A stretch of DNA of 62,788 nt, the filler included, from Dugesia japonica (Eukaryota), in the NCBI GenBank assembly GCA_001938525.1. It is 5 parts of 5 records of this genome, joined end to end, with 100 filler letters (N's around TTAATTAATTAA, not from the genome) between each part and the next. Parts side by side here need not be neighbours in the genome. Positions count along the whole stretch, not along the records: positions 1 to 8,546 come from MQRL01295952.1; 4 more parts are not named here. One strand, 5' to 3'. The notes beneath the pieces were generated by a model, which worked only from the letters and a program-made list of their open reading frames with translations, was not told the DNA's origin and ran no database searches. A program made the position numbers and the translations under genes. Of the stretch, positions 1 to 62,788 are shown one piece after another; position 1 is the first letter of the stretch, and each line of letters opens with the position of its first letter.

Positions 1-598
1 AATCTAAAATATACTTTTTCATTTTTTTGAAAAATTTATCGAACTCTGTCTATCAATTTTTAAATATTTAAAAAAATTTTTAAAATTTCTCAATTTAGAT
101 TAATTATTTCGATTTGTAAATTATTGAATAATAAATTCTAAAAATCGTAAATAATTAAATTAACAATTAAAATAGATGAATACNAATTAATAATTTATTA
201 TTTATACATAAAAAACTTTATAATTTCTGAATTAGTTAATTGTTACAGATCAACTAATGAAAATATTGTTTTAACTGAAATGCAAAAACAATATTTATTG
301 AAACCCACATAAATTTGAGAAATTGAACTGTCTAAATTTGCGGAGGTTGATCAAATTAAAAATCAATAGTTTTTTTTTACTAATACTTCTGAAAAGTATC
401 AAAAGCTATTTTGAATATTAATTTCATATAATATATATATATGAAGAATTTACAACTTTAAAGCGGATTTTTCAATACAGAATATAGACTTTAAAAAGTA
501 ATCCAGAAAAAGATATTCTACATCCACAAAATAAAACTTATTCAGAATAGTTTGTTTTATTTAAAAGTCGTCTTACTTTTTGAAAAAAGTAGTATTTC

Positions 599-834
599 AT
601 TTAAAATAAAAGCTTCGATCAAAAAATTTTTTTTTGTTTTTTGAGATTGATTCGATATTTCGACTGTCTTTTACTTTTTAAAGTAAAAGTCAATTCCTGA
701 CGAAGACAGTCGAAATATCGAATCAATCTCAAAAAACAAAAAAAAATTTTTGATCGAAGCTTTTATTTTAAATGAATTCTTAAAAACGATAAATGGTTAC
801 GTCCAACAATTATTCTCGCAATAATTGCAATTGT
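599..834 (+). mobile_element. Fold-back, hammerhead-bearing short element (Penelope-like pLTR-type), best-preserved copy
   Basis: Near-perfect ~75-bp inverted arms (596-670 / 703-776), then a ~58-nt tail ending TGTAA. Flanked by a 14-bp direct repeat AAAAGTAGTATTTC (585-598 and 835-848). About ten relatives in the window. Confidence 0.85.
693..723 (+). ncRNA. Minimal type I hammerhead ribozyme motif
   Basis: ATTC-CTGACGA-A-GAC-A-GTC-GAAA-TATC-GAAT. Stem I is AUUC/GAAU, core CUGANGA and GAAA are intact, stem III is the self-complementary AUAU, and the predicted cleavage triplet is AUC (after 719). The stem II loop is shortened in this copy. Activity is not shown. Confidence 0.7.
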
Positions 835-984
835 AAAAGTAGTATTTCTCATTATTCAAAGCCTAACAATAATTTATTAGTTTGTTCGGAAAATAATTTC
901 GTTTTTTTNNNNNNNNNNNNNNNNNNNNNNNNNNNNNNNNNNNNNNNNNNNNNNNNNNNNNNNNNNNNNNNNNNNNNNNNNNNN

Positions 985-1176
985 TTTTGCCCTTTTTCTG
1001 GTAGTGACATGATTCTGTGTTCTTAGAAGTTCAGATCTTTACTTGCAAAAAACTGGTCCATATGATGTTTGATATCCTTGTCTAAATTATTTTGCAAAGA
1101 CCAAAAGAAGTAATAGAAGTCTGAGGGTACCAGATCTGGCAAATATATTGGGTGTGGCAAAGCATCCCATCCGAGT
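985..1176 (-). mobile_element. Mariner transposase C-terminal relic
   Basis: Hand translation LGWDALPHPIYLPDLVPSDFYYFFWSLQNNL...DQFFASKDLNF*EHRIMSLPEK matches the mariner pattern LPHPPYSPDLAPSDY...FFASK...LPERW. Confidence 0.85.
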
Positions 1177-2909
1177 CCAGTTGATTGCAGTACACTTTTA
1201 AATCAATTTTGGAATTATTTAACAGAATTTTTGAAATAAATTATTCCCTTAAAATCCCACCGGACAAAGAGCATTACTTATTTTTAAAAAAATATCGGCT
1301 TTGGAAGTTTTTTGAACAGGTTCATCTTTTCTTCACCATTATTGCCTGCGTTTAATATTGTTGTAAACAATTTCTTTTATCACCTGTTATGAGTCGCTCC
1401 AAAAAATGCCACTCACTTGGCATTCAAATATTACTGAAGGAAATAAATACATTGAAATTATTGATTCTAATACTGAAAGGTTTCATAAACCTCTAATTCA
1501 TTTATATAATTACAGTAAAACCTTGATTTCAAATTTCAAAATATTATCCACATAAAGTATTGAGTATTAATAATTCGATTTTATATACTTTTATAAAACA
1601 TATCAGTTTAAGCCTGTTCAAATACTCTTCGAATTTATTTACCCATCGATCATTTAGTTAATGATTTAATTTATCCATCGCTTATTTCATATATTCCACC
1701 CTATATTTCACACTAAATATATACTTTGCAACCAATAACCGGTTATTTATTTACATATTTTTACCTTAATATAGAAAATTCATTTGGAATTAGATTTCTA
1801 TTGTGTTTATTCACCTATTAGTCATATACTTTTAACATAAATTTTATTTAATACATTTTATTTAACCTTTCAAATCAATTAATTTATTTATTTAAATATT
1901 TTAATTAATTACTAGTTAAATCTTCATATAACTTTTATTCAACCAAAGTAAAATTTAGAACCAACATATATATAAAATTATAAATTCAACTTTAAAATTG
2001 ATATGCCCTAATTGAAAATAAAAGTGATCCTTATTTATTTTAGTATTTACTGAATGTGAAACCATAAATGGTAAAGGTTTTTCATCTTTATAATTGTCAA
2101 AGTTTAAATTTTATAAAGTAGTACTAATAATAAGCATCTATTTATGAAAAAGCTTAAATTTTCACTTACAAGTAAATACTTACTTACAAATAAAAATATA
2201 GAACAGGTTAAATAATTAAATACTATTTAAACAGTATGAGTANNNNNNNNNNNNNNNNNNNNNNNCTATTGATAACTGAAAATCAGTATACACTAAGCCA
2301 AACAGTGATAACTGAAATTTAAAGTGCAGAATATTCATGACTGAGCACTAGTGAAAAGTAACAATGTCATCTAACTTAATTTAAAATACCACCAAAATTT
2401 GACCCTACCGAATAAATTGTCATCTAGTTTTATGTTCCTCGGGGTCTCTCAAATTAAGTACTTGTTTTTTCAATATAACTTTTGATCTATAAGGTTTGGG
2501 GATTTTAGGTTAACATTATTTGAAATCAGCAAAATATTTTCTTTCGAATAGGCACTTTCTTAACATATTTGAGAAGGAAAATCTTTTAAAAAATTTCATT
2601 TGTGAAAAATGATCGCTGTAAAATTCTCAGCAGTTTGGTATAAAAATCTTTGAAATCTGAGATATAGAACATATTTTATCTAAACTTTAGACTGTTCACT
2701 CAGATTTTCCTAAAAATTTCATTAAAAAAAATTTAAATTTTCATATTTTTTAAGCCACATGAACGGTTTGTCCGGATTCTTTTAAAAATTCTCATACAAA
2801 CTTTTTCAAAAATATGAAAATTTAAAAAAATTCAACTTTTTACGTGAATTTCCTTAGAATTCAAACCAAACTGGCTAGCCCATGAAAATTATCATTCAAA
2901 TTCTCCTAA

Positions 2910-3440
2910 AACTTACCCTTGTGAGGAAATAATTAACCAAATCGTTCAAAACCGACCAAAACAGACTAATGTGAGAAAAATTCGATCTGGTATATAATTG
3001 ATCAAATTGCCCAAAATTGACCCAAATTAACCATTCCTGAGTAAATAATTTACCAAATCGCCCAAAAATGAACCAAATCGAAGAATAATTTGACCGAATC
3101 GCCCAAAAAATTACCCAAATTAATGATTCCCGAGGTAAAATTTGACCAAATTAAGCTAAAACCGACTAAGTTTGCCCAGATTCGACCTCATCGATGAAAA
3201 ATTTGACCAATCTTACCTAAACCGAGCAAATAATTTACCAAATTGTTCAAAACATACTCAAATTGACTAATCCCGAGGAAAATATCAGCCAAATCACCCA
3301 AAAATGAGCCCAATCAATTATTCCCGAGGAAATAATGGACCAAATTCATCTGAACCGTATAAAAAAATTGACCTAATTCAACCTTGCCGAGGAAATTGTC
3401 AACCAAATTCATCTAAATCAATTGACCTCACCAAATAAAT
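2910..3440. repeat. Degenerate tandem satellite (~50-60 bp unit built from ~11-bp subunits)
   Basis: Recurring cccgaggaaataatttgaccaaatcgcccaaaa-like units. Confidence 0.75.
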
Positions 3441-3461
3441 TCCTAACTAAATACACGTGAA

Positions 3462-3570
3462 AAATATTACTGCTTAAAAAGCCTAAAAAATATTGCCGCT
3501 TAAAAGCCTGAAAAAATTCTACTGCTTAAAAAGCCTAAAAAATNNNNNNGCTTAAAAAGCCTAAAAAATT
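3462..3570. repeat. ~26-bp tandem repeat, four copies
   Basis: Repeated actgcttaaaaagcctaaaaaa(t). Confidence 0.85.
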
Positions 3571-4209
3571 TCTCAACTAAAAATCAATAAATAAACAAAA
3601 AAATTTAATTAATGAATTAAAAATAAATACAGAAAGAAATAAATAAATTGTATTCAAATTAATAATCAATAAACAAATTTAATTAATTAAAATAATTAAT
3701 TATACTACTTACAATGAATAATTTGTAAGTAGCTAAATAACTTACCAAAAGACACTTACAAAATTCACACATAAGAGATCTTGGAGTTACTCATCTCTTG
3801 ATAAAAACTAACGCCCATACTCGGTGAGAAAGGCGTTTTTTCCCGCAATCCAATTGGATGATACTAAGAATTTGTTCTAAGATTTTTCAGTACGAATTTA
3901 CTATTATTTCGATAAAGAAGCATTTTTATTTAGTAGTTCTCTCTAAAAACTAATTTCTTTCTTGAAGTGAATCATGGTCTGAAATAGAAAACAGTTTTCG
4001 TATTTAACTTTAACTTTCTGAAACTTATAAATATAAACAAAACTATATAAAACTATTTTTGTTTTATAAGGTAGCAAAAATAAGTCAAATTTGCTTTGTT
4101 CCCGCATCTATTTTGATAACTTTATCAAATACATATGAAACTGTATAAATTCATTTATATTGTGAATAATGATGAATTGTTTATTCAAATTAAAAATGAG
4201 TTATAATAA

Positions 4210-4434
4210 ATTTACAATTACAATTATTGCGAGAATAATTGTTGGATGTAACCATTGATCGTTTTACAGATTTCATTCAAATAAAAGATTCGATTAATTT
4301 TTTTTGTTATTGATAATATTTCGAATTTTTGATTTAGACTTCGTCAGGAATTGACTTTTTCCTGACGAAGACAAAGTCAAAAATTCGAAATATTGTCAAT
4401 AACAAAAAAAATTTGATTGAAGCTTTTATTTTAA
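4210..4434 (-). mobile_element. Fold-back hammerhead element, copy 2
   Basis: Tail in reverse orientation (ttacaattacaattattgcgagaataattgttgg), then inverted arms with tcgtcaggaa/ttcctgacga. Direct repeat GAGTTATAATAA at 4198-4209 and 4441-4452. Confidence 0.85.
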
Positions 4435-5017
4435 TAAAAAGAGTTATAATAATGTCAAATTATACTGATATTGTATTTGTATTGATATTGTCTGTTAAAA
4501 TGTATAATGTTATTCATAAGTGCAGTAAATATTAAACAAATGAATAACAACCGAAATATTTAGAACGCGAAAATTAATAAAATATTTGATGAAATGTAGC
4601 ACGAAAGCTAAATTTGGCAATTTTAATAGTAAATTTTACAATGTATTATTGTTACAAGGAAATCCCATACATCTTTGAACTGTCCGTTAAAGAATTAAAC
4701 TCAATCGTCAATAACTTGTTTCAATATTATTATCATAAAAAGAAAATCTGTAACTAATCTGTTATAAAAATTTTTAACAGAATTTCTATCATAGATTCAT
4801 ATTTTTATTTTCGATGATTATAAAATTATAACGAAAATAATTTTTAAGATTTGTTGCTAATAATAGATGTTTCTAGAAAATTAATCTACTAGAAAATTAT
4901 TTGATTAGTAACAATTTGATTTTAATTGGTTCAGTATTAACCAATGATATTCCAGATTCATTTTTATGAAAATTTGTAAATTTTTTAAACTTAAAAGAAA
5001 CAAAAAAATTTTCAGTA

Positions 5018-5279
5018 ATGGATGAAGTTCCTAATTATAAGATTGAAAGACCTATTTATTCGTATGATAAACTTTCAAATGACTATATTGAAGAAGAAAA
5101 ACCTTTCGATATTTTAAAATCATTGAACTATGAATCCAAATTACGAAAAATTACGTTTTTATCTATACTTAGTTACATCGTTCCGTTCCCATTTATACTG
5201 GCTTCATTCTACACTTATAGATTTATCTTCAATGACATAGTAGCTGGATTAACAATGCTGGTATTCAACATTCCACAAG
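5018..5279 (+). CDS. SLC26/SulP anion transporter, coding exon 1
   Basis: ORF ends ...DIVAGLTMLVFNIPQG at donor CAAG|gtaatt. A 52-nt intron follows (5280-5331). Confidence 0.88.
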
Positions 5280-5331
5280 GTAATTATAATTAATTTTATT
5301 AAGATAATTTAATTTTTATTATTATCAAAAG

Positions 5332-5442
5332 GAATGGCGTTTGGTTTGTTGAGTGGTGTGCAACCAATCAATGGACTTTATACCTCATTTTTTCCTCCGA
5401 TAATTTACTTTTTATTCGGTACTTCTCGTCATATTTCTTTTG
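5332..5442 (+). CDS. SLC26/SulP anion transporter, exon 2
   Basis: [38 protein letters not shown] is the SLC26 signature. Boundaries aag|GA and TG|gtaaga. A 72-nt intron follows. Not in the ORF track. Confidence 0.93.
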
Positions 5443-5514
5443 GTAAGAATTCAATTAAATAAATTAAAAATCAATTAAATTTTATTCAAAAAAAAATTAA
5501 ATGAAAATCTTTAG

Positions 5515-5858
5515 GAACATTTTCAATAATGAGTTTGCTTTCAAGTGTTCCAGTTATTAGAGAAGCAAAATCATTAAATAATAATTTTATTAATCTCACT
5601 ACAAATAGTTCTAATTCTGAATTGTTGACTGCTTATGAGTTATCGAAATTGGAAATAACAATTGCGACTGCACTTCTCGCTGGATTGATTCAGCTAATAA
5701 TGGGTTTATGCCAACTCGGATGTATTATGAATTATGTAAATGATACTTTGATTGGAGGATTCACAACTGCTACTGCATTGCACATAATTTTCTCACAATT
5801 TGAATCTATGTTGGGTTATTCTATAAAAAGATATTCTGGCGTTGGTGAACTACCTTAT
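5515..5858 (+). CDS. SLC26/SulP anion transporter, exon 3
   Basis: Acceptor tttag|GA. Reads GTFSIMSLL...ATALLAGLIQLIMGLCQLG...IGGFTTATALHIIFSQ...LPY. Donor TAT|gtaagt. Confidence 0.92.
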
Positions 5859-8044
5859 GTAAGTGTTGATTTTACATTTCTAATTTTTTTTGAAAATAAC
5901 TTGATTTAGATTTATGAAATTTTTTTCTGATTTTTTTTTACAAAGTTTGCTCTTGTGTGTGCGTTGTCCAAGGTGATAATCAAGGAGCGAGGCCAAATTC
6001 AAAATATAGATAATTGTATAACCATAATAAATAATTTTATACTTACAAAAACATTCAACTAAACATCGTTCGAGGTCAACCACATTTTAGAGAGTATAAT
6101 CAAAAATTAGAATTTTGAATCTTCTTTTTAATGGCAGCCGTTTATATGAACAATTAGAAGCATTTAAATAAATTGTTTAAAATATCGCATTATATATTTA
6201 GATTAAATTGTTTGGAAAAATGGGCTGGTCAATGAAAGATGCCAAAAAAATCGTGAAGTTTTGGTTACAAAATAAGGTTAAATAGCTTATTAAGATTCAT
6301 CTTTAGTACTGACTACATTAGGTGAAACAACAGCATTCCACCATACTGTCATATTATACAAAATTTTATTCAAGAATTTGTGGAACATTACATGTTAAGC
6401 ATCTACATTTTCTACCATCCTATTGTAACTCATACGTGGAGCCTATACACACGCAATCCTTATTACTCCTTGTGAATCCATCTGCCATCGCCAATCTATT
6501 TTAGTAGTATCGAGTAGCCACCTGAAAACATTTTACCTCACCAAGTATCGGCAGTAATACAATCACTACTTAGCTGAAAGAGTTTAGAGTTACCGGCTTT
6601 GCGTTCCACCTTGGCTGTCGCTTCACCTCAGTAACCGGTACAATTATTACTCACTTTCTACTAGCTTAACAGCCAGGATGCGGCGGTGAAAATCCATGAA
6701 AATACACTTTTATTTATACTTTTGTAAGATAACATAACTTTATATTTATTAATAAAATCATCTCCATTTCAATCTCATTTCCCATGAAATTTATTTCTCT
6801 CTATTTGCATTTCCATTCGCCATAATTATAATCCGTTATTCCTGTTCGTTCACGAGAAAATTCGGAGAATCTGTCTTTATACCAATTTACAATCTAATTT
6901 ATTTTTAACGCTAATTTTAATCAAAAATACTACTAATTTGGTCAATTGTTATCTGAAATTTTCTGAGTAATTTTTGTGCATGAAATGAATTTATTTTTAA
7001 TGTATATTTGATGTGTTTAATGGTGAAATTTAGTACTTTATACATATTGACTCAATGTTTTTTGAAGATTTTATTCAGTTCCTGGTTATTTTTGTAGAAA
7101 TTATTGCCACATCTTCTCCAACATCTGCTCTCTAAAGTGCGATACATATATACCTATGGAAACCGTTCTCTTTATTATCTCAGAGAGTTCTTTGGACAAT
7201 ATCATTTCCGTATTGTGATTATTTTTTATATTGCTTTTCATATATCGTATATTGATCGATTCTCTCGATCTCACTTATACTGTTAAAAGTACTCTTTCGC
7301 ATCTAATAAGTGACTTTAGTTTATTAGTAAAGTATATTTGTATTCACAAGAGTAGGGTGAAAGTAGGTATACATTAGTGTTAAAAGGCTAAATATTAATG
7401 TACAAAACTAACTAACAATAAGCATATTAGATTTGGAGCATAATCTTCGATCAAACTGGATCATATAATTTATCCCTATAGTATTTATTTATTCAATTCA
7501 AGAGCATCTTTGACCATATAATCTCTCTAATTTACATATACTATCTTATCTAAATCATATAATATTCATATAATATAATATAATATTCTTTTAATATTCT
7601 TATAATAATATTCATATAATATTCTTATATAAATTCTTTGGATTTCTCAGAGACATTCATTCGGAAATGATTCAATCTATTTAGCTTCTTTTTGTTAATT
7701 TTTGTTTTGTGAAATTTCCCACCGTATTTAAAGTTTCTCTCTAGTACGCCAACAGTCATTTTATAGACTAGTTTACATCGTTTGATCTTTCGAGATCTTT
7801 TATTGACTGAATTTATCACTCCATATCATATCACTTCTTCTTCATATTGGCCAAAATTTTTGAATTCCAATATTTTTCCTTATTACATGTATTATTTAAA
7901 TTCAAATTTCTGTTTTTATAAATTTTAAAAATTTTATTTATATTTCNNNNNNNNNNNNNNNNNNNNNNNNNNNNNNNNNNNNNNNNNNNNNNNNNNNNNN
8001 NNNNNNNNNNNNNNNNNNNNNNNNNNNNNNNNNNNNNNNNNNNN

Positions 8045-8250
8045 ATCCATATGGTCACGTTCAGTATTTCTGTGAGTTGTATTTTGATTTTGTTGTTGTT
8101 CACAGTTTTCATCAATCCAATTATCAAGAAAAAATTTGATATTCCCATTCCAATTCAATTAATTATAGTGATAATTCTAACTGTTATATCATACTATGTC
8201 TCACTTAACAAAAAGTTTTCAGTTAAAGTTGTAGGTTTCATTCCAAAAGG
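8045..8250 (+). CDS. SLC26/SulP anion transporter, exon 4 (5' end hidden in N run)
   Basis: ...KKFDIPIPIQLIIVIILTVISY...VKVVGFIPKG|gtaaaa matches the SLC26 PIP.ELI / VVG.IP.G region. Later exons and the STAS domain were not found. Confidence 0.85.
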
Positions 8251-8546
8251 GTAAAAATTTTATTTAATTTATTATTGATTAGATAAATCATTTAATATTA
8301 ATAATTTTATTTATTTATTTATTAAATCTTTAATTATGTTTTATGTAGAAAAAATCAGAATGAAATTAAGTTTCATTTGAGAATATTTACGTCAATTGAA
8401 AATCCTAGATTTGTTTTGTAATATTCTTATCTTAATATAGCCGTCATTTGAATTTCATCATATTATCTTATTCTGGTTATCACATAATTATAATCTTATT
8501 GGAGAAAAACACAGAAAAGATAGTTTTTGATGTAATTAAACAAAAA

Positions 8547-8646
8547 NNNNNNNNNNNNNNNNNNNNNNNNNNNNNNNNNNNNNNNNNNNNTTAATTAATT
8601 AANNNNNNNNNNNNNNNNNNNNNNNNNNNNNNNNNNNNNNNNNNNN
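8547..8646. other. Artificial contig linker
   Basis: Exactly 44 N + TTAATTAATTAA (stops in all six frames) + 44 N. Confidence 0.97.
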
Positions 8647-9101
8647 GTTATGAATTCATTAAAAATATTTGAATGTGTTCTTGAAAAGAAGAAATAAATC
8701 AGAAAAAGTATTATAAACTGGGTAATTAAAAATAAATTTGTCTTTGTAAATGACAAAAAATATGTTAATCAAAAAGGAAAGTAAAGATTACAGAAGGAAG
8801 TTAAATTGAAATAAAAACGAAACGAAAAACCCAATAATTGAAGTATCGCTATTGTTATGCGTATTTAGTAATTAAATGAGAAGAAAAAGCCTATAAAATG
8901 GTAGAATTGATACAGATAAAGTTATTGAAAAGCGTATCAGTAAAAATTGAAAAAGAATAATAAATATACTAAATGAAATTACAAAACCAAATCCAAATTT
9001 ACTGATGAAGAAAAATAAATTTAAGATTTTAAAAATATACTTGATCTACCGAAATTTATTCAACAGTTAGTAGAAAATTATAGTAGCATTGTGATAATAT
9101 T

Positions 9102-9419
9102 CAGTACCGGAGCGAGAATCGTCTTCGTCCGCTTGCATGCTCTGACTGTGCTCTCAATTTTTTCGATTTTATGTTATCAACTTATCCTAACAAAGGGTTT
9201 CAGTATGTATAATAATATAAGTTAGTATTAACATTAATACATTATTTATTGTTTATAACTGAAAATTAATTTCAAAGAATTTATCTAATTAAGTTTTTTT
9301 AATGTTTCATTTTTTTAACTTAAGTAATAATTCAATAACCACATTAACGCTATGGCGCTCTCTTCACAGTGACACCCGCGCGCGATGCATGCTTTGAAGT
9401 CTCGCTAAGGCCGGTCCTA
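9102..9419. mobile_element. MITE-like element (hAT-like ends), family copy 1
   Basis: Collinear similarity to 28721-29031. Imperfect terminal inverted repeats CAGTACCGG...CCGGTCCTA. Confidence 0.65.
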
Positions 9420-10185
9420 TTGTTAAATAACTTAAACATAATTATTTTTCATTAAATCATGGAATTATTTAAAAATCTAAATTAAAAATCAAAAGTGGTT
9501 ATGAAATATCTTTTTATTTTGTCTTCAAATATTCGAATATCGTCGTCGGAGATTTCTGTAATTAAATAAATAATTTCAATAAATTACAATCAAATTACAA
9601 TTGATTCTTGTAAAAACTATATTACTGAATTATTGTATGAATTATGCTGAATTATGCTTTATGTTTCGAATGTTTCTTTTTGTTTTCAGAGTGAAAATTG
9701 AATTATGAATTCAATGAAATCAAGAAGTTTAAGAAGGCAAAGAAGCAGTAGAAGACTGTACTAATCAAATATTTATAATAGTTATGAAAATTTAAAATAA
9801 GAGTTGTTTGAATAATACGTATAACAAGTTTACATTTTAATTAAATAAATATTTTTAGTATTTGATTGTTATTATTCGATTATGAAGGTAACTGCCGAGC
9901 ACACCAAAAATGTTAATGATGTAAGAAGACAACAGCAACGAAAATTAATTTTAGGTACTCTACAAAACAGTACATGAACTTATAAATTTGAATATTATGA
10001 AGTATGATGGTTAAGATGCATTAGAAGCTTTAAGATGGTTCGAAGACATAAGAATAAGAAAATACTGTTTTAAATGATTTAAATTTACTGGGTATATTTT
10101 ATTCATTATTATCACATGAAGCTAGAATTCTGTGGGGAAATGTGATGAAATCTCGATGGATGATGCCAAGAAAGGGTTTACGACT

Positions 10186-10420
10186 ACGAGAATAATTATT
10201 GGGCGTAACCATTGATCGGTTTTTAGAATTCATTTAAAATAAAAGCTTCGATCAAAATTTTTTTTATTGTTTTTTTGAGATTGATTTGATATTTTGACTT
10301 AGTCTTCGTCAGGAATTGACTTATCAATTGAAAAAGTCAATTCCTGACGAAGACTAAGTCGATTCAATCTCAAAAAAAATAATAAAAAAAAAATTTAATC
10401 GAAGCTTTTATTTTAAATGA

Positions 10421-10421
<1 letters not shown>
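10186..10421 (-). mobile_element. Fold-back hammerhead element, copy 3 (tail truncated, abuts (ATT)n)
   Basis: Long inverted arms, both carrying gtcaattcctgacgaagactaagtc. Confidence 0.85.
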
Positions 10422-10467
<46 letters not shown>

Positions 10468-10543
10468 NNNNNNNNNNNNNNNNNNNNNNNNNNNNNNNNN
10501 NNNNNNNNNNNNNNNNNATTATTATTATTATTATTATTATTAT
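10422..10543. repeat. (ATT)n microsatellite with N gap
   Basis: Seen directly. Confidence 0.95.
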
Positions 10544-10737
10544 AAATTATTTCTAGTGCTTATTTAATAACACAAATGAAGTTAAAAATAACTCCCTCAA
10601 GAAAACGATACTCAAAAAATTTTATTTTGATTTACTCTTGACTTTTACTTGAAATATCGTAATTGTATTTCTTTATATATATGCAGTATCAAAAAGCAGT
10701 TATTTTAGTAACATTTGGAGAAAGATTTGCCATTCGT

Positions 10738-11419
10738 TAGGCGTGTCAACCAAAATGTCTAATAATGTAATTTGTAATAAGACGTCAAAAATTCATTTTA
10801 AAAAGAAATTAATGTTTTTAAAAAAAATTAAGTATTTAATTATTAATTTTATATTAACATAATTTTCAATATAAATTGATTTATAATTCTAATAAATTTA
10901 TTAGATCATAATTGTGTAGCTTTTATGATTATGATTTACTTCAATAAATATCACGAGAAGTTCATTGTTATTCGAATGTGTCAAAACCTTTGGAACCTAG
11001 AGCAATTATTTATCATATTAAAAAAATATAAAACATATTTTACAAATAAATGGTTTCATTTTATTGGTAGACACAATGAATTGTTGGAAAAAAAAATTGT
11101 TGATGGACCTCAATATACGGTTCTGTTATTCGACTAATTTTAATTTCTCCATGTGTTATAAAACAGATCATGTCAAACATATTTTTACATAAAAAAGATA
11201 ATACATTTTTAGAACTACTGTTCTTCTAAGATTTAAACTGTACAAAAATAATGTCCAAATTAAAATAAATATATTTTTAATAAAAATTATATTTAATGAA
11301 ATAAAAATTAAATAAGAAAGTTTATTTGTTTTGAGAAAGAATTAATTTCTTTAAAAATCAATTTTCGACGCCTTACTATATATTACATTATTAAAATAGC
11401 AATTCTAGCCGCGCCCTAG
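10738..11419. mobile_element. MITE-like element with ~80-bp imperfect terminal inverted repeats
   Basis: 10738-10813 (taggcg...aataatgtaat...gacgtcaaaaatt...aagaaattaat) is the reverse complement of 11341-11419. Confidence 0.65.
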
Positions 11420-12128
11420 TTACAGTAACAATGACCAATGTAACAATCAATTTTATTTCGAATGATAAATTTTTTTTTTGCTTTTGAAATTATTTTTTTC
11501 AAAATTTATTTTACTTACAAACAATAGTAGCAAGTGAAATTTTAATTAAATTGTTTACGGTATATATTAAAAGTATTTTATTTGAAATATACAAATAATA
11601 AAACTTATTCATGATTTAATTGAATTTTATTCCAAATTAAAATTTATTCGAATAATACGTTAGTAATTTTTTTTACTTTTAACACGTAACCCTTTCATAA
11701 AAGGCTATTCTGATAATAAAGATGTGTAAAAAAGGACTTAATTAATTGAGAAAATAATTGGTAAAACATTTGTCTTATATTATTTTGGAGTTTTCTTTGA
11801 ACTGTTCTAAAAAATTAATAACCGATTAATAATGTTTTAGATAGGCTGCCTGTTGAAAATCTTTATTAGACAGAAAATTAATATATTTGTAGATTATTAA
11901 AATAAGACAGATTATTAAGATTTATTATCGTGACGAAAAACTTAAATATTAAAAGGGTTTTATTTATAACTAACTAAAAATTGATTAGAAAATATAAAAT
12001 GTTAAAATAATTGACATTAAAAAACCGAACGTTTTAATTATCTATTTGTTGCAAATAACATACAACACATAATGTATAGAGATATTGTGAAATTACGAAA
12101 AAACACATGTAAATAGAAGCTATTAGTT

Positions 12129-14616
12129 CAGAAGTCGGCAACCTTAAGAGGGCTAATTTCAGAAATAGTAGAGTTCAACGGGCATCATTGAATGAAGGAG
12201 AGGAGGGAATAATATTTAAACATTATATATGCATATGCAACATGAATTTATTAAATATTAATTAAATTTTAAAACATGAATTAAAAATATATAATTGATG
12301 ATTATTAATGTAAAGTTTGATATTGCAAAGTTGCGACCAACTCGTCATAATGTGGCACATAGTTCTCAGACATTGATCCAATCGATACTTTGATTTTAAA
12401 TATTTCATATTGGAAACAAATATTCACAAGCATATGACAATGCACAAAGAGATTCCAATTTTAGAGCCCGTTTTCTCAACAATCGATAACTGTTTCTATT
12501 TGCCAAATTCTGAAACGTTTCTTCCTTGTGATACGATTTTTATTCAATNNNNNNNNNNNNNNNNNNNNNNNNNNNNNNNNNNNNNNNNNNNNNNNNNNNN
12601 NNNNNNNNNNNNNNNNNNNNNNNNNNNNNNNNNNNNNNNNNNNNNNNNNNNNNNNNNNNNNNNNNNNNNNNNNNNNNNNNNNNNNNNNNNNNNNNNNNNN
12701 NNNNNNNNNNNNNNNNNNNNNNNNNNNNNNNNNNNNNNNATTGATGTTAGCACTTCCACTTCAATAATATGTTATCACCATTTTTTAAATTTGGGAAATG
12801 TATTAAATTATCTCTTTCTATATACAATTTCCAGAGCGTTAATTTTGCTTTAAATGCATTTATTACATTCATCATGGATGCGATATGAAGATTTCTATCC
12901 TGTTATTTCAAGTTTAATTCCTACAATTACATTGTTAAATCAGTTAAAAAGTCAAGTTTAATTAACCAAGACTTATGTTCAAGTTCCCCACAAATTTCAT
13001 TTCTGGATGATAGAAATTCTTTTTCCTGTAGCAATAAATTTAATCTCACTTCTGTGTATGTGATAAGATCTTCAAACTCTGCTTAATTTTCCTGTGGAAG
13101 TCATTTAAACAATATATGTTACACTGATCTCACTCATATTGAATTTATCAATTTTGTTACGGTTTCTAATATTTTAAAATGGAATCACTTTTGAGCATAA
13201 TATTTCTTGATGGACAACGCAATGAAATTATTATTGCTTCCATTCATTGTTGTAATTTCGGATAAATTTTATTAAAAAATAAATAACGCCATTTAAAATA
13301 TAACTTTATTGTCATAAATTTTGACGGATCAAATGTCATCATCAGACAAAAATGAAAGAAATGAGTATAATCAGTCTATATTATTTAAACAAATATTAAT
13401 GTGATTATACTGAATATAAGACGGCTATAAATATTAATTTTAAAAAATCTTAGTTTTTAAATTTTTTCAAAACTTTTTAATTCAAAATTAATTTATAATC
13501 TAATAATAAATTTTTTACAATATTTTATTAAAATTACTTTTTAAACCCTAAAAATCAAATACGTTTTTCATAAATACATACAATTTTTTACTTTTAAATT
13601 AAATTAAAATTTTTTTCAAAACCTATAAAATAATACAAAAATTGAAAGTTATTTTAAAAAAAATACAAAACCTAGAAAAACTTAGAAAAAAAACATGAAA
13701 ATATATCAAAATTTCAAAAATTTTAATCAATTTAGTAGAGAGAACTGTTTGTACATTAATGCTTGGACTATGAAATCTAATCAGCAATGCCTCATACAAC
13801 ACTCTATTCCAGTAATTCTTAAATTGCTTAGATAAAATTTGAAAATTTGAAATTGCAATATTTGCATTATATTTATTTTATTTTTTTACGCTCAGCAATA
13901 TTACTATCACCACCAAAACGATTATGCTCTTGAACCCTTGTAAAGAAATGATAGACAGTATCTCCAATGTATGTGGCATCACACCCATTTNATTTAAATT
14001 GATAAACAAGGTTAGAACACAAACCAATTGGTGTATGGGATTTATTAACAAAGCTATTAAAAATCTTAATTATTTTCTTCTAGATACTTTTTAAAAGTTG
14101 GATCTTTGCATGTTGAGCGTCCATTAAAAGGTTGAGCTTTCAGAAATTCCTTTTTTATAGAAAAGTCATCAAAAACCATAACTGAGAAATGTGCCATACA
14201 TCAATGGACTCATAGACTTGCAATGAAAAGAATACATATATCTGATTATCATTATTTAACTGCGATTTAATACTCAAACGTTTGGCAGAAAATGATATTG
14301 AATTCAGTTCAGTAACTAATATACTGACCAATCAAGGAAACAATCTGGATATGCAAAGAGGGTTGATTTGAGACTGCTTCTCACCAATCTGAAACCACAC
14401 ATTAAGTCTTTGGCATACAAACCCCAAGCACTGGGTCTATTGACTCTTAGATCTCTAAGACTGGTGTATCAGTCATATAGCATTCTGTCTTGTCAGTAAA
14501 CAATATTTGGATTTTAATTAGTTTTGTAAATTTTATGGGATGCAAATATTTAAACTTATTTATAGATGCAAATATAATGAAAGTGGGCGTTAGGCTGAAA
14601 AGGGTGAAGGCCACTG
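12129..14616 (-). mobile_element. Decayed hAT (Buster/SPIN/GTF2IRD2-like) DNA transposon, interrupted by a Penelope fragment
   Basis: Broken frames give FFSLQVYESIDV..SQL, EFEDLITYTEVR, SWLIKLDFLTDLT..ELNLK..INAFKAKLTLWK..HFPNL and YACEYLFSNMKYLKSKYR. hAT-type ends CAGAAGTCGGCAACC and GGGTGAAGGCCACTG. No clear 8-bp TSD. Confidence 0.8.
13270..14065 (-). mobile_element. 5'-truncated Penelope-like element: GIY-YIG endonuclease plus 3' region
   Basis: SNLVYQFKxNGCDATYIGDTVYHFFTRVQEH...NRVLYEALLIRFHSPSINVQ. An AT-rich 3' region follows, with a degenerate hammerhead-like motif at 13309-13349. Confidence 0.8.
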
Positions 14617-15386
14617 GTTCATTAGAATGAGCAATTTCAAGTAACTATATATATACTTTGCCAAACAAAGCACAAAATTGGGATAAAAAAAACAAAATAA
14701 AAAACAAATCTAATATTTTTTTTTAAAAAAAACATGAATTTTAATTCTTTAGTTTATTGATATAATAATTGGAAGAACTTTAACAGTAACCATGTTTTGT
14801 AATTCTCCATTTTAAAAAATCACCCATTTAAAATTATTTCTGAAAATAAATTTTACTCGATAAGGTTTTTTTTTAGTATTTTTCATATTTACAATTGAAG
14901 ATTTTAAAGAAAATCAAATTAATTCTATTTTAATTGGAAAATATGCTTCACTTTAATTTAAAAGGTGTCTTTGATGTTGTTTTGTCTTTAATGTAATCAA
15001 ACATTTCATTATTTGAAATATTTGTATTATTATGAAAATTTTTAATAAAAAATTTGAATGTTATTATTTGGAAGACTATTGATTTAGTTGAATTGAATGA
15101 CTTACTTTCAACTGATTCTAGTCATCCCTATATAACATGATTGCTCATCAAATTTATCCTAACTTAACACATTATGTTTCAGATAATTATTTTAACTATT
15201 GTTAATTTCTTATGGAAAACACAACTTTTCCCGTCAGGTAATATTTTTACTTTATTTACTTTCAATTGTAATATATTTAACATTTTATCTAAGTGGTGGG
15301 CAAACTTTTGCAAACCGCAGCACACGTAATTTTTTTCGTAACACCAATTTATGTTTTCGCAATTTAAAGCTGTACCAAAAACATTT

Positions 15387-16098
15387 CATTAAAATAAAGT
15401 AATAGCTTCAATCAAAAATAAAATTGTTGTTTTATAGATATTCAAATTTTCGATAATTGTCTTCTTCAGAAATATGATGAATTTTCGATTAAATTTAAAC
15501 GATTATAGAAAATTGTTACAAAATTGTTTATATTTTATCAAAATTTTATTGGCTTATTTAAATTATAAATTTTATTTTAAATTAAATCGAAATTTTTTTT
15601 AAATTAAATAGAAAAGTCTTTTAAATATTTAATTATTAGTTGGATTTTGTTATTTTTTTATATAACTTTTATAAATTTGAAATTTTTTAATTTTTTTCAA
15701 TTATAATTATCACAAATTAATATAATTTTATTCATTTAAATTTTTATTATTATTGAATGTTATTTTTATTTTTTAAAACTATTTATTTAAAATTATTATT
15801 ATTATCATGTTATTAAATTTTTTTATTAATACATGAANATTAACCCAAATTTTATTATTAATATTAATAAATTATTAAATTAAATTATTTCAATTATCAT
15901 TTCAAATTTTTTTTTTGATAATTTGTGTTTTTATCAATTTGTGTTTTCTACATATATATTTAATGTTTTATTCACGTTATAATTAAATATCTATAAAACA
16001 ACAATTTATTTTGATTGAAACTATTAATTTATTTTAATGATATCTGAAATGCGGTCAATCGTTAAGTCCAACAATTATTCTCACAATAATTGTAATTA
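15387..16098 (+). mobile_element. Fold-back hammerhead element, long-spacer copy
   Basis: Arms at ~15387-15473 and ~15986-16041, ~500 bp AT-rich spacer, family tail. 11-bp direct repeat CAAAAACATTT at 15376-15386 and 16099-16109. Confidence 0.75.
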
Positions 16099-16811
16099 CA
16101 AAAACATTTATTTAAATTCTTTTTAAAATTAGAAAAACATTGAAATGACAAAGCATAAAAATAAAATCTNNNNNNNNNNNNNNNNNNNNNNNNNNNNNNN
16201 NNNNNNNNNNNNNNNNNNNNNNNNNNNNCATCATTTGTCCACCACTGAGTTATTAGATTGGAATAATATCACATCAATTTGTTATTTAGTCATGGAGTTA
16301 TCATGTATTCTGTTATAATATTTAAAAATAAAATTCCGTAAATTCATCTTATTTTATTTTCAGCTTTACAGATATTTCAGTGATTTTAGTACGGTATCCT
16401 ATGCAAATTATTTAAAAACATTCAAAATGCATCTGAAATTGATTCAACCCAAATAAATAAATTTAATAAAATGCTATATATAAGTTAAAATTATAATTAA
16501 AAAGATTTTAATTCATAAGTCAAAATAATTTTTCTTTCTCTGCACATCTAAGGTAGTTATGACAGTGAAATTGAACAGACTTGCATTTTAAATTGATAAA
16601 CAACATACAAACTGGTTAGAAAAATGCGACTAAAAACTTTTAACCTGATGCACAAAATTTAGAGATAGAGTGGTTCTGCAGGAATAGACTGTCTAATTTT
16701 GATAAAAATGAATAGAACTCGTTTAAACAAGAATTTTTTATGTATAACAAGAGTGATAAACGTATAGTATCATAGCAAAAGTTTCATAATCTTGATTTAT
16801 TGTAATAAATG

Positions 16812-17407
16812 TATAGTGTTCCAAAAACAATTTCGTTTTTTATAAGTTAGGAAAAATTAAAAATGAACAACAACTATATATTTTTATATATTTATAAATG
16901 TATAAACAGTTGAATATAATTTCCATTCTTCTTGATTACCTCTTGCAAATGATGTTTCAAAAGATTCGACTCTTTAGATAACAGACCTTGTCATTTCATT
17001 TCCATAAAATTCTGTATAAATTCCGAAAGAGAATTATTATTTGGAAATCGTTTTTTGCTCCTATCGAATTCGAGATTCCTAAATACGAATCTATCCAATA
17101 AATTTATATCAGGTGAGTAAGGTCGTTGCTTTACTAGTTTAATTTGATTATCTTTACAGAACCTGTATTTCTGACCGTAAAATATTTTTAGTCATAACAA
17201 CGAAAAAAAGTCACATTTTCGGTTGCAACGTTGTTTATCATATTGAATTTGGATCTGATGAGTATGAGCATTTGATATAATAAAACAAATGCAGTAAGTT
17301 TATTTCATATTAATTAATTTAAATTGACTTGAAAAAGATTTATTTTAAATTGATAATTAAATTTTTCCTAACTTATAAAAAATGAAATTATTTTTGGAAC
17401 ACCCTAT
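16812..17407 (-). mobile_element. Internally deleted mariner-like element
   Basis: ~48-bp TIRs (tatag(g)gtgttccaaaaa.aatttc.tttttataagttaggaaaaatt). Internal frame LVKQRPYSPDINLLDRFVF...LQEVIKKNGNY. Confidence 0.85.
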
Positions 17408-17749
17408 ATATTATCCAAATAAGATACCATTTACCAGGTTTTTGAAATATATGCAGGAATAAGCACTTTAACATATATTATGTTATAAATTCAATGAAAT
17501 TTAACTTCAAATTTTAGAAAAAAAATTAATTTAAAATGTTAGTATTCATTTATATATATATATATATAGCTAAATGTTTTTTGTATTTGTTAGGTACGTC
17601 TTCTAGAGATAATTGATTTCCAAGTCACAACAATTCATTTCACACATTTGTGATTTCATTTTAAAACTATAAATTTTAATAAAACAATTTCCAAAAGAAA
17701 CTAATCATTAATAAAAGTAATTTATCTTAATTCCTATTGATTGAAATTA

Positions 17750-18750
17750 TTCCTAATGATTTACTTATATCCCCTTCTTAACAAACTTTCTCAGTTTTTG
17801 AGAGTTGCATTTCTGGATTATATTATTCACAAAAAAAAATTTCGAAAGCTTTTTAAATTTTAGCTTCTAAGTTCATAAGTTGTCTGTATGGTTTTATAAT
17901 GATTAGTTCACCACTTGTGCTTATTTTGTGTTTTATAAGCTGTGTGCAATCTAAATCCCATTTATCTAACGTAAAGAAATCTTCTTTACTTCCAATTATT
18001 TTCAATAACAATTTGTCTTTAATCTTCAGAGTAGTTAAGACTCTTGCCAATACCTTTCCCTTTTTCATTTGTCTCCAAAATTCTGCTTCAAAATTATAAA
18101 TGTAATAATCAAATTTTTCATCCGTCTTAATATCTACGTTTCTTACAACTTGGTATCGAAAGGTTTTTTGCATATCAATTTTTCCAATTGGATCTGTTGC
18201 CACTATTTATGCAACCAAGAAAGTAACCTCTTTGCAAACTTCATCAATTGTTACTGCAGTTCTTAACTTTCCAATCAATCGCCAGTGTACTATTATTTGG
18301 ACAACGCAATCTTTCATCTCCCATTTCTAAATATATTTCTCGTTATTTATTAAAACCCATTAAACTCATAACATTAATTCGATCTCATCTATCTAGAAGA
18401 CATTCAACTTTATTTCCCTGAATTGATACCGTAGCACTTAGTTTGCCTGTAAATTTATGGTACAAAATATTTGTTTTCTGTTCTGCTTCAATTGTTCCAA
18501 TTCATTATATTTTTCTATCATCTTCCAAATTTTCCCTCTTTAAGAACCTGTAGGCTTTTTCTGTAACTTTCCCGATATCATCCCACTTTTCGACCCCATC
18601 GAGTATAATCAATCACTTCATTTAACAATGGATAGCTCCAACTAACTCTTCTTTTGGTCATTGCCTTCTTAAATCACTTTCATATACTTCCCCATATTCA
18701 TCGTTTGTATTGACTTCTTAATCTGAAATTGAATATATTCAATTACATCG
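17750..18750 (-). mobile_element. Ty3/gypsy relic (protease to start of RT)
   Basis: TVSIQGNKVECLLD..RINVMS (aspartic protease remnant) and KWDLDCTQLIKHKISTSGE...KPYRQ. Confidence 0.75.
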
Positions 18751-19549
18751 GCTAACAATAGAATGAACTTAAATATTTAACCATATTTATAATAATTTCC
18801 ATGGGTTATTTTAAATATTATTTTCTTTTCCTTCTATTCTAAATTGTCTTTGAAGGTAAAAATTCTCAATAAAAAAACCAGATCATTAATTGAATGAAAT
18901 CTATTCAAAAAGTAAGTTTTTAATTAGAAGAAAATTTCAAATATATTTTATAATTTCATTTGACAATATTTCAAAATCGTTAAAAAAAATTTAACCATAC
19001 AAACTAAAATGATTTAATTATCTATTAAAGATTACAAACATAAACGATTAAAAGAAATCAGCTTAGAAACGTTCATGGTAAAGAAATGTTTTTAATTATT
19101 TTAATGAAATAATTAAATTTACTTCTAGTAATCAATCGNNNNNNNNNNNNNNNNNNNNNNNNNNNNNNNNNNNNNNNNNNNNNNNNNNNNNNNNNNNNNN
19201 NNNNNNNNNNNNNNNNNNNNNNNNNNNNNNNNNNNNNNNNNNNNNNNNNNNNNNNNNNNNATTCATATTTTATCGGAAATAAATATTTAATTATATTAAG
19301 CTGTAACGAAGGTTTAAAATTTAATCTTACTCTTAATTTTTTAATTTTGCCATAGAAAATTACTATAATAATTACCCAACTATGCTAACTTTGCCTTACG
19401 TACATTATCCAATTTTAAATACAGTTTGATTTCTTTTTATTATTTATTTGTATTCGTTTTTTACATTATTTTCCTATTAATCATTACCTATATTTCATAT
19501 TTTCTACTGTTCTCTCTATATTTTTTTCTTTCTATCTTTTGCATATGTA

Positions 19550-20221
19550 CTGAGGGATAAAAGGCGCATTATTTGACTTGCTTCAACAAATAATTTGTCT
19601 GGAAGAAATATAAAGATACATCTCAATATTGGAGTGTATAAGAATACGATACTCAATTGTCAGTGGCAACTTGAAATATGCAAAAGAAATGGCTACTCCA
19701 AAATTACAAAATCGACATATTGAAGCTCGTCTTAATTTCGCAGAAACTCACCAAACTTGGGATGTACAATGTCAAAATGTAATATTTTCCGATGATAAGA
19801 AATTTAACCTAGATGGTCCAGATGGATTTGGCAGGATATTAGGAACAAAAATTAATATTGCTCCAAACATGTTCGATGTAGCAGATCTGTGATGGTTTGG
19901 GATGGATTTTCTTTTAATGGTACAGCGCTATTGGCGGTCATAAATGGGAGAATTAATGCAATAAAATAACAAGAAATATTATCAAATCATTTATTACCAT
20001 ATTGTGAAAGACTTACTGGCAAAGCATGGCTTTTTAACAAGATAATTCTCCTATGCATAAGGCAAAATCTACCCTGAAGTGGTTTCAAACAAAACAATAT
20101 CAAAGTTTTAGATTTTAGATATCAAAGTTTTAAACCTTCTGTTTTAGGTGTTTCTTGTAAGCATGCATAAAATATTAGGATATCGGGGGGAGCGGTTGCT
20201 TATTTTTGTGACCACATTGTA
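19550..20221 (+). mobile_element. Tc1/Tc3-like transposase relic
   Basis: [11 protein letters not shown]...[41 protein letters not shown]. Terminus ...gtgaccacattg-TA. Confidence 0.88.
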
Positions 20222-21103
20222 TATTGATACTACACAAGAAATGTCATCCTATAATTGTCCAATTTTATCGTAAACCATGATGAGCAACGAAAAACCATTG
20301 TTTGGAATAATTTCTAACGTGTTTCAAATGCATTAAAACAATAAATATTAATTATTTTTAAAATTGGTATATATTTCATTTAATTAAACCATAATTATTA
20401 TTTAATTTCACTTCTGACTAGATTTCCTTTTATGAAAAATAAAACAAATGCTAATTCCGCCCACGCATGTCTACATTAAAATGTACTAGAAGTACATTTT
20501 AAATCAAATATTTTCTTTTAAAATATTTTTATTTTAAAACAAAATGCAAAATCATTATTTTTATACAAATTAAATTATTTATTTTTGGAAATCTCATGAA
20601 AATATTATGCATTTTTTATTAAAAAGCAAATAATGTTAATTACTTCTTCATAAACAATTTTAATTAATTTTTATCTTCCTATCTCATGCTCAGCAGTTTG
20701 TAAATCAAACAGAAATTATTGTTAAAAAATTAGATATCGTATATTATTCTGTTTAAATAAAATTAATTTATAAAATGTAATTTCCTCTAATTTCTTTTTT
20801 TTCTATCTAATATATTTATTAATTATGTTTTATTTTTCATTTTGTATAATTTGATTAATTTATAAGTTGATTTTAGGTTTTTATTCTTAATTTTATAATT
20901 CTGGATAAAATTTAATTTATTCATTTAACTTAACATAAGAATTTTAAAATTAATTTTAATTTATAGAATTATTTTTCAGATCTTATTTTAATACTTATAT
21001 TAGTAATTATAAATTCATTTTTACTGCTTAATTTATAAATAATTTTAAGGAGTATAAAAATTGCTATATATATAATTGTAACATTCTAATAAGTACAGCA
21101 TTG

Positions 21104-21104
<1 letters not shown>

Positions 21105-21142
<38 letters not shown>
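21105..21142. repeat. (CAT)n microsatellite
   Basis: Seen directly. Confidence 0.95.
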
Positions 21143-21143
<1 letters not shown>

Positions 21144-21169
21144 TATCAAAACAAAACTGGTTTATGGTA

Positions 21170-21550
21170 AGGTTGCTGTAACAAAAGCGAGAGAAGATAT
21201 GAAGAAACTAAGCAAATTATTCAACATACTTTGACGCAAGTTTTCATTCAACATGCGCATCTTCTTTCTCTGCTGTCTACTTTAAGCATGGATGTGTGTC
21301 GTCATAGTGGAAATAAGGGAATGAATGTTCATCAAATGCATGAATACAAAAACACTATCAGTGATAGTACATTTTTGCGAATCGAAGAAGCCGATTTTCT
21401 TCTATTCTCCGCTCAAGAAGAGTCGGATTCTCTGTTTTCAAACAAATATTGGTTTGTTGATGGAACGTTTTAAGTAACACCAGAGGGTTTTGATCAGTGG
21501 TATATTATACATTTGTTATACAATAATCATTCGTTTCCGTGCATTTAAAT
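21170..21550 (+). mobile_element. MULE-type transposase relic
   Basis: KYWFVDGTF*VTPEGFDQWYIIH...SFPCI matches the MULE DDE motif W..DGTF...P..F.QLY.IH. Confidence 0.78.
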
Positions 21551-22199
21551 GTCTAAGTTTTGTGTGAAAGCATTGAATACACTGAGGTCATGCTGGAATA
21601 TTTTAGGATTAAGTTTCCATCACGTATGTTAGCGGGTTCATATTTACCACTAAAATTTTCGTTCATAATTATAAAATAATAAGAAAATCTGAAATGGTTG
21701 CAATATTAAAATTTATTAATATCTACAAAATTGATAGATTTACAACTGAATTACTAATTTACAACTTTTACAAAAAATAAATTAATACAATAAATAATAA
21801 AACAATTAATGTACAATTCAGAAAACTTACACAAATCAAATCTACAGTATAGAACGATGACTTGCAATGTTTTTCAAATAAATTATCAACAAAATTTTAC
21901 AGTACGTTTTTTTATACACTCACTCAGTATCAATATTAAAACAAATCGTAATCTCTAAATAATTAAAATTAATTAATTTACATACACATAAAACACTTAA
22001 AATATTCACAAATTTCCTCACAACCTATTTTAATCTATTCACAGAAGCAAAATTTAAATTATTAATTCATTTCAATTAATTCAATTATTAAAACATGTGA
22101 TACATACATTCAATACGCTTAATCGACTAATTTTCTCTATTCACTCAATTCTATAAATATAATCCGTTTAATTCATCAAATCCACTTAATATACTTAGT

Positions 22200-22790
22200 T
22201 CACTCATTCAATCTACCTATCTCACTCAATACATTCAATCTACCTATCTCACTCAATACATTCAATTCCTTTAAACTAATAAATATATTCTACCAATTTC
22301 TCTAATTCACACACTTTATACACTTACTTAGTTTATTCAATAGACACTATCGAGTAATTCAATCTATTTGCACAATTCAATCACCTAATTCACTTTATTA
22401 CACTTAATCAACTTTATTCACTCATTTTAATTAATGCAATCATTATTACATATACTCTATATATCCAATGCGTTTCATTTGTTTATTACACTTAATACGC
22501 TCTATCATCTTTATATACATACGAATATCTATCGAGGAAGATTTTAAATATACACTAAGTAAAAAAATGTTACAACAGAGAAAATAAACATTCAACTTTG
22601 AAAATTGCATTGGAATAAGAATGAAATAAATAAATAAAAAATAAAGAAAAATAAATAAACATCCATTAGCATAAAACCTGAGCAATTAATGTCAATATTG
22701 CCCGGGGAATATTTTATGTTAATATTATACCAGGGAATATTTATTGTTAATATTGTCAGGGAGGATTATTTTAGATTAATATTGTTGGGG
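22200..22790. repeat. Minisatellite patches (27-bp duplication at 22205-22266; ~28-bp tandem at 22694-22790)
   Basis: cattcaatctacctatctcactcaata x2; aatattg..cagggaatattt.atgtt about x4. Confidence 0.7.
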
Positions 22791-23339
22791 AAAAAAATCA
22801 AATTCGATAAATTTTGTTTAATTTAAACAAACATAAGCTTTTCAATAACTTTTCCATGAAGAAACTGAAAATTATTAATTTTACTTAATTTAAACAAAAT
22901 ACATAATTCCACCTCATTTAAACAAAAAAAAGCATGTGGTGTAGTGCGGACCTCTCAAAATGAAAAAAAGGGGTGGTTGAGGGGTGCTAAAAGCATGTGG
23001 TGTATGGCGTACATATCTACCTACTTATCAAAAATCTGAAAGTATAATTGGAGCAGTTCAAATAATTTGAGGTATTGAATTTAAATTTTGATTCCGCAGA
23101 CGAAAATAAAGCTTAATATTTACAAATTATCTCAGTCAAAACATAGTTTAATTTAGTTTGCATTACAAGTTATTTTAAAATTTTTTATTAAAATCTTTTG
23201 TAAACTTTCATCATTTTATATAGTTTTTAAGAAACATTATTTTAAATTTTGATTTTTCCAAAAAATTTCTATGTGTGATTCGCTGAAAATCAGCTGACTT
23301 TCATACATCTTGTATTTTGATTATTTGAAAAAACTCTCA

Positions 23340-24031
23340 AATCAAGTACATAACGTAACCTTTTCTTCGAATCGTTTCTGTATGACGACAGATTAAATCA
23401 ACTGACCACAACCAATTACTACCTTCAAATATAAAAATTGCGGTACACAATCCAATTTTCATTTCAGGTGACAATTCATTTGTAGAAACGGTCAACCCGG
23501 AGACTGGCAGGCAGTTTGTAGCAAAATTCCACATGACGTTGCGCTTGCGCAGGTGCTCAAGCATGTATTACAACTCAATATACTTTCGTGAATAGAACAA
23601 AATGACGATATATGAGTGATTTGGAAGCCCCAAATTTATCGATTTTTCGTAATTTGCTTCTACGGCTTTGTGTAGGATTTCTAACTTCAGCGACAGTTGT
23701 TTTTTCTGAACGTGATTAAATACTAAGACTAGTGTCTTCACTATTGAAGCACTTGAATCAAATTGATATTGCAATATGACCAATGGTTCAATAACCTTTT
23801 ACGGCACAAATCTTGGTGGCTCTTGCTCGGACATTGAGTTCTTGTTTCCTCAATTTTTTAAACTTATAAATGTATGGATAATTTAATTTGGTGAAACATA
23901 AGAATGCACACTAAATATGCGATAACAAGGTCAAATATACATTTATTTCCAAAATAATACATGATTATGTGACAAAATAATAAATCGATAAAAAATAATT
24001 CAGAGTGGTTACAAACTTATGGGACACCCTA
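23340..24031 (-). mobile_element. Mariner-like element relic (5' portion)
   Basis: Terminus TAGGGTGTCCCATAAGTT on the minus strand. A frameshifted frame resembles mariner RIVT.DEKWIVY.N. Confidence 0.65.
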
Positions 24032-27000
24032 TTATTATTTTGTAAATAAGACGCTTAAATTTGATTCAAAATGTCGAAAATTATCTGGTGCTACCATTGT
24101 TAAAACACAAGTAAATGAATACAATTAAATTTAAACTTTTGATTTAATATTTGATGTTACCCGATTTCTATTATTGCTTGCTTTGCATGTGTTTGTCGTA
24201 CATGTNGAGCGACTTAGAAATCAAACTTTCAATAGCCAGTTTAGTAGGTTTGTCTGTATTGATTTCAATGTCATCATAAACACAAGCCACAGACAATAAT
24301 ACTAAACCAGCAACTGAAAGATTACAGAATTTCAGTTTCTATGTCGCTCAAATTGTAACATAAATATTTTAATCAAGCCCAAATAAAAATGATAAAAGAA
24401 GCCAGAATTGAATAATTTCGCAAAATCAAATGAAAAAATAAAAATCCAAGAAACATAAAAATAGTTAATTAACAAGGTTATTAAGAAAATAGTTTAAAAA
24501 ACTTTATATTAAATATTAGTTATATTTTCCAGATCAAAAGTTCTTTAAAAGTACAATTCCATGAGAATCAGAAATCGAAAGAAGTTTGAAACTAAGGAGA
24601 TGAGATACATGTAGCTATCATCATACTGATACCGTTTAAGCCTTATTGACAATCTAGAAAGTTGAAGTAGTGATGCTTCCTGGATGATGTACAATATATA
24701 TTCAATCTATATATTATGCCTGGATCAAGAACATGGTTTTTAAAACTGAATTGTACCTGTTTTAAAATGAATTTATGGATCTAATTGACTGAAGTATACT
24801 TTTTATGAACTTCTTTTGTTTCCCACACAGTTTTCACGATTAAATATAAAAAAATGATTTAAAATTAAATATACAAATATAAATTAAATAAATAAATAAA
24901 AACTACTAAAATTTTTACAATATTTACTGAATATTTAATACTAATAATTTTACAATATATATATAATTTAAAAAATAGAAAATTAGTTGTCTTTAAACAA
25001 TTACAAAAGTTTAAAAATTGTATCATGAATTATTCATTCTTAAAAATTTTTAATGTTCACAAGACAAAATTTAAATCTGCCAGTATTTATAAACACAATA
25101 ATAAAACAATGACTTTAAAAGTAACTTCATTGAAATTTNCAAAAATAAACTTAAAATTTAATATTGCAATATCTGGAAATCCCTGTGAAATTGTCGTGGG
25201 TTATTAGAGAAAATAATTTTTCATTAAACTATCTTATTCTAAATTATCTATAAAGAAGAAAATAAGCGCAAAAAAGTTATAGTCTAAAGTAATAGTGAAT
25301 TTGAATTTCTATATATTTTAATTTTTCCAAAATGAAACCTTTCCATAGTTATTGAATTTATTTGTTAAATTAGTGTTGAAAGCCACAGACCATAAAAATC
25401 TAAGTTTTTGTTAATTTTTGAGAAAAAATCGTATTACAAACTAACAAGTATAAAATAAGAATAGAATTAAATTAAATTAATTTTACAAAATTAGAATACT
25501 ACAAAAATGTTATGTAAAAAATAAACTCATTAATTCGTAAATGAGGAAAGCATTCAAAAAAATAGTGAAATAAATACACTAATTATTAACAAATGATGCA
25601 GGAATAAAAGAACTATAATCTGTAATAAAAACAGAATAAATAAAAGTGTTATTCATAAAAAAATAAAATAGGTAATAAATTTCATTGTTACATGACTAAC
25701 AAAAGTGATTCTAAATAATAAATAAATTCAGTCAAATAAAAGTATTTGTAATTAATAATCAAAATACGAGTGAAATAAGAGTATTCGCAAATTAAAAATA
25801 ATGAGGACATATGTTAGATTTCATATTTGTCGATTGGGTTCATAATTTCAAATAAAGATGCTGACTAATCGGAGATTGTTATTGGATCGTATAGCTTTTG
25901 ATGATTTCTTTGTTTGTGTTCATGTTATTATTTTTTATAAAACACTATGTGTGTATCGAACAATTTGCATGAATTCGAAAATTTGAATCGAGAAAATGGT
26001 GGGTTTAAATATAGAATATAAATTTATTAAATTTTAGCTTGATTATGTTGGTAAATTGTTCTTGTTGATGAGGATGGCCAGAAGTTACAGATTTTTATGT
26101 TTTAGCTAAATTTTATTTTCAGATTCTAATCTAATAATGAACAAATTCATAAAATATACCAAACTTAATTAGACAAGTTAAAATACTTGAATTTTTCATA
26201 ATAATTTATTTAACTAAAACTATTTATTAATAATGAATTATTTAAACAAATAATATCATTTAATATTAAGAAATGGAACCTTTATATAATTTTTAAATGA
26301 TGTATAACTAGAAAAATAACGATTAATAGTAGAAATTCGCATAAAATTCAAAAGTTACTTTTTCGTAAATGTGATCTTAAATATTTTACTTTTATTTTAA
26401 AAAAAACAATATAAGTTAATTAATTTAAATATTTATTAATTTATTGGGTGACTTGGTTGATGTCATGTTATCAAACCTTAACAACTATTTAATCTTCTGT
26501 CAATTTACTGATTTATGTAAAGGTGCTGGTCACCTTAGCATTATCTTTACATAAGTGCTTGTGTGTTAACTTTTTTAAGTTTTTTACATTATTCTGAAAA
26601 AAATATTTATAAATTAAAACATACAGTTGGGTATCGTTGAAATATATTAATTCATATAACCGTTCAAAAATGTTGAAAACATATTCGTTTGTTGAACGTC
26701 TTTCTTGAGCTTTGATATAAAAAAGATGTAAAAAGCGATATGATATAATATGTATTATATAATATGTGTATTTTTTCTAGAATCATTCAAAGTATGTATT
26801 CGTGACCATTTTCGTTCTTGCTCTTTTATAATTGGTGTTAATTCTTTTAACTGATATGAAACAGTATCGAGTTAAGTTTACCAGCATTGTTCAAGATAAT
26901 AAAAATAATCACAGTGATGAATTCATTTTCATCTTCACATAGTAAATGGATTTCCTTTGATATAATTGTTATTTTATCCGCTATTTTATCTCCAACACAA

Positions 27001-28720
27001 TGAACTAACAAGCATTTTTTTTATTTCTTCTTCATTTTTTTTGAGATTAATTAGTTTCTTTGTTTTTTTTGATTTTATCGATGAATATTTCGTTGTTACT
27101 CATAGCTTAAAGCTTCTTTCAAATCTTCAATTGATGAGCTCGGTTTTTTCTTTCTTTTTTNNNNNNNNNNNNNNNNNNNNNNNNNNNNNNNNTTCCTCCA
27201 GTAATGATTTGTTCAACAAAGTAGTAAGAATAATTTTCAAATTTGTATTGCTTTATTGAAAAATCTTTGGCAGTCTGTAATGAATTCTTCTAAGTTATCA
27301 CCTCTGTAAAATCTTTCTGGTAATAATCTGCTTACTTCTAAATTCATGGTTGTGATTGTCAAGTTAGATGTCACTTAAATATCAATTTTGTTTTGCATAA
27401 AAGAATCGTGAAAAATAATTAAATTAAAATAATTAAATTAATGCTTTAAAATTTATTGTTTCATAATACACTAAAGATTTTCAATTCTAAATTATAAAAC
27501 AAATGTTTTTAAAGCTAGATTATTTTATAGTTATAATTCATTGAAAAATAAAATATTTAACTTTAAAAAAAATAATAAAACAACGTTTCTTCGGCCTTCG
27601 GCCTATAATTTTCTTTTTGCCCGTTTCTGGAGAAAGTCAGAGGAAATTGTTTACTTCTTTCATTCTTACTCTAACAGAGCTCTATGAAGAATTCCTTATT
27701 TTTTCTGTAAAATTTAATTATATTTAAACCATATTAACCATGAAAAATTAATCTATATTTTTGTTCAATTTAAAATCAAAAGTTTAATACTTAAAAAAAT
27801 CATAATGAACGGAGCTTAGTAATATCAGAAAGAAATCACAGTAATTGACGAAGAAAATTAATTAACAAAATTTTCTCTTCAGACTACATTTAGATAATGA
27901 CCATGATTACAATATAAATTAATTAAAAAAAATCTTTTTACTAGTAAACATTTGATCAAACGGATAATAACACAAAAAATAAAATAAATAAACGTTTATA
28001 AATATACGTTTTCATAACAGTGACTATAAAGAAACTCCACTGATAACAGAGCCCCCTCTCCACTCACTGGCTTTGACTGCTATTTCACTACAACAACTTT
28101 TAACACTTTTAATTCTCTTTAATAATTACAAATCAAATTTCGGACCTTTTCCGATATTGGCATTTATGACAGTTATGATTTTACTCTACTCGATAGTCAG
28201 AACCACATCAAACTAACATCAATTTCTCCTGATGCCTATGGTCTTTGTGGTATTATTAACTTTACGCTCACTTTTATCCGAATCGCAACGCTTGGCTATG
28301 TGATTTTTATTTCACTTGAAAGTAGCTTTAATCTGCACTCAATAGGTTTTATTTCATTTTAGCTTGGAATCAACTGGCTTTTAATGTTTTTCGATTCACA
28401 TTAAATTTGCTTCAGTCGACTAGTGTTTAATTCTCGTTAATTTATTTCCCTTCACGTCACTTTGAATTGACAGTTATATCTATATTAAACAATTTTAGAT
28501 TATATAAGTTATCCTTTATCAATAATATACCAAATCTGAACATTATATAAATCGTAACTCACTAGTTGTTGATTTTCAAAATCATATATCTGAATAACAA
28601 TTTCAACATTAATAAACTTTTTCTACAGCACTCAATTACTTTCGTTACGTTAATGCATTACTATATATTTAGTTTGTTGTAATAATTCTAATATATGATA
28701 AAGAATTTTATATTTATGTC

Positions 28721-29031
28721 CAGTATCAGTGCGAGGATCTTCTTCTTTGCTCGCCTGCATTCAATGTCCCCTCACCCCATTAGTTTTCGATGTTTTATAA
28801 CTTGTTATTGACTTATCATAATTAAAGGTTTTCAGTATGTACACTAATATCAGTTAGTTTTAACATTAATACATTATTTATTGTTTACAACTGCAAAATT
28901 AATTTCCAAGAGTTTCTCTATTTAAATTTTAAATGTTTTATTTTATGACTTATGTAAATAATGTAATAATCAGTTTGATTGCAGGCACCACTTGCAACAC
29001 AGGTTTTAAAGTCCCTTTTACGCCGGCCATG
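28721..29031. mobile_element. MITE-like element (hAT-like ends), family copy 2
   Basis: Similar to 9102-9419. Flanks tttatgtc / ttagtgtc resemble a decayed 8-bp TSD. Confidence 0.65.
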
Positions 29032-29173
29032 TTAGTGTCTTTTGATTGCTAATTTATTCATTTTGTTCGTTTGATGTGTTCTTTTAAAACATCATTCTTT
29101 TAAGGAGTATTTCGGCGGTTTTGAGCTTTAACTTTTTTATAACTAGTATTTACAGGTTATATTTACATTAATA

Positions 29174-30427
29174 CAGGGTGCGTACGGTATTTGAGAACAT
29201 ATATTTAATGTAACTTTTGCATATTATTTTTTAATGCATTACTTATGAAATTTGTTTTATTGAACCAATATTAAACAGACTAATGGCAGACATTCAAATT
29301 ACTAAAAACTTAAAAAGGCATTCTATAATTGTGACTTTACATAAGCGATTATAAAGATTTAGAAATCGCACTACTTTTTAAAAGTCGCCAGATCTTTTGT
29401 TTTTAATATTCGTAAAGTGCTGAAAATATATCAAAAAACGGAAAAATTATACCAAACATTCTGACATTGTCAGAATAGCTGATTTTATACAAGAAGTTAA
29501 GCAGACCATTGATGACAATCTCAGAATATCCATGGGATCACTTGCTAAAGGTTTCAAAGTCTCAAAAGGAACAAGTATCAGAAATATTGTCCATGAAAAA
29601 ATCGGATATAAGTTTTATGTGTAGAGAAAAGGATAATTTCTGTCTGAAAAACCAAAGAAAATTGATTAATCAAATTGAAAACTCTCTTAAGCAATATAAA
29701 AAGCCAACAGACAAAGTTCCAATTTGCATTTTCTCGAATGAAAAAAACTTTGACCAAGATCGGAAGGTTTACAGGAGAAATGATTGCTGGTTATGTAGAG
29801 ACTCTAGTAAAGTCCCGAGAAGAGTGCACACCAAATAATGTGACTGTCAGGATTTAGTGATAGGCAACAGTAAAGGACCTGTGATGCTTCCTAAATTCTT
29901 TCCACAAGACCTTAAAGCAAATTTTGCTTCTTATATATTGAGGTCCAACAAAATGTTGTAAAGCCTTGTATAGACTCAGTGCAAACTCGAAGACCTTATA
30001 TTTTTCAACAAGATTTTGCACCATCTACAAAAGGCTAAATTAAAGCAGGAATTGGTGGCTGAAATTTTTTGTCACCACATCACTCCTGATATTTTTCCTC
30101 CTAATTCTTCAGACCTTAAACACTGAATTATTACATATGGAGCTTTATTGAGTAATAGATCAATGAGCATTTTCAAAATACTATATATTCTTTGAAAGCC
30201 ACCTTAGTGAAAGTAATTTCAAATATAAACCATGCCCATTTAATTAAAGCTTGTAAACGATTTCGATCTCGTGTAGAAGCAGTTATTGAAGTTGATAGGG
30301 GCTTCTCTAAATGATATAATTGAGGAGTTAATACATTTTCGTTCTTTAAGAATTTTTAAAGTTATTGTGTGTCATTATATATATGTTTTCCTATAAACAT
30401 ATGTTCTCAAATACCTTAAACACCTCG
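29174..30427 (+). mobile_element. Full-length but decayed Tc1/mariner element (probably DD37D/maT-like)
   Basis: TA-flanked imperfect TIRs (..ggtg....ggtatttgagaacatat). Broken transposase with FSNEKNFDQDRK, YIFQQDFAP, FPPNSSDL and ACKRFRSRVEAVIE. Confidence 0.88.
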
Positions 30428-31659
30428 TATACACATTTATACTACTTTTAAACTTTTCATATACAACTTGTTTAAATATAATTTTTTCATTAGTTTAAAA
30501 TTATTGTGGTACAAAATGTCAAATTTATTTTACGCTTTTTTNNNNNNNNNNNNNNNNNNNNNNNNNNNNNNNNNNNNNNNNNNNNNNNNNNNNNNNNNNN
30601 NNNNNNNNNNNNNNNNNNNNNNNNNNNNNNNNNNNNNNNNNNNNNNNNNNNNNNNNNNNNNNNNNNNNNNNNNNNNNNNNNNNNNNNNNNNNNNNNNNNN
30701 NNNNNNNNNNNNNNNNNNNNNNNNNNNNNNNNNAAATATAATCTTAAATAAAATTCAGATAAATTTCCATTTATTTTATGAAAAGAATTTAAATTTATTT
30801 TCTCATTTCAAATTTAATTGTCAAATTAAATTTCAATTATTTTCGAAAAAAAACTAAATTTAATTACATTAAATAAAAAATGAAATAGATTTTTTTGTTT
30901 ATTTAAACTCAATGAAAAATCTAGAGAACTTGGGAACAAGAGATTATATAACATGAAATACATTATCTGATGCCTATTTACCTATAATTTAATGACAAGA
31001 TTATAACTTTTCTCTCTGCCTAGCTTAGTTATCGTTAATGAAATAATTATCCCTCAGGTATTTAAAGAGAAAATACTTTCGTTATTAAACAATACCAATG
31101 AAAATTCCTTACTAACGGTTATTTGAGAAAAAACAGAAAGAAAACCTGAATTAGATGACGTTCACTTATTAGCGTGTAATAAATATTGTAAATTCGAATG
31201 ATTTGTAATATGAAACTAATGAGCAGTTTTCTCTTTAATATTCAACTGAAACTAATAAACTTGCAAAATAATTAGGATTAAAACATTTTCTTTCTTTAAT
31301 ATTTCAAAGTATTTAAATAATGAAATAATTTATTAAAATCATTTCTGTTTATTTTTCTAATAACGATATGCTGATAAATTAGTATTTATTAATATTTATA
31401 GAATTGAATTGAAATTCACCAATTGTAATTTGTTTATTTTATTCGAATAAAAATAATTTACTTTTAATCGATAATATTGATAAAATGAATTACAGTTACT
31501 AAATATGAGAAATTTATTTAATAAATGTCTCGAATTTTTAAATACGGTTTTAAATACAAAAGAGTGAGAGTGGGTGAATTGAAGAGTCTGAAAAGTACAA
31601 CTAATGAAATTTTTTTTAAAAAAAGAAAGTAGTAAATGTAAAATAAAATTTAGAGTTTT

Positions 31660-32240
31660 TATTGACGTATTTTCCGGGATATAAGCCGCGGATTATACGT
31701 TAAAATTTTGAGAATTTTGAAAAAAATGGAATGCGACTTTTACGCGATAAGTTTTGATTTTGAAAATTTTTAATAATAATGCAAGATTGTGAAAAAAGTT
31801 AATTTAAGTTATTTATTCAAAACCATCAAAATCTCTATCAGATTCGACGTTAAAACTATCAATACTCCCTATAACTCATGACTTCCTGAATTAAAATTCA
31901 TATTTNNNNNNNNNNNNNNNNNNNNNNNNNNNNNNNNNNNNNNNNNNNNNNNNNNNNNNNNNNNNNNNNNNNNNNNNNNNNNNNNNNNNNNNNNNNNNNN
32001 NNNNNNNNNNNNNNNNNNNNNNNNNNCTTCTAACATCCATTTCCCCATCGTTTACGCAGATAAGATTTAAAAGACTGATTAAGAAATATTTCCAGAGGTT
32101 GAAGTTTAGAAGTTAAATCACCAGAGATCACAGCCAGTCTTCATTATACCTTCAGTTACATGAACCCTACAAGAGTCTAAAATCAATAAAAATGGCGGTT
32201 CATAAGACAACCTTCCTTCCCGGAAATAGTTGAGCATAAT
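31660..32240 (-). mobile_element. pogo/Tc2-like (DDE_1) transposon relic
   Basis: FLLILDSCRVHVTE...LAVISGDLTSKLQPLEIFLNQSFKSYLRKRW. Terminus-like cgtattttccgggatataagccgc. Confidence 0.8.
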
Positions 32241-32778
32241 TTTGTTTTTGAATTTTGTTTTCTTTTTGAAGTTTTTGTTTTGTTTTGAAATTTTTATTCT
32301 AAAATAATAACTTTTCTTTTATGATATGACTGTTTTTAAATAATTTATATTTAGTTATGATAAATTATTTTCATAAATGTTTAGCATTTAATTGGTTTAT
32401 TTTATTTGTAATTTTTATATAGTTATGGTAAAAAATTTTATAATTTTCCTTGGAAGTTGGTACAATTGTTAATTATTATTTGTTAGCTATGTATTATATT
32501 TTTCTGAAATTTTTTTGTTTTAATTGTTTTTTTTTTAATATATATATTTCTATTAAATTTTTTTTATGATGTCTTTTGTTTAATAAGTTACATATATGTT
32601 TGATTTATTTTCTTTATATGTTTAGCAATTAGTAGGTTTATTTATGTTGCTTTTAATGAATTTTGATTTGATGTAATTTATTCTTTTATTTATTTATTAC
32701 AATTTATATAGATGGTATAATTTTCATAAGTTTCCTTATTATTATTGTTGTTTATTGTTATTGTTATTATTGTTATTA

Positions 32779-32831
<53 letters not shown>

Positions 32832-32931
32832 NNNNNNNNNNNNNNNNNNNNNNNNNNNNNNNNNNNNNNNNNNNNTTAATTAATTAANNNNNNNNNNNNN
32901 NNNNNNNNNNNNNNNNNNNNNNNNNNNNNNN
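32832..32931. other. Artificial contig linker
   Basis: N44-TTAATTAATTAA-N44. Confidence 0.97.
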
Positions 32932-33254
32932 TGTAAGTTGATTATTTCCTTTAACTTCTTTTCTTTTATTTAATGAATTATTTTCTTCCGTTATTAATTT
33001 TCCTTCTTTGTTCTTTCAGTCCGTTTTTTTGTCTTCCAACATTTTTTTTCTTCCTTCGTAACTTACTAGGTTACGAATCATTTCCCATATTTAGTTCCTT
33101 TATTTCGGTGTTTTCTTCAATTGTTTCTTTTGGTAACTGGTCTAACTCCTTCTTTTATCTGTTTTTCTTCGTTTACTTTCTTATGATATTCTTCCACATT
33201 TCGGTGTATTTAATTGCTAGTTTGTTTTCCCTTCTCAAGTGTTTCACCCCAACA
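32932..33254 (-). mobile_element. Probable LTR fragment running off the contig end
   Basis: Starts TGTTGGGGTGAAAC and is purine-rich. Resembles 42960-43273. Confidence 0.45.
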
Positions 33255-35254
33255 ATAGGAAAGGCGTATTTTCCTGCATTCTGGTCGGTGTATACTAAAC
33301 CATACACACATATTAAGTTAGCTGGGAAAATACGTTTCAACAAATAAGATTGTAGAATTCTGAACCAAAAAATATCTATCTTCCCGAAGAAAAGTGGTTC
33401 AGTGCTGTACTATCTACCCACTATAATATACCTATATAAATAGAACGAAATAAGCGTTTTACGATAGTAGTTTTTAGGCAGTGTACAAATAGTCCAATGA
33501 TAATGGATTTGAAAAAAAACTAAAATGTCCAAAAGAAATTTCAAAACGAAAAATTGTCGGCTCAAAAAACATTTTCCTGTTAGAGGGTGTGTTTCAGTGC
33601 AGAACTATATCACTATTGGTTCCCAGATGTTTACAACTTGAGACTCACTATTCAAAATAATAAATTTTGCAGCTCATCTGTGGTGATGACAATAAGAATA
33701 AAAAAAGTAGAAAATAAATAATTTATAGACTCTATATAATGTTTTTATAATTTTTGTTAGTTCTAAATAAATTCTGAGTAAATTATTTTTAGAACTAACA
33801 AACATTTTATTTTATTGATTATATTAAAATTTGTTTTTTTATTTTTGTAAATATTAAAATTTTTGGTGATCCACCAGTTGGGCACACTTTGAGAACCGAT
33901 GTTCTAGTTCATATCATCACAGTGTTAATAGATTAATAGAAAGAAAATTTAGAACATTTCTAGATCGTATGAATACTTCGTTAATAATAATTAAGAACAA
34001 AAATTAGGCTGATTTGATTCCAGAAATTAAATTTTTTATGAAAACTTCAACACAAAACAGAAACAAAAGATTCCAGTAAAAGCGGTTTTCGGTTTTAAGA
34101 TAAACAGAACAGAATGTGATGGAACGGATAAATTGCAAGATAGAAACCAAACAGAATTGTTCATGCATGCCGATATCATGGAAATCAGTGGTCTTTCTGG
34201 AAAATCGAGTACGGGAGTAGATGAATAGGTGCACACGAATACACATGTGAATTGCTTTTACATAGACGTATTACAAAATTTATAGAAATTATATAGAATT
34301 CACTGAATTTTTTATGAAATTTCATAAAAGTCGAGAAGTTTTCAAAATCCTATGTAAAACAATGGGAAAATAATTAGAAAGTTACATGGAAGTCATTAAA
34401 AAGTTTATGAAATTGTATAGAAGTCATAGAAAAAAACAATTTCACAGGTGGCCTCGTGTATACCTATTCATCTACAGTTGGCTACTGCAACATCCAATTA
34501 CAATATAGCAGAATTTATAAATAAAATTCATGTTGTCTTATTTTATTATCATATCAATTATATTATTTTCAATATAGAACTCGTTTTACTGAGTGCATTT
34601 ATTGATATTTAGAAATTCGATGACCTCTTAAAATGTATAAATAAAATCGCGTTTTAATTTGATAACAAAGAGATTGGTATAATATCGAAATTTTAGGCAA
34701 TTTGTATTTTGATTACATTTATATTTTGGTTATTATTTAATAATCACTCTAAAATTTATTTAAAATCAAATAATAAAATTTAACCAACCGAAAACATTTG
34801 GATAAGTCAATAATAGAAAATCATTCTAAAAGTTATTGATTGGATGCCATTTGTATGTTTGATTCTGTTGGTAACAAAATATATTTTTATATTGAATGTT
34901 GTCTGATGTAATTAGTTAGTTTGTAATTTGTTGTATTGACATCTGCTAGTTGAATGATAATTCTATTATATTGATTTAACACTGATTCACAGTTTATTTA
35001 CTTACATATTGTTCGCTGCAATTTTCAGAATCTTTTAACAACATGCTTCATTACAATAGCGTCTTTACAATTATTAATAATAGCTTTTAGAAATATATCT
35101 CGATTTCACTCATTAAGAATGTTAAAGTTACTATTTACTATTCACCCTAACTATGAATTGTGTTCCTTATAACGATGAAGAAACATGGATAAAGTGAGAA
35201 TTCTGTCAGAAAAATATTAATGTAAAGATAATCTTGACAAATACGATTATTGCG

Positions 35255-35560
35255 ATAATTTATAATTATAATTTATAATTATAATTTATAATTATAATTT
35301 ATAATTATAATTTATAATTATAATTTATNNNNNNNNNNNNNNNNNNNNNNNNNNNNNNNNNNNNNNNNNNNNNNNNNNNNNNNNNNNNNNNNNNNNNNNN
35401 NNNNNNNNNNNNNNNNNNNNNNNNNNNNNNNNNNNNNNNNNNNNNNNNNNNNNNNNNNNNTATAATTTATAATTATAATTTATAATTATAATTTATAATT
35501 ATAATTTATAATTATAATTTATAATTATAATTTTAATTATAATTATAATTATAATTTAAT
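35255..35560. repeat. 13-bp satellite (TATAATTTATAAT)n with N gap
   Basis: Seen directly. Confidence 0.92.
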
Positions 35561-36414
35561 TGCCAAATTTCCAAACCAAACTTTCAAACCAAATTTCTAA
35601 ACTACTTTATTAGCGGGGGGAGGTGGTTCAGTGCTGACGTAACTATTTATTTCTTTACAATTTTTGAAAGGATGACAAAACAGTTTCAATATTTTTTTTA
35701 TAAAGTTTCAGTTTATTAAAATGCATTTAACAGTTATACAAAAATTGGGGCCCAATAGATCCCCAGAGATTTTCACATTGCAATATGTTTACGATTGAAA
35801 TATTGTGAAAATTTTGTAACAACTATTCATCTCTTGTCAGTAAAGATTGCAAATAAATTATAAATAATTGTATTTATTTTTCTACTGAGGTCCAAAAGAC
35901 CAAAATCGTTTGTATCTATCATAGACAAATAAAGAAAAACATAGTGGCATCCATGAGAAAATGATATAAAAAAAGAAATAATCAATAATTAAAAAGAAAT
36001 GGAATATCATATTAATTGGTGGGGAAATCGTACGTAGACAATTTATTTTCAAAAGCAAAACCATTAGTTTCAGAAATCTTCTATTAAAAAAAATTTAAAG
36101 ATAAATTTTTAAAATAAAATAGCATAAATAGAATTATTTTTCTAATTCAAATTATTTTAATCCTCAATGATGATGAAAAACTTCTGATACTTTCAGGCAT
36201 AATGCTAACTATACAAATTCCTCAATAATTAAATAAATAAGTTACCAGATTAGAATTAATTGGAATGAATTAGTTGGATTAACTTTAATAGTAGACAATA
36301 AAATCATATTTTTCTATGAACAAACATTAGATGCAAAAATATTGATTTTTATTGAACTTGGCGTATATGGTTCAAAATTTGGATAATTCTTAATGAAACT
36401 AGTCTTATTTATTG

Positions 36415-38514
36415 AACTACAACTTGTGTTCCTTATAACGATGAAGAAACAACATTAAATTGCGAATTATTCAGAGAAATATATAACCAATCTTGGCAAA
36501 TACAATTGATCCGGTAAAAGTGAAACAATCAATTATTATTTAAAGCTTAATAATTGTCAACGAAGAATTCTGGATCACAGTGATACTGTGAAAGATCTTC
36601 ACAAAATTGAAATTATGGCTTCATGTTATTTAACTACTTAACATACTTGTCCGTGTCTTACTAGCAAATTTGTACGCTTGCAGTTGGCATTTATTTTGAT
36701 ACGTTTAGTAGGGATTTGTGTGAAAATTCAAAGTAGTTAAAGCACGACCAAACAGCTTTAATAGTTTATTTACAATTTAAAAACCAAAACGTTATTTAGT
36801 AATACTAAAAGATATTTGATAAAAGCAATAAATGAAACATAACCGAATGAATAATTTATTGTAGAATAGTGTAATTATCATTTATCACTTCATCAGATCT
36901 TCTTCCAAATCTTGATCGACAGTGAAATAACCATTTCTTCCAAATTGGAATCGAGAATAAACTTNGGATTTATTTATAACAAAAGATTTGGATGATCCTC
37001 GTGGGTTTTTTAAAAACATATCGTGTTCTATATAACCATGAATAAATATTAATATAAAACTAATCTTGACATATACAAATGATGAGATAAATACTAATAA
37101 ATTATGGTTTAACGTATCTGCCGTGTGTTACTAGCAAATTTGCACGCTCGCAGCTGGCACTTGTTTGATAACGTAAAGTGGCGATTTGTGTGAAAATTCA
37201 AAGTAGTTAGAGCACGACAAAACAGCTTTAGTAATTTATTTACAAAAAGAGGTTTGATAAAAGCAAAAGAAATCAATAAACGAAACATAACCAAGCGAAT
37301 AATTTATTGTAAAACATCGTAATCACAATTTATCACTTCATTGGATCTTACTTCAAATCAACAGTTCTGTTGAAAACAATTCTCTCATCTGTCAAGTCTT
37401 GATCGATAGTAAAATAACCATTTCTTTCAGTTTATAATCGAGCATAAACTTCTGGTTTATCGATAAAAGCTTTATTTATAACAAAAGAGTTGCATGATGC
37501 TCGCGGAATTTATAAAGAATGTTAAACATATTATTTTACTATTCAGCCTAATTACAAATTGCGTTCCTCATAACGATAAAGAAACAACAGTAAATAGGGA
37601 ATTTTTTCAGAAAAATGTAAAGCTAATCTTGGTAAAAGTGATGCAATCAATTAATATTTAGAGCTTAAGAATTTTTAAACGAAAAATTCTTGATTGGAAT
37701 AACAATTTTTTTTTAAATTTTTAACAAATTGAAATTATGGCTTCATGTTATTTAACCTCTTACAGTACCTGCCCGTGTCTTACTAGGAATTTTGAACGTG
37801 GTCAATTGGCATATGAGTAAACATTATATTTCCTAGCGATTTCTATAGAAAATTTTTCTATAAAAGATGTCGCAGTGTCGAATCTCTTGCAGCTGGCACT
37901 TGTTTGAATACGTAAAGTGGCGATTTGTGTGAAAATTCAAAGTAGTTAGAGCAAGACCAAACAGTTTAAANNNNNNNNNNNNNNNNNNNNNNNNNNNNNN
38001 NNNNNNNNNNNNNNNNNNNNNNNNNNNNNNNNNNNNNNNNNNNNNNNNNNNNNNNNNNNNNNNNNNNNNNNCATCAGATCTTCTTCCAAATCTTGATCGA
38101 CAGTGAAATAACCATTTCTTCCAAATTGGAATCGAGAATAAACTTCGGATTTATTTATAACAAAAGATTTGGATGATCCTCGTGGGTTTTTTANNNNNNN
38201 NNNNNNNNNNNNNNNNNNNNNNNNNNNNNNNNNNNNNNNNNNNNNNNNNNNNNNATACAAATGATGAGATAAATACTAATAAATTATGGTTTAACGTATC
38301 TGCCGTGTGTTACTAGCAAATTTGCACGCTCGCAGCTGGCACTTGTTTGATAACGTAAAGTGGCGATTTGTGTGAAAATTCAAAGTAGTTAGAGCACGAC
38401 AAAACAGCTTTAGTAATTTATTTACAAAAAGAGGTTTGATAAAAGCAAAAGAAATCAATAAACGAAACATAACCAAGCGAATAATTTATTGTAAAACATC
38501 GTAATCACAATTTA
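36415..38514 (-). pseudogene. Tandem array of decayed GlnRS 3'-end and downstream-region duplicates
   Basis: GlnRS C-terminal fragments at ~36885-37010, ~37333-37510 and 38072-38192 (e.g. [18 protein letters not shown]). Block 37073-37349 is identical to 38255-38531 (offset 1182). Confidence 0.88.
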
Positions 38515-40182
38515 TCACTTCATTGGATCTTCCTTCAAATCGACAGTTCTGTTGAAAACAATTCTCTCATCTGTCGAGTCTTGATCGACAGTGAAATAAC
38601 CATTTCTTTCAAACTGGAACCGCGTGTAAACCGCGGGTTTATCGATATATTTATCGATCATAGCTTCATTGACAACGAGAGAATCTTGGTTGATGCAGGC
38701 GAGATACCCTTTCGGGTGATCCTCGGGGAACTTGTCATTGAACAGTTGCGAGTAATTCCTCACCTCGCAGATCCTCGGATTCGCGACCCAATGAATGAAC
38801 GCTTTCGGTTTCTTGCACTCGTCCGCCCTGCAGCAAGTCGCGTTAATCGATATCGCATCACCGGTTCGCTCGTCGCGATCAACAGAGGTCACGCTGATCA
38901 CCAATCCGAGATATCGCAACCCGACGGTTTGATCGATAGTTAATCGTCGATAACCTTTTATCGGTTTCTCTGAGAAATCGTTTCGTTCGATGTAGATCAC
39001 GTTCGAAGTGGAAACTTTATGAGAACCGCGAGTTTCGTCGCCGGGGAAATCGAAAACTTCGATTTCCGATGCGATCGATTCGGGGAAATTCGTAATAACG
39101 ATTTTCAGAGGTTCCAAAACTGCCATCGTTCTCGGAGCTGAGAGATTGAGAGTGTGTCGAACACACGCTTCCAACATGGCGGGATCGATCACTGTTTGAG
39201 TTTGGGTGACTCCGATTTTCTCACAGAAATCAGAAATACTCTCGGGAGGGAAACCTCGACGACGTAACGCGGTGAGAGTAAACAATCTCGGATCGTCCCA
39301 ATTTCCAACAATGCCCTTCTCGACTAATTGTAGAATTTTCCTTTTTGACATGACAGTATACCAAATATTCAAGCGGCCGTATTCCCATTGAACTGGACAA
39401 TAAATATCCAACGCGTTACACAACCAATAATAAGCTGATCGACGAGACTGAAACTCCTTTGAACAGAGAGAATGAGAGATATTTTCAATAGAATCACAAA
39501 TACAATGAGTGAAATCGTAAGTGGGATAAATACACCAATCATCTCCGGTTCTGTGGTGAGGAAAAAATTTAATCCGATAAGCAACTGGATCAGGTTTACC
39601 ATCTTCCATTATCAATTTCATTCTTAATGTTGCTTTACCTTCTTCAATTTTACCATTTTTCATATCTTCAAATAACTTCAATGATTCTGATATTGGTCTA
39701 TCTCTCCATGGTGACAAAGGAGGATTATGACCTCTCATATCTTCTAATGGTTGATGACAAACATAAGCCTGATCAACAAGAATTAACTTTTTAGCATACT
39801 CGTATAACTTGTAAAAATTATCTGATGCATATGTAACTGCATATGGCTCAAAGCCTAACCATTCAACCATATCTTTAATAGCAAGAAAAAAACGTTCTTC
39901 TTCTTTCTCTGGATTCGTATCATCATAACGAAGGTAACAAACACCATTATTCTTTTTAGCATAACCGAAATTAAAATGTATGGCTTTTGCGTGACCAATA
40001 TGAAGAACACCATTTGGCTCAGGTGGAAATCTAGTTACAACTTTTCCTCCAGTTTCTTCAAGATGTTTTTTCAATAACGATTTCGTCAATGGTGTCACAA
40101 CATAACCATCAGTTTTGTAATTTTCTCCCGGCTTATGAAATTTGGCAGCATCGCCTACTAACGACTTTGCATTCTCACTCAT
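38515..40182 (-). CDS. QARS1: Glutaminyl-tRNA synthetase (glutamine--tRNA ligase): catalytic and anticodon-binding domains, uninterrupted 555-aa ORF
   Basis: [15 protein letters not shown] (HIGH motif), [27 protein letters not shown] (KMSKS equivalent), [18 protein letters not shown]. The [10 protein letters not shown] stretch is eukaryote-type. Confidence 0.97.
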
Positions 40183-40599
40183 GATGAAATAATTTATAAA
40201 ATAACAGTTTGTGGTATAATTATTTAAACAAATTGAGATTTACTTAATTTTCATGTTCATTTATAAAAATAAACTTCTTTAATTTAAAAAGTTAGTTATA
40301 ATTAATTATATCCAATAATCATTAAAAGCGAAATAATATTAAAACTGCTTATTTATATGGAAAGGAAATTTTGATCACTAAAATTTTTATCACTAAACAT
40401 TTTGATCACTAAAATTAATAAATTCATGTATTTGGGATTTAAAATTTTTGCTTTTTAATTATTTTACTTATTTAAAATGATTTATTTTCAATCACTTTAA
40501 TTTTTAAAACTTTATTCATTAATAACTTTTCATTGATAAAAGGTAATTTATTATTTGTGTTTTTTGTTTGATTTTATTAAATTTTGTATTCGAGATATT

Positions 40600-41190
40600 T
40601 TATTACTTCATTTGAAAAAAATACAGCCATGTTGTGAAACATAAAAATGGGAGCTAATAAAGGTAAAAATGTTCAGGATTTCGACATATTTTGAAATTCA
40701 CATAAAAAGACGAATTAAACTTTGTGGAAAACGGTCATATTTGAAAATGTAAATTATGATGAAATGCGCTGTTAGTTTGTATATGAAAGAAAGAGAAGAA
40801 TGATATACAGTTTTGTCTAAGCTTTAGGAGGCTAATTTTCACTACAGAAAGACAGGCATTTCCTATGCCTAATATAGATGAGATGTTAGATGCATTAAAT
40901 GGAAATATATATTTAAGCTTGAACAATTTGGGCAATTCATACAATCAAGTAGAACTAAAATAGGACTCACAAGAAAATCAACCTTTTCGACAAAATGTGG
41001 GCAATATTGTTTCACACTACTGCCTTTTTGGAAAGCAGATACTTTTTTGGAAATTATGTGGAAAATAGTAAATAATATGTATTATGGTAAAGTATATTTC
41101 GATAATATTCTCATTTTCTCCAAAGACAAAGATCATGAATAAACTTGCAAGAATGAGGTAATAGCACAAATAATCGATACAAGATTGAGA
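40600..41190 (+). mobile_element. Ty3/gypsy RT relic
   Basis: FRRLIFTTERQAFPMPNIDEMLDALNGNIY...YNQVELK. Same family as 45676-45864. Confidence 0.85.
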
Positions 41191-41239
41191 ATTAATAAAT
41201 TAATCAATCCGCTCTCAATACCCTTATACAATTCATTTA

Positions 41240-42130
41240 AGAACCCGCCGGTTTCGTATTATCTTCTGTATTGTCGATTCATCTTCTAGTAATGCTACTA
41301 AAACTACATACTTTGTGTACTGGTCCATCATTCACAGAGTGTTTTTGTCCTCCCTGAAGTTTCTTTCCACGGTTCACAAACATCCACAAATCTAATCTAA
41401 TGTTTTTAAAGGGTAACTGATTTTACTATAATGTCGATTTATTAATGCATTGCTTAAAACGGAATGAAAAACAGATTTTAAAACATTTATTTTTAATTGT
41501 AGTTGCGATATATTTATTAACCAAAGAATTTGGTGAAGTTATCTTTTATGATTTTATTGGATAAATCTTTTAAGGCTTGGTAATACAATTTGAAAAGTTG
41601 AAGTTAGTATTTTACTTAACAAATTTATAGTTGAGTGTTTTGATCAGTCCAATTTGACTGTATCCTTGTTGAAGTTTATTTAAACTCAAGTTATTATTAA
41701 CTGTCACTGCTAGCAGGAGAGATAGAGTTACCATAAAATCCATTTTTTTAAAATTGGCGATCTCAAAACTTGACCGTCTTGTTTGAGTGATTTTTAAGCG
41801 ATGAGTGACAATAGTTAACCATTTGTCTAGGCTACTCAAATAATTCAGCCATGTCTGAAATTGTGGCGTAATTAGCTTCTTAACTTTCAACAGAAAAGTA
41901 GTTGCCTCGTGATCTGTTCGCAATCGAAATCACTTCTCATACAGATAATGCTTAAAACAAGTTGCAGAAGCAATATACGGCCAATAATTTCTTCCTCGTT
42001 GTACAATAACCTTTCTCTGTGGCTGTCATCAGGATTTTTTTGGGAGTATTATCTCATACAGATGATAGCATGGAAAATGAGTTATTGTATATGTATCACA
42101 CACAGCAATTAACCATCAGAAAGGTTATTG
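41240..42130 (-). mobile_element. Ty3/gypsy RNase H and integrase fragments
   Basis: RTDHEATTFL...PQFQTWLNYLSSLD; MDQYTKYVVL. Confidence 0.7.
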
Positions 42131-42364
42131 AACAACGAAGAAAGAATTATTGACAGTATGCTACTTCATAATTCAATAATTTTTTTATTCGTCCTTAGGA
42201 TTTACTATTTTTATATGTATCTAATATTATAAAATTATCGCTGCACACAATTTGAGAACCCATGGTATAACTCATTAATTATAAATTTGTCTAAATTTTA
42301 TCATTCAATAATAATAAAGAATAATTATTATTAAATTAATAATAATCAATAACAATAATAGTAA

Positions 42365-42888
42365 TGTTGGGGTTCCACCTGAGCTGCTGATGAAGAGAAA
42401 ACGCTGGCCGGGGAAAAACAGCCCTCAGAGGTACCCCTTCAAGAATTTTAATCTAATGTCTCTTTGTTAGATAATCAGTATGGAGCGATTGACCTACTTC
42501 ATTTATGAAAGGTTCACATTCGCACACCTTTAGGTTGGGTTCATTCATTTCCATTATTACAACTTAGCTTATAAATTAAGGCTTACCGAATTAAGGAACA
42601 CCCCACAAAACGGAAAATTATAAGTGGATAATTGTAAAGGCTAATTGTGATTAGTAAATCGAGCGAGTATCGTGTTCAACGAACCCGAAACAAAGAAGTG
42701 CGAGTCTGTACTCGAGTTACGAGTCAACGGCTTCATTCCGAAGATCTGGATTTTTTTTGGGGACACCAGATTCAAATTCATCGCGGGGTTTTACCATGTC
42801 AATTACCCTAGACTTAATTTTATATTAAGTTCGACCATCTAGATTTAATCATAAAAGAAATCAACCCACCTAGGGTAAAACCTCAACA
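42365..42888. mobile_element. Probable solo LTR (524 bp)
   Basis: Ends TGTTGGGGTT...AACCTCAACA (TG..CA with short inverted termini). GC-richer than its flanks, inserted in an AAT-rich tract with near-matching gtaa/ataa flanks. Confidence 0.7.
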
Positions 42889-42959
42889 ATAATAATAATA
42901 ATCATATTAATAAAAATATTAATAATAATATAAATAAATAATAGTAATAATAATAATAC

Positions 42960-43273
42960 TGTTGGGATGAAACGCCGGATTAAGGCAAATAGAATGGCGT
43001 AAGTAAGCACGAAATTCAAAAAATCTACATAAGAAAGGAAAATGAAGAAATCAGACCCAAGAAGGGCATAATCTAGTTTGAGAGAAGAATGACGAAAGCC
43101 AAAATGGGACTAGAAGACTAAAACTCGTGAAAGAACTAGAACTACAACAGGAGATAACGAGGAAATAAAAAACCGACAAAGTAAAGAAGCGGTACTCCAA
43201 ACAACGAAAATAATAAATGATAGCCAAGGAACTGATTCATTAATTGAAAAGAAGGAAATAATGAAAAGGAAAA
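42960..43273 (+). mobile_element. Probable LTR fragment running off the contig end
   Basis: Starts TGTTGGGATGAAAC. Resembles the reverse complement of 32932-33254. Confidence 0.45.
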
Positions 43274-43373
43274 NNNNNNNNNNNNNNNNNNNNNNNNNNN
43301 NNNNNNNNNNNNNNNNNTTAATTAATTAANNNNNNNNNNNNNNNNNNNNNNNNNNNNNNNNNNNNNNNNNNNN
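43274..43373. other. Artificial contig linker
   Basis: N44-TTAATTAATTAA-N44. Confidence 0.97.
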
Positions 43374-43386
43374 TAATAATAATAAT

Positions 43387-43439
<53 letters not shown>

Positions 43440-43831
43440 TTAATAATGATAATAATGATAATAAACTTCCATATTATAAATTTAAAAATAGAAATTTCTT
43501 GCTTATTTAATGTTAAAAATTTATTTATTTATCTATTTATTATTGTCTATCTTTTTTCAAAAGAAAAAAAATATTGATTGAAATGAAATTAAAATTAGTT
43601 TTCACTGATTTGAACTGAATCAGTTTAATGTCATTGCCAAATAATGATAGTAAATAAATAATTGATAAATCAATTTTATTATACTTGTCCATCATAGATA
43701 CTGAAGTGGGATAATCGATAGTTTTGACAAATAGAAACTCAGTGAATTGATTAGTTGAAAGTAGAACAGCAACAAATGATTTATTATAATGAAAATTCAT
43801 TGCAAGGTTTTATGTAATAACTGTGATCAAA

Positions 43832-43834
<3 letters not shown>

Positions 43835-43899
<65 letters not shown>

Positions 43900-44039
43900 N
43901 NNNNNNNNNNNNNNNNNNNNNNNNNNNNNNNNNNNNNNNNNNNNNNNNNNNNNNNNNNNNNNNNNNNNNNNNNNNNNNNNNNNNNNNNNNNNNNNNNNNN
44001 NNNNNNNNNNNNNNNNNNNNNNNNNNNNNNNNNNNNNNN

Positions 44040-44076
<37 letters not shown>
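43835..44076. repeat. (ATT)n microsatellite with N gap
   Basis: Seen directly. Explains the poly-I/L/Y/N ORFs in the track. Confidence 0.95.
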
Positions 44077-44080
44077 GGTG

Positions 44081-44175
44081 TTACAATTGCAATTATTGCG
44101 AGAATAATTTTTGAACATAACTATTGGTCGTTTTATAGAATTCATTTAATATAAAAGCTTTGATCAAAATTTTGA
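44081..44175 (-). mobile_element. Hammerhead-element family, tail plus partial arm only
   Basis: ttacaattgcaattattgcgagaataatt...aaaagctttgatcaaaatttt. Confidence 0.8.
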
Positions 44176-47100
44176 AGTCTGTAATTCCATCCACAAATCT
44201 GATGGAATATCATTCATAAGTTTGGATTCAAAAATTCGGCCGCAATCTGCTCTTATTATCCTCGGGCAACCCCACTTCAATATTCACTGATTCATAATCG
44301 CTCCTTGTACCATTACTTCGTCTTGCCGAGACAGTGTTATAAAAACTATGTATTTGGTATATTGATCTATCATACCCAATATATATTTATTCCTTCATGA
44401 TGTTTCTCTCGACGGTCCACATATATCTATCTACAGGGTTTCCATTGGATGACCTGCTTCTGTTTTCACTACCTCTTCCTTTGTCACGTCCTTCCGAATA
44501 TTTGTTCTCTGACAATGTTCGCAACTTTGAATCACTTCTTTGATCTTGTCTCCCCATTTAACCTTTGGCCATTGTCATTTAATGTAATCTGTTGACTTTT
44601 CTACCACAGCGTGACACAACGGTTTATGTATCCTTGAAACTTCCTTATTACATCATTCTGAATTTCTTTCTATGTCTTCCTTAATTTTCAGCGGAGCTAC
44701 AGTTTGTAAAATTCTTGTCTTAATCTTCCCTTTTGCTGCGCTTTCATGATAAATCTGACACTGAGTACAACTATCACATTCATATTGTGATAACATATCT
44801 GCATTACTGTTCAATTCTCCTTTTCTATCAAGTAACTCTATGTCCAAGCTGCTCAAATAGTTCACCCACGTCTGAAATTGTGGCTTTACTGGTTTTTTTG
44901 TTCCTAACATGAACGTGATGGCTTTATAGTCCGTTCTTAGTCTAAATCGCTTCCCATAAAATAATGTTTGAATAAATTACAAAAATAATATACTGCCAGC
45001 AACTCCTTTCCTGTGGTACAATAACTTTTCTCCAGTCTGGTCATTTGCATTCAATCCATACATAATAACTCTTTCAATACCCATATCGCCAGTCTGATAT
45101 AAAACAGCTTCAATTCTATCACAACTAGAATCTGTATCCAGTGTAAATTTATTGGTCAAGTCAGGAAATACTATTATTGGTGCCGACATTAACGCAGCTT
45201 TCAATTATTGAAAAATTACTTCCAATTCTTCATTCCAAATTAAATTCGTATTACCCGCACCGCTGCATAACTTTCTAGATATAGCCGCATAATCTATAAT
45301 AAATTTACGATAATATTTACGAATCCCGAAAACACCTCAAATTTACTTCACATAATTTGATCTACCAAACTCTTTAATAGCTTCGATTTTTGCCGGATCC
45401 ATTCTTATACCATTCGCGCTCACAATATGTCCCAGAAATTTAATTTTTTGTTTTAGAAATTCACACTTCTCAGGATTAACTCTTAACCCCGCATCCATTA
45501 TTCGTATCAATACTTCCTGTACTACAATGTAATAACTCGTCTCATCCTTTGAAAAATCTAAGATATCGTCAAGGTGTACCATTGCTCCCTTCAGATTATT
45601 TATCACTTTCCCTATCATCTCCTGGAATGTACCAGGCGCTGCTGCTATTCTAAATGGTATCCTGGTAAAACAGTATTATCCGTGTTTTGTCGAAAAAGCG
45701 GTTTTCTCTTGAGAATCCTTTTCTAGTTTTACCTGGTAATATGCATTACTCAAATAAATCAAGCTAAAATATATATTCCTGTGTAACGCGTTCAAAATAT
45801 CATCTATATTTGGCATAGGAAATACTTGTCTTTCAGTTATCGCATTTAATCTCCTAAAATCCAAACAGTCTAAAATCCTTTTTTTCTTTCTTTGAGTTAC
45901 ATACTAACAGCGCATTTCAAGCTGAATTATACTTCCAAATAATTTCATTCTCCACCAGGTTTCAAATCGTCTCTTCAACATGATTTTCTAGGTGTTATGG
46001 AATTCTTTAGGGTTTCACTTTGATTGGCTCTTCATTTGTCAAAATTCTATGCTTAGCAAAATGAGTACAAGACACATCCCATTTTGACGCCATAAAAACA
46101 TTTACTCTCCTCTTGCAAATCGCTTGTAATTTACTTCCATCTACAATACCTGAATAGTCGATAGGCTGTATAGTCAAGTTTTGTGGGACCCTAATTTCCT
46201 CCTTTCTATATCTACTAATATATACGAATTTATCACATATATATTTATATATAATTTATTATTGCAATTGATATGCAAGTTTTTTATTTAAATTGAAATT
46301 TGGATTGTCCAAAAATGGTCTCGAATCGATCGGCTGGCATTAAGCATTATGTTTTCCGGTTGGCTAATGATAAAAATTATGATAAAATTGTTAAAAAAAT
46401 GATGAAAATATCTAAAAAACAGTACTGTGAAAAGTGATAACAAATGATGCAAAGTGATAAAAATGATGATAAAATGGTGATAAAATTATAAAAACAAAAT
46501 GATAAAAATACAGTAAAAATTGATGAAAAATAATGAAAAAATATGAAAAGTAATTTAAATAATTAAAAGTAATTAAAATTCGTTTTTTCACTCTTTCCCA
46601 TCTATCTACTTCTGCCGCTTCCCTACCCAATCTTGTCTCAATGTTTTCTATAAATTCTCTTTTGCTAATTTCTTCATTTGCTTTACTTTCTCTCTTAAGT
46701 TGAAACCAAAAAATGTGTTGAAAATTTATTCCTCCAATAACATATGGGTATACACTTTCCGCTACTATAAATTAAACTTCTGCTCTTTTCTCTCCCAGCT
46801 GAACTTCAAATCGTATCTTCCCTTTAGTATTTAAGCCACTACTATTTGCACAATGTAACTTTAACCCAGTAGGTTCTACTTACACTTCAGGCCATTTCTC
46901 TAAGCATGACTCGTTAATCACATTAATACAAGCTCCCGTATCCAAACGACATTCCATTACAACTCCAACAATAATTATTGTTATACTAGGTCTGCCCTGC
47001 AACTTATTTCTATCTGTTAACCTTCTGACAAGACTCCCACCCACTCCTCAACATTATCCACATGAAACGTCTTTTTCTTCAGAAAACTATATATTTTCTT

Positions 47101-47640
47101 ATAGATTCTCTCTCTATTTTCCCATTTCTCTACTCCACGAAGACCTTCCTTGATTAAATTTTCTAATAAATGCCTCCAACCACTTCCTCCCTTGGCGGAG
47201 CCCTCTAATTTAGGTACATTATCTCTGATCTATGTTCGCTTATCTCATCTTCTCGTCGATCTTCTTCTTCTTGTGTTTCTACTGCATTAAAATAAACATA
47301 CCCATTTCTTTGTTCCTTTTTACAATTTTATTTATCTTCCATTAAGTTTCTTTCTTTATAATCTTGGCCCCCTGATGCTCTGTGACTGGACCTTCTACAT
47401 TGAAAATATCTCTTTTTCTTACACTCTCTTTTTATGTGTCCCATTTTTCCGCAACCAAAACATCTTTCATTGTTCTCTTTGTGAGCAATCTGTACTTAGG
47501 TGACCTCGTCATTTGCATGTTCAACATTCTCTATCCTCACATTTTAAGCACTGTGTTTACTGTACTTACTACGATCGAGTAGCTACGAATAATGTTAATT
47601 TGCTCTCTTGTTCCTAACTTGTTCCTATTCCTTGACTCTT
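44176..47640 (-). mobile_element. Decayed Ty3/gypsy retrotransposon (gag-PR-RT-RH-IN order) with an AT-rich insert at ~46200-46590
   Basis: PR: ECRLDTGACINVI. RT: DFRRLN...KTAFSTK and VHLDDIL. RH: FTLDTDSS, NADMLS. IN: LCHA...C..C and DICGP. Many stops and frameshifts. Confidence 0.92.
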
Positions 47641-47690
47641 CGAAAACTTAATTTTCAAACTAATAATTTTTGATTCAATAATTTTTATCT

Positions 47691-47951
47691 ATAACAATTA
47701 TTTCGAGAATAATTATTGAACTTAACGATTGATCATATTTGAGATTTTATTAAATAAAGCTTCGATCAAAATGTTGTTTTATTTGTTTTCATTTCTTTTG
47801 TAGTAGTTATTCAAATTTTCGAATATTGTCTTTAGAAATTCCTGAAAGAAAAATATAAAAATAAAATAAAAAAGATAAAATCTAGAAAAAAATTATAAAA
47901 AAGAAATAAAAATAAACAAAACAAAATTTTGATCGAAGCTATTATTTATGA
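47691..47951 (-). mobile_element. Fold-back hammerhead element, diverged copy
   Basis: Tail plus arms aagcttcgatcaaaa / ttttgatcgaagct. Direct repeat AAT(A/T)ATTTTTATCT at 47677-47690 and 47952-47965. Confidence 0.78.
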
Positions 47952-48429
47952 AATTATTTTTATCTTGTCATGTTTAATTCAACATGCAAATCGACTCAGT
48001 GATCTAAATGACAACAAATATTCCAATTTTAGGAAATTCGTAATTTCAAATTCTAAATGAAAATTGCAAATTCTTATTGTACAAATCTAATTAAAAAATA
48101 TCTATTTAATTAATTTAAAAAATTTTTTAAATCAATCGAAAAGATAATTTCACTAAATTAAAAAAATTCAATTAAAAACAAAAATCTTTTTTTTGATATT
48201 TTAAACTTTGCTTAAATATATTTTATTGTTTATTTATATGTTTATATAAATAAAGAAATTAACTCTGATTTAACAATATGAGTTAGAATCAGGAATATTT
48301 CGACTGAATTCAGATTAATTCACAAATATCTCAGTAATCCCGTCATAAGTATTGTTCAAAACACCTCGAAATTAATTATTTTTCTTGTTACATTGTTTTT
48401 AATAATGTGGGATTGAAATTAGTGATTTT

Positions 48430-48616
48430 ATAAATATAAATATAATTATAAATATAAATATAAATATAAAAATAAATATAAATATAAATATAAATATAAA
48501 TATAAATATAAATATAAATANNNNNNNNNNNNNNNNNNNNNNNNNNNNNNNNNNNNNNNNNNNNNNNNNNNNNNNNNNNNNNNNNNNNNNNNNNNNNNNN
48601 NNNNNNAAATATAAAT
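48430..48616. repeat. (TAAATA)n microsatellite with N gap
   Basis: Seen directly. Confidence 0.93.
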
Positions 48617-48775
48617 AGACAAAGTTGAAGACAAAGTCGAAATACCAAATCAATCTTAAAAAAAACAATAATAAAAAAACTTTTGATCGTAGCTTTTATT
48701 TTAAATGAAATCTAAAAAACGAACAATGGTTATGTCCAACAATTATTCTCGTAATAATTGTAATTGTAATTGTAA
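48617..48775 (+). mobile_element. Hammerhead-element family, single-arm copy inside (TAAATA)n
   Basis: gaagacaaagtcgaaata...gatcgtagcttttattttaaatgaa plus tail. The hexamer repeat continues on both sides. Confidence 0.8.
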
Positions 48776-51399
48776 AATAAATATAAATATAAATATAAAT
48801 TTAAATATAGATATAAAGGAATTGACTTTTTAATTCATTCAATATTTATTTTTACTATAATATTTGTAGTAGGTAGATCATAGCGCACTGAATCACCTTC
48901 TCCCGCCGAGAAGAAATTTTTTCAAGGTCATTGATCTAATATACGCGATTCTGATTAGTCCCTGATCTAGTATACCTTTTTTTTTGCTTGAAATAATTAA
49001 AGGTAGAATTTTCAAGGTTACAGATCTAGTATACTTCATTTTCATTGACTGAAATAATTTAAAGTCAAATTTCTAAGATCATATGTCGAAATTGCTGTTT
49101 TTTTATTATCAATATTTATGACATAGCAGAAACTGTTGTTCAGTAAATTCTTATTACAAACTTTGACATAAATACGAATTGTAAATAAATCTGAGTAAAA
49201 TCAATTTTCATTGGATTTTAATTATAATATAAAATTAAATGAACATTTTCTCAGTAAATTGCTGCAAATCATTATGATAAATCTATTTTTAAATTATTTT
49301 AAACACCATTGATTTGTCAATAATTAAATTTGTTTTAAACAACAAAAATTATTTTATTTCAAAAAANTTTTTTTTAACAAGCAAATATCTTTTATTCTAT
49401 TATTTACAGAAAATATCTATTTAAAAATTATTGAGTGATTAAATTCTTTATATTTATTTCTTTTTAAATATTTCTAATATCATTCAAAATTGCATTGTTG
49501 TATAAATATATAAAATTACGGCGGAAATGGAGGAATTACAGTATTCACTACTTGATGACATCTTTATAATCAGACACTATTTTTTTGATTTTTCTCTTTA
49601 TAAAACGATATCTTTAAAAATATTAATTTACAGAATTAAAAAATAACAATAACAAACTAAGAATAATTTTATCTACTACTTTATGAAGATAAGTATTTAT
49701 TTGATCCTTTTATTAGGTACACTTTGTTTATACAATAAACTCAGAAATATATAATCATAGCCAAGCATACGCCAATTAACTTAGAATGGCAAAAATGTAT
49801 TAGAACTACTAAAATAACAACCAATCAAAATCCTTGATATTCAAAAAGATGGATTTCGGATAAAATGTAAATGAATATAATTCTCTAAATATTCTAGATA
49901 TTTCTTTTTCTTTTACTTTTCCGAAATTTTATACCAAAATATCTAATTGCACTGTTTTGATATTATTGACGACTGAGAACTGTTGACCCTATTGATAATG
50001 TTATATTCAGGTTCGATTTGATCAATGTTATCAATTTGAATATCAAAATAANNNNNNNNNNNNNNNNNNNNNNNNNNNNNNNNNNNNNNNNNNNNNNNNN
50101 NTTATTTAATATTTTATACAATATTTTATTATAATAATTAAATAGAATTAATTACTTGATAATAATATATAAATATATAAAATAAAATAAAATTAAATAG
50201 AATTTAAACAAAAAATGTATTTATTAGTTATTCCTAATAATTAACAATAAATCTTTTTCTATCAGTCTATTGTGGTTGTTTTGTTTTATTTAATTGCAGT
50301 TTAAAACTGAAATTAATACGAATATGCATGAATAATTAACTAAATTAATCAAAAATCAAAAAACAATAAAAAGAAAACAAATCGTGAATCTATAAGAAAT
50401 TAATTGGAAAATGAGAAATCAGTGGAGAAAAACGATTTTCATTATATTTCTATTCTACAATATAAAATGAATAAATTAACGTAAATTTTTTTTCAAAGAT
50501 TGTTATTATTAAACAATAACCAAAAACCTTTGAAAATAATAATATCAAAACTGGTTTCATGTCAAATATCTAAATCTCCGAAAACAGTCTTCTTTAGAGA
50601 TTTAATTTAGAAAAAAAATTAAAAAAAATGAAATATAAAAAAAAAGAAAATTTAGAATACTTAAAATTTTATTGAATACAAGTTTATTCCGAAGCGCTTT
50701 TAAATTCTTTTTAGTTTTCAATCTGAAAATGAGAATAATTATAGTAAATTAAAAAATAAAGAGTAACATTTTCTGTTCATACAATAAAACGTTAGTATTA
50801 ATTTGCTGAGTTATTTTGGTATACACAGCATCGCGAGTAAATTATTTTGCATCATTTAGCAACGGTTCTTGTAATTCAGACAAAAAGCCACAGTTAATGA
50901 AATCTACTTCACTTCAAACTAATTCAAATATTCTTTAACCGTTATAGTATATTAGCTTGCTAATTCCAACAATCTTATGCTTATTATTAATAAAAATATT
51001 AATTAAATAAATATATTAATCGTTATTAAAGTACAAAATCCCTTACGATTCTCAAAATACACAAAACATTTCTTTATTATAGATCTAATATAATTTCATC
51101 AATTTTCCTCAAATTCCATTACAATACTAATTAATATCAAGAATAAACATTTAGATGTTTTTATAAAATTCCTATTAAGTTTCTTTAATATAAATATAAA
51201 AACGTTACTATGCATATAAAATTTAGTTACTGATAATAGTCAGTAATAAATATCAGCGTTTCAGAGTGAATCAATGAGTGAATTGGATGTTTATATATTG
51301 AATAAATTTATTTTAATGCTTTAAATGTAATTAATTATTCTAATAATAATTATAATTGTAACAATAATAGTTTTATATAATTATAAAAATAGTAAATTA

Positions 51400-52760
51400 T
51401 GGAGACTCAAAAAAATTTTATTTTTAACTTTAAAATCTCATAAACTAGTTCTATCCTCGATTTGCTGTGTTCTTAAAGATTATAAAACAACAAGTAAAAA
51501 AAAGACCTATTGTCAAAAATTTTGAAACTCCGTCAACTGCATTATTCAAACCTACGACAGATTGTTTAAGATCAATATTGAGTTGTATTCCGATATATTT
51601 GAAGAAAAGTTATAAGTTTGTTAAATAAATAAAAATTTGTGAATTGAAGAATGATTTTGGTTCATTGAATTTAACCAGTGAAGGATCTGAAAATGTCATT
51701 CATATTGTGAGTGATCATACCTATATTCTAGAAGTCACCAAAAATGATTTCAAATGTCTTATTAATTTGTGTCTTTTCTCTTTATAGTGTCTTTATCGGT
51801 GAACAGGTTTTTAAACAAAACACGTAGTCTTGAAATTGGTAATAATTTATCTCTTATTCCGACGATAATTTTTATGAACTTCATTGAATGTCTAAGCAAA
51901 GAAGAAAATACGTTTAGATACATTATACGTAGATGATATTTTCTTTGTTACTAATTCTCCTTTAGAAAATAATTTTAAATTAGCCAATAGTATTAATGAT
52001 AACATCAAATTCACTTAGGAAAAGTCAATTGATTTTTAGATTCCTTTTCTGGACACTTTAATCCAAGAGAAACCTGGTGGAATATTAACTACTCAATTAT
52101 TTATGAAAGCATTTCACAGTGGGCATAAATTACTTTGAAGTAGAAATACTACCATCAGATAGAAAATTGCAATAATTAAGAGTAAAAGAATAAGAGCTGA
52201 AAGATTATCTTCAAATGAAGAAATGAAATTGACTTCTCTCAAAATGATAAAAAAATGAATTTCTAAATAACAGCTACCCAAATAAAAATATATCAAAAAT
52301 TTTATCTTTGAATACAAAAATAATCAAATCAAACCAAAAACAAACACAGCTATTAAGTTATAAAATCAAAACTCAAACACAATNNNNNNNNNNNNNNNNN
52401 NNNNNNNNNNNNNNNNNNNNNNNNNNNNNNNNNNNNNNNNNNNNNNNNNNNTAGTCCAAATGCATTTCTGATGGTAGAAATATATAAACAATAAGAAAAA
52501 TATTACTTATAAAATAACATGCACCTTATGTAAGGATACATATATAGGAGAATTATGCAGAACCATACAAAAATGAATTAAAGCCCATCTCAAACGGAAA
52601 GAAAGTGAATTCTTCCAACACTTTCAACAGAAAAATAAAAATTCACCAGAACCACACTGCAAAACATGAAAACAGGTTACATTTCTACACTTCAAAAGAA
52701 GAAACATTGAGAAATTTTGATCAAAGAGGATAAATCTAAAATCAATGCAGTTTATAATAA
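51400..52760 (+). mobile_element. Decayed Penelope-like retroelement (RT + GIY-YIG)
   Basis: KRPIV, FKQ...EIGNNLS, YVDDIF, NIKFT*E...IPFLDTLI, EFLNNSYP, then ITYKITCTLCKDTYIGE.CRTIQK*IKAH. Confidence 0.88.
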
Positions 52761-53800
52761 TTATAATAATACGAATAAACTTTAAAAATTTAATTTAAAT
52801 TGAATTAAAANNNNNNNNNNNNNNNNNNNNNNNNNNNNNNNNNNNNNNNNNNNNNNNNNNNNNNNNNNNNNNNNNNNNNNNNNNNNNNNNNNNNNNNNNN
52901 NNNNNNNNNNNNNNNNNNNNNNNNNNNNNNNNNNNNNNNNNNNNNNNNNNNNNNNNAATAATAACGTTTTTTTTGATAATTAATAAGTTTTTAAAACAAA
53001 TAAATAAAATTCAAAACAATAACACAAAAGTGAAAGTATAAATAGATGATGAAGAGAGATTTATGGTTTTAAGTAGATTTCAAGAGTTGATTTCAAGTAA
53101 GAACTATGAGATTTTTTACAGATTTTTTAAATAAAATTGGGGATAAAAAATAAAAGTAGAATAATAGAAAATATTTTATTGTTTAGATTATCAAATGATT
53201 TGTTTTATTTCGCCCTGAATTATAAGAAATTATAATTTTGAAGATGTTTTTTTTATAAAAAAAAATATAATCATTTATGCAGACAAAATTTTAATGGACC
53301 GCTGTGATTAATAATGACATTGCTGTGACATTTGAATCGGGGACAGTGATTATGTAGATTTTATTAAATTTTCAAAATGAAACACTCGTGTCATGAAATC
53401 GTTTTTGCCAAACACAAAATTATTGGAAAGCTTACTAATGGTTTCTTTCAAACAAATCGGGGGAAATAAATGTAAATTCAGAGTGTAATATTTTGGTGAT
53501 AAATAAGATTTTAATTTAAATTATTTATTTATATTGTAATATGTTAAATTGGTCTTTTAAATATTTTTATTAATTTGTATCATTGATACAATCTAGATTT
53601 TTATTTTCATAATTTTTAAATATTGATGTATATATATATATATATGTATATATAAATATATTATATTATTATTTATTTCTTAAAATTATTTTCTTAATAA
53701 CTAATAATTTTTTATTTATTGTTATTTATTGTAAAATATATGAATTCTTAATGTTCTTTCTATATTTATCAATGAGCAAGATAAAATTATTATTATTATT

Positions 53801-53900
53801 NNNNNNNNNNNNNNNNNNNNNNNNNNNNNNNNNNNNNNNNNNNNTTAATTAATTAANNNNNNNNNNNNNNNNNNNNNNNNNNNNNNNNNNNNNNNNNNNN
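53801..53900. other. Artificial contig linker
   Basis: N44-TTAATTAATTAA-N44. Confidence 0.97.
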
Positions 53901-55995
53901 GTTCATAATAAAATTAAGTTTCCTTGACATATTTATATTTGTAGTTGAACGATTGTAATTTTATTAATTAATCATAATTGGAAATTTATACAATTACATA
54001 ATTAAATGAAATTTGAAAAGTAGATTAATCATTATTCACATCCAAAGATTTTTCTTAAAACCACGTTGTAAAAACCAATAATCACTAACTAAAATTACAA
54101 TTAATTATTTATAAATTTTCAAACTGTAACACATGTTTTTGAATTTAAATTTAAATTTAGTACTTTTACACTGGTAGCATAGTTTTTTAATAATAAAAAT
54201 ACTTTATTACTGCAGGCAAAATTTTATAATTTAATATGTATGTACAAGTTCAAGCATCAAATTTATAATTTTTGGATATTTTATTTTTTTATTTCTGTCC
54301 AAATATGAGGTTGATGTTCTTATAAATNATCATTTAAACAAAATATTTTAAACAGCATTTTCGTGAAACTGGTCGAAAACACAAAATTTTACAATATTTT
54401 TTTACTGGTTAAAATAGAAAATTATTATTTAAAAAAGATTTAAAAAAATGCTTTGAACAGCTTTTAAAAACTTCCAGCTCACCTCTTCAGAACATTACTA
54501 TTGATTTAATATTTTAATAATTTTCGTGGGAAAAGCCGTCATCGGGAAAATGAATTGAGTAAAATGGTCGGCAACCAATTTTTACAATTTCTAAAGTGAA
54601 AGAGCGTAGTATATAATTGTTACCGATATTAATTCAAACTATAATTTAAAATGAAATAAAAGCTTAATGAAATATATCTTCAGCAGTATTAGTAGAATTT
54701 ATTATTGGACAAAATTTGAATATCATATTGATAGTGAAAAGTAAAACACATTTTATTTACATTAACGTACTATTAATAATAACTATATAATAATACTATA
54801 TAATAAGTACTATATAAAAATAATAATAATTAATTATTACTAGAACTATTATAAATGAATCAACCATATAACTAGATACAACGAGAAAAAATAATTATTT
54901 TATAGGTTAATTAAAATGAATTTACAAAAGAGAAAATTCATTCACATTTGTTCTACGGAAAGTTTTTCATCTCACGATATCATTGAGACATTTTAATTAA
55001 TTGCATCAAAAATTTTAAAANTTTTTTGAATTTTATATAATTCAGTACCAAAATAAGAAAAAAACTTAAAGATTTTAAATCGAATATTAATTATATAAAA
55101 TTAATTAATTATAAATTTATTAATTATATAAAATTGTATCAAATTAAAAAATTTTATTAATATAATTCAAATAAAAAATTAGCGCAAAAATAAAAATTTG
55201 AAAAATAAAATCTAAAATAAAAAAAATTAATTAAAATCTAAAATAATTCGTACTAGGCACACTAAAAATACGAGCTAAATTTATTTAATTGTACATAAAA
55301 ATTGGAACCGTGTAAAAAAGAGTTGAGTGAAATTGGAATCATTATTATAATAAGTAATTCAAGAAAAATAAATACTTTTGTTCCATAGCATGTTTATCAT
55401 TTTGACGTAATCCTGTAAAACAAAATTTAATGTAACTAATACCTTTCTAAAAGGATCACTAATTCTAGCTTTATTACACCTAAAGTATTTAAATTGATAC
55501 AAAGTATTATTTTTCTTCGCTAGGCAGACAATTCAGATTTTAATGAAAGAAAATTTTATCACCGAGATTTATTAAGTTTACTTTATTCTTAACAAATGTA
55601 AACTATATATTCAAACCATTATAAAGATTGTTAGACAAACCATATTTTTATTAACACGAGGCTATTATTGTCAACCAGAATTTATTCAAATGAGCTTTTG
55701 AACGATAAAAACAGATTCAACCATCAATAAATCTCTTTATAGCATAAGATCTATGATACATATGAACTANNNNNNNNNNNNNNNNNNNNNNNNNNNNNNN
55801 NNNNNNNNNNNNNNNNNNNNNNNNNNNNNNNNNNNNNNNNNNNNNNNNNNNNNNNNNNNTAACAATTTTTCTCCACAGTAATTCAGTTTTGAATATCTTA
55901 TTTACTTCATTATCAAAGCATTTGAAAAACATATAATATATTTTGTACTATTTATTAAAATTTGAAAATATTGAATATCACAAACTTGTTACTAA

Positions 55996-56208
55996 AAATA
56001 AAAGCTTTGATCATTTTTTTTGTTTTTGATAGTATTTCGAATTTTTGCCTTCGTCAGGAAAAAATTCAATTCCTGACGAAGAAAAAGTCAAAAATTTGAA
56101 ATACTATAAAAAACTAAAAAAAATGATCGAAGCTTTTATTTTAATGAAATCTGAAAAACGATGAATGGTTACGTCCAACGATTATTCTCGCAATAATTGT
56201 AATTGTAA
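55996..56208 (+). mobile_element. Fold-back hammerhead element
   Basis: Arms cttcgtcaggaa / ttcctgacgaag and a complete family tail. Confidence 0.85.
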
Positions 56209-56292
56209 AAATAATTTCTAAACATCAGAAAAATATTTATCAATCATATTAATTAGCTATAAATTATTAAAATTTATTTTTACAATGAATTT

Positions 56293-56451
56293 AAAAGTAA
56301 TTCCTGAAGAAAACAAAGTCGAAAATTCATAATACTATCAAGAACTAAAAAATATAAACAATATTTTTATTGAAGCTTTTAATTTAATGAAATCTGAAAT
56401 ACGATCAATGGTCAAGTCCAACAAATATTCTCGTAATAATTGTAATTGTAA
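56293..56451 (+). mobile_element. Hammerhead-element family, single-arm copy
   Basis: attc-CTGAAGA-aaacaaagtc-GAAA-ATTC plus family tail. Confidence 0.8.
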
Positions 56452-57294
56452 AATTTAGTATATAATAATCAAATGTTTTTTTAAAAATTGATTTGTTAAT
56501 TAATAAATGAAATACGTAATTTAAGCATCAACGAGCTATTTTCAGTACACATAACAAGATTAATTTTATTAAAAGCACTAGTACAAAAGAGCTTATTCAA
56601 AAAATTAGTACACTAAAAAGTTTTTAAACTAAAAACAAAAAATTAACTATATATATTAAAAATATAAATTTCAAAAAATATACTACTGACAAAAATGAAG
56701 TATCTTAACATTATCTTTAATTAAATAAAAAATTTATTCTGGAATGACCAACACACATTTTCAAATTATATATTAGCAGATTTATTTAACGGTTACATTT
56801 AACTATTTGGATTTTTGTTAGTGGATTTTCGTTGTGATTTCCACTCGATCTACTATCTCCCTTAATTTTTATGTACTCTAAAATTGCATTTATAAACCAA
56901 ATTAGAAATCAAACCAATTAATATTCTTAATTTAATACTAAAACATTTNNNNNNNNNNNNNNNNNNNNNNNNNNNNNNNNNNNNNNNNNNNNNNNNNNNN
57001 NNNNNNNNNNNNNNNNNNNNNNNNNNNNNNNNNNNNNNNNNNNNNNNNNNNNNNNNNNNNNNNNNNNNNNNNNNNNNNNNNNNNNNNNNNNNNNNNNNNN
57101 NNNNNNNNNNNNNNNNNNNNNNNNNACACACACACATATATATTGATAGTTTCCATAGCAACGTGATTTTCTCGTTATATTTCCGACAAGTAAACATATA
57201 CATAAAAATGACTATTAATAAATAGTAAAAGAAAATTTTGAACAATTAAAATTAATTTATGAATTCTAAATTTGCCAATTCAATTTTGAATTAC

Positions 57295-57421
57295 TTTAAG
57301 ATATCCAGTCTGATCGATAAGAATATTTTCTGGTTTTAGATCTCTGTAAACTAATTCTAAATGATGTAAATATTCGAAGCCCAAAACCACTTGACTGGCA
57401 TAGAATCGTGCATGACTTTCA
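57295..57421 (-). CDS. PRKACA: cAMP-dependent protein kinase (PKA) catalytic subunit, internal 127-nt exon
   Basis: Boundaries ttcag|T and AAA|gtaatt. Translates (S)[42 protein letters not shown], the PKA-C catalytic loop. The symbol is family-level; the paralogue is not resolved. Confidence 0.9.
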
Positions 57422-58953
57422 CTGAATAAAAATAAATTTAAGAAAACTTTGTGAGAAAAATTAATCTAAACAAATATCAATATTTAGAGTAAATCAGATT
57501 AAAATACGGTCAATATATTCTAAATTTTAATAGGCTAAATTTGCCAATACAAATTCCATTTGTACTGTAATATTAGAAAAGTATATCAAAATGAAAATTA
57601 GAACAAGACAGAAAATACAGACACACATGTACTGCAAAAAAAGTTATAACGCTCTTTGATTCTGTCCAATCAATAAACAAGAGTTTCTCTTCTGATCCGG
57701 GACAGTGTTTTTGCATTAGTATTTTGGGATAGAAAATATTAACAGCAATAGACAAGCAGATTTTGGAATGGAAAAAAAGCTAAGATAATTATTTTAAATT
57801 TGCGTCCCTATAGTGAAAACAATCGATATTTTATTATAGAATGCCAAGTTAAAATTATTTTACACCAAATATTTTGATAAATGGAAACAAATTGAAAAAA
57901 TTTCTGACGAAAACTGATTAAAAATAATTGTTCGTTTAAAGGTTTTGATATTTTAGGAATTTTTACTTAATTTGTTGTTGCGATAATTTGCTGTTTAAAA
58001 ACAATTTTTAAATACATAAAAATAAAAAAATCCGAAAAAAAATTTTACAAACCAAAGAATTTGTAATTAATAAATTGTAGTTTATTAGTCCATAAAAATT
58101 ATAACTAATGTTATTTTATTACTTCAGGCAATCCGGGATGAATTTGATTAGTGTAAATAGATGCGGTAAATTGCAATTACTTTTTCTCAAAATATTGTAT
58201 AGATTTTTACTTTCAAATAATAATTTGATTGAATGCACACATACAATTAAAAGATTTATTACCAAAAGTAGTTTATTTATTTCTTTTTATTTTAATAATA
58301 GAAATTTAAATACTAATAATTTAAATTATAAGATATCATTTCATGATTTGTCTTAATTCGAGAACTAGTCTATTTGAAATAATATTTGCTACAGATAAAT
58401 AAATAATTTTTGTTTCACAGAAGTTTTGTAAAATGATAATTTAGAGTAAACTATAGGTATCTATCAATATTTATGTTTAATTTTCCAATATAATTTTCGA
58501 ATGTCTTAATTATAATCTGATATATTTCATCATAACTATTTCAAAATGGAAAATAATTCACATTATGTTGAAGTTCATCCATTGAATTGGTTAAATCAAT
58601 ATTATGCGTACAAGATAGAGACTTTAAAGAATTACAAACTTTATGTAACTACGTTAAAAATTAAAATAATAATAACAATTTTATATATATATATATATGT
58701 TAAAAAAATTTTTAAATTATAGCTTAATTAATAATTACATTGAAAGTATATTGAATATATTATATTATTGAAGTGCATTTCTCAAGTTATCTATTAAGGG
58801 AACATTTTAAATGAAAATCGCGCATACTCCAAAAATGTTCTAATTTATGAGTTATTTAATGAAAAATAAAAATTTTAGTTAATTATTTACTTTTTTAATC
58901 CTTAAAATTTAGCGTTTTATTCAGACCATTGTGAAATTTTTAAACTAATAAAA

Positions 58954-59075
58954 TTTGATTAAATTAAAAGCTTCGATCAAAATATTGTTTTTCTTTTTTT
59001 TATATTTTTAAAATTTTTTAGTTATTTGTATTATTTTGAATTTTTGACTGTCTTCATCAGGAATTGACTTTTTTC
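58954..59075 (-). mobile_element. Hammerhead-element family, isolated arm
   Basis: aaaagcttcgatcaaa...gactgtcttcatcaggaattgactttttt. On the minus strand this reads CTGATGA-A-GAC-A-GTC-AAAA-ATTC. Confidence 0.75.
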
Positions 59076-59121
59076 ATGTAAAAATCGTCATTTTGGACGA
59101 GTTATACCCAGTAAAATTAAC

Positions 59122-59185
<64 letters not shown>

Positions 59186-59235
59186 NNNNNNNNNNNNNNN
59201 NNNNNNNNNNNNNNNNNNNNNNNNNNNNNNNNNNN

Positions 59236-59297
<62 letters not shown>

Positions 59298-59302
59298 AAT
59301 AA
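59122..59302. repeat. (AAT)n microsatellite with N gap
   Basis: Seen directly. Confidence 0.95.
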
Positions 59303-59309
59303 TTTTTTA

Positions 59310-60690
59310 GAATTTTTTTGATCTTCTCAACGTTTTTTTCGAGATTTTTTCCGTTTGTATCTTCAAGGATATAACGTCTGTTGTGAACCTTTCCTTTGAT
59401 CTTATAGGGTTCTTCAAAACGATCTTGGTTCTTGTTTCAACTTTCACTAAGACCTCACCACCAACCTAGAATTGTCTTTTGGTCAATATCTCTTTATCAT
59501 GTTCTTTGTGCTCTCTTTGAGAATCTGTTTCATACCATTTTTCTTTGCTTAATCTCTTCCCAAATACGATTTCAACAGGGCTTTTTCCGATGGTTTTTTG
59601 TTTTGTAGCATTCAAGGTAAATTTTATTTCTAGCAATACATCCGTCCAATTTGAGGTTTTCTTTCTTTTAGTGTTGAATTTATCATATCCCGCATAATTT
59701 TAAAATGTCTTTCAATTTGTCTATTTGTGTTATGATGATATGGACTCGAAAACCCGAGGGTAATTTCATCTTCAGTTGCAAAATCTTTCATTGATTTAGA
59801 CTCAAATGCTTTCCCACAATCAACTCCAATTCCTCTCGGACATCCAAACTTTAATATCCACTTCTCCATTATTGCTTTTCGTATGGTATCTTCATCTTGT
59901 CTTGTNNNNNNNNNNNNNNNNNNNNNNNNNNNNNNNNNNNNNNNNNNNNNNNNNNNNNNNNNNNNNNNNNNNNNNNNNNNNNNNNNNNNNNNNNNNNNNN
60001 NNNNNNNNNNNNNNNNNNNNNNNNNNNNNNNNNNNNNNNNNNNNNNNNNNNNNNNNNNNNNNNNNNNNNNNNNNTCCAGCATGACACAAAAGATGGTGTA
60101 TCCTTATTATAATCTCTTCTACTTTATCATCCGGTATCCATGTTCTTTCATCATTTTCACCAAAATTGCCTTGTTTCTCTTGAATATCAACGGTATTTAA
60201 CATCCTTGTTTTAAAATTTTCACTCTTGGGATCCTCATGTGACCTCAGACCTTGCGCACATGTATCGCATTTACTCATTGATAAAATATCCGCATTTGTA
60301 TGAAGTTTTTCACCACCACTTTGATAGCTTACAAAATTCTGTAAATCTTTTATTACACCTCTCACGCTCTCAAATGCTAATCGCAATCTCTATCAATATC
60401 CTTCCGCTTTCTTCAATGTTTCCATTAAATCTTCATCAAGCATATATGTTATCAAGCTCTCCTGATCTTTCTTAATAACGATGTTCTTCGCTTCGAATTA
60501 TATTTCACATCGTTTAATAATTTTTTCTAGATCATTGTCTCTGCAAATTATTTTTGGCAACAATCTCTCTGTGATCGCATCGGTTTTTACCGCGGCCACC
60601 ATGTTAGATGAGTTTGAAGTAATCACCGGATCATCAATATCAAAATTCAATTCCATAGCAAAATTTATTCACAACAACAACTATATCCAT
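59310..60690 (-). mobile_element. Internally deleted Ty3/gypsy element (LTR end, PBS, gag N-terminus fused to RH end and integrase)
   Basis: ...CTAACA|TGGTGGCCGCGG, then a gag-like frame running into HTNADILS..CDTC, IHHLLCHAG, WILKFGCPR..VDCG, SSPYHHNTN.QIER. Confidence 0.8.
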
Positions 60691-61119
60691 CATTATTTGT
60701 TTATTCAAACAAATTAAAACTCCATACTCTAATTGGAAATTATTTTTCAATAGATTTAAAATTTCAGATTTCATTCAAAACAATTTGAATATTTTTTACA
60801 AAAAATAATTTTAACAAATTTAAAATTTCAGATCAAACTTCCATTTAAAATAATTAATTAAATTTCTTAATTATGGGAGGTGTGAAATTTCACACTTTAA
60901 TATAAACAATAGATAATGACACTCGAGATGTGAATTTTCACACCTTTAAAATAACCAATATTAGGTGTGAAATTTCACACTTCAATTGACCTCGAATTAA
61001 TTATTTTGTTTTAATTAACAACAAAAGATTGTAAGTAATTGTAAAATGACCCGACATTAATATTAATTATTTATTTAAGAATAAGAATAATTTGTATTAT
61101 TTAAACAACATTGAATATT

Positions 61120-62788
61120 TAAATAATCACTATTTTCTAATTTCCATCTCAATTGAAATTGAAACTCGTTTAAGCCATTTAATTTGTGTTCACTTTGGTT
61201 TATCTGGAAAATTCAGTAAAACTTGATGTGGACTTAAGAACTCAATAATCGTAAATGGACCTTTATATCTGTCTTAATGTTTGTGAAAATTATGAGGTTC
61301 TTTTTTTACAAGAACCTTTTCACAAACTAAAAATTGTCTGTGACCTCTTGTATCTGATTCGTGCTTTCTTAATTCCTCCGAAACTCATTTCAGTTCTACT
61401 TTTTTTTCATTTCTCGACAATCCATGTATGGACTTTTCGTACATACAGTACTTCAAATGGAGATCTTTTTATAGCGCTTTGATAGGTTGCATTAATAGAA
61501 AATTCAATCTTCGGAATGTATTTATCCCAAATAAAACTGCTCTTATCACTATTCATTGAAGTGACTGTTCTATTTACTCGCCCTGCTAAACCGTTCGCTT
61601 GACGTTGGTAAGGTGATGTTTATTCTTGTGTAATTCCAAATCTTCAACACAACTCGTTCATTTTGTTAGATTCCCAGATTAGATAAGATTGATTTTGTTT
61701 TTCCAAATCGGTAAATCCAATGGTTCTTCATAGCATCTGATATTTTTTTTTCATCTTGTTTGCAAAGAAGCAGTCAAACTAGTTTACCAAATCTATCAAT
61801 AATAACAAGCAAGTATTTTTGTTTAGACTTATACTCAGAAAAATAGGCCACATCTATAACAATTTGTTCCAATGGCCTAAATTCCTCTTAAGACAATAAT
61901 AGTTCTTTTGTTTGACCAATGTAGTCCTTTCTTTTACCACATACTATTTCACATTTTTGAATTTCGTGTTCAATATTTCTACTCATATCAGGCCAGAAGT
62001 ATATTTCTCGAATATATTCCACAAACTTATTACTTCTCAAATGACATAGTTCTTCGTGCAAGTATTTTACTAATTTTGATGAGTAATTTTCTGATATAAC
62101 GATTAGTTTCTCTATTGATCATCTTTAATTAAAATATTCCCAAATAATTTGAATTTATCTGTACTCTTAAAATATTTGCTTTTCTTTACTTCAGTGGTTA
62201 CATCATTATCCATGCCTTGTAACCATCGCGATATTGATCTTAGTATTCCATATATTTTTTATAACTCTTCCGTATTTTCGTCAAAAAATATATTTTTATT
62301 TAAACTGTTTATTAATCGAACTTTAGATTTATTCCATTTACCATCATGGTGTTTAGTTAAACATTGACTACACCGCTTTTCATTTATTCTGGACAGCCAT
62401 CAGTATTACTGTGATCCGTTCCTTTCCGGTATACTAAATCAAAATTAAATCCAGAAAGATTAGCAAATCAAATCTGAAACTGTGAACTAATTGGTTTATT
62501 TGTTTTTTTCTTATAAGTCAAAGCTTTATGGTTAGTCTTTATTTTAAAATTTTTCCAAATTAAATAATGCTTAAAATGCATAACAAATTCATTAATAGCT
62601 AAAAGTTCTTGTTTGCTTACACAATAAATTTTCTCGTGAGAATTTGAAACTCTCGAAGCAAAACCTATGACTTCTTCATCGTCTTTGTAATCGCTTAGAC
62701 TTAAAACAGCTCCAATAGCTCCAAAACTTGCATCAGTCTCTAGAATCATTTCTTTGGATGGATCAGGAAATGCCAATATTGGTGCTGT
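61120..62788 (-). mobile_element. Ty3/gypsy relic (RNase H + integrase)
   Basis: LETDASFGAIGAVLS...ELLAINEFVMHFKHYL..KTNHKAL. Downstream IVIDV.G, IIDRFGK, TSPYQRQANGLAGR. Confidence 0.88.

What the first reader, a model, noticed from the sequence alone, without database searches (positions are those of the whole stretch)
585..848. Family of small fold-back retroelements carrying a minimal hammerhead ribozyme
Seen: about ten related elements (599, 4210, 10186, 15387, 44081, 47691, 48617, 55996, 56293, 58954). They share an arm containing ATTC-CTGANGA-A-GAC-loop-GTC-GAAA-NNTH-GAA(T). Most also have a one-sided ~60-nt tail with an 8-bp hairpin (CAATTATT-CTCGC-AATAATTG) ending TGTAA. Four copies have 11-14 bp direct repeats on their flanks. 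Established: this architecture (extra base after CUGANGA, stem III reduced to a self-complementary tetramer) is that of the minimal hammerheads of Penelope-like elements, which can cleave as dimers. Variable 10-15 bp TSDs indicate target-primed retrotransposition, not a DDE MITE. Inference: an abundant non-coding, ribozyme-bearing retroelement family that would easily be mislabelled as a palindromic MITE.
Basis: partly seen in the sequence, partly recalled or inferred. Interest (0 to 1): 0.82.

Follow-up and report, generated by a model that had tools for sequence, protein, structure and literature searches.

The report
Penelope retroelement fold-back insertion scars
These short hairpin-shaped repeats are real and very abundant, but they are most likely the ordinary truncated insertions of a Penelope-like jumping gene, each carrying a decayed hammerhead-ribozyme motif that is predicted not to cut, so they are a new example of a known pattern.

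Summary
The family is real: 16 arms in 10 insertions in this window, and 18,202 and 14,872 matching contigs in two DNA runs. A full copy is target-site duplication (TSD), short inverted arm, pivot just upstream of a minimal hammerhead motif, long arm, one-sided ~60-nt tail, TSD. Exact flanking repeats of 14, 12, 11, 10 and 9 bp are beyond chance. This is the published insertion unit of Penelope-like elements (PLEs): inverted truncated copy, one-sided tail, TSD, palindromic junction, minimal hammerhead. MITE and Helentron readings fail on the ends.

The ribozyme claim needs lowering. No arm passes the published descriptor. The copy at 693-723 has a whole core but a 1-nt loop II, and its own inverted arm is predicted to sequester it (30 kcal/mol). 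Five of 8 whole cores carry G12A. Head-to-head arms cannot form the dimer in cis. RNA reads come from both strands and run on into unrelated sequence. No parent RT/GIY-YIG gene was found (no genome held), so membership rests on anatomy, and a self-propagating non-coding family is not shown. Verdict: new member of a known kind.

The parts
585..598 (.). Left copy of 14-bp target-site duplication of copy E1
   Evidence: Exact repeat of 835-848
599..677 (-). Short inverted arm of E1; 99% identical to the long arm over 82 aligned bases, but a 16-nt deletion removes the CUGANGA half of the hammerhead
668..689 (.). Pivot: 10-bp palindrome at the head-to-head junction, centre 18 nt upstream of hammerhead C3
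680..776 (+). Long arm of E1, the part shared with the short arm (inferred PLE pseudo-LTR end)
693..723 (+). Minimal type-I hammerhead motif: stem I 4 bp, CUGACGA, extra A, stem II 3 bp with 1-nt loop, GAAA, self-complementary AUAU, predicted cut after C719; only whole core with G12 and stem I in the window
   Evidence: activity untested; predicted sequestered by the short arm
777..834 (+). One-sided tail (about 60 nt) with an 8-bp hairpin at 807-827; an ATG-started frame of about 22 codons begins at 772 (two stops in this copy)
   Evidence: sharp 3' end at 836-838 in about 1,000 contigs of run X16
835..848 (.). Right copy of 14-bp target-site duplication of E1
4210..4440 (-). Copy E4: two arms plus tail, 12-bp exact TSD (4198-4209 / 4441-4452); both cores G12A
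10186..10424 (-). Copy E10: two arms, shortened tail, no TSD found, abuts a (TAT)n run; long arm G12A, short arm with a deletion after G12
15387..16098 (+). Copy E15-16: short arm 15387-15473, about 500 nt unrelated AT-rich spacer, long arm plus tail 15983-16098, 11-bp TSD; arms 89% complementary
44081..44173 (-). Copy E44: single arm end plus tail, no hammerhead part, no TSD
47691..47955 (-). Copy E47: two decayed arms plus decayed tail, 10-bp exact TSD
48617..48775 (+). Copy E48: long arm plus tail, left end next to an assembly gap, first half of core absent
55993..56209 (+). Copy E56a: two arms plus tail, no clear TSD; long-arm core G12A; same pivot as E4
56277..56448 (+). Copy E56b: long arm plus tail, 10-nt inverted piece of the tail end at its 5' side, 9-bp TSD; stems I and II broken
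58953..59075 (-). Copy E59: lone arm without tail, core G12A, no TSD

Best explanation
The repeats are head-to-head arm pairs with a one-sided tail and 9-14 bp flanking direct repeats, and they are likely short insertion products of an endonuclease-bearing Penelope-like retrotransposon whose end repeat carries a minimal hammerhead that is predicted not to cleave in these copies. Inferred mechanism, by analogy with the lizard element PAc: the RT-GIY-YIG protein makes staggered nicks in AT-rich DNA and primes reverse transcription on both strands, at two internal sites of its RNA. The downstream site gives the long arm with its tail; the upstream site, about 60 nt earlier, gives the short inverted arm. 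Both copies stop within about 20 nt upstream of the hammerhead core, probably at the RNA 5' end or by snap-back there, and are joined head to head. Repair of the staggered nicks leaves the TSD. Shown: arms, pivot, tail, TSDs, motif, abundance, decay. Inferred: the parent, the priming sites, the joining step, the lack of cleavage.
For: TSDs of 14, 12, 11, 10, 9 bp in 5 of 7 loci tested, null P(>=10) 0.003. Sharp tail end with unlike flanks: 1,005 contigs in X16 and 924 in X17 leave the stretch at 836-838 with flank agreement 0.46-0.47. Motif fits the published PLE consensus CUGANGAH-G..C-GAAANNUH (PMC4209133 Fig. S3, S7), with the extra base and G10.1-C11.1 in 7 of 8 whole cores and a self-complementary stem-III tetramer in 8 of 8, in two versions. 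Inverted truncated copy plus one-sided tail is the standard PLE unit (PMC8557442 Fig. 2 passage). PMC3846280 describes 9-10 bp TSDs, junction palindromes, captured spacers, and end repeat plus tail holding the first 22 codons; here an ATG-started frame of about 22 codons spans the tail, stop-free in 6 of 9 copies. PAc extends both strands from two RT start sites that bound the tail, and its hammerhead is dispensable for insertion in vitro (PMC11167929). Pivot 3-18 nt upstream of C3 in 5 of 5 contiguous two-armed copies.
Against: No parent was found: no PLE RT or GIY-YIG among 176 short window frames scanned (194 passed my complexity filter of 292), none from two searches with the tail peptide (weak, 27 positions), none in metagenome or viral contigs, and no single continuation among the loose ends. 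The tail is about 60 nt against 30-40 published. Helix II is 3 bp, the descriptor's minimum. Zero arms pass the published descriptor; Rfam gave no hammerhead hit to E 5. Pair covariation is weak (26 and 16 of 500 shuffles reach it). Core positions are no more conserved than the rest of the arm. The common tail variants at 781, 782, 800, 818 are first or second codon positions, so coding constraint is not seen. E4 and E56a share the same pivot junction, which a copied fold-back master would also give. No empty site was seen.
Confidence: 0.8

Rival explanations
1. The short unit is itself a non-autonomous retroelement: a transcribed fold-back or solo end-repeat master is copied in trans by a PLE protein.
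For: High abundance (18,202 and 14,872 contigs laid; 10 insertions in 60 kb). Narrow range of 5' ends. E4 and E56a share pivot and G12A. End repeats suffice for mobilisation in trans in Adineta (PMC3846280).
Against: An arm's own partner is its best match in 8 of 12 arms by score and 6 of 12 by identity, against about 1 in 14 by chance; short arms do not group with short arms. Pivots differ among E1, E10, E47 and E4/E56a. RNA reads lie on both strands (724 vs 881 at peak) and 83% run on into unlike sequence, with no pile of starts or ends in the part examined. Gene conversion inside a hairpin could mimic the first point.
Confidence: 0.12
2. Non-autonomous Helentron (HINE / DINE-1-like) element moved by rolling-circle transposition.
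For: HINEs also have inverted repeats flush with one end and 38-60 bp from the other, and a 3' hairpin (PMC4067079).
Against: HINEs make no target-site duplication and have 12-15 bp inverted repeats; here TSDs are 9-14 bp and arms 60-95 nt reaching a central pivot, with a hammerhead motif that a Helentron does not explain.
Confidence: 0.03
3. Palindromic MITE of a cut-and-paste DNA transposon, with a chance hammerhead-like motif.
For: Long inverted arms; some DDE superfamilies make 8-11 bp TSDs (recalled).
Against: The inverted repeat is not terminal: one end carries about 60 extra nt inside the TSD. TSD length varies 9-14 bp. A motif match arises in 2 of 200 shuffles of the window and CUGANGA is concentrated in the arms (p 6e-10, though the copies are related and not independent).
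Confidence: 0.03

Closest known systems
Insertion unit of endonuclease-bearing Penelope-like elements (Craig et al. 2021, PMC8557442; Arkhipova et al. 2013, PMC3846280, Pen2a_Av)
   Same: Inverted 5'-truncated copy next to the direct copy, tail at one end only, 9-10 bp TSD, palindrome at the junction, captured spacer between repeats, tail covering the first codons of a frame.
   Different: No ORF between the arms; tail about 60 nt rather than 30-40; whole unit 170-270 bp; parent not identified here.
Minimal type-I hammerheads of metazoan PLE pseudo-LTRs (Cervera and De la Pena 2014, PMC4209133)
   Same: CUGANGA plus extra base, G10.1-C11.1, GAAANNUH with self-complementary 15.2-16.2, short stem I; that paper also reports pairs 100-700 bp apart on opposite strands and thousands of solo motifs per genome.
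   Different: Helix II is 3 bp (most published ones 4-8 bp; one listed example, C. briggsae, has 3); loop II is 1 nt in two copies; 5 of 8 whole cores have G12A.
PAc (Poseidon of Anolis carolinensis; Frangieh et al. 2024, PMC11167929)
   Same: Hammerhead 80-140 nt upstream of two inferred RT start sites that bound the tail; AT-rich targets; both strands extended.
   Different: No sequence relationship shown; mechanism here is by analogy only.
Non-LTR retrozymes of animals (PMC7229834 search listing; bioRxiv 10.64898/2026.07.22.740005)
   Same: Short non-coding hammerhead-bearing repeats related to PLE end repeats.
   Different: Retrozymes are head-to-tail tandem units with a hammerhead in each; these are dispersed head-to-head pairs with TSDs.
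HINE / DINE-1 non-autonomous Helentrons (PMC4067079)
   Same: Asymmetric ends, subterminal inverted repeat, 3' hairpin.
   Different: No TSD, short inverted repeats, no hammerhead.

Membership tests
Penelope-like element insertion | Parent ORF with telomerase-like RT and GIY-YIG endonuclease carrying this end repeat | tested here: inconclusive
   Not in the window; weak peptide searches empty; no genome held
Penelope-like element insertion | Adjacent inverted 5'-truncated copy, head to head | tested here: met
   6 of 10 insertions have two arms
Penelope-like element insertion | Tail at one end only | tested here: met
   6 of 6 two-armed copies have it on one arm only (shortened in E10, decayed in E47); about 60 nt, longer than the published 30-40
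Penelope-like element insertion | Variable-length TSD | tested here: met
   14, 12, 11, 10, 9 bp in 5 of 7 loci; null P(>=10) 0.003; empty sites not seen
Penelope-like element insertion | Start of the ORF inside end repeat plus tail | tested here: inconclusive
   ATG-started frame stop-free in 6 of 9 tails; no third-position bias of variants; no protein match
Minimal PLE hammerhead | Core CUGANGA, extra base, G10.1-C11.1, GAAANNUH, stem I of 3 bp or more | tested here: met
   All present together in 1 of 16 arms (693-723); decayed in the rest
Minimal PLE hammerhead | Helix II of 3-7 bp with loop of 3-10 nt together with an intact core (published descriptor) | tested here: not met
   0 hits in the window; E1 has a 1-nt loop, and the arms with a 3-nt loop have G12A or other breaks
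Minimal PLE hammerhead | Self-complementary 15.1-16.1 tetramer for dimer helix III | tested here: met
   8 of 8 whole cores, AAUU in 6 and AUAU in 2, probably one two-sided change
Minimal PLE hammerhead | Self-cleavage after H17 | not testable with these tools
   The read-laying tool skipped the ribozyme half of the stretch as repeat; folding predicts sequestration
Non-LTR retrozyme | Head-to-tail tandem units each with a hammerhead | tested here: not met
   Copies are dispersed; the only same-strand neighbours (E56a, E56b) are separate insertions with broken cores
MITE (TIR transposon) | Inverted repeats at both termini and fixed-length TSD | tested here: not met
   Tail lies between arm and TSD; TSD length varies
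HINE / Helentron | No target-site duplication; 12-15 bp subterminal repeats | tested here: not met

The most novel reading that the evidence does not exclude
A very high-copy PLE-derived short family is made from an RNA that starts just upstream of the hammerhead, and at least one source lineage (E4/E56a type) kept inserting after its ribozyme lost the catalytic base G12: a natural test showing that hammerhead cleavage is dispensable for PLE mobility in vivo, with tens of thousands of two-armed scars to map both RT start sites and the joining step.
Probability: 0.25. Interest if true: 0.45.

Novelty: new member of a known kind. Interest (0 to 1): 0.2.

Why it matters
Mainly for annotation: an abundant repeat that automatic tools would call a MITE or miRNA hairpin (Rfam's best matches were sub-threshold miRNA precursors) is likely PLE debris. 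If the genome were at hand, the fixed pivot, the two end points and the G12A lineage would give a large natural data set on two open points of PLE biology: how the inverted copy forms and whether hammerhead cleavage is needed.

Tried and rejected
No whole genome is held, so no genome-wide search. Rfam: 12 matches to E 5, none a hammerhead, none at gathering score. Pattern scans of metagenome contigs and viral contigs: 0 hits. Pfam on 176 short frames plus 2 long ones: Gypsy-type and host domains only. Tail-peptide searches: 0 hits among 76 candidates and 0 in 1.84 billion representatives; both too weak to show absence. Read laying covered only the tail and the end of the arm; the ribozyme half was skipped, so neither the cut site nor genome-wide core conservation was examined. 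CpG decay as the cause of G12A: not supported (28 of 160 CpG vs 36 of 262 other C/G transitions, p 0.33; window CpG o/e 0.99). The A-U to U-A change at the outer stem I pair was not counted: it lies at the pivot and comes from the opposite arm. Invariance of C3-A9 in 8 of 8 cores is circular, since those 8 of 16 arms were chosen for having CUGANGA without a deletion. A dimer joined through both the palindromic helix II and helix III of E1 was considered and dropped as sterically implausible (own reasoning); cofolding two copies did not give the dimer hammerhead. A depth-ratio copy number (about 1e4 to 4e5) is only indicative: the tool states depth is no copy number. Host: an animal (GlnRS best named hits are brachiopod and mollusc proteins at 68-69%); a flatworm is my guess from the short GlnRS and low GC and is not established. 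Earlier-finding look-ups by sequence and by place gave nothing. I did not find a paper on this particular family; repeat databases were not searchable, so it may already be catalogued.

Full report
Setting. The window is 20-30% GC over most of its length with assembly gaps. It holds animal host genes (glutaminyl-tRNA synthetase, a sulfate-transporter exon, a kinase exon) and Gypsy-type remnants. No whole genome is held. The host clade beyond 'animal' is not established.

Observation. Blastn and a profile search find 16 arms that make 10 insertions. All ten listed loci are members. The arm at 15387 and an unlisted arm at 15983 are 89% complementary and share an 11-bp flanking repeat, so they are one 712-bp insertion with an unrelated spacer. 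Copy E1 reads: 14-bp repeat, short inverted arm 599-677, palindromic pivot, long arm 680-776, tail 777-834, 14-bp repeat. Its arms are 99% identical over 82 aligned bases; the short one has lost 16 nt holding CUGACGA. Junction-anchored direct repeats are 14, 12, 11, 10 and 9 bp in 5 of 7 loci tested and absent in E10 and E56a; in 600 random junction pairs 0.3% reach 10 bp and none 11. In 5 of 5 contiguous two-armed copies the pivot lies 3-18 nt upstream of hammerhead C3. Short arms end at the ATGAA that opens the tail; long arms end 59-65 nt after that ATG.

Abundance and expression. Laying four runs of the same organism on 680-905 placed 18,202 and 14,872 contigs of two DNA runs on the tail and arm end. 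Of these 1,005 and 924 leave the stretch at 836-838 into sequence with only 0.46-0.47 agreement, so the 3' end is sharp and the flanks differ. Both runs may be the source of the window and are not independent. No common continuation (a parent ORF) stood out among the 24 loose-end rows shown; 301 rows were not shown. In RNA, 1,751 of 13.6 million records of X22 and 49 of 10.5 million of X21 were laid, on both strands, 83% and 90% running on into unlike sequence, with no pile of starts or ends. This fits copies embedded in other transcripts. The tool skipped the ribozyme half of the stretch as repeat, so the cut site was not examined.

The hammerhead. At 693-723 the sequence reads stem I (4 bp), C3-A9, extra A, G10.1, stem II, C11.1, G12-A15.1, U-A, U16.1, C17, stem I. 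This is the consensus of PLE minimal hammerheads in PMC4209133 (main text parts 1-2 of 4 and supplementary file 2 read; file 1 not available). Such a match arises in 2 of 200 shuffles of the window. The published descriptor, which needs a loop II of 3 nt or more, gives 0 hits: E1's loop is 1 nt. Of 16 arms, 10 hold CUGANGA and 8 hold a whole-length core. Among these 8, G12 is A in 5, H17 is U in 2, G1.1 is A in 3; the stem-III tetramer is self-complementary in all 8, in two versions. G12A slows cleavage by 500-fold to about a million-fold (PMC2553840, passages). CpG decay does not explain it; both arms of E4 carry it, as do the E56a arms as aligned, so it may be inherited from the source element. 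Pair support is modest: 82% of cells pair, against at most 48% for slid controls, but 26 of 500 shuffles reach that value. Core columns are not more conserved than the arm end or tail. In the E1 fold-back, positions 698-723 pair with the short arm or pivot, and forcing the hammerhead costs 30 kcal/mol, against 8 in a single arm. The two arms are antisense to each other, so they cannot supply the second sense copy that the dimer needs. The motif is best read as a real but decayed PLE hammerhead.

What it is. The unit matches the PLE insertion drawn in PMC8557442 (passages): inverted 5'-truncated copy, 30-40 bp tail at one end, hammerhead in the end repeat. PMC3846280 (passages and section 6) adds 9-10 bp TSDs, junction palindromes, unrelated DNA captured between end repeats, and an end repeat plus tail that encodes the first 22 residues. 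Here an ATG-started frame of about 22 codons spans the tail and is stop-free in 6 of 9 copies, but common variants are not biased to third positions and two weak protein searches were empty, so this is a lead only. PMC11167929 (parts 1-2 of 4 and passages) gives the mechanism by analogy: both target strands are nicked and extended, reverse transcription starts at two internal sites that bound the tail, targets are AT-rich, and hammerhead mutants still insert. Priming at the two sites from opposite strands, with both copies ending near the RNA 5' end, would yield this structure; PMC3846280 instead proposes self-priming for the inverted junction, and my data do not separate the two. Arms of one insertion are often closest to each other (8 of 12 by score; 6 of 12 by identity), as expected if each pair is made afresh, though gene conversion would do the same and E4 and E56a share a pivot.

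Rivals. MITE fails because the inverted repeat is not terminal and the TSD length varies. HINE/Helentron elements look similar but make no TSD (PMC4067079, passages). Tandem retrozymes (bioRxiv 10.64898/2026.07.22.740005, part 1 of 5; supplements closed) differ in arrangement. A self-propagating non-coding family is not excluded (about 0.12).

Membership and novelty. It works like a PLE insertion product with confidence about 0.8. Formal membership is open on the defining feature, the RT plus GIY-YIG parent, which could not be found with these tools. As a functional minimal hammerhead, no copy meets the published descriptor. Five earlier notes of this scan describe the same pattern in other genomes; they are unchecked leads and were seen after my reading was fixed. 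PMC8969392 was seen as passages only. Verdict: new member of a known kind, interest 0.2.

Noticed in passing
window 38515-40182 (-): Intronless 555-aa glutaminyl-tRNA synthetase frame lacking the N-terminal eukaryotic domain; best hit 81% (unnamed, 557 aa), named animal hits 64-69%. Held by many RNA runs.
   Followed up: partly
window 36400-38650: Several duplicated fragments of the synthetase's 3' end and downstream sequence; 37073-37372 is 99% identical to 38255-38554, other copies about 80%. Local tandem duplications or an assembly artefact.
   Followed up: no
window 44200-47500 (-): Broken Gypsy-type LTR retrotransposon: zinc knuckle, protease, RT, RNase H, integrase pieces; flanked by family copies E44 and E47.
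   Followed up: no
window 59469-62788 (-): Further Gypsy-type RNase H and integrase fragments.
   Followed up: no
window 40717-40977: Inverted, about 75% similar copy of the RT region at 45704-45962: a second decayed retroelement piece.
   Followed up: no
window 19614-19889 (+): Tc1/mariner transposase HTH fragment (below the curated cut-off).
   Followed up: no
window 5505-5909 (+) and 57283-57465 (-): Exons of a sulfate-permease (SLC26) family gene and of a protein kinase.
   Followed up: no
window 2994-3589: Degenerate tandem arrays with about 51- and 26-nt units.
   Followed up: no
window 15474-15982: The spacer of copy E15-16 is about 90% AT and has its own short inverted repeat (about 15478-15497 with 15576-15596); captured host DNA or a nested insertion.
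   Followed up: partly
window 15058-15138: Imperfect hairpin with a sub-threshold match to the mir-7 model (32 bits, gathering 51.8), not part of this family; its 5' arm resembles the model's conserved letters and may be a real microRNA gene.
   Followed up: no
whole window: CpG observed/expected 0.99: no sign of germline CpG methylation.
   Followed up: partly
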